A stretch of DNA of 64,000 nt, from NCBI GenBank assembly GCA_963668315.1, contig OY764216.1, positions 352,001 to 416,000 on the forward strand. The letters are read 5' to 3'. Under the pieces are notes generated by a model. It was not told the origin of the DNA. It did not search any database and saw only the letters and a program-made list of their open reading frames with translations. The translations under genes were made by a program, and so were the position numbers. This DNA comes from Spirochaetia bacterium. GTDB lineage: Bacteria > Spirochaetota > Spirochaetia > DSM-2461. Below are positions 1 through 64,000 of the stretch, in pieces. Numbering within the stretch: position 1 is the stretch's first letter; every line of letters starts with the position of its first letter.

Positions 1-836
1 CGATCGGCATGGCAGGGATCCCTGTCCGCGGGGCCTCGGGAGTGGGCGGCGGTTTTGAAATTATGGAGGAGTACAGGATTGACAGAAAGTTTTTTTCACC
101 TGCCGACCTTTCCGCCATTCTGATGGGGCTCTCCGGCCTTTCCGCCATGATGCGGGGAGATGAACTGGTCAGCGCCCTTGCCAAGGTGAAAAGCTTTATC
201 CCCGCCGACAGAGCGAAAGATATAGAGGTAAGGGCCAATCAGATATTGATTGATCTGCACCCCTGGATGGGGAACAGGAACATACAGCCCTATCTGGAAA
301 CCATCAAGACGGCACTGCAGGAAAACAGGCTGCTTTCCTTCGACTATTCAGACCGCCACGGCAATAAAACGGCCCGTTCAGCCGAACCGTATCAGCTGGT
401 CTTGAAAAGCAGCCATTGGTATTGGCAGGGGTATTGCCGCGTAAGGGATGATTTCCGCCTGTTTAAACTCTCCCGGATGACGAACCTTCGCTTAGAGGAG
501 GAAATTTTCATGCCCCGTGAATATCAAAAACCGATGCTTGATTTTTCAGAAATGCTGGCGACTGTAGAGAGAGAGATCAAAATAAGGATTCATAAATCCG
601 TGATGGACCGGGTGCTGGATTTCTGCTCCTTCGATCACTTTCTGCCCGAAGGGGATGAGCATTTCATTGTATCCTTTCCCTTTGTTGAGAATGATTTCTA
701 CTACAATATTCTCCTCGGTTTGGGAAAAGAATGCGAATGCCTGGGGCCTGAACATATCCGCAGGGAAATGAAGCGCAGGATTCACACCCTGGCGGCCCTA
801 TACGAGAATGACGAGAATCGGAATAGGGGCCGTTGA
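1..836 (+). CDS. YafY/PafB-family HTH-WYL transcriptional regulator (5' truncated by window edge)
   Basis: Frame open from window start; wing motif 'GIPVRGASGVGGGF', WYL domain 'FDYSD..R.AEPYQLV...HWYWQGYC..RDDFRLFKLSRM', C-terminal WCX-like region. Confidence 0.9.
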   Translation, partial: IGMAGIPVRGASGVGGGFEIMEEYRIDRKFFSPADLSAILMGLSGLSAMMRGDELVSALAKVKSFIPADRAKDIEVRANQILIDLHPWMGNRNIQPYLETIKTALQENRLLSFDYSDRHGNKTARSAEPYQLVLKSSHWYWQGYCRVRDDFRLFKLSRMTNLRLEEEIFMPREYQKPMLDFSEMLATVEREIKIRIHKSVMDRVLDFCSFDHFLPEGDEHFIVSFPFVENDFYYNILLGLGKECECLGPEHIRREMKRRIHTLAALYENDENRNRGR

Positions 837-853
837 CGGTATGCCCCCGTTCC

Positions 854-2119
854 TCAGGTGATAAACTCCATCGGGTTTTCCCGGGCGATAAAATCCATCT
901 CCCTTCCGAAGTAGTTGCAGAAGCGGTCGTAATAGTAGGTCAGTTCTTTCTCCATGAGATAGAGCATGTAAAAGTCCGATCCGTAAAGGACTCTTCTCTT
1001 CTGCGACCGGGACATCCTGTTATATATCTTTTCCCTCACATCCTGCAGCATATCGCGCCCGGTCCCTGTGTTATGGAAATGACTCATATCCACTCTCACC
1101 CGGGAGTAATCGGCCAGGAACTCCAGGGCGGCTTGGGTCCAGAATCCCCGGGGGTCCTTGTTTATATAGAGAGGGACCTGATCAAACCCTCCCATATGGG
1201 CGAAATTTATCTTCAGCCGGGGGTAGGTCTCCAGCACTTTACGCCAGAGAAGAGGGTGGTTAAGCTTTAGCTGCCGCTCCTCAACCACATCGGAAAAGGG
1301 ATGGCGCCAGAATTTTTTCTGAAACGTCATCAGTCCCCCCTCATAGAGGTCCTCACCGGGGACGATACATCCCGCCTCGGGAAAATACACATCCCCCTTG
1401 ATGACCACCGAGTCGTTTATATGGGAAAAACCGGTATGGGAAAAATGCACCGTAAGGGGAATCCCGTTTTTCTGGCACCAATGATAAAGGGTCTCTTTTT
1501 TCCTGTCCCGGCTGTAGAGAAAGGGATGGGTGGGGGAATATCCCAGGGCGGCATAGAGCTTTATCCCCGAAAATGTTTTTCCCTTACCCACGCGGTCTTT
1601 CACCAGATCCATCAGGACATCCTTCAGATCGTTGTCATTCCGCCGGGGATCGATCCCCAGAAAGGGATAAAGATTATCGGGATAGGTCTTCTTCAGCCTC
1701 TTCAGCTCATTGATCTGGGTGGTGAAATTATTGGCAAAGGGATCTTTCTTTCCATGGGCCAACTGAGGCTCGGGGACCTTGCTGCGCAGGTGGGACAGGG
1801 GCTGCTTTAGCTGTTCCCCGATACGGTGGAGCACCGAAGAGTTCTCGAAATCATCTCCCGCCCTGTTGGTAACATAGGTCCCGTCCATCATCAGGGGAAC
1901 GGCGACATAATCCTCACCGTAGGTTTCCCGCATTTTCAGGAAGAGCGCTTCCGCCTGGTAGTTGAGCATGTGGTCCATAAATTTCAGGAGACGCTCAGAT
2001 CCGCCCCTCCCTTCGGGCAGGGGGATATCCTGTATTTTTTTTACCAGATGGCTTGCCGTGCGGTAATCATGGGTGAGATCGTTTTTTGAAAAAATATGAC
2101 AATGGCAATCTACGATCAT
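854..2119 (-). CDS. Amidohydrolase-superfamily metal-dependent hydrolase (Amidohydro_2-like)
   Basis: N-terminal DCHCH, 'GIDPRR', 'GIKLY..LGY', 'VHFS', 'FAHMGG', 'YGSDF' metal-binding TIM-barrel motifs; GGAGA RBS. Confidence 0.85.
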   Translation of the reverse strand: MIVDCHCHIFSKNDLTHDYRTASHLVKKIQDIPLPEGRGGSERLLKFMDHMLNYQAEALFLKMRETYGEDYVAVPLMMDGTYVTNRAGDDFENSSVLHRIGEQLKQPLSHLRSKVPEPQLAHGKKDPFANNFTTQINELKRLKKTYPDNLYPFLGIDPRRNDNDLKDVLMDLVKDRVGKGKTFSGIKLYAALGYSPTHPFLYSRDRKKETLYHWCQKNGIPLTVHFSHTGFSHINDSVVIKGDVYFPEAGCIVPGEDLYEGGLMTFQKKFWRHPFSDVVEERQLKLNHPLLWRKVLETYPRLKINFAHMGGFDQVPLYINKDPRGFWTQAALEFLADYSRVRVDMSHFHNTGTGRDMLQDVREKIYNRMSRSQKRRVLYGSDFYMLYLMEKELTYYYDRFCNYFGREMDFIARENPMEFIT

Positions 2120-2136
2120 CGTTTTCTCCCGGAATT

Positions 2137-2145
2137 AGTATAACA
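2137..2145 (-). promoter_or_regulatory. Extended -10 promoter (TG-T-TATACT) for the amidohydrolase
   Basis: Minus strand TGTTATACT, 17 nt upstream of ATG 2119; no clear -35. Confidence 0.5.
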
Positions 2146-2170
2146 CAAAGGAACGACAAGAAAAACATCC

Positions 2171-2200
2171 TTGATTTTTCCAATCCATCCACCGTAAAGT
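2171..2200 (+). promoter_or_regulatory. Sigma70-type promoter TTGATT-18-TAAAGT for CPBP protease gene
   Basis: TTGATT 2171-2176, TAAAGT 2195-2200, ATG follows after 8 nt. Confidence 0.45.
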
Positions 2201-2208
2201 AAGGGGAA

Positions 2209-3117
2209 ATGAAAAAAAGAACCATTAAGAAAATAACCTTTCTGGGAGGGATTCTCATCCTTGCCGCAGCCCTTATCCCCTCCAACCTTCCCTTTCTCAT
2301 CTACATCAAACGCCTTGCCGGCCGGGGAAACGGGGAGGCGCTGAGGCTCTTTTCTGCATCCGGGGAAATTTCCGTTCTCCCCCTGTCCCTCTGGGGCCGT
2401 TTTTTCTTTACCTTCTTTCCTTTCATTCTGCTGCTGGCCGTGCTTTTTCTGGTCTGGAAGCTGCTGCACGGCAAATCCGTCCTTTCCCTCATAACAGGTT
2501 CGGACCGTTTCCGCATTCATCTCTTCCTCAGGGGCCTGGTCACCTGGATAATCCTCTCGGCGGCGGCCGATGCGGTTCAGTTTTTTTTCCACAGGGGTTA
2601 TTACACTTTCTCCTTCAATCCCGTAGAATGGCTCAAGCTCCTGCCCGCTGCTCTGATCTTCATACTTCCCCAGATCATGCTTGAGGAAACCTTCTTCCGG
2701 GGTTACCTCATCAAGGGAGGCACACTTTTCACGGGCAAGCCCCTTATTCCCCTGCTCGCCGTATCCCTCCTCTTCGGCCTGCTCCACAGCGCCAACCCCG
2801 AAGTCACCCGTTACGGAGCCGCGATCATGATGCCCCAATACATAGGAATGGGCCTTTTTCTGGCTTACCTGAGCTGGAGAACCGACGGACTGGAACTGTC
2901 CATGGGGGTCCACATGGCCAATAACAGCTGGGGTCTTCTTATGGTAAATTCCGGGGGAACAGCGTTTCAAACTCCCGCTCCCTTTACCATGACGAGCTGG
3001 GATCCCCTGTCCAGCCTCATAGCTCTGGCAGCCGGAACGGTTCTGTTTCTTCTTATTTTCAGACAAAATGATTTTTTTCTGGTAAATAATGAAAAACGGT
3101 ATTATTATGGCTACTAG
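2209..3117 (+). CDS. CPBP family (CAAX/Abi) intramembrane glutamic metalloprotease
   Basis: 'LEETFFRGY', 'FGLLH', 'H MANN' CPBP motifs; about 8 hydrophobic segments. Confidence 0.9.
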   Translation: MKKRTIKKITFLGGILILAAALIPSNLPFLIYIKRLAGRGNGEALRLFSASGEISVLPLSLWGRFFFTFFPFILLLAVLFLVWKLLHGKSVLSLITGSDRFRIHLFLRGLVTWIILSAAADAVQFFFHRGYYTFSFNPVEWLKLLPAALIFILPQIMLEETFFRGYLIKGGTLFTGKPLIPLLAVSLLFGLLHSANPEVTRYGAAIMMPQYIGMGLFLAYLSWRTDGLELSMGVHMANNSWGLLMVNSGGTAFQTPAPFTMTSWDPLSSLIALAAGTVLFLLIFRQNDFFLVNNEKRYYYGY

Positions 3118-3195
3118 GCTTTTTTTGTTTTTTATAAATTTAAAAATAGAAATTCCTTGTATTCGGGGAGAAATTCTATAGAATTAAAAGCAGTT

Positions 3196-3561
3196 ATGGC
3201 AAAAACAATTTTAGTAGCAGAAGATGAAAGAATAATTAGAAATCTCGCTGAAATCACTTTAAAAAAAGCGGGATACCAGGTAATCACAGCCAACGACGGA
3301 CAGGAAGCTGTAGATATATTCAAGGAAAACGCGGGGACCATCGATCTGCTCCTTCTGGATATCATGATGCCCAATAAAAACGGCTGGGAAGCCTATATGG
3401 AAATAAGAGAAGAGAACAAGGATATTCCTGTCGTTTTCTGCAGCGGATACTCCGATGATGTTCTTATGGAGGAGTATCTCCATGAGACTCCGGCCGATAT
3501 TATTCAAAAACCCTACAGGCTCAACACTCTCCTGGAAAAAATAGAGTCCGTCCTCTCCTAA
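3196..3561 (+). CDS. Single-domain response regulator (receiver only)
   Basis: 'ILVAEDE', phospho-acceptor 'LLDIMMP', 'SG', 'QKP'; ATG 3196 chosen as start. Confidence 0.9.
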   Translation: MAKTILVAEDERIIRNLAEITLKKAGYQVITANDGQEAVDIFKENAGTIDLLLLDIMMPNKNGWEAYMEIREENKDIPVVFCSGYSDDVLMEEYLHETPADIIQKPYRLNTLLEKIESVLS

Positions 3562-4388
3562 TCACCATCAAAAGTTCGAAGAAAAACTCCCAGCTCCCGG
3601 TTCAGCGGATCGTCAAGGAACAGTTTTTCGGCTGTTTCGCGGATCCATGCATCGAAGGCTTTTGAGTATCCGGGAAATTCGTCGTCCAGAAGGGAAACCG
3701 CATCACCGTAGCAGGTGGCGATAAGATCCCAGGCCCCGTAGGAAATAACCTTCTCCCCGCCGTCCCCTCCCCTCCCCGGGGCAAGGGCGCGTACGGCGCC
3801 GTCGGAAAAAGCCAGATAGAGATACCCCCGGGAATCGGCGGATGCCATCAGGGCCGTACCGTCAAGAGCGGCCCGCTTCAGAACGGCGCCCTCACCGTCA
3901 TAGCAGAAAAAATCCCCCCCGTTCCCCAGCCAGAAGACATTCCTTCCGGTCTCGAAGAACATAAGGATCCCCGACGGGCGTTCTTCGAGAAGCAGGGTTT
4001 CTTTCCTTTCTCCGATACGGGTCACCCTGTCCGGAGAAAGGGGCGAATAGGAAAGGGAGCCGCCGCGCCAGGGCCGGGAAAACACGGCCCCTCCCGCTGG
4101 CCGGGAAGGACTTGTCCCGGCAAGAGTCTCTCCGGTACGGCGGGCATCGAAAAAGAACTGAACGAGAGTCCTTCCGGACGGCTGGAAACCGGAGGATAGA
4201 ATATACGACCAGTCCCCGTAATCCAGAACGATCCCCTCCTCCCCGCCGGTCAGATTCCGGGGGACCGGATCGGCGGCGGAGAAAAAGAACTCCCCCGCCC
4301 CGCCGGGACGGAAAAGGAGGGTCTCCTGGGCCTCTAGCGAAACGGTGCCCAGAAAGAGGAGCGCCAGCCCCGTCAGGATCCCCCTCAA
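3558..4388 (-). CDS. Hypothetical exported protein (beta-rich)
   Basis: Signal peptide 'MRGILTGLALLFLGTVSLEA'; TTG start overlaps murE stop (TTGA). Confidence 0.65.
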   Translation of the reverse strand: MRGILTGLALLFLGTVSLEAQETLLFRPGGAGEFFFSAADPVPRNLTGGEEGIVLDYGDWSYILSSGFQPSGRTLVQFFFDARRTGETLAGTSPSRPAGGAVFSRPWRGGSLSYSPLSPDRVTRIGERKETLLLEERPSGILMFFETGRNVFWLGNGGDFFCYDGEGAVLKRAALDGTALMASADSRGYLYLAFSDGAVRALAPGRGGDGGEKVISYGAWDLIATCYGDAVSLLDDEFPGYSKAFDAWIRETAEKLFLDDPLNRELGVFLRTFDGD

Positions 4389-5908
4389 TAACCTCTCTCC
4401 CTGAGCAGTTCCTCTAGTACGGCCTGCTCGTTCCAGGGATGGGGTCCGTCGGAGTAGATAATGGATGATTCATGTCCCTTGCCCAGGGCGACAACCATGT
4501 CTCCCTCTCCCGCCAGATCCAGAGCCTTTTTCAAAGCCTTCCTCCGATCGGGAATAAGGAAAAGAGTTTCGTCCCTAACCTTGTCATTTATGCCGAAGGC
4601 GATATCTTCCAGAATGGCCATGGGGTCTTCCAGACGGGGATCCTCATCGGCCAGAATGATGATGTCGCCAAAATCATCGGCAATCTCACCCTGGTCGCTT
4701 CTCTTCTCCACATCCCTCTCTCCGGCCGAACCGAAGACAATAATCATCTTTCCTTCGGTCAGCTTCTTGAGCGCGGGAAGCACCTTCTCGAAAGAACCGG
4801 GAGAATGGGCGTAATCCACTATGACATCGTAGGGCTGTTTGCCCTTCAGCCGGGTCATCCGGCCCTTCACACCCTTCAGCTTGGCCACATGGGGCGCCAG
4901 ATCCAGAACCTCGATGCCCAGGATTTCGGCGGAAACCATCATGGCGGCCATAAGATTTTCTATATTGACCAGGGAAGGAACATTCAAAGTCAGTTTCTTC
5001 TTCTCGCCCGGCGTATGAAGCATAAAGGTCGTCCCGTCCACACCGGCGTCAAAGCCGTCGGCGTATACATCGGAATCCTTGTTCTTCATACTGTAAAGGT
5101 AAATGGGAACTTCCCCGGCGGCTTTGATAAAGAAGTCGCTGTTGGGATCGTCCCTGTTCACCACGCCGAACAGAAAGGAATCGTCCGTATACCGGTCGGA
5201 GAGCATGCGGAACAGGGTGCACTTATCTTCCCGGTACTGCTCGAAGGTTCCGTGGAACTCCAGATGCTCATGGGTCAGATTGGTAAAGACCGCCGCATCG
5301 AACTCCACATCGCCCAGACGGTTGTTCCTCGGACTCAGGCCGTGACTCGTCGCTTCGATAACGGCATATTCCATGCCGTTGTCCACCATCTCCCGCATGA
5401 TGCGCTGAATCTCCGGCGCTTCGGGGGTGGACTGGCGGAAGGGATTGGCCACCACGTCCCCGCCGGCCTTATAACAGACGGTGGAAAGAAACCCGCAGGA
5501 CTCCCCCTCGGCCTCGATCAGCTGCTGAACAAAGGATACGGTGGTGCTTTTCCCGTCGGTTCCCGTAACGCCGATCACACTCATCTCCCGGCTGGGATAA
5601 TCATAGAAGGCGGCGGAAAAGGGAGAAAGAGCCTTGCGGGTGTCCTTGACCCGCACGTAATAGGGCCCGGGTTTTCTCTCCATACCGGGGTCGGAATACA
5701 CAATGACCGACGCCCCCAGCTCAATGGCCATGTCCAGATAGTTATGGCCGTCCGTATGTACCCCTTTCAGGGCGAAAAAGGCGAAATCCTTATCCACGTG
5801 CCGGCTGTCATATACGATGCCCCTTATTTCGGGATCGCCCGTCCCCAGAATCTCGATTACGTCGATACTGTCCTGGATCTGGGATAATTTTTTTATTCTC
5901 TCACTCAT
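4385..5908 (-). CDS. murE: UDP-N-acetylmuramoyl-L-alanyl-D-glutamate--diamino acid ligase MurE
   Basis: 'YDSR', P-loop 'GVTGTDGKSTT', 'EATSHGL', 'FTNLTHEHLEFH', 'VDYAH', 'GKGHE'. Confidence 0.95.
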   Translation of the reverse strand: MSERIKKLSQIQDSIDVIEILGTGDPEIRGIVYDSRHVDKDFAFFALKGVHTDGHNYLDMAIELGASVIVYSDPGMERKPGPYYVRVKDTRKALSPFSAAFYDYPSREMSVIGVTGTDGKSTTVSFVQQLIEAEGESCGFLSTVCYKAGGDVVANPFRQSTPEAPEIQRIMREMVDNGMEYAVIEATSHGLSPRNNRLGDVEFDAAVFTNLTHEHLEFHGTFEQYREDKCTLFRMLSDRYTDDSFLFGVVNRDDPNSDFFIKAAGEVPIYLYSMKNKDSDVYADGFDAGVDGTTFMLHTPGEKKKLTLNVPSLVNIENLMAAMMVSAEILGIEVLDLAPHVAKLKGVKGRMTRLKGKQPYDVIVDYAHSPGSFEKVLPALKKLTEGKMIIVFGSAGERDVEKRSDQGEIADDFGDIIILADEDPRLEDPMAILEDIAFGINDKVRDETLFLIPDRRKALKKALDLAGEGDMVVALGKGHESSIIYSDGPHPWNEQAVLEELLRERGY

Positions 5909-5914
5909 TCTCTA

Positions 5915-5943
5915 TTTCTACCATGAAATCGGCCAAAACACAA
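5915..5943 (-). promoter_or_regulatory. Predicted leaderless promoter for murE (TTGTGT-17-TAGAAA with extended TG)
   Basis: -10 ends 6 nt before ATG 5908; no SD upstream. Confidence 0.4.
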
Positions 5944-6076
5944 GGAAAGCCTTACATCCGACACGTATATTCCGCACCAACGCCGGGATTGGGGGGCTTC
6001 CCCCTCAGGGGGAACCGGGCCGCCGCTTGTACTCCTCGGCCGGCGAGCCGCCCTGCGGGGTGGCCGCTCTGTCCCT

Positions 6077-6159
6077 GCCCCGGACGCATGGGCGAGCAGC
6101 AAACCGGGCACGGTTTGTGACCAGCCCCGGACGCATGGGCGAGCAGCAAACCGGGCACG
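6077..6159. repeat. Two identical 36-bp palindromic direct repeats (REP-like) separated by 11 bp
   Basis: GCCCCGGACGCATGGGCGAGCAGCAAACCGGGCACG at 6077-6112 and 6124-6159; each has a CCCGG...CCGGG terminal stem. Confidence 0.9.
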
Positions 6160-6211
6160 TATGGATTTTCCGGAAGAACGGGGCTATAGTATAATAAAAG
6201 AAGGATCACCA

Positions 6212-6910
6212 ATGAAACTTCTCAAACCCCGGGTTTATCTGTTCCTCACCCTCTTGATCGGTGTCACGGCACTCCTGCTTGTTCTGACCCTGAAAAGGCC
6301 GGCGACACCGGAACCCGACCTCCTCGGCATCATTCTCTGGACAATCGTCGCCGTATTGAGCGAATCCCTGTCCGTGTACTACGTTAACGGAACGTTCTTC
6401 GTCTCCCCCATCGAAGCGGTCTTCTATGCCGCCTACCTCTCCTGCGGCCCCCTCACAGCGGCCGTTTCCATCTCCCTGACGTTTCTCCTGATCGTGACCC
6501 GAGACGAAAACCGCTACCGCCACATATTCAACACTCCCCTCCGGTATATTCTCTTCAATATCTTCCACTTCATGCTCATCATGCTTATCCTTGACGGCTT
6601 TCTTACTCTCTCCCAAGCCCTTCTCCCCTCCCTGCGGATTCTACCGGTCCTTGCGGCGGCCCCCCTCTTCTTCACTCTGTCCTGCCTGATTAACGCCGCC
6701 CTGTACAAGGTGGAAGACGGCGAATCTTTTACCGCCGCCTTCAAAGAGATGTTTGATCCCTATTACCAGACAGCCTTTCCCGCCAGCCTGGCGGCAGTCA
6801 TAATCGGATTCGCCTATCTGCGGTACGGACTGCTTTCCATCCTCATCATGATCACTCCCCTCCTCGTTACCCTGATTACGATTAAAGCCCAGGTACGGGA
6901 CAGCCGATGA
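6212..6910 (+). CDS. Integral membrane protein resembling a stand-alone MASE-type sensor module
   Basis: About 7 TM segments; 'SESLSV..', 'GPLTAA', 'HIFNTP..ILFN' recall the membrane N-terminus of Firmicutes HD-GYP proteins; TATAAT 6190-6195 and AAGGA RBS before ATG 6212. Confidence 0.7.
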   Translation: MKLLKPRVYLFLTLLIGVTALLLVLTLKRPATPEPDLLGIILWTIVAVLSESLSVYYVNGTFFVSPIEAVFYAAYLSCGPLTAAVSISLTFLLIVTRDENRYRHIFNTPLRYILFNIFHFMLIMLILDGFLTLSQALLPSLRILPVLAAAPLFFTLSCLINAALYKVEDGESFTAAFKEMFDPYYQTAFPASLAAVIIGFAYLRYGLLSILIMITPLLVTLITIKAQVRDSR

Positions 6911-8748
6911 TACTCCTTCTGGTGCTCTACACATCACTGCCCGTTCTTCTCACAGCCCTATCCATCGGAAATACAGGCACAGCCTTCTACGGCGGATTGG
7001 GCCTCTTTCTTTTACAGACAACGGCGGAGGTCCTCATTTTCCGGTCGAGAAACAGACGCCGGCTCATTCCGGGAGCGGTTCTCTTTTTTACCATCCTAGC
7101 AGGAGCCGTTACTGTTGCCGCCATGAGACTTGACCCGTCCTATCTGCTCCTTCTCCTAGACCTCTATCCCGGCCCTCTGCTTACGGTGTCCTATGTCATT
7201 ATCTACAAGATTTCCCGTCCCCGGGACTTCGGGAAGATTTCCCCGGGATTCAACCGCATCATCATCCTCCTTATTTCCTACGCCGCCTTGCTCCTCATGC
7301 TCCGGTTCCGCAGGATAATTACGGCAACCCCTGCCCCCTCCGTCCGGGATATATTCTTCGCCTTCTACGGAGCCGTGAATCTCCTCCCCCCCATCTACTT
7401 TCTCAGGACGCTGAGAGACAGCTCCCTCACGCGGATTTACAGAAAAGAAGGGAGGATATGGCTCCGGAACGAGGAGATAACCTCCCTTTTCAGCCGGACG
7501 GAGCTCTCCCTCCTGAACCGGGCGTTCAAAGGAGACGGCCGGATTCTCTGCCGGGATCTGGTAGAGGATCTAAACGGCGGGGAGTCTCCGGGAAAATATC
7601 TCTGCCGACCGGGAGAGTGCAAGGCATCCCTCTGCCCGGCCTATGCCGCCATCTACCGCCATATAAAAAGCTTAGACAGGAAAATGGAGAATCTGGGCCT
7701 CGGCATGCTTATGCCCCCGGAAAATAAAAGGGATATCATAACGGAGGGCTGGCTTTTTATCAGGAACAAGGAAGTTCGGATAATGAGAAAACGTTCCTTT
7801 CCCCTGAAGATTCCCGCCGCATACAGCCCGGAGAACAAAACGGAAAAAAGTAAGTTCAGCGCGGCTCTCCCTTTACTTCTCGCCATAGCTTTCACCGGAG
7901 CCTTTGCCCTCTGCTCAGAAGGATTATCCCTGGCCGGTCTCCTTCCGGCACCTCAGCTGCTTTTCCCCCTCACACTTACCACGGCATGCTGTCTGCTTTG
8001 TCCCCTGATGGGACAGCCGAAATGGTCACGGTTCATCCCCACATTGATCCTCCCGCTCCTTTCCTTAAGCCTTATCGGCCCGGCGGGGGAAGCCCAGGCC
8101 CTCTTCCTCTCACTGAAGTCAATCGTCCTATTCATCATCTGCTTTCTAATCCGATTTCCCGCTCTTGAGACTCAGCTCGATTCGGCCCTGCTAAAAGAGC
8201 AAGCTCCCAACGCCCTTTTCTGGCTTATCTGGTTCTACATGATCCTTCTCTCCCTTTTCATTGATCCCCTTTTCACCGATGCGTCGCTTCTCCGAAACAG
8301 CGAAGCTCTGCCCCCGAGCCCTCCGGTTTCGGAACGGCTTCTGCTCTTTCTTCTCTTTGCCCTTTCGGCCGGTTTTTTCAGTTTGTCCCGTAAGGCACTT
8401 ATCGTAAAACAGGAGAAGATTGAATTTAACGGCCGGGTTCTGCCCGAAGGACTGGGGAAAACGGACAGAATAATTTTTCGGGAGTTTATTCAGCGGCGAA
8501 GGCGGCCTTTACACTGCTATGAGATTCTCGAACTGATCAGCCCGGGGAAAAAAGCAAACAGCGGCGATGACTGCAAGCCCAGCTCCTGCCCGTCTTATCA
8601 GAAGATCTACAAAAGAATCCAGACCATAAGAAAATATCTCCAGACAACGGGAATCGGCACGATAGCCAGCCCGGAACGCAAAGTCTCCTCTCACAAGGAG
8701 GGATGGCGCCTGATCCTGTTCGATGACGTTTTCATAAAAAACGATTAA
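6907..8748 (+). CDS. Membrane protein with two tandem [multi-TM + Cys-containing OmpR-like winged-helix] units; putative membrane-tethered regulator
   Basis: ATGA overlap with upstream gene; internal duplication 'C..CKxSxCPxY..IY+xI..++...GxG...PExK...EGW' at ~7435-7785 and ~8398-8742. Confidence 0.7.
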   Translation: MILLLVLYTSLPVLLTALSIGNTGTAFYGGLGLFLLQTTAEVLIFRSRNRRRLIPGAVLFFTILAGAVTVAAMRLDPSYLLLLLDLYPGPLLTVSYVIIYKISRPRDFGKISPGFNRIIILLISYAALLLMLRFRRIITATPAPSVRDIFFAFYGAVNLLPPIYFLRTLRDSSLTRIYRKEGRIWLRNEEITSLFSRTELSLLNRAFKGDGRILCRDLVEDLNGGESPGKYLCRPGECKASLCPAYAAIYRHIKSLDRKMENLGLGMLMPPENKRDIITEGWLFIRNKEVRIMRKRSFPLKIPAAYSPENKTEKSKFSAALPLLLAIAFTGAFALCSEGLSLAGLLPAPQLLFPLTLTTACCLLCPLMGQPKWSRFIPTLILPLLSLSLIGPAGEAQALFLSLKSIVLFIICFLIRFPALETQLDSALLKEQAPNALFWLIWFYMILLSLFIDPLFTDASLLRNSEALPPSPPVSERLLLFLLFALSAGFFSLSRKALIVKQEKIEFNGRVLPEGLGKTDRIIFREFIQRRRRPLHCYEILELISPGKKANSGDDCKPSSCPSYQKIYKRIQTIRKYLQTTGIGTIASPERKVSSHKEGWRLILFDDVFIKND

Positions 8749-8865
8749 ACCGCTCCGAAAACAACTCGTTTCCGTACGATTTCCTGCCCCTCCGACTTGT
8801 TTTTCAAGGGATGATAGGAAACCGGTGCTATGTTGGAAACAGAAATAGTACAAGGCGGTTTAGTT

Positions 8866-10257
8866 ATGAATAAAAAGAAATCCAGCTTAATCCTCGCCAT
8901 TACAGGGGCTTTCTTCCTGGCCGGCTGCCCCGACGGAACATCGACCACGGAACAGCCGGAGCAGAACAATAGCGGCGAGATCACAGACATAACCGAGGAA
9001 AACATTAAAGATATGATTGTTCTTTTTCAGGAATGCACGGAGTGTAAAGAAGTTCATGACGATGCACTCGTCCCCGGTTCGGGAGTGGCCTACAATCAGA
9101 CGACAGAAACCCTTACTTACACCAGCTACGATATATCGGGGCTCTCCTTTAACACGACCGGATTCCAGACTCTCTCGGGAACCGTCTCCCTAAACGGCCC
9201 CGGAGGGGATCTGGCGTTCGACCTGACGGTTACGGGCGCCGTAACCTGGCATATTCAGTTTATCCTGGAAGACTCGAATCCCCTGACTGTCACCATTAAC
9301 GGCACGGTATATAAGATCGATTTTTACGTGGAAGAAGAACCGCAAGAGATGCCGGAGAACTGGTACAACGGTAACGAGGCCCATACGAGCTCGGTGGTTC
9401 ATACGCCCCGCTGGCCCGACGTAAGCCAAAGGATCAGCGTTCCCTCCGACAGCGCCTATTGCTCGGCTTCAAGCGGAGAAGCCCTGGTAGCAAGCGAAAC
9501 CCCCTACGCTGCGGATTTTTCCTACAACGGAAAATCCTACCCCTTCTCCTGCAAGGGATGGGCCGATGTCAATTCCTCCGGTCCGGGAAACGTCTCCATG
9601 CAAGCCGGCTCCCGGCTGAACGTGACGGGCATAAACTTTCTCAACGCCTCTTCGGACATGGAATACCAGGCCTTCGGAACGGCGTTCTATGACGCCTACT
9701 TCTCCGTCCTCTCGGACAATCCGGAAACAACCCGGGTAAAGATGACCTTCTCCGTTTCCTCCGGAGCGCACCTGACCTACTCCATTGACGAAACGAACCA
9801 TTACGCCACGTCCTTCACGTCCTTGACCGCCGACGCCGATATTTACAGAATGGCCTGGAGGAACAGAGAGACGGGCGGCTACTGGTGGGGACCGACGGAC
9901 CACATCGCCGGCGGGGGCTCCGGGGAAGCGGCCGGTTACGCCGTCATAGGATTTACCGATTATTACGGGGGGAGGGGCACGGGAATGTTTCAGGGGCAGA
10001 TAGAGGCCGACAGCGATGACGTCACCGTTACGGGAACGGAAGTCCTGACCTGCGTAATTACCCCCGAAACGGAAATGTTCAGCCTCAGCCTGAGCATCAT
10101 GGCCCGCTCGATTTCGGAATTCACGGGCATACACACCGGCCTGGAAGGGGAAGCCGTAGCAGTTTGCGAAAACGCCGAAATGTCCTACACCTATACAGCC
10201 GTCGATCCGGACCACCCCGATGCGAACATTACCGTAAAGTTCTACCCCGCCCCCTGA
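8866..10257 (+). CDS. Lipoprotein of unknown function (Thr/Ser-rich, beta-rich)
   Basis: 'MNKKKSSLILAITGAFFLAG|C' lipobox; AGGCGG RBS-like sequence before ATG 8866. Confidence 0.8.
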   Translation: MNKKKSSLILAITGAFFLAGCPDGTSTTEQPEQNNSGEITDITEENIKDMIVLFQECTECKEVHDDALVPGSGVAYNQTTETLTYTSYDISGLSFNTTGFQTLSGTVSLNGPGGDLAFDLTVTGAVTWHIQFILEDSNPLTVTINGTVYKIDFYVEEEPQEMPENWYNGNEAHTSSVVHTPRWPDVSQRISVPSDSAYCSASSGEALVASETPYAADFSYNGKSYPFSCKGWADVNSSGPGNVSMQAGSRLNVTGINFLNASSDMEYQAFGTAFYDAYFSVLSDNPETTRVKMTFSVSSGAHLTYSIDETNHYATSFTSLTADADIYRMAWRNRETGGYWWGPTDHIAGGGSGEAAGYAVIGFTDYYGGRGTGMFQGQIEADSDDVTVTGTEVLTCVITPETEMFSLSLSIMARSISEFTGIHTGLEGEAVAVCENAEMSYTYTAVDPDHPDANITVKFYPAP

Positions 10258-10266
10258 GAATTCCCC

Positions 10267-10300
10267 GGCGGGAGCCCCTCCTCCGGGTTCCCCGCCATTT
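10267..10300 (+). terminator. GC-rich hairpin after lipoprotein gene, probable terminator
   Basis: GGCGGGAGCCC...GGGTTCCCCGCC followed by a short ATTT tail. Confidence 0.5.
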
Positions 10301-10327
10301 GACACAACCCCCGGGAAATAATAAAAT
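10299..10327 (+). promoter_or_regulatory. Near-consensus sigma70 promoter TTGACA-17-TAAAAT
   Basis: TTGACA 10299-10304, TAAAAT 10322-10327; implies ATG 10338 start with a very short, SD-less leader. Confidence 0.75.
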
Positions 10328-10337
10328 GAACCTGCCT

Positions 10338-11519
10338 ATGAAAGACACCTCACACAAGGGTTTAACTGCGGGAATCGCCCGCTTCTTTTTTATTGTTCCC
10401 CTCCTGTTTCTCGCATCATGCGGGAGCGACAAATTCACCACCCTTGTGAGAAAGGACCTTTTTTCCCTCTCCCTGGGAGTAATGGAAGACGAACTGGACT
10501 ACTATTTCCAGGAAGACCACTTCCTCCCCGGCCGGGGAGATCTCTTCATGAGCGACGGTCTTTTTTATATCAGTTCCTCTTCGATGAGTAAAATCATGGG
10601 TTTCAATTCCTATGGCGACCTCCTGTTCCTTCTCATGGACGATACGAAGAACCCCCCTCCCGAACTGGGAGAAAACGGACGGAATTCCAATAAGCAGTAT
10701 GCCTCCTGGCCTTTCCGCGAAATCGGTCAGATTGCCCTGAACGGAGACACCTTCCTGGTGGAAGACCAGGTCTCCGAAGATAAAAGGGTGTACGATAACG
10801 ACCTTGAATCGCTCTGCTCCCGCATCGTCCTCCGTTTCGACAGAGACGGGAACTACCTGGATTTCCTGGGAAAGGAAGGGATCGGCGGCACGCCGTTCCC
10901 CTACATCAAAGACATTCGGGTAAGGAAAAACGGCGAGTTCCTCGTCCTGTGCCAGGTCAGTCTGGGACAGCAGGTCTTCTGGTACTCCTCCGAGGGCGAG
11001 CTCCTTTACCACATCATCATCGATAACGACAACCTTCCCATGTATGAAGAGGGCTACTGGGGATCTCTGGTCGGCCTGTCCTGCCACCCCGATCAGTATA
11101 AACTCTATATCCTGGCCGATTATTATCCCGATAACCTCGAACTGGTGGAGGACAATTCGGTCCGCCGCCTTTACACCCTTAATCTTGCCGACCAGAAATA
11201 TGACGGGGGCATACGGATCCCGGAAATGATCGTCAGGGCGGAGGGTCAGGAAATAAGATATATCTACGATCTTCTGGGAACAACCGACCAGGGCGTCCAC
11301 CTGCTGCTCTCCAAAACGGGTACGGCGGCCAACTCCCTCATAGCCATCAACGAAGAGGGAAAGATTCTCTTCAACCGGAGCCTGGAGCTTTTCGACAAAC
11401 CGGAACTCTTCACATCCTACTTTCTCTCCGACGAGGGGATGCTCATGGGGCTGACTTTTCTCAATACCGAGGCTCCCGTCTCCTGGTGGAGAAGCGATAA
11501 GCTCCTGAACAGGGACTGA
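10338..11519 (+). CDS. Spirochete lipoprotein (LIC_12708-like, probable beta-propeller)
   Basis: Lipobox 'LLFLAS|C'; 'LFSLSLG..EDELD', 'FNSYGDLL', 'FLGKEGIGGTPFPYI' recall this spirochete family (from memory). Confidence 0.7.
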   Translation: MKDTSHKGLTAGIARFFFIVPLLFLASCGSDKFTTLVRKDLFSLSLGVMEDELDYYFQEDHFLPGRGDLFMSDGLFYISSSSMSKIMGFNSYGDLLFLLMDDTKNPPPELGENGRNSNKQYASWPFREIGQIALNGDTFLVEDQVSEDKRVYDNDLESLCSRIVLRFDRDGNYLDFLGKEGIGGTPFPYIKDIRVRKNGEFLVLCQVSLGQQVFWYSSEGELLYHIIIDNDNLPMYEEGYWGSLVGLSCHPDQYKLYILADYYPDNLELVEDNSVRRLYTLNLADQKYDGGIRIPEMIVRAEGQEIRYIYDLLGTTDQGVHLLLSKTGTAANSLIAINEEGKILFNRSLELFDKPELFTSYFLSDEGMLMGLTFLNTEAPVSWWRSDKLLNRD

Positions 11520-11521
11520 CG

Positions 11522-12103
11522 GTGAGAAGGAAGAAGCAGCCCGATCCGGTAGACGACTATCTCAAGGCGGAAGGGTTCTTCTACGGCGAAAAAGCCAGAC
11601 GGGAGAGAGAGAGGAATCTCGGCCGCCCTCCGGTGAATACGGTCAGATACGAGCGCTCCGAAAGAAGCCGCCGCCTTGTCTACATGGATCTTATCATTAT
11701 CCTCATCATGATGGGCATCCTGATCCCCTTCGCTCAGAATTATCTGCAGAACCGGGAGAACTACTACGGATACAAGCTGGACTGGGATTACAATTTCGGG
11801 CGCGACCGGGTATACCACACCCTGACGATTAAAGCGCCCGCCGAAGAACCCGATGCGTCCCTGAACGGGGAAAATATAGTAGAAGCGGTTTTCACGGCAA
11901 CGGGAGGAGCGGATCAAACCCTGACGGATCTTCTCCCCTCCCCCGGCGGCGTCAGAATCCTGACGGCCGAAATCCCCCTGGAAAAACTTCCCGACTACGT
12001 CGGCTGTACCGTAAAACTGGGAGACAAGGAGAAGAGCTGGAAAGTCTATACGGGAAAAGTCCGCTACCTGCCCCCTCTCAAAAGACCGGGGGCAGAAGAA
12101 TAG
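11522..12103 (+). CDS. Hypothetical single-pass membrane protein
   Basis: GTG start 2 nt after upstream stop; basic N-terminus, one TM 'DLIIILIMMGILIPF', soluble C-terminus. Confidence 0.7.
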   Translation: MRRKKQPDPVDDYLKAEGFFYGEKARRERERNLGRPPVNTVRYERSERSRRLVYMDLIIILIMMGILIPFAQNYLQNRENYYGYKLDWDYNFGRDRVYHTLTIKAPAEEPDASLNGENIVEAVFTATGGADQTLTDLLPSPGGVRILTAEIPLEKLPDYVGCTVKLGDKEKSWKVYTGKVRYLPPLKRPGAEE

Positions 12104-12120
12104 AAAAGAGGTTCCTTCTC

Positions 12121-12149
12121 TTGTTTGCTTAGGCCGAATTGTTTATATT
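12121..12149 (+). promoter_or_regulatory. Predicted leaderless promoter TTGTTT-17-TATATT
   Basis: -10 at 12144-12149, ATG 12157 follows after 7 nt; no SD. Confidence 0.5.
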
Positions 12150-12156
12150 AAAATTT

Positions 12157-14559
12157 ATGATTCATCACAAAGAACTGAAACCGGAAGAACTCCGGATAAA
12201 TATCGATCTTTCAGAAAGTATATCAGAAGATTACAGCGACAACAGCTGGGGCGTCATAGGTCAGCCCCGGGCCGTACAGGCCCTGGAAATGGGGCTCTCC
12301 ATAAATGCCAAGGGCTATAATATTTTCGTAACCGGCGAGAGCGGTACAGGCCGCTACACCGCGGTCATGGAGATACTCAAAAAATACAAAGAGAAAAAAG
12401 AACCTCTGGAAGATGTGGCCTATGTCTTCAACTTCGACAAACCGGAAAATCCCCGGGTGATGTATTTTCCCGAGGGTCAGGCCCGTCTTTTCAGGGATAC
12501 CCTGACCTCCCTGGTCGAGCGGATGAAACTGCTCATAGGGGAGAAGCTTAAAAGTGTCGCCTATACCGAGAAAAGAGATAATCTGATCGGAGAAACGGAA
12601 AAAAACGAGAACCGTCAACTGAAAGAGTTCGAAGATGTTCTCGCCAAAGCCGGTTTCTGCACGGTTCAGCTGGGAAATGAAGACGACGGGGATGACCTTT
12701 CTGCCGATCTGGTTCCGGTCTACAAGGACGAGCCCCTGACCTTTGACGAGCTGCACGACCTTATCGGCCAGGAAGGGGAGGAAGGAGAGGAAGTCACCGA
12801 AGAGTTCTGGATGAAAAAGCGGGAGATCTACTTCGGCCTGGTGGACAGGATGAAGGGACTTTACGAAAAACTCCAGAAAGCCCGCCGGACGCTCCAGGAG
12901 AATCTGGAAGAGCTTCAGTCCGAACTGATCGGCCCGGCCCTCAAGCACGAAATGGACATGATCCGTCTGGACTGGAAGGGTGAACAGTACGGCACCTATC
13001 TGAACGGCATGGAAAAGGATATCCTCGCCAACCTCGACATTTTCACCCTGGACGAGGAGGAGGATGAGGAGGAATTGACCGAGGAACTCCGCCGTTACTC
13101 CCTCAATATCATCGTGGACAACAGCAAAACGAAGGAGAGGCCGGTGATCAGGGAAACCAATCCGACCCGCTCCAATCTGTTCGGAACCATCGAGGCCCGT
13201 ACGGAAATTTCCGGCGACACCAAAACCAACTTCACCATGATCCGGGCGGGCTCTCTCCTCAAGGCACGGGGAGGCGTCATCATCCTCCGCGCCGATGACC
13301 TGATTCAGCAGGACAGCGTCTGGAACGATATCAAACGGGTCATCGATACGGGGCAGATAGAACTGGAACTTCCCCCCAATCCGCTCGGGCCTCCCACCGC
13401 GGGAATGAAACCTGAGCCGGTGAACTTCAATACCAAGATCATTCTCATCGGCCAGGAGCGCCTCTACGATATCCTTTCCGCCATAGACGGGGACCTGAGA
13501 AAGTACTTCAAGATACCCGCCGAATTCAATTCCTGGATGCCCCGGTCTGATAAGACGACCGAGGAGTATGTCCGCTTTATCCGCTCCTTCGTGGAAAAAT
13601 ACGGTCTCTGCGAAGTGACGGTTAACGGCCTAAAGGAGATTATCCGCTATGGAATCCTGCTGGCTGAACGGCAGGATCAGCTCTCGACGCGGTTCTCCCT
13701 CATCTCGGATCTGATACGGGAAGCCGACTACTGGGCCAAACAGAACGGCAAGGATAAAATCGACGGAGAAGCGGTTCAGAAAGCTATGGAGTGCCGTCAG
13801 TACCTCTACGATCTCCCTGAGGAAACCATGCTGGAACAGGTGGAAAAGGGAACCCTTCTCATCAGCGTGGAAGGGAAAGAGATCGGTTCGGTGAACGGAC
13901 TGGCCGTTCTGGAAAGGGGAAATTTTTTCTCCTTCGGCTGCACCATGAAAATTACCGCCACCGTGGGAGCCGGTAAAGAGGGAATAATCAACATAGAGAG
14001 GGAAGCCGGCCTTTCCGGAGACATACACAGCAAGGGTATACTTATTCTCGAAGGATACCTCCGGAACCGTTATGCCCGGAATCTGCCCCTCTCCCTGTAT
14101 GCGGGAATCTGCGTGGAACAGAACTATTACGAAATTGAGGGCGACTCGGCCTCTTCTACGGAGCTCTACGCCCTCCTCTCAGCCATCGCCGGAGTTCCCC
14201 TGCGCCAGGACATGGCGGTAACCGGATCGGTGAATCAGTTCGGCGTGATTCAGCCCGTCGGGGGAGTCACCGAGAAAGTGGAAGGGTTCTTCCGGATCTG
14301 CTGCCTCAAAGGTCTGTCGGGAGAACAGGGAGTGATTATCCCCAAACAGAACGTGGAGAATCTGCTGCCTTCGGAAGAGCTTCTGCAGGCCATTGAGAAG
14401 GGGATTTTCCATATCTATCCTGTTACGACAATAGACGAGGGAATGGAGATTCTCACCGGTTATCCTTCGGGCTCTCCCGACAACGGCAAAAGGAAAAACA
14501 GGGGATCGCTTTACGAATTAATCCGGGAGGAACTTATCCATCTGAACAAAATTTCCTGA
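12157..14559 (+). CDS. LonC-type (S16 family, AAA_32) Lon-like protease
   Basis: 'GQPRAVQAL', degenerate P-loop GESGTGR, coiled-coil insert, 'GDSAS' catalytic Ser and 'GGVTEK' Lys dyad. Confidence 0.9.
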   Translation: MIHHKELKPEELRINIDLSESISEDYSDNSWGVIGQPRAVQALEMGLSINAKGYNIFVTGESGTGRYTAVMEILKKYKEKKEPLEDVAYVFNFDKPENPRVMYFPEGQARLFRDTLTSLVERMKLLIGEKLKSVAYTEKRDNLIGETEKNENRQLKEFEDVLAKAGFCTVQLGNEDDGDDLSADLVPVYKDEPLTFDELHDLIGQEGEEGEEVTEEFWMKKREIYFGLVDRMKGLYEKLQKARRTLQENLEELQSELIGPALKHEMDMIRLDWKGEQYGTYLNGMEKDILANLDIFTLDEEEDEEELTEELRRYSLNIIVDNSKTKERPVIRETNPTRSNLFGTIEARTEISGDTKTNFTMIRAGSLLKARGGVIILRADDLIQQDSVWNDIKRVIDTGQIELELPPNPLGPPTAGMKPEPVNFNTKIILIGQERLYDILSAIDGDLRKYFKIPAEFNSWMPRSDKTTEEYVRFIRSFVEKYGLCEVTVNGLKEIIRYGILLAERQDQLSTRFSLISDLIREADYWAKQNGKDKIDGEAVQKAMECRQYLYDLPEETMLEQVEKGTLLISVEGKEIGSVNGLAVLERGNFFSFGCTMKITATVGAGKEGIINIEREAGLSGDIHSKGILILEGYLRNRYARNLPLSLYAGICVEQNYYEIEGDSASSTELYALLSAIAGVPLRQDMAVTGSVNQFGVIQPVGGVTEKVEGFFRICCLKGLSGEQGVIIPKQNVENLLPSEELLQAIEKGIFHIYPVTTIDEGMEILTGYPSGSPDNGKRKNRGSLYELIREELIHLNKIS

Positions 14560-14644
14560 TTTTATTTTTTCCTCTTTAATTTTGGTATATATTATACTAT
14601 TATTAAACCTGATTATTAAGATAGAATAAAGTTCGGAGACATAC

Positions 14645-16126
14645 ATGCCAGCTGCTCAATTACACGAAAAAGTCAAGAAAGCGATAAGACTCTCTTTTCC
14701 TCTTACCATAACATCTTACAAGCTCCCCCGGGAGACGGAGGAGCAGCTGGAAGAAATACTGGGGATGTATCTGAGAGAATTGGGTCTTGAGGATTACAAG
14801 GATCCTCTGGCTTACTGCATGAAAGAGCTGGCGGTAAACGCGAAAAAAGCCAACACCAAGCGGGTCTATTTCGAAGAGAGAGATCTGGACATAGGCGACA
14901 AGATCGATTACCAGAGAGGGATGGTGGACTTCAAAGAGGAAACCCTGAGCAATCTGGACCACTACCTTACTCTACAGAAAGAGAAAGGGTACTATATCAA
15001 GTTTACCTTCACCGTCGCCGGCGGCATGTTCAAACTGACCATCAGGAATAATGTGGAAATCAACCGGACCGAGCAGATGAGAGTGTACGACAGAATCGCC
15101 CGGGCCCGGGCCTTCAACTCTCTGGAAGAGGCCTTCGCCGAAGTTCTCGACGATTCGGAAGGAGCCGGACTGGGTATCGTCATACTGGTCCTCATGCTCA
15201 AAAAGATGGGCTTTGACGAGGAAGCCTTCGAAATCGACGGAGAGGGGGGCGAAACCGTCGCTTCGCTGCTCATTCCTCTGACGGGCGAGCGCTACTCCGC
15301 TCTGGACACCATTGTTGACGAAATCGTCGGCGCCATAGACAAACTGCCCCAGTTCCCTGAAAACATAACGGAAGTGCAGCGCCTTATCAATGATCCCGAT
15401 TCTGAGATAGAAGATATCGCCCGTCGCATCAATTCCGACCCGGCTCTGGCGGCGGACCTTCTCAAAACCGTCAATTCCGCCCAGTTTATGCTGCCCAACA
15501 GGGTCAGCAATATTCCCGATGCGGTCATGCTCCTGGGATTCCGGGGAATAAAGAATATGCTCTACTCCTACGGAACGGAGAAAATCCTCAATATATCCGA
15601 TCATGAGAGCTATATGTGGGACCATGCCCACCGGGTGGGATTTTACGCCTACACCCTGGCCCGTAACATTACCAAGAAAAAAGATGTCATTGACGACGCC
15701 TACCTGGGAGGAATTCTCCACGACATAGGATTGATAGTCCTTCAGGGAATCCGTCCGGAGCTGATCGAGCATATCCGTGACTTCTCCGTGGAAAAAGGCC
15801 TTTCCGCCCAGCTACTGGAAGATATGGCCGCCGGATACAACCATTCGGAAGTGGGATCGCGGATCGCGGAAAAATGGAATTTTCCCCCCTCCCTGGTGGA
15901 TGCGATCAGATACCATCATGTTCCCCTCCAGTGCCGTTCACAGAACAAGGCCGTTGTCTACTGCATATACCTGGCGAACTGCCTGGCCAACATAGAGACG
16001 GGCTCCTACTCCTTTGAACAGCTGGAGAAAAAGATTCTGGATCTGTTCAAAATAAGCAATGAAAGCCGGTTTACCGAACTGCTGAATCGCCTGTCTGCCG
16101 ATTATGAAGCGGAAAGAAAACTCTAA
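14645..16126 (+). CDS. HDOD domain protein with N-terminal HATPase_c-like domain
   Basis: N-terminal 'KELAVNA..N', 'GAGLG'; C-terminal 'LPQFP', 'DPALAADLLKTVNSA', 'LHDIG', 'HSEVG..IAEKWNFP', 'RYHH'. Confidence 0.85.
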   Translation: MPAAQLHEKVKKAIRLSFPLTITSYKLPRETEEQLEEILGMYLRELGLEDYKDPLAYCMKELAVNAKKANTKRVYFEERDLDIGDKIDYQRGMVDFKEETLSNLDHYLTLQKEKGYYIKFTFTVAGGMFKLTIRNNVEINRTEQMRVYDRIARARAFNSLEEAFAEVLDDSEGAGLGIVILVLMLKKMGFDEEAFEIDGEGGETVASLLIPLTGERYSALDTIVDEIVGAIDKLPQFPENITEVQRLINDPDSEIEDIARRINSDPALAADLLKTVNSAQFMLPNRVSNIPDAVMLLGFRGIKNMLYSYGTEKILNISDHESYMWDHAHRVGFYAYTLARNITKKKDVIDDAYLGGILHDIGLIVLQGIRPELIEHIRDFSVEKGLSAQLLEDMAAGYNHSEVGSRIAEKWNFPPSLVDAIRYHHVPLQCRSQNKAVVYCIYLANCLANIETGSYSFEQLEKKILDLFKISNESRFTELLNRLSADYEAERKL

Positions 16127-16152
16127 AACTTATTCTTTCATGCCTCTTGGGT

Positions 16153-16181
16153 TTGAAAAAAAAACGGTTCTCCATTAAAGT
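16153..16181 (+). promoter_or_regulatory. Predicted leaderless promoter TTGAAA-17-TAAAGT
   Basis: -10 at 16176-16181, GTG 16188 follows after 6 nt; no SD. Confidence 0.55.
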
Positions 16182-16187
16182 TAATTT

Positions 16188-18758
16188 GTGAAACACTGGA
16201 AAAGTCATTTCCTGATCATTCTCCTCTTCTTCTCTTTCACTGTCTTCGGCCAGGAGACAGGGCCTGCGTCAGGAGTGCTGACCCTGGAAAGCGATGTTCT
16301 ATCTGAACCGGTGTCCCTGGCGGGCGAATGGGATTTCTATCCGGGAATACTCTCTTCCGAGCCCTGGGAAAGGGAAAGCCCCCTGAAGGTGACCCTCCCC
16401 GATAACTGGGATGAATACAACGGCAGTCACTTCGGTGCGGGAACCTACCGCCTGCATATTATTCTGCATCAGAAGCAGAACCTGATGGCTCTCTGGGTAC
16501 GGGAGAATGTCCAGGCCATGAGAATCAATATCGACGGAGAAAATATCTACGCCACCGGCAGAGTCAGCCCGGACGGCAAAGACGCCTACCCCGGGATGAA
16601 CGGGCGGCTGGCCATATTCCATCCACCGGCAAATGAATTTGACCTGACGATAGAAGTGTCCAACTGGCATCACAGACTCAGCGGCCTGAATATGCCCATC
16701 TTTCTGGGCACCTACGATGTTCTTTCCAGACATTTTGCCAAACTGGCCTCGCTGGATATATTCATCATGGGTATTGCCTTCTCCTTCTTCTTCCTCTATC
16801 TCTCTTTTTATATTAAAAGGCCGGAGAACAGGGTCACCCTCTGGTTCGCCCTCCTCTGCCTGTCCATGGGGATCCGCATCGGCCTGACCAATACATCCCA
16901 GCTTGAATCGTTCCTGGGAGAGGGCTGGGTGATCATCAGCAAGAAGACCGAATATCTGACTTTCCTGGGAGCCGTTTTCTTCTTCGTTTACTATATCGAA
17001 TCCCTCCTGACGAAATTCAAAGTAAGCTGGTTTGCCACCATCTTCATGATCCCTCTCTATTTCTACGCCCTGATTATTATCTTCACGCCCATGACGGTTT
17101 ACTCCTTTCTCCTGCCCTTTTTTCAGTTCTACTCGCTTATCTTCGTTTTTTACCTGATGTTTATACTCTTCAAGGCAAGGAAGAATCCCAGCGGCACGTC
17201 ATACCGTCTCTTCGGAGAGTGTCTCTTTATGATTGCCTGCCTCGTTTACGATGTTCTGTTCTATAACGGGTTCTTTAAAAGGGGTCCCATAGCCAGCTAT
17301 ACCCTATTCACGGTCATCTTTATGGAAGGCCTGTTCCAGGCGGGTTTTCTCTCAAAAATCCTGAACAGGCTGGAGATTCTCACGGAGAAATACCGCAGAA
17401 GCATAGAAGAGATAAGCCAGAGCCGGCTGGAGATTGAGCAGCAGAGCAAACAGCTGAACTGGCTCGCCCTTTACGATCAGCTCACCGGGCTGCCCAATCG
17501 GTATAACCTGACGGAAGTACTGAAGATAGGCATATCGCGGGCCGAAAGAAATAGAACCAAAATAGCCGTTCTCTATATGGACCTTGATAATTTCAAGGAT
17601 ATCAACGATTCGCTGGGCCATAACCGGGGCGATGAACTCCTGCGCCTTGTCTCCGAAAGATTCCAGAACAGCATCCGGAAGGTGGACTCCCTGTTTAGAA
17701 TGGGGGGAGATGAGTTCGCCCTGGTCTGTTCTGACCTGGCGGCCAAAGAGCAGGTGGAAAGCATTCAGGATAAGCTGATTAAGGCCCTTAAGGACCCCTT
17801 TCTCATCAAAGACCAGCCGCTGAAGATCTCCCTGAGCATAGGTGCCGCCTTCTTTCCCGACGACGGGGATAATATGGATATCCTCATAAAGAATGCCGAA
17901 CTGGCCATGTACCAGGCCAAGAATCATGGGAAAAACCATTTCGTCCCCTACAATGATAATATCCATAACAACAGACTCTCCCGCATCAATCTGGCGAATA
18001 AAATGAAGAGAGCCCTGGAAGTGGGCCACTACAAGCTCTACTATCAGGCCCAGATAGACGGCTCCACCGGCAAGCTCTACGGCTTTGAAGCGCTGATACG
18101 CTGGATCGATCCGGAAAACGGGATTGTCCCCCCCGACAAATTCATTCCCATCGCGGAAGAGAACGGCTTTATAGCCCAGATAGGCCGCTGGACTCTCCAG
18201 GAAGCCTGCCGCCAGATAAAGGAGTGGAGGGACAGGGGGTTCAGCGGCTTTACCGTGTCGGTGAATATTTCGGCCTACCAGTTCGGGCTGGACCATTTTA
18301 TCTTCGATTTCCGGGAGATTCTGGAGAAAAGCAAAATCGATCCCTCCTTCCTAAAAGTGGAACTGACGGAGACTCTGCTCATGGCCAACCCCCATCTGGC
18401 CCAGAGAAAGATGGAACAGCTTCAGGAGATGGGCGTGAATATCGCCCTGGACGACTTCGGAACGGGATACTCCAGCCTAAGCTATCTGAATATTTTCCCG
18501 GTGAACTACCTGAAAATTGACAAGGCCTTTATTCGGGATGTCCACAAAGACGGTTTTAACAAAAAGCTCACCACGAGCATCATTTCCCTGGCGAAAAACC
18601 TCGAGCTCGAACTTATCGCCGAAGGTGTGGAAACGGAAGAGGAGAAGAATTTTGTCGTGGAACAGGGCTGCCACATCATTCAGGGATATGTCTATTCCAA
18701 ACCGGTCCCGGCCCAGAGGGCTGAGCTCTTCTTCACCACAGCGGCCGCGATCTCCTGA
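16188..18758 (+). CDS. 7TM-DISM-type sensor diguanylate cyclase/phosphodiesterase (GGDEF + EAL)
   Basis: Signal peptide, jelly-roll 'LAGEWDFY..LPDNW..GTYRL', 7 TM, intact GGDEF with RKVD I-site, 'EALIRW', 'DDFGTGYSS'. Confidence 0.92.
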   Translation: MKHWKSHFLIILLFFSFTVFGQETGPASGVLTLESDVLSEPVSLAGEWDFYPGILSSEPWERESPLKVTLPDNWDEYNGSHFGAGTYRLHIILHQKQNLMALWVRENVQAMRINIDGENIYATGRVSPDGKDAYPGMNGRLAIFHPPANEFDLTIEVSNWHHRLSGLNMPIFLGTYDVLSRHFAKLASLDIFIMGIAFSFFFLYLSFYIKRPENRVTLWFALLCLSMGIRIGLTNTSQLESFLGEGWVIISKKTEYLTFLGAVFFFVYYIESLLTKFKVSWFATIFMIPLYFYALIIIFTPMTVYSFLLPFFQFYSLIFVFYLMFILFKARKNPSGTSYRLFGECLFMIACLVYDVLFYNGFFKRGPIASYTLFTVIFMEGLFQAGFLSKILNRLEILTEKYRRSIEEISQSRLEIEQQSKQLNWLALYDQLTGLPNRYNLTEVLKIGISRAERNRTKIAVLYMDLDNFKDINDSLGHNRGDELLRLVSERFQNSIRKVDSLFRMGGDEFALVCSDLAAKEQVESIQDKLIKALKDPFLIKDQPLKISLSIGAAFFPDDGDNMDILIKNAELAMYQAKNHGKNHFVPYNDNIHNNRLSRINLANKMKRALEVGHYKLYYQAQIDGSTGKLYGFEALIRWIDPENGIVPPDKFIPIAEENGFIAQIGRWTLQEACRQIKEWRDRGFSGFTVSVNISAYQFGLDHFIFDFREILEKSKIDPSFLKVELTETLLMANPHLAQRKMEQLQEMGVNIALDDFGTGYSSLSYLNIFPVNYLKIDKAFIRDVHKDGFNKKLTTSIISLAKNLELELIAEGVETEEEKNFVVEQGCHIIQGYVYSKPVPAQRAELFFTTAAAIS

Positions 18759-18796
18759 TCGGACATAATCCATCGGGGCAAAAGGGGCCCATGCGA

Positions 18797-18825
18797 TTGA
18801 CAAGTCTTCCTTTTTCCGGGAGAAT
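18797..18825 (+). promoter_or_regulatory. Sigma70 promoter TTGACA-17-GAGAAT
   Basis: TTGACA 18797-18802, GAGAAT 18820-18825, upstream of SNF2 ATG 18843. Confidence 0.6.
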
Positions 18826-18842
18826 AGATTGTCTACGCCCCT

Positions 18843-21800
18843 ATGGATATGAAGACACTTTACCTGCCCGAAATCGATACATTAAGTAAACCGGATAACC
18901 TGGATGAACTCAAAACACTTCTTTCCCAGAACAGATTATACAATCTGAAGAGCGGAGAGAACCGTCATTCGGCCTACATCCTGCCCCCCCGCAAACCTCT
19001 TCCTCTCCATATTACATCGGATTTTCACAGCAATAGAATAGAATGGGACTGCGAATGCGGCAGCGAATCCCCCTGCGAACACTGGTGGATGCTGATTCTC
19101 AGACTGCACGGAGAGGGAAAACTCGCCGACGAGGACGCCGGACGGCTGATCGAGGATAAACTTGAGGACAAACCGTCCCGGGAGCAGGAGAACGATCTCT
19201 TCGAAGGACTGTCGCTGTTCTCCGGCATGGATCTCTTTTCCCGGGAGGAAGAGAAGGACAGCTACCATCTGCTGTTTCAGCTGTACGAAGATTCCGAGGA
19301 CGGCGTTCTTCTCATAAGGCCGGTTCTCTGCCATCTCCTCCCCGACGGCCGGGAGGGCAATATCTCTCCCTGGAAAAGGGATAAACTGACCCGGCCCCTG
19401 TCTGAACAGGAAGAGGCCCTCGTCTATCGTCTTACCAAGGAAGCAGATGACGGGCTGGGTGTTCCGGCACGGGATATCATGGACGACTGGGAGAATATTC
19501 CCCTCTGCTTCGGGACAAGGGGCGTTCCTGTCAAACCCGTCAAATTCGATAATCTCACCATCACATTCAAGCTGAATAACTATATTCCCGACCGGGGTGT
19601 CATCTTTCTGCCCCTATTTACGCTGCGCCAGGGAACCCGCAATGTGACGTCTCCCCTTTCCCGGGAAAAACTGGAGATTTCCGGCGGAGCCATTCTTCAT
19701 CTTTCCGAAAACCGGCAGAATCTCTTCTATTTTCCCGAGCAGAAGGAGAGTTCCTACTTCATCAAACTCCTCCTCTCCCGGACGGGCGGTTTTCTCGAAA
19801 AGGACCTGAAAGGGCTCAACGCCATGGCTGCGAAACTGGGAATTAACTCCATAGCACTGGACCTGGATCATCTGTCCACCGAAATCCGGGAAGAGGCCCC
19901 CAAGCCCATTCTTAAGATCCGGAACCGGTCGGACAGAACGGAAATCTTTTTCTACTTCCGTTACGGCGATCAGGAACTCCCCTCACAGATGCTTGAGAAC
20001 TACAAAACGGTTCAAACCGCCGACAACATCATTATATACCGGAGAAACAGAACGGCCGAGAAGGAGTTCCTTACCATCCTCACCAATATCCTTGAAGGGG
20101 AGCTGCAATACGAGCGGGGTTATTATTCCGGTTTTATGGCGGGAGAGGAGTCGGAGGACCTTCGTCTGAGTATCGATGTGCCCGCTTTTCTGACCTGGTA
20201 CGGAGCGGAACTGAAGAACGCCGGCGCGGAAGTGCAGCTGGAAAACCGCCCCGTCACCCTGGGCGGCTCCCTCTCTTTCCAGATAAAAAGGGAAAGCGAC
20301 CTCCTCAAAGTGAATGCCGAGGTCACAATTGACGATGAAACGGCCCAGATCATGCTTGACGAGTATTACTCCGAAATGGGTCTGATCAGAGCGGGAAACA
20401 ACTATGTCGTCCTGGACGAAGACGCTATGGAACAGCTGGATAAGCTCCGCAGGCAGGGGCTGAACGAAGAGGGAGACCTGGAAACGTCCCTCTCCAATAT
20501 TCCCGTGCTGGAAACCCTCTCCCAGGCCACAGGCCATGAAGAGAGGCTGATAGAGGAGAATTTGAGTACCCTCCGCAGTCTGGAAAGCGTCAGCACCATA
20601 GAGGACACCCCCCTTCCCCTGCGCTTTAAAACGGAATTGCGCCATTACCAGGTCCACGGCTACAACTGGCTCAACTTCCTCCATAACTACGGTCTGAACG
20701 GCTGCCTCGCCGATGACATGGGACTGGGGAAGACCATACAGACCCTTGCTTTTCTGCAAGGCCTCAAGGAGAAGGGCGAACTGGGCACCTCCCTCCTCAT
20801 CACTCCCGTGGTCACCCTGCCTAACTGGGAGGGGGAAATAAGCAAATTCGCCCCGGAAATAGAGTACACACGCCATTCAGGACGCAACCGGGCCGATCAC
20901 TCCGATTATTTCAAAGGACTGGACCTGGTCATCGTAAGCTACCAGACCATCCGCTACGACATAGAGCTCTTCCTGGACAGGGAGTACGATTACGTGATCC
21001 TCGACGAAGGCCACTATATCAAGAACGCCACATCCCAGACCTTCAAGTCTATCTCCCGCCTTAAGAGCCGCCACCGGCTCTCCCTGACCGGTACGCCCAT
21101 AGAGAACAACACCTCCGAACTCTGGTCGCAGATGACCTTTCTGAATCCGGGACTTCTGGGCACCATGAGGGAGTTTCAGGAAAGGTTCGCCATCCCCATA
21201 GAAAAACAACACGATGAGGATGCGGCCGTACTGCTGAGAAAGACCGTTTTCCCCTTCATTCTCCGCCGTAAAAAGGAAGAAGTCGCCACCGATCTGCCCC
21301 CCCGGGAGGAGATACTCCACTATCTGGATATGTCCTCCGAGCAGGAAGAGGTCTATAATCGCCAGAAAGACTTTTACCGGGCCCTTGTCGACGGCCTTCT
21401 GGAGCGGGAAGGGCTTAATAAGGCCTCCATCGAGATCTTCTCCTACATACTTAAAATGAGACAGCTTGCCATTCACCCCCCCATGATGGGCGAGGATTAC
21501 AAGCACATACCCTCCTGCAAGATGGATTCCCTTATCAACCTGCTGGACAAGCTCAAGGGTGAGGATCACAAGGTCCTCATCTTCTCCCAGTTCCTGGGGA
21601 CCCTGGAGTACCTGAGAAGGCTGTGCGAAAGCAGGAACTGGCTCTATTCGCATATTACGGGAGAAACGGAGGACCGGCGTGTAGAGATAGACCGTTTCCA
21701 GAACAATCCGGATGTGCGCATCTTCCTCTTAAGTCTCAAGGCGGGAGGAATCGGCATTAACTTGACAGCCGCGGACTACGTTATCCTCTTCGACCCCTGG

Positions 21801-22019
21801 TGGAATCCCGCGGTGGAACAGCAGGCGGTGGACAGGGCCTACCGCATAGGTCAAACCAGAAAGGTCATAACCTACAAGTTCATAACGCGCAACACCATAG
21901 AAGAGAAAATCCTGGCCATGCAGGAAGAGAAGAAAGACCTGGCCGATAAGATCATTACCGAAGAGCAGGGCTTTGTGAAAAACCTCACCGGACGGGAGAT
22001 TCTGGATCTGTTCCTATGA
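18843..22019 (+). CDS. SNF2-family (SWIM zinc finger) DEAD/DEAH helicase
   Basis: SWIM 'CECG....CEH', 'LADDMGLGKT', 'DEGH', 'LTGTPIEN', 'DPWWNPAVEQQAVDRAYRIGQ'. Confidence 0.93.
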   Translation: MDMKTLYLPEIDTLSKPDNLDELKTLLSQNRLYNLKSGENRHSAYILPPRKPLPLHITSDFHSNRIEWDCECGSESPCEHWWMLILRLHGEGKLADEDAGRLIEDKLEDKPSREQENDLFEGLSLFSGMDLFSREEEKDSYHLLFQLYEDSEDGVLLIRPVLCHLLPDGREGNISPWKRDKLTRPLSEQEEALVYRLTKEADDGLGVPARDIMDDWENIPLCFGTRGVPVKPVKFDNLTITFKLNNYIPDRGVIFLPLFTLRQGTRNVTSPLSREKLEISGGAILHLSENRQNLFYFPEQKESSYFIKLLLSRTGGFLEKDLKGLNAMAAKLGINSIALDLDHLSTEIREEAPKPILKIRNRSDRTEIFFYFRYGDQELPSQMLENYKTVQTADNIIIYRRNRTAEKEFLTILTNILEGELQYERGYYSGFMAGEESEDLRLSIDVPAFLTWYGAELKNAGAEVQLENRPVTLGGSLSFQIKRESDLLKVNAEVTIDDETAQIMLDEYYSEMGLIRAGNNYVVLDEDAMEQLDKLRRQGLNEEGDLETSLSNIPVLETLSQATGHEERLIEENLSTLRSLESVSTIEDTPLPLRFKTELRHYQVHGYNWLNFLHNYGLNGCLADDMGLGKTIQTLAFLQGLKEKGELGTSLLITPVVTLPNWEGEISKFAPEIEYTRHSGRNRADHSDYFKGLDLVIVSYQTIRYDIELFLDREYDYVILDEGHYIKNATSQTFKSISRLKSRHRLSLTGTPIENNTSELWSQMTFLNPGLLGTMREFQERFAIPIEKQHDEDAAVLLRKTVFPFILRRKKEEVATDLPPREEILHYLDMSSEQEEVYNRQKDFYRALVDGLLEREGLNKASIEIFSYILKMRQLAIHPPMMGEDYKHIPSCKMDSLINLLDKLKGEDHKVLIFSQFLGTLEYLRRLCESRNWLYSHITGETEDRRVEIDRFQNNPDVRIFLLSLKAGGIGINLTAADYVILFDPWWNPAVEQQAVDRAYRIGQTRKVITYKFITRNTIEEKILAMQEEKKDLADKIITEEQGFVKNLTGREILDLFL

Positions 22020-23810
22020 CAAAGCCTTTTTCTCAACGATGGTGAAGTAACCGACACTGTTATGGATCTCTTCGATATTCTCCACGACGCCCCGGACGCG
22101 ATCAAAAATAGAGGATACGCTCAGCTGAACATCACGTGTACCGACCCCGATCTCTTCGACAGCCTGCTGTACCTGGGCGGAGATTCCTTCGGTATTGAGA
22201 ACATGCCTTTCCACGTCCTTACTGACCTTCTTCATGTTGTCCGTCGCATCTCCGACCCTGGAACTGACTTCGGACAGATGCGTCACAACCAGGGATAGTT
22301 CAGAAGTTCCCGCGCTCATCTCTTCCATCTTCTTATTGATCTCTGTGAAAGTTGTCAGAACATTGGCCACCTCAGAGCCAATGGCATTGAAAGCGTCGGT
22401 CGCCTGGGCGGTCTCCTCTTCCATTGATTGGATCTGCTTTACAGCCTGATTGATGATATCCCTGATGAGGACGGCATTTTTATTCGTATCTTCCGCCAGT
22501 TTACGCATCTCATCGGCCACAACCGCAAATCCCCCTCCCTGCTGACCGGCATGGGCCGCCTCGATGGCCGCATTCATGGAAAGCAGAGAGGATTTACCGC
22601 TTACCGCAGAAATCAGCTTGGTTATGGAATTCATATACTCAATATATTCGCCGAGTTTCTCGGCTGTCCCGGCAGAGGCAGCCAATTTATCCCGGCCCGT
22701 TTCAAATACCTCTTCCAGCACCTTGGCCGATTCACTTCTGGAATGGGTGGTCCTTGTGACAATATCTATCGAATGGAGCATCTTATCAACCGACGCGGAA
22801 GACTGTGTCACGGCGCTGATCTGCTGTGAGACATGACCGTCCAGGGTATCGGCGGTGGTGGAAATTTCCTGAGCGGAAACGGTAAGCTCCTTGATCATAT
22901 CCTCTAGCGAAACCGTCTGGGAACGTATCGAATCCAGATTGGCCCCAATCTCTGTTAAGGCGGCCTGAGTCTCTTCCGTGGCTTCCGTCAGCCCCTCCTG
23001 GACCTGCTCGCTGTTGCTGGAGATCTCCTCGGAAACATTCAGTATTTTGCTGATTACCGCGCTGAGGGATTCAATAAGGTGATTGATGGCGGAACTGAGG
23101 TACTCTATCTCGATAAACCGGGAATCGGGAAGGGAATGATCCAGATTCCCGTCGGCGACCGAAAGGGCGATAGAACTGAGCCCCTCGATAGGACGGGACA
23201 GCAATGATGTGGAGAACAGGGCAAAAAGAGTTGAAAGGACAACAGATACGGAGATGGCAATGAGAGAGATTCTGTTTATCAGCTGCAGATCCCTGTGGAT
23301 TTCAAAGGAACTGAGGGAGACCAGATCCGAAGCGGCGGAGCGCATATCTTCTACGAGTTCCGATGCCTCCTCGGCCAGAGCCCCGAAATCCTCCAGGAGA
23401 TAATACCCTTCATCCATATCGCCCGTGCCGAACAGGTCGGCCATATCAAGGCCCGCCTCATACATCTCACCGGTAAGACTTAACAGTTCATCCAATTCTG
23501 TAATCTGCTCATCGCTGGACTGTTGTTTCAGACTTTGAATAAACTGGCGGATATCGCTGTAAATCTGATCTGCCCTGTCGATCCCGAAGGAATCGCCCGT
23601 CAGGGCGGAATCCAGCAGCCAACGCTGGATGGTTATGAGAGAAACCGCAATTTCTTCGAGCCGCCGTGCCCGGGGCAATTTCTCGCTCTGGATGGATTCT
23701 GTAATAATTATGCTTTTCTGATTGAACAGGACGGTAAATATGGCGCTAGAGGAAAAAAGTATGATTATAACAGCCGAAGACAAGAGAAGCCTGTTTCTTA
23801 TTTTTGTCAA
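22014..23810 (-). CDS. Methyl-accepting chemotaxis protein
   Basis: Two TM flanking a helical periplasmic domain, HAMP, hairpin tip 'LLSMNAAIEAAHAG..GGGFAVVADEMRKLAE'; TTG start with GGAGA RBS. Confidence 0.92.
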   Translation of the reverse strand: MTKIRNRLLLSSAVIIILFSSSAIFTVLFNQKSIIITESIQSEKLPRARRLEEIAVSLITIQRWLLDSALTGDSFGIDRADQIYSDIRQFIQSLKQQSSDEQITELDELLSLTGEMYEAGLDMADLFGTGDMDEGYYLLEDFGALAEEASELVEDMRSAASDLVSLSSFEIHRDLQLINRISLIAISVSVVLSTLFALFSTSLLSRPIEGLSSIALSVADGNLDHSLPDSRFIEIEYLSSAINHLIESLSAVISKILNVSEEISSNSEQVQEGLTEATEETQAALTEIGANLDSIRSQTVSLEDMIKELTVSAQEISTTADTLDGHVSQQISAVTQSSASVDKMLHSIDIVTRTTHSRSESAKVLEEVFETGRDKLAASAGTAEKLGEYIEYMNSITKLISAVSGKSSLLSMNAAIEAAHAGQQGGGFAVVADEMRKLAEDTNKNAVLIRDIINQAVKQIQSMEEETAQATDAFNAIGSEVANVLTTFTEINKKMEEMSAGTSELSLVVTHLSEVSSRVGDATDNMKKVSKDVERHVLNTEGISAQVQQAVEEIGVGTRDVQLSVSSIFDRVRGVVENIEEIHNSVGYFTIVEKKALS

Positions 23811-23834
23811 TTTGGATCTCCGTTTTTACTGATT

Positions 23835-24515
23835 TCAGCCAGTGATGAGATCGGAAAGATTTCCGATCAGGTCCTGCAGCTCCTGAACGGAACTCACAAC
23901 CTTGCCTGCGTTCTCCCTTTTAATGGCACTCTCCAGCTCTTCCATGGCGTCATCAATCTCTTCGGACAGGGGATCTATACCGCTGACGGATGAGTAGTTC
24001 TCAAATATTTCCTCCCAGAACTCCTCAATCTCTTCCAGTTCATCCTCGGCACCTTCCCACTCACCCTCTTCGAGTACCTCTTCCTTCAACTCATCCAGCT
24101 GTCTATCGATAAAATCAAGCAGCGGAGGAGTCCGGTAGCTAAAGGCATCCATTATCCTGAAGAGAGCCATGGAAAGTTCAATTCTCCTCTCTTCAAAGTC
24201 CTCACTGTCCGGTTTGTTCTGCCGGAGATCGGACGCATAATCGGAAAGATCAGCCTGCAGTCCGGACAGCAGTCCGCTCACTCCGGCGGCATTCAGCTCA
24301 CCGGCAATACTTTCCAGCCCGTCCTGCATTTTCTCAATGCTTTCAAGGGCTTCATCAAACTCACCCTCATCATGGGATTCCTCAAGAATCCGGATGTTCT
24401 CCGAAATGTATCTGAGATTACGGGGAGGCCTTGGTTTTGAGCCCGACTGGGCCGTAATTCCAGAGGCGGACAACAGAAAAATCGAAAGAATTACTATTAA
24501 TTTACTGGTGTTCAT
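23835..24515 (-). CDS. Exported acidic all-helical protein with internal duplication
   Basis: Signal peptide; two similar halves 'PP..L.YI..L..EGE(F/W)..A...(I/L)E'; very Glu/Asp-rich. Confidence 0.75.
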   Translation of the reverse strand: MNTSKLIVILSIFLLSASGITAQSGSKPRPPRNLRYISENIRILEESHDEGEFDEALESIEKMQDGLESIAGELNAAGVSGLLSGLQADLSDYASDLRQNKPDSEDFEERRIELSMALFRIMDAFSYRTPPLLDFIDRQLDELKEEVLEEGEWEGAEDELEEIEEFWEEIFENYSSVSGIDPLSEEIDDAMEELESAIKRENAGKVVSSVQELQDLIGNLSDLITG

Positions 24516-24521
24516 AAATTC

Positions 24522-24551
24522 ATTCTAATTCATCAATAAACCAGTTTTCAA
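24522..24551 (-). promoter_or_regulatory. Predicted leaderless promoter TTGAAA-18-TAGAAT
   Basis: -10 ends 6 nt before ATG 24515; no SD. Confidence 0.55.
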
Positions 24552-24599
24552 GAAAATAGATGAAATATTTTCATTAACTTACTGTCAATGAATAATTTA

Positions 24600-24989
24600 T
24601 CAGGGACGGCAATCGTTTAATAGTATTTCCAGCGCCCCGATGGACATGCTGACTTCCTTGATGGAGAGGCCGAGGGAGACCAGAAGACAGACCAGACTGA
24701 CGGCGAAGGTAATCTCTCCTAAGGTTACCAGATGAAGAAAAATCAGCAGCATCGTGGCTACACAGAGGAAAAAGGCAACGACACCGAAGATCTGCATATT
24801 GCGGATAAGATAAATACGGGAGCGCAGGTTCTTTATCTGAAGGCTCAGACCGTCATCCTCCCCTTCTCCCCCCTTCCTGTGCAGATCCCGTATTAGTCCG
24901 GCTATGGTCAGATAGCGGTTAGTGTAGGCAAGGAGCAGAAGGGATATGGCAGGAAAAAGCAAAGCCGGCGTTGTCAGTGTAAAATCCAT
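24600..24989 (-). CDS. DUF2721-family small membrane protein
   Basis: 'LTTPALLFPAISLLLLAYTNRYL..A.LIR.L', 'QIKNLR.RI.LIRNMQ.FGV' typical of this family; GGAGG RBS. Confidence 0.85.
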   Translation of the reverse strand: MDFTLTTPALLFPAISLLLLAYTNRYLTIAGLIRDLHRKGGEGEDDGLSLQIKNLRSRIYLIRNMQIFGVVAFFLCVATMLLIFLHLVTLGEITFAVSLVCLLVSLGLSIKEVSMSIGALEILLNDCRP

Positions 24990-25009
24990 AGGTTCCTCCC
25001 CTGTGCCAT

Positions 25010-25972
25010 CTAATAGCTGAATCGATAGGTAAAGCGTCCTTTGATGGGTTCATCCGTCTTACTGTAGTAAGAGGATTGTTCAAAGGCAAAAAGAACCGCC
25101 TCATCAATATCTTCGTAGCCGGAAGATCTGACCAGTTCCAGATTGTCCAGTTTATTCGCGACAGTGCTACCCGAAGGTATTACGGAAAAATTAATCGTCA
25201 CAGGCAGGAGCGTCCGGGTTGTTTTATACTCGGGAGAACGCATGTCATAGCCGGCTCTTTCGAGAATAGCCCATAGATCAGGCCTCTCCATCATGGGGAC
25301 CGGCCTGGAAAGCTCCAGCACTCCCCCGGCCTTTTTATCGTAGTATTTCAGCAGAAGAGTTCTGTTCTGTTCCGCCGTATAAAGATCGAAGGCATCGGGC
25401 TGCACCGAATTCAAAAGGCTTTCCAGACCGCCGTCTGCGGTAATAATCTTCTCGATGGTACGGGGCAGAGGCATATACTGGGCAATGGGGACCCATAAAC
25501 TGCGGCCGATCTCTCCCCCTTCGCTGTTCAGCTCGTAATTATTGCCCTTATCGCTTCCCCTTATCGGTTCAGGGGGGGCTGGCGGCGCGGTTTTTACTGC
25601 CGGCTTTTCAGAAGGCGTCGGCTCGGGAGTATCGGGAGTTACCTTTTCAGCGGGAAGAGTCGGCTCTACCGCGGGTTGCTCCACGGGAGCTATCTCGGGC
25701 TCCGGTTCAGTCTGGGGCTGAGTTTCTTCCGGTTCGGGAGGAGTTTCCTCGGGTGTCTCCCGGGGAGGAACGGGCTGCGGCACGTCTGCTCCTTCCGGTT
25801 CGCCGAGCCGGATGAGAACCGGTCCCTGGCTCATGCTGATATCCTTTCTTACAAAATGCTCCCAGGCCCAGTAACCCGAAATCAGGATAAGGTAAATGAG
25901 GAGAGCCGATCCCCAGGAGGTCAAGGTTCGTTTTCGATTTTCCCTGCGGACATATTCCGATTCCCTGGCCAT
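25010..25972 (-). CDS. TonB-like energy transducer
   Basis: One N-terminal TM, Pro/Glu-rich linker, C-terminal 'LVRSSGYEDIDEAVL.AF..' TonB_C motif; downstream of exbBD. Confidence 0.75.
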   Translation of the reverse strand: MARESEYVRRENRKRTLTSWGSALLIYLILISGYWAWEHFVRKDISMSQGPVLIRLGEPEGADVPQPVPPRETPEETPPEPEETQPQTEPEPEIAPVEQPAVEPTLPAEKVTPDTPEPTPSEKPAVKTAPPAPPEPIRGSDKGNNYELNSEGGEIGRSLWVPIAQYMPLPRTIEKIITADGGLESLLNSVQPDAFDLYTAEQNRTLLLKYYDKKAGGVLELSRPVPMMERPDLWAILERAGYDMRSPEYKTTRTLLPVTINFSVIPSGSTVANKLDNLELVRSSGYEDIDEAVLFAFEQSSYYSKTDEPIKGRFTYRFSY

Positions 25973-25976
25973 GATT

Positions 25977-26384
25977 TTACTCCGGGGGAAGGGTAATCAG
26001 ATTTGCCGCGGCGATTTCCCGAGCTCTCAGCATATCAAGAATCTGTATAAGCAGTTGGTAAGGAGCGTCGCTGTCCCCTTCCACAATTACCGGCTTTTCC
26101 TGATCCCTGAGGATGGGCGCCAGATTGTCCAGTTCTTCCTCAAGGGACGAAAGGGAGTGGAGATCTTCATTCAAATAGATCTCATCCTCGGAAACGAAGG
26201 TAATGCGCACCTGATCCACTTTGACGGAAACGGCCGTGGAGGACTCCGGCAGATTAAGCTCTATACCGGGGGCCGTATTGAAGGTGGTGGAGATCATAAA
26301 GAAAATCACCAGCTGGAATACCACGTCAATCAGCGGAGTAAGGTCAAGAGAGATCTGCGGCTTTAGTCGCCTGGCCAGTCTCAT
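25977..26384 (-). CDS. exbD: Biopolymer transport protein ExbD/TolR
   Basis: 'LTPLIDVVFQLVIFFMI' with conserved TM Asp; 'GD..APY'. Confidence 0.9.
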   Translation of the reverse strand: MRLARRLKPQISLDLTPLIDVVFQLVIFFMISTTFNTAPGIELNLPESSTAVSVKVDQVRITFVSEDEIYLNEDLHSLSSLEEELDNLAPILRDQEKPVIVEGDSDAPYQLLIQILDMLRAREIAAANLITLPPE

Positions 26385-27088
26385 ATCTCGGAACCTCCCT
26401 TACGGGGCTCGCCGGTAACGGGCCTTTCGGGGCGGACCGGCCGGGACGCCGCCTGCCTCTGAGCGGTACGCCGTGATTCGGCGGCACCGGCATCCTTGAG
26501 CAGGAGAATCATGTCGTTTACCTGATTCTCCATCTTTACGAGGATATTATTGATTTTCGTCACGAAAAAATTGTAGAAGATGACAGCCGGAATGGAGACG
26601 ATTAAACCGGCGGCCGTGGTGATAAGCGCTTCGGAAATACCCCGGGCCAGAACGGAAGGATCACTGACCGAACCGAAAGACCCCAGAACCCCGAAGGCAT
26701 TGATATTACCGGTTACCGTACCCAGAAGCCCCAGAAGAGGGGAAATGTGGGCGATAGTTCCCAGATTGGACAGATTTTTCTCGAGCAGAGGAGTCTGCTG
26801 GCTGGCAGCGTCCTTCAGGGTTTCCTTGAGGGCATAGGGCTCTTCCTCCCTGTGCTCAATCGCAGCTTTCATGATCCCCGTGATGGGAGAGAGATTGCTT
26901 TCGCACATGAACAGGGCTTCGTCGAAATGCCCCTTTTCCAGGGCCGCCTTGACGCGCAGGAACAGCTTCTCCTCATCAACCTTGATTTTTCTCAGGTAAA
27001 GAATACGCTCGATAATGATGACAAGGGCCAAAAATGACAGGCCTATGATGATCCATAAAATAGGGCCGCCCTTCTGCAGCAAATCCAT
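26381..27088 (-). CDS. exbB: MotA/TolQ/ExbB proton channel protein
   Basis: 'PLLGLLGTVTG', 'GISEALITTAAGLIVSIPA'; GAGGAGG RBS before ATG 27088. Confidence 0.9.
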   Translation of the reverse strand: MDLLQKGGPILWIIIGLSFLALVIIIERILYLRKIKVDEEKLFLRVKAALEKGHFDEALFMCESNLSPITGIMKAAIEHREEEPYALKETLKDAASQQTPLLEKNLSNLGTIAHISPLLGLLGTVTGNINAFGVLGSFGSVSDPSVLARGISEALITTAAGLIVSIPAVIFYNFFVTKINNILVKMENQVNDMILLLKDAGAAESRRTAQRQAASRPVRPERPVTGEPRKGGSEI

Positions 27089-27106
27089 GGAAACCTCCTC
27101 AAATGG

Positions 27107-27137
27107 AAAATCGGGCCGCCCGGAAGGAACGGGCCGA
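27107..27137 (-). terminator. Hairpin plus T-tract between corA and exbB
   Basis: Minus strand TCGGCCCGTTC-CTTCC-GGGCGGCCCGA-TTTT. Confidence 0.5.
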
Positions 27138-27194
27138 TCCACTAAACTAAGATAGCACAGTTTAACCAGGGAAACAATATGGCCTATCTCAAGG

Positions 27195-28259
27195 TTACAG
27201 CCATTTCTTCCTTTTAAACACAAACAGCATGGCGCCGGCCAGGGCGAGAATAATCCCCCACAGCATAAGGTAGCCATACCGGAAATGAAGCTCCGGAATA
27301 TAATCAAAGTTGGTCCCGTATATTCCTGCAATAAAGGTAAGGGGGATGAAAATAACGGAGAAGATGGTCAGGATCTTCATGATATCATTCAGCCGGTTTC
27401 CGATGAGGGAATTATATGTATCGAGCTGCTCCGACAGCATTTCCCGGTAGGTATCGATTGCTTCGGAAACCTGCCGTATATTCGCAAAAAGATCATTGAT
27501 GAAAGGTTCAGTGCTCTCCCGGATGAGGGGATTTTCGCATTTGGTCAGGAACTGAACGGCCTCGATGACGGGTCTGATCGTTTTTCTCAGATAGATAATC
27601 TCCCGCTTCAGCATGATGATTCTTTCCATAACTTCAGGAGTGGCATTAACCAGAAGCGCCTCTTCGTTATTTTCGATCTGTTCCCCGATTCTCTCGACGA
27701 TTGAGATATAATTATCGATAATGGAATCCATCATGCAGTAAGCCAGATAATCCAGACCGGCGGTCCTGATCCTTCCTTTTCCCGCCCGTAATCTTTCCCT
27801 TATCGGATCAAAGACATCCCCGGGATACTCCTGAAAGGTAAGAAGTATGTCATCCCTGAGTATCATACTGAACTGTTCCGACATGACTTTCTTATCCGAT
27901 TCGCTGTAGCGGAGCATCTTCAGGACGAAAAATATCCCCCCCTCAATCTCCTCTATCTTGGGCCTGAGGGCCGTATTCACGATATCCGCCATGACAAGAG
28001 GATGAAGTTCAAAACGCTCTTCTATTCTGTCCATCCGGTTTAAATCATGAAGTCCGTCGAAATTCAGCCAGAGGCTTGTGGAGGGATTTTCAAGATCCTT
28101 ATCGGCGGGAAGATCGCTCCATACATCTTCGCGTATCCCCTTCTCGCTGTAATCTATCAGAGAGGTCCTGATCTCTTCCTTGTCATGGGAGCCGATAAAG
28201 ACAAGCTCCCCCGGTTTTCTGCCCAGTCCCTGAGTCCTGCTTTTGAAATATCTCGCCAT
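27195..28259 (-). CDS. corA: Magnesium/cobalt transporter CorA
   Basis: 'LHPLVMADI..RPK.E', 'GLDYLAY', 'N.IMKILT..FIPLTFIAGIYGTNF..PEL', C-terminal 'KRKKWL'. Confidence 0.92.
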   Translation of the reverse strand: MARYFKSRTQGLGRKPGELVFIGSHDKEEIRTSLIDYSEKGIREDVWSDLPADKDLENPSTSLWLNFDGLHDLNRMDRIEERFELHPLVMADIVNTALRPKIEEIEGGIFFVLKMLRYSESDKKVMSEQFSMILRDDILLTFQEYPGDVFDPIRERLRAGKGRIRTAGLDYLAYCMMDSIIDNYISIVERIGEQIENNEEALLVNATPEVMERIIMLKREIIYLRKTIRPVIEAVQFLTKCENPLIRESTEPFINDLFANIRQVSEAIDTYREMLSEQLDTYNSLIGNRLNDIMKILTIFSVIFIPLTFIAGIYGTNFDYIPELHFRYGYLMLWGIILALAGAMLFVFKRKKWL

Positions 28260-28275
28260 GATAATCCCTCCTTCA

Positions 28276-29598
28276 CTAGGGAACGGGCGGAGCGGAGAAG
28301 TTTCTTAATCCGTCCGAGCGGGAAAGGTGAACCCAGTCCTCCCCGTAAGTATGGAGGAAGACTTCCAGAGAGGTCCATTCCCCCGATTGAAAAACGTCGC
28401 AGATAAAATCCCCCTCCCCGGAAAAACGGGGAACAAAAAGGGCTGTATGGAAATACTGCCACAGGGTGACGCTCTCTCCTTCGGGAAGCCAGGGGGAACT
28501 CACGGCGCCCCAGTATATACGCCCCGGGCGGTCCACGGCCAGAAGATAAAGAATCGTATCAAGATCTTCCGCCGGATAGCCCACATCGGCTTTATAATCA
28601 TAAAAGGGAACCCTGTCCACATCCATCTCGCCGTAATCCGTATCGATTCCCGTAAAGGCCTTTCGCAGCCGGCTGGCAATATTCCTGGTCCAGTCCAGTC
28701 CGAATCGGGGATCGCGGTAGCCGAAATTTCTGTCCCAGGAACTCTCTTTATCCCGCCAGGTTTCGGGCAGGTATAACAGATCGGCAAATGTCAGATAATT
28801 TCCCTCTCCGTAGGGGGCTTTGGCATAGAAGCCGTCGGCCACCCACTTGAGAAATCCGGAGCAATTGACCCCGACCGGCTGGACGGTCTGCGGCAGACCG
28901 GTCTCGATATAGACCCAGTCACCCTGTTCATCCATAGCCCCGTCATCGGCGTAATCCAGCCGGGCTGTTCCCTTCTCCAGTTCGAAACTCAGATTCCCCA
29001 ATATCCGCCACTCTTCATAGGAGCAGTCTGTGAGCAGACCGTTCCAGTCAATAATATTTTCCGTTATGGAAAGAATCCGGGCGAAGGGACTTAAGACCAG
29101 CTCGTCAAAGGCGACGGAAAGGGGGATGTTTTCATAGATGCGGCGGCCGTACAGATAAATATCCAGGTAGGAGCGTCCTTCGCCGGGAAACAGGCGGACA
29201 AAGGTATCCGCATCGTTCTGAAGAAAGATCTTTGCCTGAACAAAATCCCCCGTCCTGATATCTCTCTTAATGACCCAGTTTCCCCGGCCCATGGTGGGGA
29301 ACTTCCCGTCACGCTCGTTGAGAAAGAGCATATAGAAGGACGTTTCCGCCCTTCGAAGCTCAAACTTCACATCCCTTTCCGACACGACCTGACCGGAGAC
29401 AGCAGCGGGAACATGCATAACCGTATAGTAGGGGGCCATGATGCTTTCGGAGTATTTTTGGCGGATTTCCCAGTTCTCCGTGAAACCTGCCTGCGTCAGT
29501 TTCTCCTCATATTCATCCAGGGAAGACTGCGCTCCCAGGGAAAAAAAAGCCAGAAGAGTCAGCAGGACAGGCAGCAGGGGAAATCCCTTCACGGTCAA
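28276..29598 (-). CDS. Exported hypothetical protein with NlpC/P60-like Cys/His motifs
   Basis: Signal peptide; 'GVNCSGFLKWV' and 'FHTALF'; start overlaps der stop. Confidence 0.7.
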   Translation of the reverse strand: MTVKGFPLLPVLLTLLAFFSLGAQSSLDEYEEKLTQAGFTENWEIRQKYSESIMAPYYTVMHVPAAVSGQVVSERDVKFELRRAETSFYMLFLNERDGKFPTMGRGNWVIKRDIRTGDFVQAKIFLQNDADTFVRLFPGEGRSYLDIYLYGRRIYENIPLSVAFDELVLSPFARILSITENIIDWNGLLTDCSYEEWRILGNLSFELEKGTARLDYADDGAMDEQGDWVYIETGLPQTVQPVGVNCSGFLKWVADGFYAKAPYGEGNYLTFADLLYLPETWRDKESSWDRNFGYRDPRFGLDWTRNIASRLRKAFTGIDTDYGEMDVDRVPFYDYKADVGYPAEDLDTILYLLAVDRPGRIYWGAVSSPWLPEGESVTLWQYFHTALFVPRFSGEGDFICDVFQSGEWTSLEVFLHTYGEDWVHLSRSDGLRNFSAPPVP

Positions 29599-30947
29599 TA
29601 CTCCTTTTTCGCGCTCTGCTTCAATTCCATCTCAATGGGAACTGAAGAGAACCGAAACTCCTTGCGGATCTGATTCTGAATATAGCGCGTATAGGACTCG
29701 GGGAAGCTCTCCTTCCTGTTCACAAAAAGCAGGAAATGGGGAGGCGCCGTATCAACCTGTGTCAGATATTTCACCTTCAGAGCTCTTCCCGAAACATAGG
29801 GAAGGGGATTGTAATCCACCCACTCCCTGAGGGCCTCATTGAGCTGGGCGGTGTTGATGCGCTGATTCATCTGCTTCTGAACGGACACAACGGCATTGAG
29901 AAGGGCATCGAGATTCGTGCCGTCCTTCGCCGAGATATTCACCAGGGGAGCAAAGGACAGAACCGGGAAGAGAAAGCGGACCTTATCCTCCAGTTCTTCA
30001 ATCCTCTCCTTGTCGCCTTTCATTTCATCGATCTTGTTCAGGGCCATGACAACACCGGTCCCTTTTTTCACGATCTGGGCGGTGATTTTCTTATCCTGCT
30101 CGGTAAGGCCTTCCAGGGAATCCATAAGAAGAACGACCACATCGGCTTCCTCGATGGTTTTCAGGGCTCTGTTGACCGAGTAATACTCAACATTCTCCTT
30201 AACCATCTTCTTGCGGCGGATTCCCGCGGTGTCTATCAGACGCACGCTTTTGCCCTTATACCGGAAATACCCGTCGATAATGTCACGGGTCGTACCGGCG
30301 ATGGGAGAAACGAGAGCTCGCTCATCCTTCAGAAGACGGTTGAGCAGGGTCGATTTTCCCGCATTGGGCTTTCCCAGTATGGCGATAGTCAGATCGGGAA
30401 TGATCTCGGCCCTTTCCTTGCCCTCCTTGGCCAGCTCGTTAAGCCGCTTGACCATGGTCTCTTTCAGTTCGGCCAGATTTCTGTTGTGGGCGGCGGAGAC
30501 ACCGATGACATGCTCGAATCCAAGGGAATAGAATTCCCAGACCAGGGGCTCCTTCTCGGGAGTATCCACCTTATTCACCACAATGATAAGCCGATCCGTG
30601 TAGGGACGGACCATCTTGACCATGGCTTCGTCTTCGGCGGTCATTTCACCCGCCTCCAGTACGAGCAGTATCAGGGAAGCCCTGTCCAGCTGCTCCACGC
30701 TGCGTTCCGCCACGATGCTGTCAAAACGGTCATCCCGCTCCAGTTTATAGCCACCCGTATCAACGAGCAGCACATCCTTACCGGCGACGGTACAAGCTTC
30801 CTCTATCGCATCCCTCGTCACACCGGGGGTCGGATCCGTTATGGATCTTCTTTTTCCGTACAGCCGGTTGAAAAGGGTTGATTTCCCCACATTGGGTCTG
30901 CCGACTACAGCGACGACCGGTAGGGTTCTGTTATCCTGAATTGCCAA
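29595..30947 (-). CDS. der: Ribosome biogenesis GTPase Der (EngA)
   Basis: Two GTPase domains (GRPNVGKST/DTGG/NKVD; GKPNAGKST/DTAG/NKID) and KH-like C-terminus. Confidence 0.96.
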   Translation of the reverse strand: MAIQDNRTLPVVAVVGRPNVGKSTLFNRLYGKRRSITDPTPGVTRDAIEEACTVAGKDVLLVDTGGYKLERDDRFDSIVAERSVEQLDRASLILLVLEAGEMTAEDEAMVKMVRPYTDRLIIVVNKVDTPEKEPLVWEFYSLGFEHVIGVSAAHNRNLAELKETMVKRLNELAKEGKERAEIIPDLTIAILGKPNAGKSTLLNRLLKDERALVSPIAGTTRDIIDGYFRYKGKSVRLIDTAGIRRKKMVKENVEYYSVNRALKTIEEADVVVLLMDSLEGLTEQDKKITAQIVKKGTGVVMALNKIDEMKGDKERIEELEDKVRFLFPVLSFAPLVNISAKDGTNLDALLNAVVSVQKQMNQRINTAQLNEALREWVDYNPLPYVSGRALKVKYLTQVDTAPPHFLLFVNRKESFPESYTRYIQNQIRKEFRFSSVPIEMELKQSAKKEY

Positions 30948-32667
30948 ATCTTTTCTCCATCCAGAGCCGGGTAAAATCGTTAATTTCTTTGTATGAGTGC
31001 ATTTCGAGTATCATACCCAGCAGTTCTTCCGACTCCGTAATGGATACGGACCGGATAATTTTCTTAATCTCCGGCAAACTATAAGCGCTCATACTGATTT
31101 CGTCCAGCCCTAAGCCCAGCAGAATCGCCGTATAAAGCGGCTCTCCTCCCATCTCACCGCATAGACTGACCGGAATGCCGTGCTTATGGGCGTTCTGAAC
31201 CACCATGTGTATCATACGGATCAGACCCGGATGAAGGGGCTGATACATGTGAGCGACCTTTTCATTACCCCGGTCTATCGCAATGGAGTACTGAATCAGG
31301 TCATTCGTTCCGATGGAGAGAAAATCCGCCTTCTCCGCCAGAATATCCGATGTCATGGCCGCCGAGGGCACTTCAATCATGAGCCCGATAGGAAGGGATC
31401 CGTTAAAGGGAATGCCCTCTTCGGTCAGCTCTTTCTTAACCTCATCCACACGGTGCAGGGCTTCTTCGAACTCCTCTATGCCAGATATCATGGGAAACAT
31501 GATTTTCAGATTACCGTAGTGGGACGCTCTGAGAAGGGCCCTTATCTGGGTGTGGAAGATATCCTTTTTTTCCAGGCAGAAGCGGATGGCCCGCCAGCCG
31601 AGAAGCGGATTGGATTCGTTCATAGACTCTATCTCGGAAATGAGCTTGTCACCCCCTACATCCAGAGTCCTTATGGTTACCGATCTGTCCCCCATGGATT
31701 CAAGGACTTCCCGGTAGGCCTGAAACTGAGCCTCCTCGCTCGCCGTTTCCCGGCGGTTCATAAAGAGGAATTCGCTTCGGAAGAGCCCGACCCCTTCGGC
31801 GTTCATGTTCAGTACCTGATCGGTCTCGGCGGGAAATTCAATATTGGCATTCAGGCGGATGAGCTTCCCGTCGGTCGTTTCGGCGGGAAGATCGGTGATG
31901 TTGAAAAGCTGGGACTCCTTCTTCTCAAAGAGGGTTCGCTTGTTTCTGTAAAGCCCCAGGGTGTGCTCATCCGGGTCAATGATGACCAGCCCTTCGATTC
32001 CGTCCGCGATGATATTCTGTTCGGAACAGACTTCCTTGGTAATGGATTTAAGGCCGACGATGGCGGGGAAACCGAAGGAACGGGCCAGAATAGCCGTATG
32101 GGATGTTTTTCCCCCCACATCCATAATGACGCCCAGGATCTTTCGCCGGTCCAGCTGAAGCATCTCCGTGGCCAGAAGATTATGAGCGACAAGGACCACT
32201 TCCCTGTCGACCTGTCCCAGTGTTATTCTCTTACGGGATAAAAGGTGATCAATAATACGGCGAGAGGAATCCAGAATGTCGGAAGACCTCTCCCTTAAAT
32301 AGGAGTCCTGTGTCGCTTCCAGCTGTTCGACCAGAGAGTTGACCGTTTCCTGAAGAACCCATTCCACATTCTTCAGTTCCTTTTCGATTCTCTCGTGGGC
32401 GAGTTCATTAAAACAGGGATCATAAAGCATCAGCGCATGGGCTTCCAGTAGGGCATGCTGATCCCGGGCATCCTTATCCAGGGATTCCTTGATGAGCTGT
32501 ATCTCCTCGGCCGCTTTTGACACGGCCAGCTTCAGTCTGGCTACTTCGCTTTCCACATCTTCCGCGGTTACGTGAAACCGTGGTATAGCAGTGGGAGATT
32601 CATTGTATAAGAGGACTTTGCCTATGGCTATCCCCGGGGAAGCGGGAATACCTTTTATTGTCTTCAC
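30931..32667 (-). CDS. ptsI: Phosphoenolpyruvate-protein phosphotransferase (PTS enzyme I)
   Basis: 'GIPASPGIAIG', phospho-His 'TSHTAILAR', 'GLFRSEF', 'IGTNDL', 'CGEM'; GTG 32667 (or ATG 32670) start. Confidence 0.95.
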   Translation of the reverse strand: MKTIKGIPASPGIAIGKVLLYNESPTAIPRFHVTAEDVESEVARLKLAVSKAAEEIQLIKESLDKDARDQHALLEAHALMLYDPCFNELAHERIEKELKNVEWVLQETVNSLVEQLEATQDSYLRERSSDILDSSRRIIDHLLSRKRITLGQVDREVVLVAHNLLATEMLQLDRRKILGVIMDVGGKTSHTAILARSFGFPAIVGLKSITKEVCSEQNIIADGIEGLVIIDPDEHTLGLYRNKRTLFEKKESQLFNITDLPAETTDGKLIRLNANIEFPAETDQVLNMNAEGVGLFRSEFLFMNRRETASEEAQFQAYREVLESMGDRSVTIRTLDVGGDKLISEIESMNESNPLLGWRAIRFCLEKKDIFHTQIRALLRASHYGNLKIMFPMISGIEEFEEALHRVDEVKKELTEEGIPFNGSLPIGLMIEVPSAAMTSDILAEKADFLSIGTNDLIQYSIAIDRGNEKVAHMYQPLHPGLIRMIHMVVQNAHKHGIPVSLCGEMGGEPLYTAILLGLGLDEISMSAYSLPEIKKIIRSVSITESEELLGMILEMHSYKEINDFTRLWMEKRFGNSG

Positions 32668-32674
32668 CATCATT

Positions 32675-32725
32675 ATAATAGCCCATGGGCATCCCATTGT
32701 CAAATGAGAAAAAAGGGGCTATCAT
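32675..32725. promoter_or_regulatory. Divergent promoter pair sharing the TTGTCAA -35 palindrome
   Basis: Minus: TTGACA(32703-32698)-17-TATTAT(32680-32675); plus: TTGTCA(32697-32702)-17-TATCAT(32720-32725). Confidence 0.65.
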
Positions 32726-32732
32726 TCTCTCA

Positions 32733-33500
32733 ATGACCAAAAAAATCATCGATCCTTCCCTTAAAAAAAAGTACACCGCCCGGACCGGCAAGGACGGGGA
32801 AAAGGGAAAATCCGGAAGAAACCTCGGTCTTCTGTCCCTCTTTTTCGTACTGCTCTCCCTCGTCCTCATCGTGGGCAAGCTGACCCTGGAAGGCAAGCTG
32901 GCTTCCGATCCACCGAAAAGTCCTTCTTCCCTTCCCACGGTCACCAGGACGGAGATCGAGCGGGAAACGCCGAAGACAGTCCTGCTGCCCGAACCGGAAG
33001 CCCCCGCACTGTCCACCGAATCCCTTCCCACAGAAGAACCGCCTCGGGAGGAACCCCAGCCCGAAGCGGTTCCCCTTAAGGAGTATCAGAGCCGGCTTTT
33101 CTTTTTGAAGATCAATGACGAAGGTCAGATCCTCCTCAAAAGCATTATGCGGAATATTCAGTACGACGAAGGCCTTCTTGCCGCCACTCTGAACGCGCTT
33201 CTGGCCGGACCTTCCCAGGAAGATCTGATGAAGGGATATTTCACCCTCATTCCCAGCGATACGGTTATCAATAAAATATCCCTGAAGGACGGAATCGCCT
33301 GGATAGACGTGAACGAGTCATTCCGGTATAACCACCTCGGCTTTGAGGGATATCAGGCGCAGCTTAAGCAGCTGGTGTATTCCGCTACGGAATTCTCCTC
33401 TGTTCAGGGGGTCAGGATAACCATAAACGGCATGGAAGAAGATTTTTTGAATGCCGAAGGGATCAGTATCGGCGACGTCCTCACAAGAGAATCATTCTAA
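32733..33500 (+). CDS. GerMN domain-containing membrane-anchored protein
   Basis: One TM, Pro-rich linker, 'LLAGPS..GY.TLIP..T', 'QLVYSATEFSSV.GVRI.ING'. Confidence 0.85.
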   Translation: MTKKIIDPSLKKKYTARTGKDGEKGKSGRNLGLLSLFFVLLSLVLIVGKLTLEGKLASDPPKSPSSLPTVTRTEIERETPKTVLLPEPEAPALSTESLPTEEPPREEPQPEAVPLKEYQSRLFFLKINDEGQILLKSIMRNIQYDEGLLAATLNALLAGPSQEDLMKGYFTLIPSDTVINKISLKDGIAWIDVNESFRYNHLGFEGYQAQLKQLVYSATEFSSVQGVRITINGMEEDFLNAEGISIGDVLTRESF

Positions 33501-33508
33501 GAGGGGAC

Positions 33509-34288
33509 TCACTCCCCCAGTGCCCGGCTGATCATATTTTCAATCGTATCAAGACTTTCGGTAAGAGGCTTCGAGACAGGTTCTATCAGGGCGAGAAACT
33601 CCTGATTTCCCCCTTTCTTACCTTTAATCTGTGAAGGAGTCAGCTTTAATACCCTCAGCTCCTCCTCCTCAAGCGCCCGGGCAACATCCATAAGAACAGA
33701 ACGAATCTTATCGGGATCATCGACAACACCGTTGAAGTCCTCGCTGTTTTCGATCTCAAACTGAGGTTTTATCAGGGCAATAAGCCGTTTTTGAGTGGTG
33801 AGGCCGATTATTTTTGAGGCCGCCCCTCTGATGGATCGGAACGAAAGATCGGCCACTCCCATGTGGGGAGCAGGCTCCAGATCCTCCACATCCATGATAT
33901 TGCATTTTTCACGGGAGAGAACCCGCGTATCGCTTCTCAGGGAATAATCGAGCTGATTGTAGCCAACGTCCACGGCATAAACGAGACTGGCTCCCCTCTG
34001 CAGGAGGCAATCGGTAAATCCCCCCGTGGAAGCCCCGGCATCAAGAAATATTTTTTTCCGGCAGTCTATACCCCATTCTTCCAGCGCCCCGTCCAGTTTA
34101 TATCCGCCCCGGGAAACAAACTTTTTCAATCTGATTTCTATATCCGACCGGCTGTCCACTTTTCGGGCGGTATCCCGGATTTTCTCCCCATCGCAGAAAA
34201 CATTACCGCAAAGGACATAGGCATAAAGCTCACCTTCTTTTTTTTGGGGATAACGTTCTTTCAACAGGCTCAGAAGGGGTTTTTTCAA
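33509..34288 (-). CDS. tlyA: TlyA family rRNA 2'-O-methyltransferase
   Basis: S4-like N-terminus, 'FVSRGGYKL', 'LDAGASTGGFTDCLLQ', 'DLSF', 'LIKPQFE'. Confidence 0.92.
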   Translation of the reverse strand: MKKPLLSLLKERYPQKKEGELYAYVLCGNVFCDGEKIRDTARKVDSRSDIEIRLKKFVSRGGYKLDGALEEWGIDCRKKIFLDAGASTGGFTDCLLQRGASLVYAVDVGYNQLDYSLRSDTRVLSREKCNIMDVEDLEPAPHMGVADLSFRSIRGAASKIIGLTTQKRLIALIKPQFEIENSEDFNGVVDDPDKIRSVLMDVARALEEEELRVLKLTPSQIKGKKGGNQEFLALIEPVSKPLTESLDTIENMISRALGE

Positions 34289-34292
34289 TAGA

Positions 34293-35075
34293 TCAGATCC
34301 TTATTCTTTCGATTTTCACGGTCTGCCCCGTGTCCCCGTCCAGGGTAATAAAAACACCGCACAGCTGTGTCACTCCGTCCACGATCTCGCTTTTCAGGGG
34401 CATCTGCGTCTGGGCCCGCTTCACGGATAATTCGGGGTCTGTTCCAATAACACTGTTCTTAACTCCGATACAGCCGATATCCGTAATATAGGAGGTCCCC
34501 TTTTCCCAAATCCTTTCATCCGCTGTCTGCACATGGGTGTGTGTACCCACCACAGCCGAAACCTCACCGTCAAGATAAGCGGCCAGAGACTCCTTCTCCG
34601 CCGGGTCTTCGGCGTGAAAATCCACAATGATATTTTTTGTTTCCCGCTGCAGGACAGGAAGAAGTTTCTTCATAACCGTGAAGGGGGAGTCCACATGGCT
34701 TCCCATGCGCACACGGCCCTGGATGTTCACAAAGGCGAGCTTTCTGTCACCTTCTCCTGCGATACAGTAACCGTGCCCGGGAACGCCGGAAGGATAATTC
34801 TCCGGCCGGAGCAGATGATCGAACTTATCCAGATAGGGCAGGATTTCCCGTTTCTGCCAGATATGATTCCCCGAGGAGATGATATCAACGCCCCGGGCAA
34901 AAAATAGGTCTACCTGTTCAGGGGTTATGCCGAATCCATCGGCGGCGTTTTCCCCGTTCACGGCGATAAAATCAGGATGATACTCTTTTCTCAGTCCGTC
35001 AAGACTGAAAAAAAGAGCCCTGCATCCCGGCTGTCCTACGACATCACCGAGAATCAGAACTCTTATTTCTTTCAT
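34293..35075 (-). CDS. YmdB-like (TIGR00282) metallophosphoesterase
   Basis: 'GDVVG', 'NGENAA.GFG', 'GNHIW', 'DFHAE', 'GTHTHVQTAD'; conserved position after rny. Confidence 0.92.
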   Translation of the reverse strand: MKEIRVLILGDVVGQPGCRALFFSLDGLRKEYHPDFIAVNGENAADGFGITPEQVDLFFARGVDIISSGNHIWQKREILPYLDKFDHLLRPENYPSGVPGHGYCIAGEGDRKLAFVNIQGRVRMGSHVDSPFTVMKKLLPVLQRETKNIIVDFHAEDPAEKESLAAYLDGEVSAVVGTHTHVQTADERIWEKGTSYITDIGCIGVKNSVIGTDPELSVKRAQTQMPLKSEIVDGVTQLCGVFITLDGDTGQTVKIERIRI

Positions 35076-35088
35076 AGGATGGTCCTAT

Positions 35089-36621
35089 TTAACGGGCGTA
35101 TTCCACTACCCGTGTCTCTCTGATGATTGTCACCCGAATCTTACCGGGGTATTTCAGCTCATCTTCAATTTTCTTGGCGATATCCTTCGCCAATTCCTTG
35201 GCCCTGCTATCGTTGACCCTTTCGTTATCGACCATAATACGAAGTTCACGGCCTGCCTGTACGGCGAAGACCTTATCCACTCCCGTGAAGCTCATGGCAA
35301 TTTTCTCGAGATTTTCCAATCTCTTGATATAGTTATCCATAGTCTCACGGCGGGCACCGGGCCTGGCCGCCGAGATGGCATCGGCTACCTGAACGATAAC
35401 CGCTTCCACACTCTCGGGCTGAACATCGTTATGATGAGAAGCCACGGCATTGACAACAGCGGGAGATTCACCCATTCTGCGGCAAAGCTCGGCACCGACC
35501 TCGGCATGGTTTCCCTCACCGTCTGTCTCAAGCCCTTTACCAATGTCATGAAGCAATGCAGCTCTCTTGGCAATGGTAACATCGGCTCCGATTTCGGCAG
35601 CGATCATACCGGCCATAACGGCGACTTCCTTGGAGTGTGCCAGAACGTTCTGACCGTAACTCGTTCTGAAATGGAGACGCCCCAATCCCTGAATTCCATC
35701 GGGCTTCACATCGTGAATACCCAGATCAAAGAGAAGTTTCTCCCCCTCTTCAAAGATCGTCTGACCAATTTCTTTGGCTACCCTCTGAACAACTTCCTCG
35801 ATACGGGCCGGGTGAATCCGTCCGTCCGAAACAAGCCGCTCCAGAGCAATCTTGGCAATAACTTTTCTAATGGGATCAAAACAGGAAATAACAACTGCTT
35901 CCGGAGTATCATCGATAATGATATCAACTCCCGTCAGAGTTTCGAGTGTTCGGATATTCCGCCCTTCCCGTCCGATGATCCGCCCTTTCATTTCATCATT
36001 GGGCAGACTAACGGATGTAACGGTAATTTCGGAGCTGATGTCCGTAGCCAGCCTCTGAATAGTGGTGACCAGAACATCCCGGGCCTTTTTATCCGCCGAA
36101 AGCTGGGCTTCGGCTTCAATCTTATTAATAAGAGCCTGGGCATCATGCTTGGCGTCATTCTCAAGATTCGCTATGATTAATTTCTTAGCCTCTTCCTGAG
36201 TCAAGCCGGAAATGCGTTCCAATTCCGTTCTAAGCGTCAGTTCCTGATCCTTCAGTTCCTGCTGATTTCTTTCTAACTCTTTTTCATTTTCAGAAATTCG
36301 ATTCTGGGCTTTCTCGATCTCCTGAGCTTTCTGCTCCAGATTATCTTCTTTTTGCTGAACCCTTTTCTCAAACCGTTGAAGATCGGTGCGTCTATCCCTC
36401 AGTTCTTTATCGAACTGACGACGCTCTCTCATTATCTGGTCCTGAGCTTCAAGAAGAAGACTTTTCTTCTCCTGTTCCGCTTCCGTTACCGCATCCAGCT
36501 TCAGTCTGGCAGCTCTCTGCTCAGATGAAGACAGTTGATAGCGGGAATATATCCATCTAATTAACCAACCAATTGCAACACCGGCGAGGGAAAGGATTGT
36601 AGTCACTAATGCAGGCGACAT
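35089..36621 (-). CDS. rny: Ribonuclease Y
   Basis: N-terminal TM, coiled coil, KH 'KGRIIGREGRNIR', HD 'LLHDIGK', 'SAARPGAR'. Confidence 0.97.
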   Translation of the reverse strand: MSPALVTTILSLAGVAIGWLIRWIYSRYQLSSSEQRAARLKLDAVTEAEQEKKSLLLEAQDQIMRERRQFDKELRDRRTDLQRFEKRVQQKEDNLEQKAQEIEKAQNRISENEKELERNQQELKDQELTLRTELERISGLTQEEAKKLIIANLENDAKHDAQALINKIEAEAQLSADKKARDVLVTTIQRLATDISSEITVTSVSLPNDEMKGRIIGREGRNIRTLETLTGVDIIIDDTPEAVVISCFDPIRKVIAKIALERLVSDGRIHPARIEEVVQRVAKEIGQTIFEEGEKLLFDLGIHDVKPDGIQGLGRLHFRTSYGQNVLAHSKEVAVMAGMIAAEIGADVTIAKRAALLHDIGKGLETDGEGNHAEVGAELCRRMGESPAVVNAVASHHNDVQPESVEAVIVQVADAISAARPGARRETMDNYIKRLENLEKIAMSFTGVDKVFAVQAGRELRIMVDNERVNDSRAKELAKDIAKKIEDELKYPGKIRVTIIRETRVVEYAR

Positions 36622-36651
36622 ATTTTTCCCCTAATTTACGATATTACAACC

Positions 36652-36679
36652 ATTATATAGGTAATTCTACCTTTGTCAA
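36652..36679 (-). promoter_or_regulatory. Consensus sigma70 promoter TTGACA-16-TATAAT for rny operon
   Basis: Perfect hexamers 30 nt upstream of rny ATG; AGGGG RBS in the leader. Confidence 0.8.
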
Positions 36680-36729
36680 GAAAGATATTTTCACCCTGAC
36701 ATGCATGCTGAGCCGGGGTTAGAGGGAAT

Positions 36730-39252
36730 CTATGAGAGAAAAAGCAATTCGTTGGGATTGGAGCTTTTCTCTTTGAACCCAAGCATGAGATAAACCTTCT
36801 CTCCCCGGTATATCAATGGCATGAAAAGCAGGGAGTTAACATATTTAAAAGCAATCCAGTCCCAGTTCTGCCCCAGGAATGTACTCTTTTTCGCGCCGTC
36901 AATACCGACAATTTTTCTTTTATCCAGAATATCGGTACACAGTTCGGCTGATTTTTCGATAAGATAATCCTCGGGGTACCTGTTCATACCGATGGAGAGA
37001 ACCGCTTTATACCCCCCCTCTTCCCGGGCAATGATAACAGCACACTGGGCATCGATTTTACGGGAGTAATCAAGGAGAGCCTTATAAGCACCCCGTTCAT
37101 TATCCACATACCCCTTCCTATAGGCGTCAAAATCAAACCCGTCCTTAGCCAGGGGGATGGATTCCGTGCCGGTATCGGTAAAAAGGAAGCCGTCTTCTTC
37201 AAAACTGACATCGGGAAAGAGACCTTCAGACTTAACGGAAATGAGAGAATCCATACCAAAATCTTTGGCAGAAACAGTTTGACTGTCATCCCCGGGTCTA
37301 TCACTTTCAGATAGATTCTTATTACCCAGTTCAGTCATCACCTCTTCCAATGTAAAAAGATAATGGATAGAATCATTTTCATCATCAAGTTCTTCCAGCA
37401 CCTCAACCGATTCCATCTCTTCCAGATCGTCTTCAAAAGGTTCAAGATCACCTTCTACATCTTTAGCGGCCATTGCATTACTTCCTTCCCATGAAGGCAG
37501 CAGACCTTCGGTATAATCTTCCAGCTCTTCCAGATCCGCTTCTTTGTCAACTGCTTCAACCATGGGTAATTCTTCTAATTCCTTATTATCTACAGGCAAA
37601 TTATCAAGGGACAGCTCTTCTAAAACTTCCAGTTCCTCGACTTCATCCAGTTCCTCGGCTTCATCCAGTTCCTCGGCTTCATCCAGTTCCTCGGCTTCAT
37701 CCAGCTCTTCGACTTCATCCAGCTCTTCGACTTCATCCAGCTCTTCGACTTCATCCAGCTCTTCGACTTCATCCAGCTCTTCGACTTCATCCAGCTCTTC
37801 GACTTCATCCAGCTCTTCGACTTCCGTCGAAACCATATCCGTGTCGCCGTCATCATCAAGAGATTCCACCTGGACTGGTTTCATGCCTGCAAAAGGACTG
37901 TCGCTCTTACTAACGCCGGGAACCTCTTTCGTAGTTGTTGCTGCCGAAGAAACAGTATTTACCGGGAAGGAAATCTGAGCTGATTCCAGTGCTTTCCTGA
38001 TCAGTTTTTCCAATTCATCCGGATCAATAACTGCCTTAGTCTTTCTCTCCTCAGCCTGCTTATTGTGATAAACGGCCAGTATATCGATGATTTCCTGCCA
38101 GTTTTTATTCAGAAGCTTATCGATTTCGCTTTCATCACCCTTGAGTTTGATTGCTTTTTTAAATTCCCGGTAATACTCAATCTTTCGAGACTGTAATTCC
38201 CGATCCCAGGCATCCCATTCCAGAGATTCCCGACTCTCAAGCCAATTCCGCAGGAAGTTCAATTGAAACTTTTTCAATCGTTCATTCAGGATGACCAGAC
38301 TGTCCTGTCTGACATTTAACAGGAGCAGGAGAAATAGGAAAAGAGTGATAAATACCACTATAAAAAAAAGAAATCTTAACAGTTCGGGGATTTCAAAGGT
38401 CTTATCATCCAGAAGAATTCCCCAGCTGACCTCCCCCTTGTAAGTGATCAGACTGAAGCGGCCGTCACTTCCATCCTCTACCATGGGCACAACTAAGTCG
38501 GGAGATTCTTTCTGCCAATTCTCAACGACAATTTCCCTGACCTCTTCATATAATGCTTCCGGTACATCAAGAACAAAACCCTGAGACCCCATTATCCGGA
38601 TCGTACTGGGATCGGAAATAATACCTTCCGATATAAAATCGTCCTTAATCCCCTGAAGAGTAAAAGCAATCAGGGCTGTTCCTCTGAAAAGCCCGTAGTT
38701 ATCCATTGAGGGGAGGGAAAGGAAGAAACGGTTGCTTGCACCATCAAGATAAAAGATATCAGAAGATGTTAAGCTGTCTTCTCTTTCATAAAGTCCGATT
38801 TGTTCATGAAAATCTTCAAGATCTACCCAGTTTTTATATACAATTTTCTGATTGTTCCTCAACAATACATCATTATCGGATGTACTATAATGAACACGCT
38901 GACCATCGGTATCAATGATACGGAGAGATTCAAATCCCGGCAGATCCCTGTGAAGTTTTTGAATAAGCCTGTCCCGTTCGACAATATCCTTATCCAACTG
39001 TTCAAGATCAAAAACTTTTGTGAAAGCCCCTGACTCTACAAAAAGGGATAATCTTTCATGGAGGGATCTTTTGTATTCGGAAATGAGCTGGTCGGAATAG
39101 GCCAGGATGCCCGATTCACGATTTATGACAGACTGGCGGTAGAGACGAATTTCAAAACCCTTAAAAACACCGGCCCCGGAGAGGAAAAACAATCCGCCGG
39201 TCATTAATAGGGTGAGAAAAAAACTTAATGAAATTTTCGTCGTACTTCGCAT
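36730..39252 (-). CDS. Hypothetical membrane protein: TM-Cache-like-TM-coiled coil-acidic repeat-GAF-like
   Basis: Two TM around a ~270-aa periplasmic region, (EVEELD)n repeats, C-terminal alpha/beta domain; ATG 39252 chosen as start. Confidence 0.75.
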   Translation of the reverse strand: MRSTTKISLSFFLTLLMTGGLFFLSGAGVFKGFEIRLYRQSVINRESGILAYSDQLISEYKRSLHERLSLFVESGAFTKVFDLEQLDKDIVERDRLIQKLHRDLPGFESLRIIDTDGQRVHYSTSDNDVLLRNNQKIVYKNWVDLEDFHEQIGLYEREDSLTSSDIFYLDGASNRFFLSLPSMDNYGLFRGTALIAFTLQGIKDDFISEGIISDPSTIRIMGSQGFVLDVPEALYEEVREIVVENWQKESPDLVVPMVEDGSDGRFSLITYKGEVSWGILLDDKTFEIPELLRFLFFIVVFITLFLFLLLLLNVRQDSLVILNERLKKFQLNFLRNWLESRESLEWDAWDRELQSRKIEYYREFKKAIKLKGDESEIDKLLNKNWQEIIDILAVYHNKQAEERKTKAVIDPDELEKLIRKALESAQISFPVNTVSSAATTTKEVPGVSKSDSPFAGMKPVQVESLDDDGDTDMVSTEVEELDEVEELDEVEELDEVEELDEVEELDEVEELDEVEELDEAEELDEAEELDEAEELDEVEELEVLEELSLDNLPVDNKELEELPMVEAVDKEADLEELEDYTEGLLPSWEGSNAMAAKDVEGDLEPFEDDLEEMESVEVLEELDDENDSIHYLFTLEEVMTELGNKNLSESDRPGDDSQTVSAKDFGMDSLISVKSEGLFPDVSFEEDGFLFTDTGTESIPLAKDGFDFDAYRKGYVDNERGAYKALLDYSRKIDAQCAVIIAREEGGYKAVLSIGMNRYPEDYLIEKSAELCTDILDKRKIVGIDGAKKSTFLGQNWDWIAFKYVNSLLFMPLIYRGEKVYLMLGFKEKSSNPNELLFLS
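37627..37824. repeat. Coding tandem repeat, 11 x 18 bp (EVEELD/EAEELD)
   Basis: 7 x ATCCAGCTCTTCGACTTC (37699-37824), 3 x ATCCAGTTCCTCGGCTTC (37645-37698), 1 hybrid unit (37627-37644). Confidence 0.97.
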
Positions 39253-39275
39253 CGCTATCCTGTTAGCCAATATCC

Positions 39276-39307
39276 AAAAAAAATAGGAAGAACAATAGTC
39301 CTTCCTA
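39276..39307 (-). terminator. Intrinsic terminator ending the ribosomal protein supercluster
   Basis: TAGGAAGGAC-TATT-GTTCTTCCTA-T8 downstream of rplQ. Confidence 0.85.
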
Positions 39308-39384
39308 CTTATTATCGACAACTGATGCTCTGAAAGTTAGCACTAGTTTTCTCTTTAATTGTCTGAGGATTTTAACTCCTCAAT

Positions 39385-39873
39385 TTACTCATCCACCTTT
39401 TCTTCGGCGGGAGCTTCTGCAGGAGTTTCGGCCTTTTCTACAACCTTTTCCTCAGCAGCTTTGGGGGCAGCCTTTTTGGGGGCGGCCTTTTTGGCTTTCT
39501 TGGGCGCAGCTTTCATTTCTTCTTCTACAAGCTCAAGAATAACCATTTCCGCAGCATCACCTTTCCGGCTGCCGATTTTAAGGATTCTGGTGTATCCACC
39601 GGGTCTTTCCTTAAACTTGGGGGCGATTTCAACAAACAGTTTGTTGATAACGTCCTTTTCCTGAACGGTTTTTGCGACGATTCTTCTGTTATGTACAGAA
39701 TCAACCTTGGCGCGGGTAATCATTTTTTCCGCAGTTCTGCGAATCTCACGAGCCTTGGCTTTGGTTGTCTTAACTCTCTCATACTTAAGAAGAGAGGTAA
39801 CCATGTTTCTCTCAAGCGCTTTTCTATGGCTTGATTTACGGCCTAAACGGTTAAACCCGATTCTATTATGCAT
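39385..39873 (-). CDS. rplQ: 50S ribosomal protein L17 (with Lys/Ala/Glu-rich C-terminal tail)
   Basis: '[10 protein letters not shown]', '[10 protein letters not shown]', 'RKGDAAEM'. Confidence 0.97.
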
Positions 39874-39874
39874 C

Positions 39875-40915
39875 TTACTCTTCCTTCTTCTTTTCCAATT
39901 TTATAGAATTCTTGAGAACGCTATAATCCACCATACCGAGACTCAGATTCCATTCCTTCAACCTTTCCTTGATCTCAGTAAGAGACTTCTTACCGAAATT
40001 CCTGGTTTTGGCAATTTCATCTTCGGTCTTTCTGGTAAGATCACCAATGGTTCTGATATTGGCGTTCTTCAGACAGTTGCTGGACCTAACTGAAAGTTCA
40101 AGTTCTTCTACAGGAGTATCAAGAAGCTGGCGGATTTTTTCTTCTTCCTCATCAACTTCTTCATCACCAATAACGCTGTCTTCATCAAAATTAATAAAAA
40201 CCGTAAAGTGGTCCTTGGCAATCTTTGATGCTTCAGCAAGGGCATTTTCGGGAGAGATAGATCCATCAGTCCATACTTCAAGTATAAGCTTGTCGTAATC
40301 CGATCTCTGTCCGACACGGGTATTCTCAACGGTATACTTCACTTTCGTAATGGGAGAATAAATGGAATCGACGGGAATCGTTCCAATTGTCTCTATATAC
40401 TTCTCATGCAGCTCCGCGGGAACATAACCCCGTCCCAGGTCAATCTGAACTTCCATATCTAAATTTGCCCCATCCATAAGGGTACAAATATGATGGTCGC
40501 CATTAATAACCTCAACGCCATTTTTCTCAAAATCGGCGCCGGTTACTTTCTTCTGCCCCTTGCATTCAATGTTAATCGTCATCTCTTCAACATCTTCGGG
40601 AAGATTCAGTTTAAGAGATTTGAGGTTGCTGATAATCTCAGGGGTATCCTCTACGCAGTGAGGAATAGGTTCGAACTCGTTGGAAACAACATGGGACGAA
40701 CCATCCTCGGCGTATGCAGTAACACGAATAGCTGATATGGCATATCCTTGAATAGAAGAAAGGAGAACACGCCTTAAGGTATTACCTACAGTATTACCAT
40801 ATCCTCTTTCAAAAGGATAAGCGGTGAACTTTCCATAGGAAGTATCCTCTTCCTTGTGTTCAAAGGTAATTCCTTTAGGTCTCTTAAAACCTTTGAGGAG
40901 ATTTTTTCGTGCCAT
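39875..40915 (-). CDS. rpoA: RNA polymerase alpha subunit
   Basis: '[19 protein letters not shown]', alpha-CTD '[11 protein letters not shown]', 'NFGKKSL'. Confidence 0.98.
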
Positions 40916-40935
40916 TTTGACTCCTTTAACCTAGA

Positions 40936-41316
40936 TTAAACTCTTCTACTCTTCTTAGGACGACAACCATTATGGGGAATCGGAGTAATATCCTTTATGC
41001 TTTTTACCTGCAACCCCATGGCTCCCAAGGAGCGGATGGCAGATTCGCGTCCCATACCGGGACCCTTAACAAACACGTTTACTTCCTTAAGACCGTAATC
41101 CCGTGCTCTGCTCGTAGCGGTTTCGGCAGTGGTCTGCGCCGCATAGGGAGTAGATTTCTTAGCTCCCTTGAAGCCGAGAGAACCGGCACTACTCCAGGAA
41201 ATAGTATTTCCCTTAAGATCGGTAACGGTTACGATCGTATTATTGAAAGTAGCCTGAATGTATACATTACCTTCAAATACCGTCTTTTTCTCTTTCTTTT
41301 TCTTCGCTTTAGCCAA
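40936..41316 (-). CDS. rpsK: 30S ribosomal protein S11
   Basis: 'ATFNNTIV', 'KKSTPYAAQ', 'PIPHNGCRP'. Confidence 0.98.
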
Positions 41317-41334
41317 CTCTATTTCCTCCGCTCA

Positions 41335-41700
41335 CTACTTCTTCTTTTTAGCTACGGTTTTGGCCTTACCCTTACGAGTACGGGCATTGGTCTTGGTTCT
41401 CTGACCACGAACGGGGAGACCTCTTCTATGCCTGAGGCCCCGGTAACAACCGATGTCCATCAACCGTTTGATGTTAAGGGCCGTTTCAGATCTGAGACGT
41501 CCTTCAACTTTGTATTCATTTTCAATGACCTGTCTTAACTCATTTACTTCTTCCAGGCTAAGATCATCCATTCTTTTCAGGGGATCTACACCGGTTTTAT
41601 CGCAAATTTCTCTGGCCGATGTTCTACCGATCCCGAAAATGTATGTTAATGCGATTTCTGCATGTTTGTTAGGTAGGTCAATACCAGCAATACGAGCCAC
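41335..41700 (-). CDS. rpsM: 30S ribosomal protein S13
   Basis: 'ARIAGIDLP', '[18 protein letters not shown]'. Confidence 0.98.
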
Positions 41701-41710
41701 TTATAGCCTC

Positions 41711-41824
41711 CTACTTCTGTCTCTGTTTATGTTTGGGATTCTGGCAGACGATTCTTAGAACGCCTTTCCTTCTAATTACTTTACATTTGTCACAAATGGG
41801 TTTTACACTTGCTCTAACCTTCAT
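41711..41824 (-). CDS. rpmJ: 50S ribosomal protein L36 (Zn-binding type; below ORF-track cutoff)
   Basis: Hand translation [44 protein letters not shown]. Confidence 0.97.
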
Positions 41825-41847
41825 ATTATACCTCTTTTTACTCCGTA

Positions 41848-43179
41848 TCACAGATTTCTGGATTTGAGTTTTCCTCCCTTAACAAGCCCATCATGATGAT
41901 GCATCTTTAAATGCCCTTCAATCTGCGACATGGTATCAAGATCAACTCCCACAAGGATAAGCAGTGAAGTACCGCCCATCAGATAGGAAATCGACGTGGG
42001 AAAATTGAATACCAAAACCACGAGCGAAGGAATAAGCGCGATGAGTGCAAGGAAGAGAGAACCGGGCAATACAATCCGGTTCAGTATTTTGGTCAAGTAC
42101 GCTTCCATATTCTCGGAACGGATTCCGGGAATAGAACCACCGTTTTCTCTGATCTGTCTGGCAATTTCTATGGGGTTCAGTGATACCTGAGTATAGAAAT
42201 AGGCGAAGAAGACAATCAAGAGAGTATATGTTATAAGATACGCCGGACCACGAGGTCGGAGAAAACTTGCAAATGCAGCCCAACCGGAATGGGAAGGACC
42301 AAGCATGGATGCTACCGTCAAAGGCAAAGTCAAGATGGAAGAGGCGAAGATAACCGGAATAACTCCGGAAGGATTGATCTTCAGGGGTATATAGGCATTC
42401 TGAGCTCCATACACTTTTCTTCCCACAATACGCTTTGCATAGTGAACGGGAATCTTCCGCTGTCCCTGCTGTTCATAAATTACCATAATGACAACGCCGA
42501 CAAACATCATGAAAGCGAAGATTACGAATACAGGGTTGATGTTCCCCATTCCAATCTCGCTCACAAGCTGCGCTACGGCTCCAGGCATTCTGGCAACAAT
42601 ACCGGTAAAAATAACAAGGGATATACCATTTCCAACACCCTTCTCATTTATCTGTTCTCCGATCCACATGAGAAACAAAGTTCCCACGGTTACTGTTAAT
42701 ATGGCGACTGCATTAAACTTCCAGCCGATAAGGCCGGGGTTAATTATGTCTGGAATCGTTCGTGCGTACTGAGTTACGGTAAAAGACTGAACCAAACAAA
42801 CGACGACCGTACCATATCTGATATATTTCTGAATCTTTTTTCTTCCTCCGTCTCCCTCTGATACTCTTTTAAGAGCAGGGAAAACGAGAAGAAGAAGCTG
42901 CATGATAATAGACATAGAAATATATGGCATAATACCAAGCATAAATACAGAAAAGTTCTTAAAAGCTCCACCAGCAAAGAAGTCGAGATAATCGGTTAAA
43001 CCGAGTCCTCCGCTCTGACCGGTCTGAGTAAGAAAATAAGAGTTCAGGGCCTGTACATCAATACCGGGAATCGGCAGGACCGCACCGATCCTGAAGACTA
43101 AAAGCATCCCGAGGGTGAAAAGCACCCGTTTTCTCAGTTCCTTTACTCTAAATATTCTAGCAAGAGCATTATCAGCCAT
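41848..43179 (-). CDS. secY: Preprotein translocase SecY
   Basis: 10 TM; 'LGIMPYI', 'GVGNGISL', '[10 protein letters not shown]', 'IPGIR', 'GGTSLLI'. Confidence 0.98.
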
Positions 43180-43194
43180 ACAAACCTATCCCGA

Positions 43195-43644
43195 TTAATT
43201 TTTTTCTGCAACGGATCCGCCGGCTTTGACAATTTTGTCCTTTGCCGTTGCGGATACATTCGTTAATTCTACCTCAAGTTTCTTCTTGATGTCACCATTG
43301 CCAAGTATTTTTACGTTTGTTTCACTTTTTTTGATCAAACCCTTAGCAACAAGTGTCTCCAAGTTTACCTTTTCACCATCTTCAAAGAATTTTTCCAGAA
43401 GATCCAGGTTAACAGGAACAGCCGTTTTTTTGAAGGGATAATTGGAAAATCCCCGGGCAGCAACACGGCGGAACAGAGGCATCTGTCCACCTTCAAAACC
43501 GATGGATACACCACCACCGGAACGTGCTTTCTGTCCCTTATGGCCTTTACCGGATGTTTTACCATGACCGGAACCGTGACCACGGCCAACCTTTTTTTTA
43601 TTTTTGTTAGCTCCCTCAGGAGCCTTAAGCTTCATATCACTCAT
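43195..43644 (-). CDS. rplO: 50S ribosomal protein L15
   Basis: 'GRG.GSG.GKT', 'FEGGQMPL'. Confidence 0.97.
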   Translation of the reverse strand: MSDMKLKAPEGANKNKKKVGRGHGSGHGKTSGKGHKGQKARSGGGVSIGFEGGQMPLFRRVAARGFSNYPFKKTAVPVNLDLLEKFFEDGEKVNLETLVAKGLIKKSETNVKILGNGDIKKKLEVELTNVSATAKDKIVKAGGSVAEKN

Positions 43645-43841
43645 TATTTGATCTCCTCAACCTCAACAAGATGAGAAATGGAATTAACCATCCCCATAAT
43701 TGCGGGAGTAGCATCTTTTTCAACAACAGAGTTCATCTTACCAAGTCCCAGAGCTTTGGCTGTCGCCCTCTGCTCGGGTTTGCGGCCGATAGTACTCCGT
43801 ACGAGCTTCACACGGATTTTACCTTCATTCTTCTTAGCCAT
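43644..43841 (-). CDS. rpmD: 50S ribosomal protein L30
   Basis: 'LVRSTIG', 'ALGL', position between rpsE and rplO. Confidence 0.95.
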
Positions 43842-43843
43842 AA

Positions 43844-44347
43844 TTAACCCCAGAATTCCTCAAGATTCTTTCCGCGGCCTTCGGCTACCTTTTTGGCGTC
43901 AAAGATATTCTCCAGTCCGTTAAAAACACCCTTAACAATGTTCATGGTGTTCTTGGAACCGAGAGATTTGGAAAGAACGTCATGGATGCCGGCAGCTTCC
44001 ATAACGGCACGAACGGGTCCACCGGCAATAATTCCGGTACCGGGAGCCGCAGGTTTAAGAAGAACGGAAGCACTTTTGTAATTACCCAGGATATCGTGGG
44101 GAATTGTAGTACTCTTAATGGGTACTGTGATCATGTTCTTCTTTGCTTTTTCAACACTTTTGCGAATTGCTTCAGTTACGTCGTTAGCTTTTCCGAAACC
44201 GTATCCGACACGGCCTTTACCGTCTCCGACAACCATGAGCGCAGAAAATGACATTTTACGACCACCCTTAATAGCTTTTGAAACTCTATTAAGCCTGATC
44301 AGCTTTTCTACAAACTCTTTTTCTTCGTTTCTGTCTTTATATGCCAT
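43844..44347 (-). CDS. rpsE: 30S ribosomal protein S5
   Basis: 'KGGR..SFSAL.VVGD', '[12 protein letters not shown]'. Confidence 0.98.
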
Positions 44348-44358
44348 TACCTGTCCTC

Positions 44359-44718
44359 TTAAAACTCAATTCCGGCTTTTCTGGCACCGTCGGCAATAGC
44401 TTTGACAACGCCGTGATAAAGATAACCGTTACGGTCAAAAACAACAGTCCCGATTTTAGCTTCCTTCATGCGTTCGCCAATTACCTGACCCAGTTTTTCA
44501 CCACCGGAAATATTAGGCTTAATGTCGGCCATATCCTTTTCAAGGGAAGAAGCGGAAACAAGGGTTCTTCCAGCAACATCATCAATTACCTGGACACTGA
44601 TGTTCTTATTGCTTTTAAAAACGCTCATCCGGGGCCTTTCAGCTGTACCGGTAATCCGTTTCCGGACATGTTTCTTTCTCTGAAGCCGCTTTATGCTTTT
44701 TTCTTTAATCTTATCCAT
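44359..44718 (-). CDS. rplR: 50S ribosomal protein L18
   Basis: 'GTAERPR', '[11 protein letters not shown]'. Confidence 0.97.
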
Positions 44719-44731
44719 AATACACCACTAC

Positions 44732-45271
44732 CTACTTAGATCCGGATTTACCGACTTTCCGTCTGATGTTCTCGTCTTCATACTTGATTCCCTTGCCTTT
44801 GTAAGGTTCGGGGGGTCTGAGACTCCGGATTTCGGAAGCAACCTGACCAACAATGGCCTTATCGATACCGGAAACAACAACTTTGTTGGTTCCATCGATG
44901 GCTACGGCAGCACCTTCGGGTATAACATACTCTATTTGAGTAGAATAACCAAGGCTGAGGAGAAGGTTTTTTCCCGTCATCTCTGCTCTGTAACCTACAC
45001 CGTTGATTATAAGGGCTTTTTCAAAACCCTTGGAAACACCGGTAACCATGTTATCGAGAAGCTTTCTGTAAAGACCATGCATGGATTTTGCCGCTTTGGA
45101 ATCGTCCACTCTGGATACTACAACTTCTTTTTCCTGAATATCAAAGGAAACTTCGGAATGAAACTTCTGTGTAAGCTCACCCTTAGCTCCCTTAACGGTA
45201 AGGATATCATCCTTAACCGAAATACTTACACCGGAGGGAATACCTACCGGTTGATTGCCTATTCGTGACAT
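44732..45271 (-). CDS. rplF: 50S ribosomal protein L6
   Basis: 'MSRIG', 'GVGYRA', 'PEPYKGKGI'. Confidence 0.98.
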   Translation of the reverse strand: MSRIGNQPVGIPSGVSISVKDDILTVKGAKGELTQKFHSEVSFDIQEKEVVVSRVDDSKAAKSMHGLYRKLLDNMVTGVSKGFEKALIINGVGYRAEMTGKNLLLSLGYSTQIEYVIPEGAAVAIDGTNKVVVSGIDKAIVGQVASEIRSLRPPEPYKGKGIKYEDENIRRKVGKSGSK

Positions 45272-45283
45272 ACCATACTCCCC

Positions 45284-45688
45284 TTACCAAACAGTACAGA
45301 GAATTTCGCCGCCGACCTTGTTCTGAACAGCCTTCTTACCGGTGGTGACACCGATGGAAGTAGATACGATAACCGTACCGTAACCGTTGAAAACCCGGGG
45401 GATCTTCTTGTATCCGGTATAAACCCGCCGACCGGGGGTTGATACAGACTTGAGACCATTAATGATGGGATTGGAGTTCTCATCATACTTCATGATCACA
45501 CGGATATAGCTCTTGCCAGTATCCTTATCTGTAATCTTCTTAAAATTCTTTATATACCCTTCATTCTTCAGGATCTTGATAACTTCCAGCTTGAGTTTGG
45601 AAGGCATGATATCTGCCTTTTCCAATTTGGCTCTACTGGCATTCCTGATTTTAGTAAGCATATCTGCTACGGGATCGGAAACACTCAT
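45284..45688 (-). CDS. rpsH: 30S ribosomal protein S8
   Basis: '[11 protein letters not shown]', 'S.PGRRVY', 'GGEILC'. Confidence 0.98.
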
Positions 45689-45697
45689 TTCACACTC

Positions 45698-45883
45698 CTA
45701 CCAGCTGGATTTAGTTACACCGGGAATCATCCCGTCATTGGCCAATTTTCTAAAACAGATCCTGCACATATCAAATTTTCTCATATATCCACGAGGTCTG
45801 CCGCATATCTTACAACGTCTAACTACCCTGGTTTTATATTTAGGCTCTCTCTCAGCCTTGATTATCAGCGATTTCTTTGCCAT
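45698..45883 (-). CDS. rpsN: 30S ribosomal protein S14, Zn-ribbon (type Z)
   Basis: 'RCKICGR..CRICFR', 61 aa. Confidence 0.97.
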
Positions 45884-45894
45884 CTACAAACTCC

Positions 45895-46449
45895 CTATTT
45901 TCTAAAAGGCATTCCAAACTTCTTAAGAAGTTCTCTTGCCTCATCATCAGATTTTGCCGAAGTTACAATGGCTACATTCAGACCGGAAACCCTTTCGATC
46001 TTATCGTAGTCAATCTCAGGAAAAATGATTTGTTCCTCAATTCCCAGAGAATAGTTACCACGTCCGTCAAAAGCCTTGGGGTTTACACCCCTGAAGTCCT
46101 TAACACGGGGAAGGGAAATGCTTACAAGACGATCAAGAAACTCATACATCATGTCGCCGCGGAGAGTAACCTTGGTTCCGATCTCCTGGCCTTCACGAAT
46201 CTTGAAAGTAGCAATAGACTTTCTGGCTTTAGTCTTAATCGGTTTCTGTCCGGTGATAAGACCAATTTCTTCAACTGCCGCATCAAGAAGTTTCTTGTTG
46301 GCTACAGCTTCACCCACGCCCATGCTAACTACAATCTTTTCCAGTTTGGGAATCTGCATTGTAGATTTATATTTAAACTCACTGTTCATTTCTGCAGCAA
46401 GCTTCTCTTTGTAGAGCTTCTTCAGTCTGGGTATATTGTTCTTAGCCAT
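45895..46449 (-). CDS. rplE: 50S ribosomal protein L5
   Basis: 'ITGQKP', 'LPRVKDFRG', 'QIIFPEI'; TAATG overlap with rplX. Confidence 0.98.
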
Positions 46450-46766
46450 TACAGTTTTTCCCCACATTTCTTACAAACCCGGGTTTTGGCGTCATCAGTT
46501 ACCTGAAAACCAATACGGGTAGGTCCGCATTTCTTGCAAAGAATCATTACGTTGGAAATCTGCAGGGGAGCTTCGATTTCGGCAATGCTGCCCTTCTCAC
46601 CTTCCCGCTGGGGTTTCATGGTCTTTTTAACCATGTTAAGCCCTTCAACGATAACTCTTCCTTCCTTTCTGTCAATCTTTAATATACGTCCATCTTTGCC
46701 TTTATCTTTACCGGCAATGATACGTACATTATCACCTTTTTTAAGTTTAACCTTTACATCAGTCAT
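46449..46766 (-). CDS. rplX: 50S ribosomal protein L24
   Basis: KOW '[15 protein letters not shown]', 'EAPL..SNV'. Confidence 0.97.
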
Positions 46767-46775
46767 GATTAACTC

Positions 46776-47144
46776 CTAAAGTACTTCCGGCGCAAGGGAT
46801 ACAATTTTCATATATCCCGTATCGCGCAGCTCTCTTGCTACGGGCCCGAAAATACGCTTTCCAACAGGAGCCAGGTTTGCATCAATAATAACACAGGCAT
46901 TATCATCGAAACGGATGTAGGTACCGTCCAACCGTCTATACTCCTTGTGGGTACGAACGATAACGGCTTTCTTTACATCACCTTTCTTAATGGCTGCGTT
47001 GGGCAGGGCATCCTTAACTGATACAACGATGATATCGCCGACAGTTGCGAACTTTCTCTTGCTTCCGCCAAGAACTTTAATACACTGAACCTTTTTGGCA
47101 CCGGAGTTATCCGCAACGTTTAAGTACGTATTATCCTGAATCAT
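46776..47144 (-). CDS. rplN: 50S ribosomal protein L14
   Basis: 'VADNSGAK', '[11 protein letters not shown]', 'SLAPEVL'. Confidence 0.98.
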
Positions 47145-47160
47145 ATAATCCTCCAGTTAC

Positions 47161-47421
47161 CTATTTGGCTCTTTCGACAATTTCCTGGAGTACCCAGGTT
47201 TTGTCCTTGCTGATAGGTCTGCACTCAAGAATGCGAACCGTATCACCTTCGTTAGCCTCATTATTTTCATCATGGGCTTTGTATTTCACCGACTTGGATA
47301 TATACTTCTTGTAAAGAGGATCAAGCTTGTGGGTAGAAATCTTTACAACGATGGTCTTATCCATTTTGCTGCTGACAACAAGGCCGGTAAAACTTTTTTT
47401 GTTAATTTTCGTATCACTCAT
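47161..47421 (-). CDS. rpsQ: 30S ribosomal protein S17
   Basis: 'VVS.KMDKT', 'AHDE', 'ECRPISK'. Confidence 0.97.
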
Positions 47422-47438
47422 TTATTCTACCTCAACCC

Positions 47439-47639
47439 TTATGCCTTTCTCTTACCCGATTCAACTTCGTTGATCAGGGTATTCAGACGGGCGATATTTC
47501 TACGGACAAGTCTCTTTTCCATAGGATTTTCCAGATGTCCCAGAACACTTTCAAAACGGATCTCATGAAGTCTTTTAGAAAGCTCCGTCTTTTTGTTTTT
47601 CATCTCATCCAGGGTAAGGTCATTAAAAGTATCTTTCAT
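47439..47639 (-). CDS. rpmC: 50S ribosomal protein L29
   Basis: 'LENP..R.VRRNIARLNT'. Confidence 0.95.
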   Translation of the reverse strand: MKDTFNDLTLDEMKNKKTELSKRLHEIRFESVLGHLENPMEKRLVRRNIARLNTLINEVESGKRKA

Positions 47640-47642
47640 GTC

Positions 47643-48059
47643 CTAATTCTCCGCATGCTTTTCGACAAACTTGGTCTTGATCGGCAATTTGCTGCCGGCC
47701 AATTCCATAGCCCGTCTGGCAAGAGCAGGATCTACTCCGCCTAATTCGAACATAACCGTTCCCGGTTTAACCACAGCGACCCACTTCTCGGGGGCACCCT
47801 TTCCCTTACCCATTCTCGTTTCGGCAGGTTTCTTCGTGTAAGGTACATCGGGGAAAATCCGAATCCAAACCTTACCGGCCCTCTTACAATGACGAGTCAT
47901 CGCAATACGGGCAGCCTCAATCTGACGGGCTGTAATCCATTGTCTATCCAGAGCGATGAGGCCAAATTCACCAAAGGCAATAGTATTGCCCCTAGTGGCA
48001 TTACCCTTCATGTTACCTCTCATGCGCTTTCTGAACTTCGTCTTTTTGGGACTCAGCAT
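47643..48059 (-). CDS. rplP: 50S ribosomal protein L16
   Basis: 'RQIEAAR', 'TRMGKGKG'. Confidence 0.98.
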
Positions 48060-48062
48060 AGC

Positions 48063-48764
48063 CTAACTCCTTGCCTGAGATTTATCTCTCTGTTTTTTTG
48101 CCAAGAGGCCAGCATCGTCATTCTTTTCGTGGCCGTAAACCTCTCCCTGAAAGATCCAGACTTTAACACCGATAACACCAAAAGTAGTGTGAGATTCGGC
48201 AAAACCGTAATCAATATCGGCCCGGAGGGTATGAAGGGGGATTCTTCCTTCCTTCACTTCGAGATTACGTGCCATTTCAGCACCACCGAGTCTACCGGAA
48301 ACCTTGATCTTAATTCCCTGAACGCCGGATTTCATGGCATTCTGAACAGCCATTTTCAGTACGCGTCTGAAAGCGGCACGACCTTTAAGCTGTTTGGCAA
48401 TATTCAGAGCGATTACCTGAGCATCAGCTTCAGGCTTTTTAATCTCTCTTATCTTAATCTGTATTTTCTTATCAGTCAGCTTCTGAAGTCTACCGCTGAT
48501 TTTCTCAATGGTAGCACCCTTTGATCCGATGATAACACCGGGTCTAGCCGTATGGACGATCAAAGTGACCATCTGGGGCTGACGGATAATTTCCACGTCT
48601 CCGATATCGGCACCCTTAGTTTCGGGGTAATTCAGAAACGTTTTTCTAAGCATAAGATCTTCGTGAAGAGTCTTAGCATAGTCACGGGGATCAACATACC
48701 ACCTGGATTTCCAGGTTTTGTTTACACCCAGTCTGAAACCGTAAGGATTTACTTTCTGTCCCAT
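48063..48764 (-). CDS. rpsC: 30S ribosomal protein S3
   Basis: 'MGQKVNP.GFRLG', 'GRLGGAEMAR', 'PLHTLRADIDY'. Confidence 0.98.
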   Translation of the reverse strand: MGQKVNPYGFRLGVNKTWKSRWYVDPRDYAKTLHEDLMLRKTFLNYPETKGADIGDVEIIRQPQMVTLIVHTARPGVIIGSKGATIEKISGRLQKLTDKKIQIKIREIKKPEADAQVIALNIAKQLKGRAAFRRVLKMAVQNAMKSGVQGIKIKVSGRLGGAEMARNLEVKEGRIPLHTLRADIDYGFAESHTTFGVIGVKVWIFQGEVYGHEKNDDAGLLAKKQRDKSQARS

Positions 48765-48766
48765 CG

Positions 48767-49129
48767 TTACTCTCCTGCCTTTCCAATTTCGTCAAGAACG
48801 ACGGAAATATGACTGGTTCTCTTAAGAAGCCGGTCTGCCCTTCCTCTGGAACGGGCCCACATTCTTTTTGCGACCGGTCCGCCGTCAACCATCAACTCAC
48901 TAATGTAGAGCATCTCTTCATCAAGCATGTCGTTCTGGTAAAGCGCGTTAGCAGCGGCAGATTCAACAACCTTCTTCAGATATTTCGCACCCTTGTTGGG
49001 AAGGGCTTCCAGAATGGCAACCGCTTCAACATAGGGTTTTCTGCGAATGTTATCCGCAATAGGTCTGATCTTAAAAGGAGACATGGGTAAATTCGTTACC
49101 TTTGCACTATAACCTTTCTTAGCTTCCAT
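48767..49129 (-). CDS. rplV: 50S ribosomal protein L22
   Basis: 'SAAANA', 'RSRGRA..KRTSHI'. Confidence 0.97.
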   Translation of the reverse strand: MEAKKGYSAKVTNLPMSPFKIRPIADNIRRKPYVEAVAILEALPNKGAKYLKKVVESAAANALYQNDMLDEEMLYISELMVDGGPVAKRMWARSRGRADRLLKRTSHISVVLDEIGKAGE

Positions 49130-49134
49130 ATAAC

Positions 49135-49413
49135 CTATCTCCTAGCCTTCTTATCAGACGCGGCATGTCCGCGATAAGTTCTGGTAGGGGAAAACTCACC
49201 CAGTTTATGACCAACGAGGTTTTCCGTAACATATACGGGAACCCAGGTTTTTCCGTTATATACGGAAATTGTCATACCAACCATCTCGGGGATGATTGTG
49301 GAAGAACGGGAATAGGTTTTAATCATTCCCTTCTTGGCAGCTTCGCTCTCTGCTAGAACCTTTTTATATAAACTCTTTGCCACAAAAGGGCCCTTCTTAA
49401 TTGATCTGGACAT
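49135..49413 (-). CDS. rpsS: 30S ribosomal protein S19
   Basis: '[10 protein letters not shown]', '[11 protein letters not shown]'. Confidence 0.98.
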
Positions 49414-49425
49414 GGCAAACTCCTA

Positions 49426-50250
49426 TTACTTTCTTCTCTTGACAATAAACTTGTCAGAATTCTTGTGTTTCTTTCTGGTTTTGTAACCTCTGGTCGGTTT
49501 ACCCCAGGGAGAAACAGGATGACGTCCTCCGGAAGTTTTACCTTCACCACCACCATGGGGGTGATCCACAGGGTTCATAACAACACCACGAACCTTAGGA
49601 CGTTTACCCATCCAACGAGAACGACCGGCCTTACCGATCTTAACGTTCATGTGATCCTCGTTACCAACTTCACCGATAGTAGCGATACATCTCTTGTGAA
49701 CCATTCTCATTTCACCGGAAGAGAGCTTAAGAGTTACATAATCGCCCTCTTTAGCAGCGATGAGTGCACTTCCACCTGCAGCTCTTACAAGCTGAGCACC
49801 GCGACCGATCTGAAGCTCAACAGCATGAACCAGACGACCGACAGGGATGTTCTCCAAGGGAAGAGCGTTTCCAACTTCGATAGGAGAACCCTTACCGCTC
49901 ATAATCTGATCACCGACTTTCATGCCTTTGGGACAAAGAATATATCTCTTTTCTCCGTCGGCATAGTTGATCAGGGCGATATTGGCACTTCTGTTGGGAT
50001 CGTATTCAACGGAGGCAATCTTGCCGGGAACGCCGAACTTATCTCTTTTGAAGTCAATTGCTCTATATTTTCTCTTGTGTCCACCGCCACGGCGACGAAC
50101 ACTGATTCTTCCGCCGGCACCGCGTCCAGCGTTTTTCGTAACACCCCGGGAAAGGCTCTTTTCCGGTGTGTCTTTGGTAATCTCAGAGTAATCCAGACTC
50201 TGCCTGAATCTCTGGGACGGTGTCCTGGGATTATAAGTTTTCATACCCAT
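49426..50250 (-). CDS. rplB: 50S ribosomal protein L2
   Basis: 'EYDPNRSA', '[13 protein letters not shown]'. Confidence 0.98.
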
Positions 50251-50271
50251 ATTAACAGTCTCCCTTTAACC

Positions 50272-50586
50272 TTACACGCCTTCCAGGATTTCGATTTTAT
50301 CCCCGGGGGCCATGGTAACAACGGCTTTCTTCCATGCGGAAGTAAGTCCGTAACCTCTTTTATAAGTTGTAGCCGAAACGGGCATATTAGCCCTTTTCTT
50401 TCCCCTGACGTTTACAATGTTACAGGAGACGGGCTTAACAGAGTAGAGAGCGTTTATCGCTTTCATAATCTCTACCTTGTTAGCCTTTTTGGCAACCTTA
50501 AATACATATTTCTTCTTATCGCCTTCTTTCAGAACGTTTGACTTTTCTGTAAGAACAGGCTCTAAAATTATCTGACTAGCATCCAT
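50272..50586 (-). CDS. rplW: 50S ribosomal protein L23
   Basis: 'PVLTEKS', 'ANK.EI', 'WKKAVV'; GAGG RBS before ATG 50586. Confidence 0.96.
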   Translation of the reverse strand: MDASQIILEPVLTEKSNVLKEGDKKKYVFKVAKKANKVEIMKAINALYSVKPVSCNIVNVRGKKRANMPVSATTYKRGYGLTSAWKKAVVTMAPGDKIEILEGV

Positions 50587-50594
50587 ACTCAACC

Positions 50595-51221
50595 TCAATT
50601 AGCATAGAAATCATTCAGCTTGAGAGCGGCCCCTTCCAAAACAAGAACATTCTTGCCGTAGAAAAGGTCATGAGCATTCAGTCTGTTGTAAGACAAAATG
50701 TTCACGTTGGCGATATTAGCGCCGGCTCTTTTTACCATGCTGTCGTCATCCTTCAAGATGATGACGGTTCTTTCATCGGAGACCAGGTTTTTGAGTACTT
50801 TAACAAGATCTTTCGTCTTGCCGGACTCAACAGTAAAGTCTTCTACGACTTTAAACTTGGCATCATCCTTAGCTTTAAGGCTCAGAATGGACTTAATAGC
50901 CAATCTCTTTACCTTTCTGGGGAGCTTGTAGCTGTAATCCTTGGGCTTAGGACCAAAGACGATACCACCGCCAACCCAAACAGGAGATCTTTTGTGACCG
51001 GAACGGGCACGACCCGTTCCTTTCTGTCTCCAGGGTTTAGCGCCGCTTCCCTTTACTTCACTTCTGCCTTTTGTGCAGGCAGTTCCAACTCTTCTATTTG
51101 CCAGCTCATTTCTGATAGCGTTGTAAATGGAACCTTCACTTACTTCTCTGGCAAATACGGAATCGCTCAGCTCTACGCTTTTAACTTCTTTTCCGTCTAC
51201 GGAGTAAACTTTCTTTTCCAT
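50595..51221 (-). CDS. rplD: 50S ribosomal protein L4
   Basis: 'KPWRQKGTGRAR', 'GGG..FGPKP'. Confidence 0.98.
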   Translation of the reverse strand: MEKKVYSVDGKEVKSVELSDSVFAREVSEGSIYNAIRNELANRRVGTACTKGRSEVKGSGAKPWRQKGTGRARSGHKRSPVWVGGGIVFGPKPKDYSYKLPRKVKRLAIKSILSLKAKDDAKFKVVEDFTVESGKTKDLVKVLKNLVSDERTVIILKDDDSMVKRAGANIANVNILSYNRLNAHDLFYGKNVLVLEGAALKLNDFYAN

Positions 51222-51224
51222 AGC

Positions 51225-51848
51225 CTACCTCTTCTTCTTTGCCATACGGACAAGTACCATGCTGTCCTTCGTACCGGGAACGGCACCTCTAATGAGGATA
51301 ACGCCCTTTTCCTGGTCTACTTTTACAACGGCGAGATTCTGGACAGTTTTACGTTCGCCACCCATTCTACCGGCCATCTTGGTGCCTTTGATTACCTTCG
51401 AAGGATAAGCGGCCATACCGGTAGAACCATTGGCTCTATGAAACTTGGAACCATGAGTCTTACGTCCACCCTTAAAGTTGTGACGCTTCATAACACCCTG
51501 GAAACCTTTTCCCTTGGTGGTTCCGATTACATCCACATATCTCATCTCATCGAACAACTCTACACCAAAGGAGTCACCGACCTTGCATTCCTTTTCAAAA
51601 CCACGTATTTCTACGAGATGTCTTCTAGGGGCCACATCGCCCTTAAACTGACCAGCATAGGGTTTGGTTACCCGACTCGCTTTCTTTTCCACGGAACCCA
51701 GTACAACGGCTTCGTAGCCGTCCGTTTCTTCCGTCTTGCTGGCAACAACCACATTAGGTTCTACTGCTATGACTGTTACAGGAGTCAATTCGCCATTTGC
51801 GTCGAACACCTGCGTCATTCCGATCTTTTTACCAATCAATCCGATCAT
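51225..51848 (-). CDS. rplC: 50S ribosomal protein L3
   Basis: 'GKKIGMTQ', 'KGKGFQG', 'HGS', 'MAGRMG'. Confidence 0.98.
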   Translation of the reverse strand: MIGLIGKKIGMTQVFDANGELTPVTVIAVEPNVVVASKTEETDGYEAVVLGSVEKKASRVTKPYAGQFKGDVAPRRHLVEIRGFEKECKVGDSFGVELFDEMRYVDVIGTTKGKGFQGVMKRHNFKGGRKTHGSKFHRANGSTGMAAYPSKVIKGTKMAGRMGGERKTVQNLAVVKVDQEKGVILIRGAVPGTKDSMVLVRMAKKKR

Positions 51849-51874
51849 TTTTTTCCTCAATACACCCAACTAAC

Positions 51875-52183
51875 TTACTGTTTGATATCGACATCAACTC
51901 CGGCGGGAAGTTCAAGTCCCATCAGAGCGTCCATTACAGCAGAGGTTGGTTCAAGTATATCAATCAACCTCTTGTGAGTTCTCATTTCGAACTGCTCTCT
52001 AGATTTTTTGTTTACAAAGGTTGATTTCAAAACCGTAAATTTATTGATTTTAGTAGGAAGAGGAACAGGACCAGAAACCCTGGCACCCTTCTTCTGCGCC
52101 GCATCAACAATAGAACGGGCACTTTGATCAACCAACTCTGCGTCAAATCCTCTTAACCTTACTCTAATCTTCTCGTTAGCCAT
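51875..52183 (-). CDS. rpsJ: 30S ribosomal protein S10
   Basis: 'GPVPLPT', '[13 protein letters not shown]'; GGAGG RBS. Confidence 0.98.
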
Positions 52184-52196
52184 TATTCCTCCGGGA

Positions 52197-52229
52197 GAAA
52201 AAAGCACTCCCCGCTTAACAGGGAGCGCC
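52197..52229 (-). terminator. Intrinsic terminator-like hairpin between tuf and rpsJ
   Basis: GGCGCTCCCTG-TTAAG-CGGGGAGTGCT-TTTTT. Confidence 0.7.
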
Positions 52230-52241
52230 CTCTCCAATCAA

Positions 52242-53429
52242 CTATTCAGTAATTTCAGTAACCTGACCGGAAGCAACAGTTCTACCACCTTCGCGGATAG
52301 CGAACCGAAGTCCCTTATCCATAGCGATGGGGTGAATCAGCTCAGCGGTAATAGTGGTATTATCGCCAGGCATTACCATCTGCTTATCTTCGGGCAGAGT
52401 TACGGTACCGGTAATATCGGTAGTTCTGAAGTAGAACTGGGGTCTGTAACCGGAGAAGAAGGGGTTATGACGGCCACCCTCATCCTTGGTCAGACAATAG
52501 ATAGAAGCGGTAAACTTCTTGTGGGGAAGGATAGAACCGGGCTTACAGAGAACCTGTCCTCTTTCTACCTCTTTCTTATCAACACCACGGAGAAGAGCTC
52601 CAATATTATCACCAGCCTGTCCTTCATCAAGGAGCTTGTTAAACATTTCAACACCGGTACAGGTAGTCTTCTTGGTATCACGTACACCGACGATTTCAAT
52701 TTCGTCACCAACATGAAGAACACCAGCCTCTACTCTTCCGGTTACAACCGTACCACGACCGGAGATGGAAAATACATCTTCGATAGGCATCAGGAAGGGC
52801 TTATCAACAGCTCTTTCGGGAACGGGGAAGTAAGTATCCATTGCATCGAGCAGCTCCTGGATACATTTTGTCTTATCGGCATCTTCGGGAGCAGACATTG
52901 CTTCGAAAGCGGAACCCTTGATAATGGGGGTTTCATCGCCATCGTAACCGTACTCGGAGAGAAGTTCCTGAACTTCCATTTCTACCAGGTCAACCAGTTC
53001 AGGGTCAGCCAGGTCAAGCTTATTCATGAAAACGATCAGCTTGGGTACACCTACCTGCTTAGCAAGAAGGATGTGCTCTCTGGTCTGGGGTTCCGGACCG
53101 GAATCCGCAGCAACGAGCAGAATACCACCGTCCATCTGTGCAGCACCGGTGATCATGTTCTTGATATAGTCGGCGTGACCGGGACAGTCTACGTGAGCAT
53201 AGTGACGAGCTTCCGTCTGATACTCAACGTGACGAGTATTAATGGTAATACCTCTTTCTCTCTCTTCGGGAGCATTGTCGATCTGATCATAAGACATGAT
53301 CTTATCTCCAGACTTAGCAGCACAATACATAGAGATAGCCGCAGTAAGAGTGGTCTTACCGTGGTCTACGTGTCCAATTGTACCGACGTTTACGTGCGGT
53401 TTTGTCCTCGCGAATTTTTCTTTAGCCAT
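52242..53429 (-). CDS. tuf: Elongation factor Tu
   Basis: 'GHVDHGKTT', 'RGITI', 'DCPGHADY', 'NKLD', 'FAIREGG'. Confidence 0.99.
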
Positions 53430-53464
53430 CGTAAATCCTCCTCGGCTCTTTCAAAAACACAAAA

Positions 53465-53791
53465 AATATTAATTGATCACAATCAATTCATGCCAACACA
53501 AATTGGCACAATGATATTAACAAAAGTCAAGATCATATACAACAGCGCTATGACCCGTTTATATGTTTTTATACAGAAAAATCTTTACGAAAAGGACAAA
53601 GTAAACCGCTTCAGCGATTTTGAGACTCACTAAACTTGTTATCCCCGACAACCAGGAACACTACCTACTGATTAAAATCAGCGGTTTAGCTCAACGCTCC
53701 CCTGCGGGATATCCCATCGAAAGAGGTCTGCATGCAGACATATCGCAGGTCAAAACCTTAATCAGGAGGCCAGTTCAACGAACCGGCTTCC
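53465..53791 (-). ncRNA. Candidate structured RNA/leader between rpsG and tuf (family unassigned)
   Basis: Four successive stem/junction modules visible by complementarity (see findings). Confidence 0.4.
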
Positions 53792-53810
53792 ATCTATCAT
53801 TCTAAAGGTC

Positions 53811-54281
53811 CTACCACTTATAATGACTGAAAGCCTTGTTAGCTTCTGCCATTCTATGGGTATCTTCCTTCTTCTTAAAAGCTGAACCGGTTGAATTAAA
53901 AGCATCAAGCAACTCTGCGCTGAGCTTCTCACCCATGCTTCTGCCGCTTCTGGAACGGGCAGCAGCAATCAACCACCTCATAGCCAGTGCTTCGCGGCGC
54001 ACATCTCTGATTTCAATAGGAACCTGATAGGTGGAACCGCCAACACGGCGAGATTTAACTTCAAAAGAAGGCTTAACATTCTCGACTGCGCCGAGAAATA
54101 CTTCTAAAGCATCCTTCTGAGATTTTTCAGCCATAACTTCCATGGCACTGTACATAACCTTAGCGCTGACGGACTTTTTGCCATCAACCATCATCCGCCT
54201 GATAAACTTAGTTACCACAGGACTGCCATACTTGGCATCGGGACTTACAGGTCTGACAGGAGCTTCTCTTCTTCTAGACAT
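53811..54281 (-). CDS. rpsG: 30S ribosomal protein S7
   Basis: 'DGKKS', '[12 protein letters not shown]', '[11 protein letters not shown]'. Confidence 0.98.
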
Positions 54282-54289
54282 AACTACCC

Positions 54290-54664
54290 CTAGGCCTTAG
54301 GCTTCTTTGTACCATACTTGGAACGAGCCTGTTTTCTCTTATCGACACCCAGTGCATCCTTAGTACCACGAACAATGTGGTATCTCACACCGGGAAGATC
54401 CTTAACTCTTCCACCTCTCAGAAGAACAACGGAGTGCTCCTGAAGATTGTGGCCAATTCCGGGAATATAAGCAGTAGCTTCATAACCATTGCTCAGTCTA
54501 ACTCTCGCCACTTTTCTCAGAGCAGAATTAGGCTTTTTAGGAGTCATAGTCATAACCCTGGTACAAACCCCTCTTCTCTGAGGACAGGACTGGAGAGCAG
54601 GTGAGTTAGTCTTTTTTACAGAAGCTTTTCTTCCCTTTCTAATCAACTGATTAATCGTCGGCAT
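54290..54664 (-). CDS. rpsL: 30S ribosomal protein S12
   Basis: 'MPTINQL', '[10 protein letters not shown]', 'RVKDLPG'. Confidence 0.99.
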
Positions 54665-54713
54665 TGACAATTTTCTCCTTATAATAATTCAACATAAACC
54701 CGGAAGCATAGTG

Positions 54714-54742
54714 ACTATAGCAGAGCGCAATTTATAAGTCAA
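54714..54742 (-). promoter_or_regulatory. Promoter TTGACT-17-TATAGT (extended TG) for rpsL
   Basis: Minus-strand hexamers at 54742-54737 and 54719-54714. Confidence 0.75.
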
Positions 54743-54759
54743 GGCTTCCGAATCCAATT

Positions 54760-59010
<4,251 letters not shown>

Positions 59011-59023
59011 CAAATCCCTCCTC

Positions 59024-62000
59024 TTAGAAGCGGTTATCCTGTCTATTCAGCAGCTCTTCATCCCTTTCGGTAAAGGGAACCTGCTTACCCTTGGAATCAA
59101 AAATTTCCACATCCAGAGCCAATCCTCTCAGCTCCTGAACCAGTACGTTAAACGATTCGGGGATACCGGCGCTCGTTGTGGCGTCGCCCTTGACAATCGC
59201 TTCGTATATCTTGGTCCGTCCCGTCATGTCGTCCGACTTGATGGTCATCAGCTCCTGCAGAGTATTGGCGGCACCGTAGGCTTCGAGAGCCCAAACCTCC
59301 ATTTCTCCCAGACGCTGACCACCGAACTGAGCCTTACCACCCAGGGGCTGCTGGGTAACCAGCGAGTAAGGACCGGTGGAACGGGCATGCATCTTGTCAT
59401 CGACAAGGTGATGCAGTTTCAGATAATACATATATCCGACGAATACCGGGTTGTCCAGAAGATCTCCGGTACGTCCGTCGCGCAGCTGGATTTTTGAAGC
59501 TTCGGGAATACCCGCTTCGGCCAGCTGGTTATTAATCTCTTCGGTGGAAACGGACTGGAATACGGGGGTTTCATACATCTTGCCCAACTGCGCTCCCGCC
59601 ATTCCCAGCATAGTCTCCATGATCTGCCCGATATTCATACGGGAAGGAACACCAAGGGGGTTCAGACAGACTTCCAGGGGAGTACCATCTTCCATGAAGG
59701 GCATGTCCTCTTCGGGGAGAACGAGGGCGACAACACCCTTGTTACCGTGACGACCTGCCATTTTGTCACCCTCTTTCAGCTTCCTCTTGGTAGCCAGAAG
59801 GACTTTTACCACTTCGTCAACACCGGGGCTCAGATCATCACCTTCGGATCTCTTAAGCCTCTGAATATCAATAATGGTACCCTGAGCTCCATGGGGCAGC
59901 CTCAGAGATGAATCTCTCACTTCCTTGGCCTTCTCTCCGAAGATCGAGTTAAGAAGCTTGAACTCGGGAGTGGTTTCCGTCTCGGATTTGGGAGTAACCT
60001 TTCCCACGAGGATATCGCCGGAATGTACTTTGGCGCCCACGCGGATGATACCTTCGGCATCCAGATTCTCCAGGGCCTTATCGGAAACGTTGGGAATATC
60101 CCGCGTCAGCTTTTCAGGGCCGAGTTTGGTTTCACGGATTTCCGTGCTGAACTCTTTAATATGTATGGAGGTATAATAGTCATCCTTGACAACCTTCTCG
60201 GAAATCAGGACGGCATCCTCGTAGTTATATCCGTTCCAGGGAACAAAACCCACCAGCAGGTTCCGACCAAGGGAGAGTTCTCCGTTAGCCGTGGAAGGAC
60301 CATCAGCCAGAACACCGCCTGCGGGAACTTCCTCGCCAAGCTCAACGATGGGCCTGTTGTTGAAACAGGTATCCTGGTTGGTTCTGCGGAACTTCTGAAG
60401 GGGATACTCATCCTTGTCTTCGGGCTTAACCTTTTCGTTGGGCTCAATAACGATCTTGGTGGAGCTTACATAGGTAACCTTACCGGCTCGTTTAGCCTTG
60501 ACGACGACACCCGAATCGTAGGCGGCCCTTCCTTCCATTCCCGTTCCGACGAGGGGGGCCTCGGGAAACATGAGAGGAACGGCCTGGCGCTGCATGTTAC
60601 AACCCATGAGGGCACGGTTGGCATCGTCATGCTCCAGGAAAGGAATAAGGGACGCGGCCGTAGAAATAATCTGACGGGGGGATACGTCCATATAGCTGAT
60701 GTCTTTGGGATCCTGGACGGTATAGTCACCGGACCTTCTAACGGCTACAGCTTTCTCCTGGAAGTGACCTTCCTTATCGATAACGGCACTGGCCTGGGCA
60801 ATGAAATTTCTTTCCTCATCCATGGCCGAAAGATACTCAACCTCTTTGGTGGCCACTCCGTTTACAACCTTGCGGTAGGGAGTCTCAAGGAAACCATAGT
60901 CGTTTACCCTGGTATAGTTTGCCAGCGAGACGATAAGACCGATATTCGGACCTTCAGGCGTCTCGATGGGACACATTCTTCCGTAGTGGGTATAGTGTAC
61001 GTCCCGGACCTCAAATCCGGCTCTGTCCCGGGAGAGACCACCGGGTCCCAAGGCATTCAGACGTCTTTTATGGGTCAGCTCCGCCAGAGGGTTTACCTGA
61101 TCCATGAACTGAGAAAGCTGACTGGAACCGAAAAACTCCTTGATGGCAGCCACAACGGGTTTGATGGAGATCAGATCCTGGGGCTTCAGAGTTTCAACGT
61201 CCTTAAGAGACATTCTTTCCTTGGAGATTCTTTCCATTCTTGTAAATGCCGTCTTGAGGGCATTTTCCAGAAGTTCTCCGACGGATCTGACACGCCTGTT
61301 TCCCAGGTGGTCGATATCATCGACGTTTTCATCGCCTTCATAGACTCTGATGAGCCAGTCCATCGTGCGGGTTATATCTTCCCTGGTCAGGACATGCTCT
61401 TCCATGGAGATTCCATGATCAAATTTCTTGTTTAACTTGTAACGTCCAACCAGACCGAGATCATACCGGCGGGAGGAGAAGAACATGGAGTTCAGATCCT
61501 TTTCGGCATTCTCTATGGTGATGGGCTCACCGGGCATGAGGATGGAGTAAATGGTAGAGATGGCATCGGCCCTGCTGGGCTCATCGCTCACCTCATCGCC
61601 GTTAAAACGGGACTCTTCCCGGTCAAAACAGTTAATGATAACCTGGGAGTTCAAAGAGCCTTCGGCGGTAAAATCGATAACAGAAACGCTCTCAACGCCG
61701 GAATGAACCAGTTCGTCAATATCGTTGGGATAGATTTTTACACCGGCGGGATAAAGCTTTTTCTCTTCTCCGTCGGTCTCAACCATAACGGCTCTTGCCA
61801 GAACTCTTCCGTTAAGAGACTTATCTCCTTCCTTATTGGGAACGACCTTCATCTTCTTCGTCTTGTAGAAGAGATCAATAATCTTCTCGCGGCTGTCATA
61901 ACCGAGAGCCCTCAGAAAAAGAGTTCCGAGTATTTTTTTCTTTCTATCTATCTTGGTATAAATAAGGTCTTTCTTTCCCTCTACCTCGAATTCCAGCCAG

Positions 62001-62521
62001 GAACCTCTGTAAGGGATGATACGGGAAGAGACCAGATCTTTCTCTTTAGCAAAAATTACACCGGGAGAGCGGTGTATCTGAGAAACCACGACCCTTTCGG
62101 CGCCGTTTATAATAAAGGTTCCCCTGTCCGTCATAAGGGGGATGTCCCCTATGTATATGTCTTTCTGACGGATTTCCCCTGTGCTCTGGAAAACCAGGTT
62201 GATTCGGGCTTTAACAGGAACGCCATAGGTGAGTCCTTTCTTTTTACAGCCCTCTTCGTCAAATTTAATCCCGTCGAAATCCAGGGTATAAAAATCAAAA
62301 TCAAGAACCAGCTCGCCGTTGGCACTCTCTATGGGAAAAATCGTTTCGAATACGCTTTGAAGTCCGCGGTCCTCAAGGGGCTCACCCTTTTTTACCCGAT
62401 CCAGTTGTAAAAATTTCTCATATGATGATAACTGAATATCAATAAGATTGGGCATTGAGACAACTTCTTCTGTCGGTGTCCCTATAAAAGTTCTTTTCTG
62501 TGCCTTATCTCGTGTAAACAC
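59024..62521 (-). CDS. rpoB: RNA polymerase beta subunit
   Basis: 'FIINGAERV', '[10 protein letters not shown]', '[12 protein letters not shown]'; GTG 62521 with AGGGGG RBS. Confidence 0.99.
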
Positions 62522-62533
62522 AATATCCCCCTG

Positions 62534-62578
62534 AATATAATTATCCACTGATAGAATCAATATCCTACCAGTGGATAA
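62534..62578 (-). terminator. Long hairpin (attenuator-like) between rplL and rpoB
   Basis: TTATCCACTGGTAGGAT-ATTG-ATTCTATCAGTGGATAA followed by TTATATT. Confidence 0.6.
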
Positions 62579-62611
62579 GGAGTTACTTAATTAATTAAAC
62601 CGTAAAAGCTA

Positions 62612-62992
62612 TTATTTAACTTCAACAGTTGCGCCGGCGCCTTCAAGCTTGGACTTAATGTCAGCAGCTTCTTCTTTGGAAACGCCTTCCTTAACAGCCT
62701 TTTCACCAGCTTCTACCAGCTCTTTGGCTTCCTTAAGACCCAGACCAGTGATTCCTCTTACCTCTTTGATAACAGCAATCTTCTTGGCAGCGTCAAATCC
62801 TTTGAGGACTACGTCAAATTCAGTCTGCTCTTCAGCAGCAGCACCGGGAGCGGCAGCGCCGGGAGCGGCAGCAGCTACGGCTACGGGAGCAGCAGCGGTT
62901 ACACCAAATTTTTCTTCCATAGCTTTAACGAGCTCGGAAACCTCAAGTACAGTCATGCCAGCAATGGCATCAAGAATTTCTTCAGTTGTCAT
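62612..62992 (-). CDS. rplL: 50S ribosomal protein L7/L12
   Basis: '[10 protein letters not shown]', '[23 protein letters not shown]'. Confidence 0.98.
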
Positions 62993-63008
62993 ATTATCTT
63001 CTCCTTTT

Positions 63009-63036
63009 ATTATATTACACGGCGAAAGCATGTCAA
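63009..63036 (-). promoter_or_regulatory. Consensus promoter TTGACA-16-TATAAT inside rplJ-rplL spacer
   Basis: Perfect hexamers at 63036-63031 and 63014-63009. Confidence 0.6.
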
Positions 63037-63069
63037 CCACGAAGACTTACGCCGCAAGATTACAAAAAA

Positions 63070-63600
63070 CTATGCGTTTCCCTTCTGTTCGCGAACCGCA
63101 TCGAGGGTCCGGACCAGTTTAGTTGTAATATCGTTGAGGGCACAGGCCAGGTTGCGTGCGGGAGCCTGCATGGTTCCCATGAGCATCTGGATGAGCTCCG
63201 TCTTGGTGGGCAGCTTGGAGAACTGCTCAACCTGTTTCGGATCAAAGATATTACCGTCAACAAAACCACCCTTGATTTCCACGGGAGATTCGTTGGCAAA
63301 GTCAAGAAGGGCTTTAGCAACGGGACCAGCTTCATCTTTTACGATGGTTACAGCGGTAGGTCCGACAAGAAAGTCATCAAGACCTTCTTTTTCAAGCTGC
63401 TTGAACGCAATCTTGGCATAATTATTTTTTACTACGTGAAATTCGGCATCCAGCTTTCTCAGATTACCCCGCAGAGCGGTGATCTGATCTACGGTCAGAC
63501 CACGATAATCGGCGAAAAAGAAATCGGTTACCTCACCAAACTGCTCTTTAAGAGCAGCTACAGCTTCCAGCTTACTGGGTTGTATTTTAGTTTCAGCCAT
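63070..63600 (-). CDS. rplJ: 50S ribosomal protein L10
   Basis: 'DYRGLTV', 'VVKN', 'GPTA', 'KLPTK'. Confidence 0.97.
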   Translation of the reverse strand: MAETKIQPSKLEAVAALKEQFGEVTDFFFADYRGLTVDQITALRGNLRKLDAEFHVVKNNYAKIAFKQLEKEGLDDFLVGPTAVTIVKDEAGPVAKALLDFANESPVEIKGGFVDGNIFDPKQVEQFSKLPTKTELIQMLMGTMQAPARNLACALNDITTKLVRTLDAVREQKGNA

Positions 63601-63610
63601 ATACTACTCC

Positions 63611-64000
63611 TTAGTTTGCCCTGTATTCGATTTTTACACCGGGCCCCATGGACGAGGAAATCGCCACGGATTTTACAAAATCACCCTTAACATCGGAAGG
63701 CCTTCTCTTTATCAGATCACTGAGAAAAAGCTCAACGTTCTCTTTGATACCATTTGCGTCCATGGACACTTTCCCAACGGCAATATGAACAACGCCGGTT
63801 TTATCGGCACGATACTCGGTACGACCTTTCTTCAGCTCTTCCAGGGCGCCCTTGATATCCATAGTTACGGTTCTTGTCTTGGGGTTGGGCATCATGCCTC
63901 TCCGGCCAAGAACGGGACCGAGCTTACCTACATCCTTCATCATATCGGGAGTAGCAACACAAACATCGAAGTCCATCCAGCCGCCCTTGATTTTCTCAAC
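63611..64000 (-). CDS. rplA: 50S ribosomal protein L1 (5' truncated by window edge)
   Basis: 'ATPDMM', '[11 protein letters not shown]', 'SSMGPG'. Confidence 0.97.

Follow-up and report, generated by a model that had tools for sequence, protein, structure and literature searches.

Transmembrane transcription regulators carry a transmembrane (TM) region and a DNA-binding domain in one chain, as described in the available part of PMC10269533. In ToxR, CadC, TcpP and the VtrA/VtrC pair, the DNA-binding domain is N-terminal and is combined with one TM helix and a periplasmic sensor, according to the accessible portions of PMC5430869 and PMC9214523; VtrA/VtrC form an obligate heterodimer with a lipocalin-like periplasmic sensor. 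MASE9 is presented in the available part of bioRxiv 10.1101/2021.11.05.467447 as a polytopic sensor thought to bind its ligand within the membrane and fused to HD-GYP or GGDEF-EAL outputs. Here we analysed a window of 64,000 nucleotides from a Spirochaetia bacterium (GenBank assembly GCA_963668315.1, contig OY764216.1, positions 352,001 to 416,000 of the forward strand) that encodes a 613-aa protein. This protein is most likely a variant of the transmembrane transcription regulators, working like ToxR/CadC and the co-component systems and placed outside those families by its architecture. Judged from sequence comparison and predicted structures, it is probably an inner-membrane activator of the adjacent surface-lipoprotein gene, acting through a site at 8763-8783, with a structural Zn ion in a four-Cys loop and a MASE9-like protein supplying the signal.

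A sequence-only reading of this DNA had claimed an internal duplication and quoted a motif for each copy. Both motifs were found in the 6907-8748 ORF, which consists of two copies of six predicted TM helices followed by a winged helix:

6907-8748, forward strand: tandem transmembrane transcription regulator, 613 aa
6907-7425, forward strand: TM block 1, residues 1-173, six predicted helices (AlphaFold model, pLDDT 89.9)
7429-7791, forward strand: winged-helix domain 1, residues 175-295 (VIA, Foldseek)
7855-8379, forward strand: TM block 2, residues 317-491, six predicted helices, conserved FWxxW motif
8392-8745, forward strand: winged-helix domain 2, residues 496-613 (VIA)

The two soluble domains match each other at 36% over 66 aa (E 2e-14), and BLASTP gave no meaningful match between the two TM blocks among the matches listed. 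Since a profile of the single-unit relatives matches both halves of the protein (E 1.5e-44 and 7.6e-45), the whole unit was duplicated. AlphaFold models of the full length (6 sequences, pLDDT 64.6) and of residues 1-298 (61 sequences, pLDDT 89.9) show six helices before each soluble domain, where about 5-6 had been suggested, and each winged helix lies C-terminal to its TM block, as had been read, the reverse of ToxR/CadC. The even number of TM helices and the basic loops after TM2, TM4, TM6, TM8 and TM12 (the loop after TM5, also basic, is an exception to this charge bias) predict that both winged helices are cytoplasmic, as anticipated. The modelled chain therefore unites TM helices with a predicted DNA-binding domain, the combination that marks a transmembrane regulator. 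The protein has no paralog in the 5.6 Mb genome and no match in the plasmid collection. Structural matches of TM block 1 were only generic helical bundles (Z up to 8.3), so no fold was assigned to the TM block; Anabaena sensory rhodopsin, a profile match at E 0.02, was discarded as its relative because the structural search returned such bundles alone.

Both domains model as the OmpR/PhoB winged-helix fold that had been proposed for them, with the beta sheet, three helices and beta-hairpin wing present in either copy. The best VIA match of domain 2 was CosR (Z 9.8, rmsd 2.6 over 93 residues), and the first 43 rows were all OmpR/PhoB-family domains. Domain 1 matched the AdeR DNA-binding domain (Z 8.0, rmsd 2.5 over 86 residues) in an unbiased search of 48,161 chains, where AdeR tied with generic helical bundles matching the TM part. 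VIA Z values of 8-10 for the two models are moderate support for the fold. Foldseek gave domain 1 a prob of 0.97-0.98 at E 0.5-0.6; its best OmpR/PhoB rows overall reached prob 0.92-1.0, yet with weak E-values (0.3-1), and Atlas leads linked the protein to OmpR/PhoB-type clusters at 0.85-0.87. Helix 3 starts with YAAIYRHI in domain 1 and YQKIYKRI in domain 2. Neither the protein nor 70 relatives matched Trans_reg_C (PF00486) or any other Pfam family, NCBIfam and PDB sequence searches returned no significant family, and Pfam found no receiver domain N-terminal to the winged helices, a position taken by the TM blocks. The regulator family is unrecognised by the domain libraries searched (Pfam, NCBIfam), and Pfam-based censuses of transmembrane regulators, the method of PMC10269533 as given in its available part, would thus miss it. 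We found no description of the family in a literature search that left most subscription papers outside; the supplements of the transmembrane regulator census and of the MASE9 work could bear on this.

Domain 2 retrieved relatives amounting to 86 representatives at 50% identity, comprising 18 tandems of 558-671 aa, 48 single units of 295-375 aa and, for the rest, fragments; those homologs that bear names stem from MAGs of Spirochaetales, Spirochaetia and Marispirochaeta. One of the 86, P0030, was removed as a repeat-protein artefact. Whole-genome searches, which covered Spirochaetota genomes, found the family in 4/401 genomes sampled across the phylum and 3/38 of the order and, with a better profile, in 35/401 genomes of the class Spirochaetia, eight of which have intact tandems; most copies in Spirochaetia genomes are single units. 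A search aimed at longer fused forms returned proteins of 308-625 aa only, which is weak evidence against such forms. In a midpoint-rooted FastTree tree of the domains, the first copies and the second copies cluster as sister groups, as a single old duplication would predict. The family members and this tree support the proposed single-chain pseudo-dimer as one apparently derived from a one-unit ancestor. Six predicted TM helices and one winged helix are the basic unit of the family, two diverged copies of which are fused in the 6907-8748 gene. Predicted periplasmic loops of the single units contain the conserved polar motifs HRD (30/48) and RxEPR (31/48), both found in 0/18 tandems. In one member (P0084) the six-TM block is replaced by a periplasmic-looking domain between TM segments, an architecture indicating that the four-Cys domain can take another input. 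Broken tandems were seen at three loci: L004, where one tandem is split into three ORFs, L096 and L097.

Three conserved Cys next to the recognition helix, plus a fourth Cys or His, had been noted. Their position and conservation stand, but the family norm is four, kept in 93 of 97 scored domains: 62/63 of single units and fragments, 16/17 of tandem first domains and 15/17 of tandem second domains (two domains missed by the script's anchor were left out of this tally; both have four Cys by eye). In the predicted models one lies where helix 2 begins, two lie in the helix 2-helix 3 loop and one opens helix 3, the recognition helix. Domain 1 has the full set, C215-x17-C233-x4-C238-x4-C243, and domain 2 has C537, C556 and C561, with the second Cys of the set missing. 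Logan contigs from three runs of the source sample, not independent because the runs share that one sample, show no other letter over 6130-10400, so the missing residue is no evident assembly error; His536 or Asp554/555 could stand in for it. One Cys is likewise absent from the second domain of P0003 and another from the first domain of P0004, and these losses in three domains imply that a full set of four ligands is dispensable.

In PhoB-type domains the transactivation loop runs between helices 2 and 3. The available part of PMC5430869 names the transactivation loop as needed for polymerase binding. Cys1-Cys4 probably bind one Zn ion and shape the corresponding loop here, and such a structural Zn site is judged likelier than a redox or Fe-S switch. 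With regulator and targets the same, the four Cys might instead hold a labile Fe-S cluster or form disulfides, and the DNA-binding domain would then sense oxygen, NO or redox state and gate activation. The near-invariance of the Cys in a loop equivalent to the transactivation loop would suit this, as would the spacing in single units, mostly C-x(14-24)-C-x2-C-x9-C, which loosely recalls C9/C37/C40/C46 of WhiB1, a 4Fe-4S factor contacting sigma region 4 (PMC6282962, available part). We nevertheless consider a redox role unlikely: the spacing varies freely (x2 to x5, x4 to x9) between single units and tandem domains, the latter being mostly C-x(9-18)-C-x(3-5)-C-x4-C, three domains tolerate the lack of one Cys, the neighbours that we saw include no redox or Fe-S genes, and a separate membrane sensor module is already there.

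That sensor module would be the product of the gene preceding the regulator:

6212-6910, forward strand: stand-alone MASE9-like integral membrane protein, 232 aa, likely co-sensor (Atlas, co-occurrence)

Its stop codon overlaps the regulator start in ATGA, and the 6212-6910/6907-8748 pair thereby shows the overlapping partner gene typical of co-component systems. The best Atlas match (0.96, 221/256 features) is a cluster with MASE9 (PF20972) on 22% of its members; over the clusters matched at 0.96 the share is 22-32%, and the Pfam profile itself matched none of 7 partner-family members. The 17 relatives of the partner are all 216-239 aa long, within the length range searched. Among 401 Spirochaetia genomes the partner occurs in 10, including 8/8 with an intact tandem vs 2/393 others, the two exceptions being a genome whose tandem is broken and one where the gene sits at a contig end; the partner was found in no genome that has single units only. 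Homology between the partner and the single-unit TM block was rejected (hhalign probability 0.9%). The HRD and RxEPR motifs of the predicted periplasmic face may have been lost from the tandems, which may have acquired the MASE9-like partner; its role would be to bind a ligand within the membrane or on the periplasmic side and to relay the signal by helix contact. In L002 and L004, lipoprotein genes and an MscS gene are flanked by a pair of divergent MASE9-plus-tandem modules. The intergenic region between murE and the MASE9-like gene contains two 39-nt GC-rich direct repeats, 47 nt apart (6074-6159), which are REP-like; the genome has one more partial copy, and the contig depth is raised. Elsewhere in the window, 14645-16126 encodes a 493-aa protein with, by eye, what we take to be a HATPase-like N-terminal and an HDOD-like C-terminal part, adjoined by 16188-18758, presumably a 7TM GGDEF-EAL-like gene. 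The low-GC stretch (42-48%) at 36000-56000 is a cluster of ribosomal protein and RNA polymerase genes and no foreign island.

Comparison of upstream regions yielded a candidate operator downstream of the regulator gene, in front of a lipoprotein gene:

8763-8783, forward strand: candidate operator, class A, asymmetric, 21 bp, consensus AACWYGTTTCCGYACGWTTT (upstream-region comparison)
8826-8834, forward strand: extended -10 element, TG-C-TATGTT, predicted for the lipoprotein promoter
8866-10257, forward strand: predicted target lipoprotein, 463 aa, lipobox Cys at residue 21

Three motif classes are common to the upstream regions and follow the regulator tree: the tandems have class A (AACWYGTTTCCGYACGWTTT), single units with YRN[YL]KNR in helix 3 have class B (GGCGCACGTGCGCC), and class C (AGTCCATATGGACT-like) belongs to several clades that read YxxIYNxI there. 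A class A matrix built from 9 other sites ranked 8763-8783 top in the 5.6 Mb genome, at 30.9 bits vs 17.1 for the next match. The sequence-only reading had expected direct-repeat operators, an expectation that found no support in that form: the single-unit relatives adjoin 14-bp palindromes, and the tandem site is asymmetric, with a best inverted symmetry of 6.5/14 and a weak 10-bp direct repeat (mean 4.0/6). Single units would dimerise in the membrane and read palindromes, and the tandem fusion may have fixed a heterodimer in one chain, allowing an asymmetric site. An inverted repeat at 8758-8803 (11-nt arms, 24 nt apart) overlaps the candidate operator; it may act as a weak terminator for the regulator operon or be what is left of a second site.

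A -10 box of the form TAnnnT lies 30-31 nt after the palindromic sites in 18/24 cases vs 2.6% per position elsewhere, the orientation of each palindrome in this count having been chosen by the analyst, and 38-39, 48-49 or 59-60 nt after class A sites in 10/10. Shifting the class A frame 2 nt upstream, to the core that G598 retains, brings it into the same phase as the palindromes. The -10 element at 8826-8834, which a generic sigma-70 scan did not list, is 49 nt past the core site, in the same 10-bp phase as in relatives. Class A sites would end about 43, 53 or 63 nt before the transcription start, which in the window is predicted near 8841; they would lie upstream of -35 in a single helical phase, where an activator is expected to bind.

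The genomes are related, so the site and locus tallies that follow overstate independence. The class A pattern matches 17/401 genomes, 7/8 with an intact tandem and 10/393 others; the 7/8 is mostly in-sample, since the pattern was built from 6 of those 7 genomes. The ten tandem-less genomes matching the loose pattern were set aside as chance, 7 matches lying inside long ORFs and none before a lipoprotein gene. Out of sample, four sites far from any regulator in the tandem-bearing genomes G486 and G467 precede lipoprotein genes; in these two genomes 8/10 class A matches do so, against 0 in the backwards control. In G645 and G598 class A sites lie between the MASE9-like gene and a lipoprotein gene, and G598 and G490 have two inverted copies. 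Class B sites occur at one to two places per genome, beside the regulator in 4/5 genomes, and class C sites in 5/5 chosen genomes and in 2/38 genomes of the window's order; three distant class C sites precede lipoprotein genes with the -10 at 31 nt. Upstream of a hybrid sensor gene (7TMR-DISM, histidine kinase, receiver, LuxR) at L094:2318-5158 and L123 there is a class B site, suggesting that some family members may head a regulatory cascade.

The 463-aa lipoprotein of the window matched no Pfam family or recognised domain, and it has an ortholog (37%) at locus L001. A lipoprotein-like neighbour of at least 200 aa is present at 16/42 family loci vs 9.2% of the genes in the window's genome; the 42 loci are those with both neighbours visible, after exclusion of 9 near-duplicate or truncated ones, and the rule gave one false positive and one false negative by eye. 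The remaining 26/42 include one clade in particular, in which mostly no site was found either; the intact tandem of G620 (L095) has no lipoprotein next to it, and that genome showed no class A site between genes. The target lipoproteins of relatives vary by locus, with FGE-sulfatase-like, FG-GAP, cadherin-like, Ig-like, LRR, CBM4/9, Listeria-Bacteroides repeat and RCC1 domains, and the domains predicted in them are of adhesin type. The single-unit regulator at L085 (4957-5946) and at L087 (4944-5933) has a lipoprotein gene on either side. One of these genes carries the regulator's own class C site, the other a class A site, which suggests cross-control by the tandem regulator that the same genome encodes elsewhere.

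These data also bear on two readings that change the role of the protein. Were the domains devoid of specific DNA binding, the sites would belong to another factor or be RNA elements, and the lipoprotein link would reflect shared cassette mobility. The absence of any sequence-level match to Trans_reg_C or the PDB, the 26/42 loci without a lipoprotein neighbour and the resemblance of class C palindromes with A/T flanks to terminator hairpins all point that way; against them stand the three site classes that track three regulator clades with different recognition helices, the fixed spacing to the -10 and the rarity of the sites (one to five per genome, only in genomes with a matching regulator), and we hold this reading to be highly improbable. 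Alternatively, the protein binds its site but represses, or is activated by regulated proteolysis or membrane release, with the MASE9-like protein as stabiliser or inhibitor in place of ligand sensor. Associated proteins are known for such regulators (ToxS, TcpH, LysP; PMC10269533, available part), the divergent loci have two inverted class A sites facing both promoters, where autoregulation of either sign is possible, and both the window and L001 have a CAAX-protease-like gene 3 kb upstream. That gene is missing from the other tandem loci examined, domain 1 is tethered to TM blocks at both ends, and a position upstream of -35 in fixed helical phase is rarely needed by repressors, which makes this alternative quite unlikely. 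Activation from the membrane through 8763-8783 is the reading that we favour.

Since the output would be the display of adhesin-type lipoproteins, our guess is that the MASE9-like partner and the regulator respond to a surface, host or envelope cue. A bolder and doubtful generalisation is an undescribed spirochaete signalling class of polytopic membrane activators. Their OmpR-type domain would have a metal or Fe-S centre in the loop that contacts polymerase, a duplication would have turned a palindrome-reading homodimer into a one-chain heterodimer that reads an asymmetric site and has a free MASE9 protein recruited as its receptor, and a membrane cue and a redox cue would be integrated to control adhesin display. 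With operators, promoter geometry and targets predicted for three clades, direct tests become possible of the DNA-recognition rules, of how fusion of the genes changed a symmetric site into an asymmetric one, and of what a four-Cys loop does in an OmpR-type domain. Furthermore, the system suggests how free-living spirochaetes control variable surface lipoproteins. A lipoprotein promoter reporter would offer a read-out for the MASE9 ligand. If the bolder generalisation is true, this would be the first free-standing MASE9 whose ligand can be sought through a direct transcriptional read-out.

Compared with the OmpR/PhoB effectors (CosR, AdeR, SaeR, PhoB), the domains have in common the predicted fold, which spans about 90 residues (Z 8-9.8, rmsd 2.2-2.7), and the likely activator position upstream of -35. 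They differ in having no receiver domain, 10-18% identity and no Pfam match, a four-Cys insertion between helices 2 and 3 and an extra short helix inside the wing. PhoB sites are tandem repeats, whereas the sites here are palindromic or asymmetric. As a transcription factor with four conserved Cys, the first gap long and two of the Cys forming a CxxC pair, the family resembles the WhiB-like factors (PMC6282962, in its available part), but the fold is another one, the protein is membrane-anchored, the host is one of the Spirochaetia and not of the Actinobacteria, and the WhiB G[V/I]WGG motif is absent from the family alignments. The partner shares with MASE9, as characterised in the accessible part of bioRxiv 10.1101/2021.11.05.467447, a polytopic membrane domain (Atlas 0.96); in contrast to the fusions reported there, it is encoded on its own and teams up with a DNA-binding protein. 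With ToxR/CadC/TcpP and VtrA/VtrC, as far as the available parts of PMC5430869 and PMC9214523 describe them, the system has in common a membrane-anchored OmpR-type domain, an overlapping partner gene and the control of surface factors. Unlike ToxR/CadC, it places six TM helices before the domain, lacks a periplasmic domain and duplicates the unit in one chain, and its partner, unlike that of the VtrA/VtrC heterodimer, is polytopic and MASE9-like.

Follow-up and report, generated by a model that had tools for sequence, protein, structure and literature searches.

The gene block described here encodes a membrane protein pair that probably regulates transcription by a route free of any phosphorelay: the regulator B likely binds a 16-bp site and activates the promoter of the lipoprotein gene C, with the co-translated membrane protein A as its likely sensing partner. 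Because a conserved 16-base site lies ahead of C and of related surface-lipoprotein genes in other genomes, we propose that the pair likely switches these genes on with no kinase involved. The block lies in a 64,000-nucleotide stretch of a Spirochaetia bacterium contig (OY764216.1), hereafter the window. An earlier note on this DNA had reported three co-oriented reading frames, an upstream TATAAT and an ATGA overlap between the first two genes, and all are present in the sequence, the overlap at 6907-6910 (Table 1). The flanking genes are also as claimed: murE, with its Mur ligase domains, on one side, and on the other a lipoprotein of the LIC_12708 family (NF047780, E 7e-100), whose own strong promoter was returned by a promoter scan (TTGACA-17-TAAAAT at 10299-10327). 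The closing hairpin does fold (-20.6 kcal/mol, z -2.5); it lacks a U-tract, and the scan did not call it as a terminator. Neither Pfam nor NCBIfam matched A, B or C significantly, so that none of them shows a kinase, receiver or cyclase domain, in line with the claimed absence of a kinase, receiver or nucleotide-signalling enzyme. The block is absent from two genomes of the same genus and is an insertion; no paralogues of A, B or C were found in this genome. The original observation stands, and its interpretation is largely or partly supported, with evidence from DNA sites now added.

Table 1 Features of the A-B-C block (positions in the window)
Feature	Position	Strand	Basis
TATAAT, candidate -10 box of A-B	6190..6195	+	Sequence; promoter scan did not list the site
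Gene A, 232 aa, free-standing polytopic membrane protein, putative sensing partner of B	6212..6910	+	
Gene B, 613 aa, two tandem units, each of ~6 membrane helices and then a Cys-capped winged helix of OmpR type, putative transcription activator	6907..8748	+	
B winged-helix domain 1 (C215, C233, C238, C243)	7420..7797	+	AlphaFold pLDDT 88.7; Z 6.7-7.9
B winged-helix domain 2 (C537, C556, C561)	8383..8745	+	Z 9.9 to AdeR domain; alignment
16-bp operator-like site ACTCGTTTCCGTACGA	8764..8779	+	Genome rank 1, with this genome left out of the matrix
Extended -10 box TGCTATGTT of gene C	8826..8834	+	Commonest phased distance from site
Gene C, 463-aa lipoprotein, small unannotated family, putative regulated output	8866..10257	+	
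G+C-rich hairpin at block end, no U-tract	10267..10296	+	Folding energy; not called by terminator scan

B had been read as a dual winged-helix protein, and in predicted models both of its soluble domains (residues 172-297 and 493-613) do adopt the OmpR/PhoB winged-helix fold. The full model contains 12 long membrane-type helices, six ahead of each of these domains, and the first half of B is a homologue of the second (35% over 68 aa, E 3e-12). In a structural search with domain 1, the top 14 matches were all OmpR/PhoB-family DNA-binding domains, and Foldseek placed the same family on top at E-values of only about 0.025. The best match of domain 2, the AdeR DNA-binding domain, superimposed with an rmsd of 2.2 over 86 residues. 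Structure searches with the whole protein gave no clear fold match for the membrane domains. The winged-helix domain has a conserved four-cysteine motif, whose first and last cysteines are fully conserved in the family (172 and 173 rows). As for a Zn(Cys)4 arrangement, at least four cysteines occur in 166 of the 171 complete domains, while domain 2 of B has only three. These cysteines would bind a metal, probably zinc, capping the loop ahead of the recognition helix.

The closest solved folds to the DNA-binding domain of B belong to OmpR/PhoB response regulators (AdeR, BaeR, SaeR and GlnR), but identity is 10-21%, B has no receiver and the block no kinase. Short direct repeats are typical sites of the OmpR/PhoB family, in contrast to the palindromic or 16-bp asymmetric candidate sites of the B family. 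ToxR, CadC and TcpP, which control surface functions, share with B a winged helix of OmpR/PhoB type (at fold level; Z 6.7-7.7 to ToxR, 6.6-8.4 to CadC) tied to the inner membrane, and likewise lack a receiver or kinase. In those proteins, however, an N-terminal winged helix precedes a single membrane helix and then a periplasmic domain, whereas in B it comes after a six-helix membrane domain, with no periplasmic domain, carries a four-cysteine insert, is not detected by Trans_reg_C, and belongs to a module that is doubled as a whole. PMC9214523 describes VtrA/VtrC as adjacent, often overlapping genes whose products, a membrane-bound DNA-binding protein plus its partner, act without phosphorelay, as is proposed for A-B; there the partner is periplasmic and lipocalin-like, unlike the polytopic A, which has no such domain. 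VtrA and VtrC form an obligate heterodimer, a pairing that A and B may share.

Two regions, 8749-8865 and 5909-6211, had been put forward as targets of B. The first holds a conserved, phased operator-like site, but the second, ahead of A, holds none (best score -1.4 bits). De novo motif discovery recovered the motif from all 11 intergenic regions examined, with a score of 231 against 72-94 for eight shuffles. At 24.3 bits, the site ahead of C outranks every other in this 5.6 Mb genome; the runner-up (23.5 bits) lies inside a gene, and none of the other sites in the top 25 precedes a lipoprotein gene. Several relatives carry a second, inverted copy, forming a 34-bp inverted pair, which is missing here. 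An exact 15-mer, built from the local sites of these very genomes, occurred in 9 of 401: six of the nine genomes that have a doubled B versus 3 of the 392 others. Away from the A-B locus, three A-B genomes contain six exact copies, which all lie 93-132 bp ahead of a lipoprotein-type gene on the same strand, and five of these genes are of the C family. The six amount to four independent sites, G062 and G088 being of the same genus. A looser pattern also matched a site in G237, ahead of a non-lipoprotein gene.

Where single-module relatives of B have a palindrome, it is one of two, and which one follows the class of their recognition helix (10 loci in one class, 6 in the other) with no cross case; each palindrome had a background of 2/150, and 13 of 29 single-module loci have no such site. 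Site and protein could nevertheless be co-inherited as a block, since a single split between clades underlies the sorting of the palindromes, A-B units are related to one another and the distant sites comprise only the four independent ones; this would count against our main reading.

The arrangement of the promoters is pointing to activation. In 26 of 32 sites, hand-picked by the analyst, the best extended -10 box lies 37/38, 47/48 or 58/59 bp from the site centre (R 0.78), and none of 20000 random sets was phased as well. The -35 boxes are poor, with 1-4 of 6 matches in 11 promoters and 2 of 6 in that of C. Helical phasing combined with poor -35 boxes is the pattern of activators at class I promoters. 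The longest C frame starts at 8830, but its ATG falls within the inferred -10 box, so 8866 is the likelier start. That B is instead a repressor, or that lipoprotein C feeds in as an accessory sensor beyond being a mere output, we regard as improbable. A repressor would suit the nearest class of sites (offset 37/38), which reaches the -35 region, and the palindromes of L048 and L049, which sit just ahead of the regulator's own start, but phasing with poor -35 boxes favours activation. An input role for C would resemble ToxS, TcpH and VtrC, which PMC9214523 presents as periplasmic partners. Against it, the lipoproteins neighbouring A-B units come from unrelated families, each with its own site, as expected of outputs.

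This variety also argues against a fixed three-gene module, as the earlier note had framed the block. The third gene is replaceable (FG-GAP, FGE-sulfatase-like, Ig-like and others) and usually divergent from A; genes of the C family also occur far from A-B behind the same site, and most of the B family is single-module and has no A. C itself has the lipobox LAG-C21, and its family has no Pfam match and no PDB sequence match. A search of 301 genomes found the C-family domain in four, each of which has A-B, and every copy stands behind the site. A lipoprotein gene adjoins 15 of 38 units; among control genes the figure was 15 of 120, and 8.5% of the genes of this genome encode lipoproteins or adjoin one on the same count. 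In G240, A-B is present, but its site is weak (16.2 bits) and no lipoprotein gene lies near it.

Some recombinase sites are inverted pairs. One could therefore view the site, which in full is a 34-bp inverted pair, as a recombination site of another protein or an inherited promoter element, with A-B travelling along with lipoprotein cassettes; the insertion of the block and the differing identity and orientation of the lipoprotein neighbours would fit. We give this the least credence of the alternatives, as the site is mostly restricted to A-B genomes, is phased to -10 boxes, differs between doubled and single-module proteins, and sorts with the recognition helix. Moreover, a non-exhaustive look noticed no recombinase-like gene among the listed neighbours.

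The predicted co-occurrence of A and B is strict. A lies directly ahead of all 13 doubled B genes that have upstream sequence, mostly overlapping them (13 pairs, this window included), whereas it was found beside 0 of 27 single-module B genes and in 0 of 22 genomes with single-module hits only. A weak match in G182 was rejected as a true A, being a pentapeptide-repeat-like protein by eye. A is hydrophobic throughout and has no large soluble domain; the threshold applied gave six hydrophobic segments, so that A would cross the membrane in at least six segments. It is not a homologue of the B membrane modules (hhalign under 2%), and a weak search found no longer fused forms.

The description of A as MASE-like has language-model (Atlas) features behind it, and not the MASE9 HMM (PF20972). 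A scored 0.96 with 221 shared features, and under half of the cluster members carry MASE9, which makes this a lead; in its nearest clusters (0.94-0.96) the share is 22-46%. Run on this genome at E<=1, the HMM matched nothing although its control was positive, and it matched none of 10 A homologues; neither 31 genomes nor plasmids supplied MASE9 sequences for profile comparison. MASE9, whose fold has an intramembrane hairpin, is described in 10.1101/2021.11.05.467447 as an intramembrane sensor and is fused there to HD-GYP or GGDEF-EAL outputs, unlike A, a stand-alone protein whose partner is a transcription factor.

It is conceivable, though rather unlikely, that B activates C while A serves as a TcpH/ToxS-like partner in assembly, stability or protection from proteolysis, or as a B inhibitor. 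Linkage and overlap would fit any obligate partner, the MASE9 HMM does not claim A, and B retains conserved membrane residues of its own, among them WLIWFY, E338 and E395. A sensing role is favoured by conserved polar residues among the membrane segments of A (E51, S52, R111, N116 and H119), by Atlas neighbours carrying MASE9, an intramembrane sensor according to 10.1101/2021.11.05.467447, and by the occurrence of A exactly where B has lost the polar residues (HRDF, EPRW) that line the pocket in single-module proteins, namely in doubled B.

We hypothesize that A does sense, and that doubled B, its pocket lost, would take its input from A inside the membrane; the signal might, at a guess, be a membrane-soluble or envelope-stress cue. 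One B chain would read one 16-bp unit through its two different domains, and two chains would read the 34-bp inverted pair of the relatives. Binding upstream of a poor -35 box would then recruit RNA polymerase, and the outputs would be adhesin-like surface lipoproteins. If true, this would be an all-intramembrane co-component system governing exchangeable adhesin-like surface lipoproteins, with operators and a recognition code readable from genomes, and would offer a handle on the control of variable surface lipoproteins in free-living spirochaetes. As operators, promoters and target genes are all predicted, both binding and activation are open to immediate testing.

The B family is discrete, with 163 mostly single-module representatives in spirochaete genomes, the sampling being within the phylum (phylum-wide sample, 4 of 401 genomes). 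With it, transcription regulators would gain a family to which existing libraries are blind: Trans_reg_C matched 0 of 42 domains, and 68 members gave no significant relevant Pfam match, the domain being missed by Pfam and NCBIfam alike. For that reason, membrane-regulator censuses such as that of PMC10269533 probably omit it. No description of the family was found in the literature searched, which was thin in subscription papers. We tentatively suggest, at somewhat less than even confidence, an undescribed lineage of spirochaete membrane activators that set a metal-capped OmpR-type winged helix on a novel six-helix sensor, and of which one branch doubled its module to read a new 16-bp operator with two different domains, lost its ligand pocket and recruited a stand-alone MASE9-like sensor. 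The lineage would offer a natural series from one-component (single-module) to two-protein (A with doubled B) signalling. Broken versions of B occur in G093 and as one of the copies in G062, and a remnant persists in G069.

Gene B encodes a 613-aa protein with two soluble domains that are homologous to each other, each preceded by a bundle of membrane helices. In the AlphaFold model (21 sequences; pLDDT 78.6, pTM 0.70), six long helices come ahead of each soluble domain, and this even number, together with the basic loops, suggests that both soluble domains lie on the cytoplasmic side. Domain 1, modelled from 42 sequences (pLDDT 88.7), found OmpR/PhoB-family DNA-binding domains as its 14 best VIA structural matches (Z 6.7-7.9) and as its top hits in Foldseek (E down to 0.025, probability 0.99), while the structural match of domain 2 reached a Z of 9.9. 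Trans_reg_C matched 0/42 family members. When 1.84 billion representatives were searched with a profile, 163 B-family proteins came up, 155 of them at E<=1e-10, and the matches did not trail off into ordinary OmpR proteins. Most are 300-350 aa long and carry a single module. Cysteines were surveyed across 155 proteins with 175 domain rows between them, namely the best 150 among the matches listed plus earlier matches: those at the start of helix 2 and of the recognition helix are invariant, and at least four are present in 166/171 complete domains, with three in domain 2 of the window's B. Relatives with a named source are spirochaetes (Spirochaetales, Spirochaetia, Marispirochaeta, Sediminispirochaeta); the family occurs in 32/401 genomes of the class and in 4/401 of a phylum-wide sample.

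In a quick tree with a midpoint root, a branch with support 95 has both domains of the doubled proteins on the same side, which is consistent with one internal duplication. By hhalign, the first membrane bundle is homologous to those of the single-module proteins (97%, E ~1e-10) and the second weakly so; the polar motifs common to the single-module membrane domains (NPSG, HRDF, MGYAI-TR-EPRW) are not retained in B. The broken and remnant doubled copies (table) indicate that the A-B unit decays often. Elsewhere in the family, the cysteine winged helix is coupled in P0091 to another sensor, one with two helices and a large soluble region; P0116, whose domain is identical to that of P0113, links it to a GH20 fragment and is perhaps an assembly chimera.

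Gene A lies directly before a doubled B in 13/13 cases with upstream sequence, the window's unit counted (among the 13, genomes G062 and G088 each contribute two copies, G093 and G062 have broken ones, and two loci come from metagenomes), and it adjoins 0/27 single-module genes. In one genome, G069, there is a remnant of B and no A. The A profile gave strong matches in 10/401 genomes, two of these matches stopping at contig edges, and weak ones in three more; the A and B trees of nine pairs share two well-supported groups. No Pfam, NCBIfam or MASE9-HMM match to A was found. In the Atlas it sits beside MASE9-bearing clusters (0.94-0.96; MASE9 on 22-46% of cluster members), and we treat relatedness to MASE9 as a lead only.

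A 16-bp motif was found in the intergenic DNA upstream of the lipoprotein genes neighbouring these units. De novo search of 11 regions, leaving out G003 and the second G088 unit as near-duplicates, reached 231 in leave-one-out scoring, whereas eight shuffles scored 72-94. With a matrix built without the window's genome, the site before gene C ranked first in the whole 5.6-Mb, single-contig genome (24.3 bits); the second-best (23.5 bits) is intragenic. In 5/13 regions a second, inverted copy begins 18 bp downstream and makes up a 34-bp pair; the window's site lacks it. The exact 15-mer occurs in 9/401 genomes, that is, in 6/9 with doubled B and in 3/392 others, where it is not upstream of a lipoprotein gene. 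Since the pattern was taken from local sites, distant copies provide an independent test: all six exact ones (G033, G062, G088), which amount to four independent copies, sit 93-132 bp upstream of a lipoprotein-type gene, five of the six being C-family genes, one of which had been in the profile. Loosening the pattern brought in one further site, in G237, before a non-lipoprotein gene. The C-family domain is found in 4/301 genomes; all four carry A-B, and every copy stands behind a 16-bp site.

For phasing we picked 32 sites, 16 of the doubled and 16 of the single type. In 26 of them the distance from the site centre to the best extended -10 box was 37/38, 47/48 or 58/59 bp (R 0.78, 10.5-bp period); at gene C the box TGCTATGTT has an offset of 48. 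The -35 boxes of 11 promoters are poor, matching at 1-4 of 6 positions. At activator-dependent promoters, a phased site with a poor -35 box points to activation, and on this combination we commit to B as the probable activator of C. Our model suggests that B would bind the predicted 16-bp site and switch on the promoter of C from the membrane, which we consider highly probable, and that A would be a partner that B requires and probably also its sensor, for which the balance tips slightly in favour; taken as a whole, the model is likely. We infer possible metal binding by B and one B chain per 16-bp unit, and treat the nature of the signal in the same way.

The unit would work similarly to ToxR/CadC and VtrA/VtrC but differs from both in architecture. 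In the accessible portions of the literature searched, including PMC10269533, PMC9214523 and 10.1101/2021.11.05.467447, nothing was found on the B family. A-B is a real and apparently undescribed variant of the membrane-tethered regulators, and its predicted operators make it testable.

Gene C is a lipoprotein gene with few relatives. By a strict rule, a lipoprotein gene adjoins 15/38 units (36 loci), against 8.5% of the genes in the window's genome and 15/120 control genes; by hand count, 11/14 A-bearing units have such a neighbour. The other three have an eroded FG-GAP lipoprotein remnant, an MscS gene and none (G240). In G062, a site matching the operator pair at locus L052 faces the MscS gene. 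The neighbour proteins are unrelated and adhesin-like (FG-GAP, FGE-sulfatase-like, Ig, cadherin-like, LRR, Listeria-Bacteroides repeat, RCC1; 41 proteins scanned). At A-B units the lipoprotein gene is mostly divergent from A; in the window and G003 it is instead downstream of B.

Single-module relatives of one recognition-helix class carry an upstream palindrome of consensus TAAGTCCCTAGGGACTTA, and those with an R-N-x-K-N-R recognition helix one of consensus TTGGCGCACGTGCGCCAA. In leave-one-out scoring, the own-type palindrome was present at 10/20 and 6/9 loci of the two classes and the other type at 0 (Fisher p 1.2e-4), with a background rate of 2/150. Because the whole pattern rests on one clade split, this sorting would support, not prove, recognition. 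Locus L058 suggests that two regulators may act at one locus, the palindrome at L051 that single-module targets may extend beyond lipoproteins, and those at L048 and L049 hint at autoregulation.

Judged by locus comparison, the A-B-C block is an accessory insertion, since the genes flanking it, murE and a LIC_12708-family gene, adjoin with nothing between in the same-genus genomes G001 and G002, and in G003 the same locus is occupied by A and B together with two lipoprotein genes. Its G+C is similar to that of the flanks. About five more places in the genome carry elements similar to the G+C-rich one that contains the direct repeat upstream of A, and part of this element is found at the empty G001 site; it resembles a small interspersed repeat rather than the operator.

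Coordinates of features in the window and at the compared loci
Position	Genome	Feature
6077-6112, 6124-6159	window	exact 36-bp direct repeat upstream of A
8764-8779	window	16-bp site before gene C
8826-8834	window	extended -10 box of gene C
14645-16126	window	HDOD protein, N-terminal part unannotated; ordinary signalling gene
16188-18758	window	7TMR-DISM GGDEF-EAL protein; ordinary signalling gene
L048:1588, L049:8239		palindrome immediately upstream of the regulator's own start
L051:6216		perfect single-module palindrome before a 7TMR-DISM hybrid histidine kinase with receiver and LuxR domains
L052:12595-12780	G088	eroded FG-GAP lipoprotein remnant (E 8e-10) behind intact operator pair, beside second A-B unit
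L053:12453-14275	G062	broken doubled B
L056:6239-7982	G093	broken doubled B
L057:6838-7251	G069	remnant of doubled B
L058:5713-9736	G088	single-module regulator between two lipoprotein genes, the upstream one with single-module palindrome, the downstream one C-family with doubled-type site
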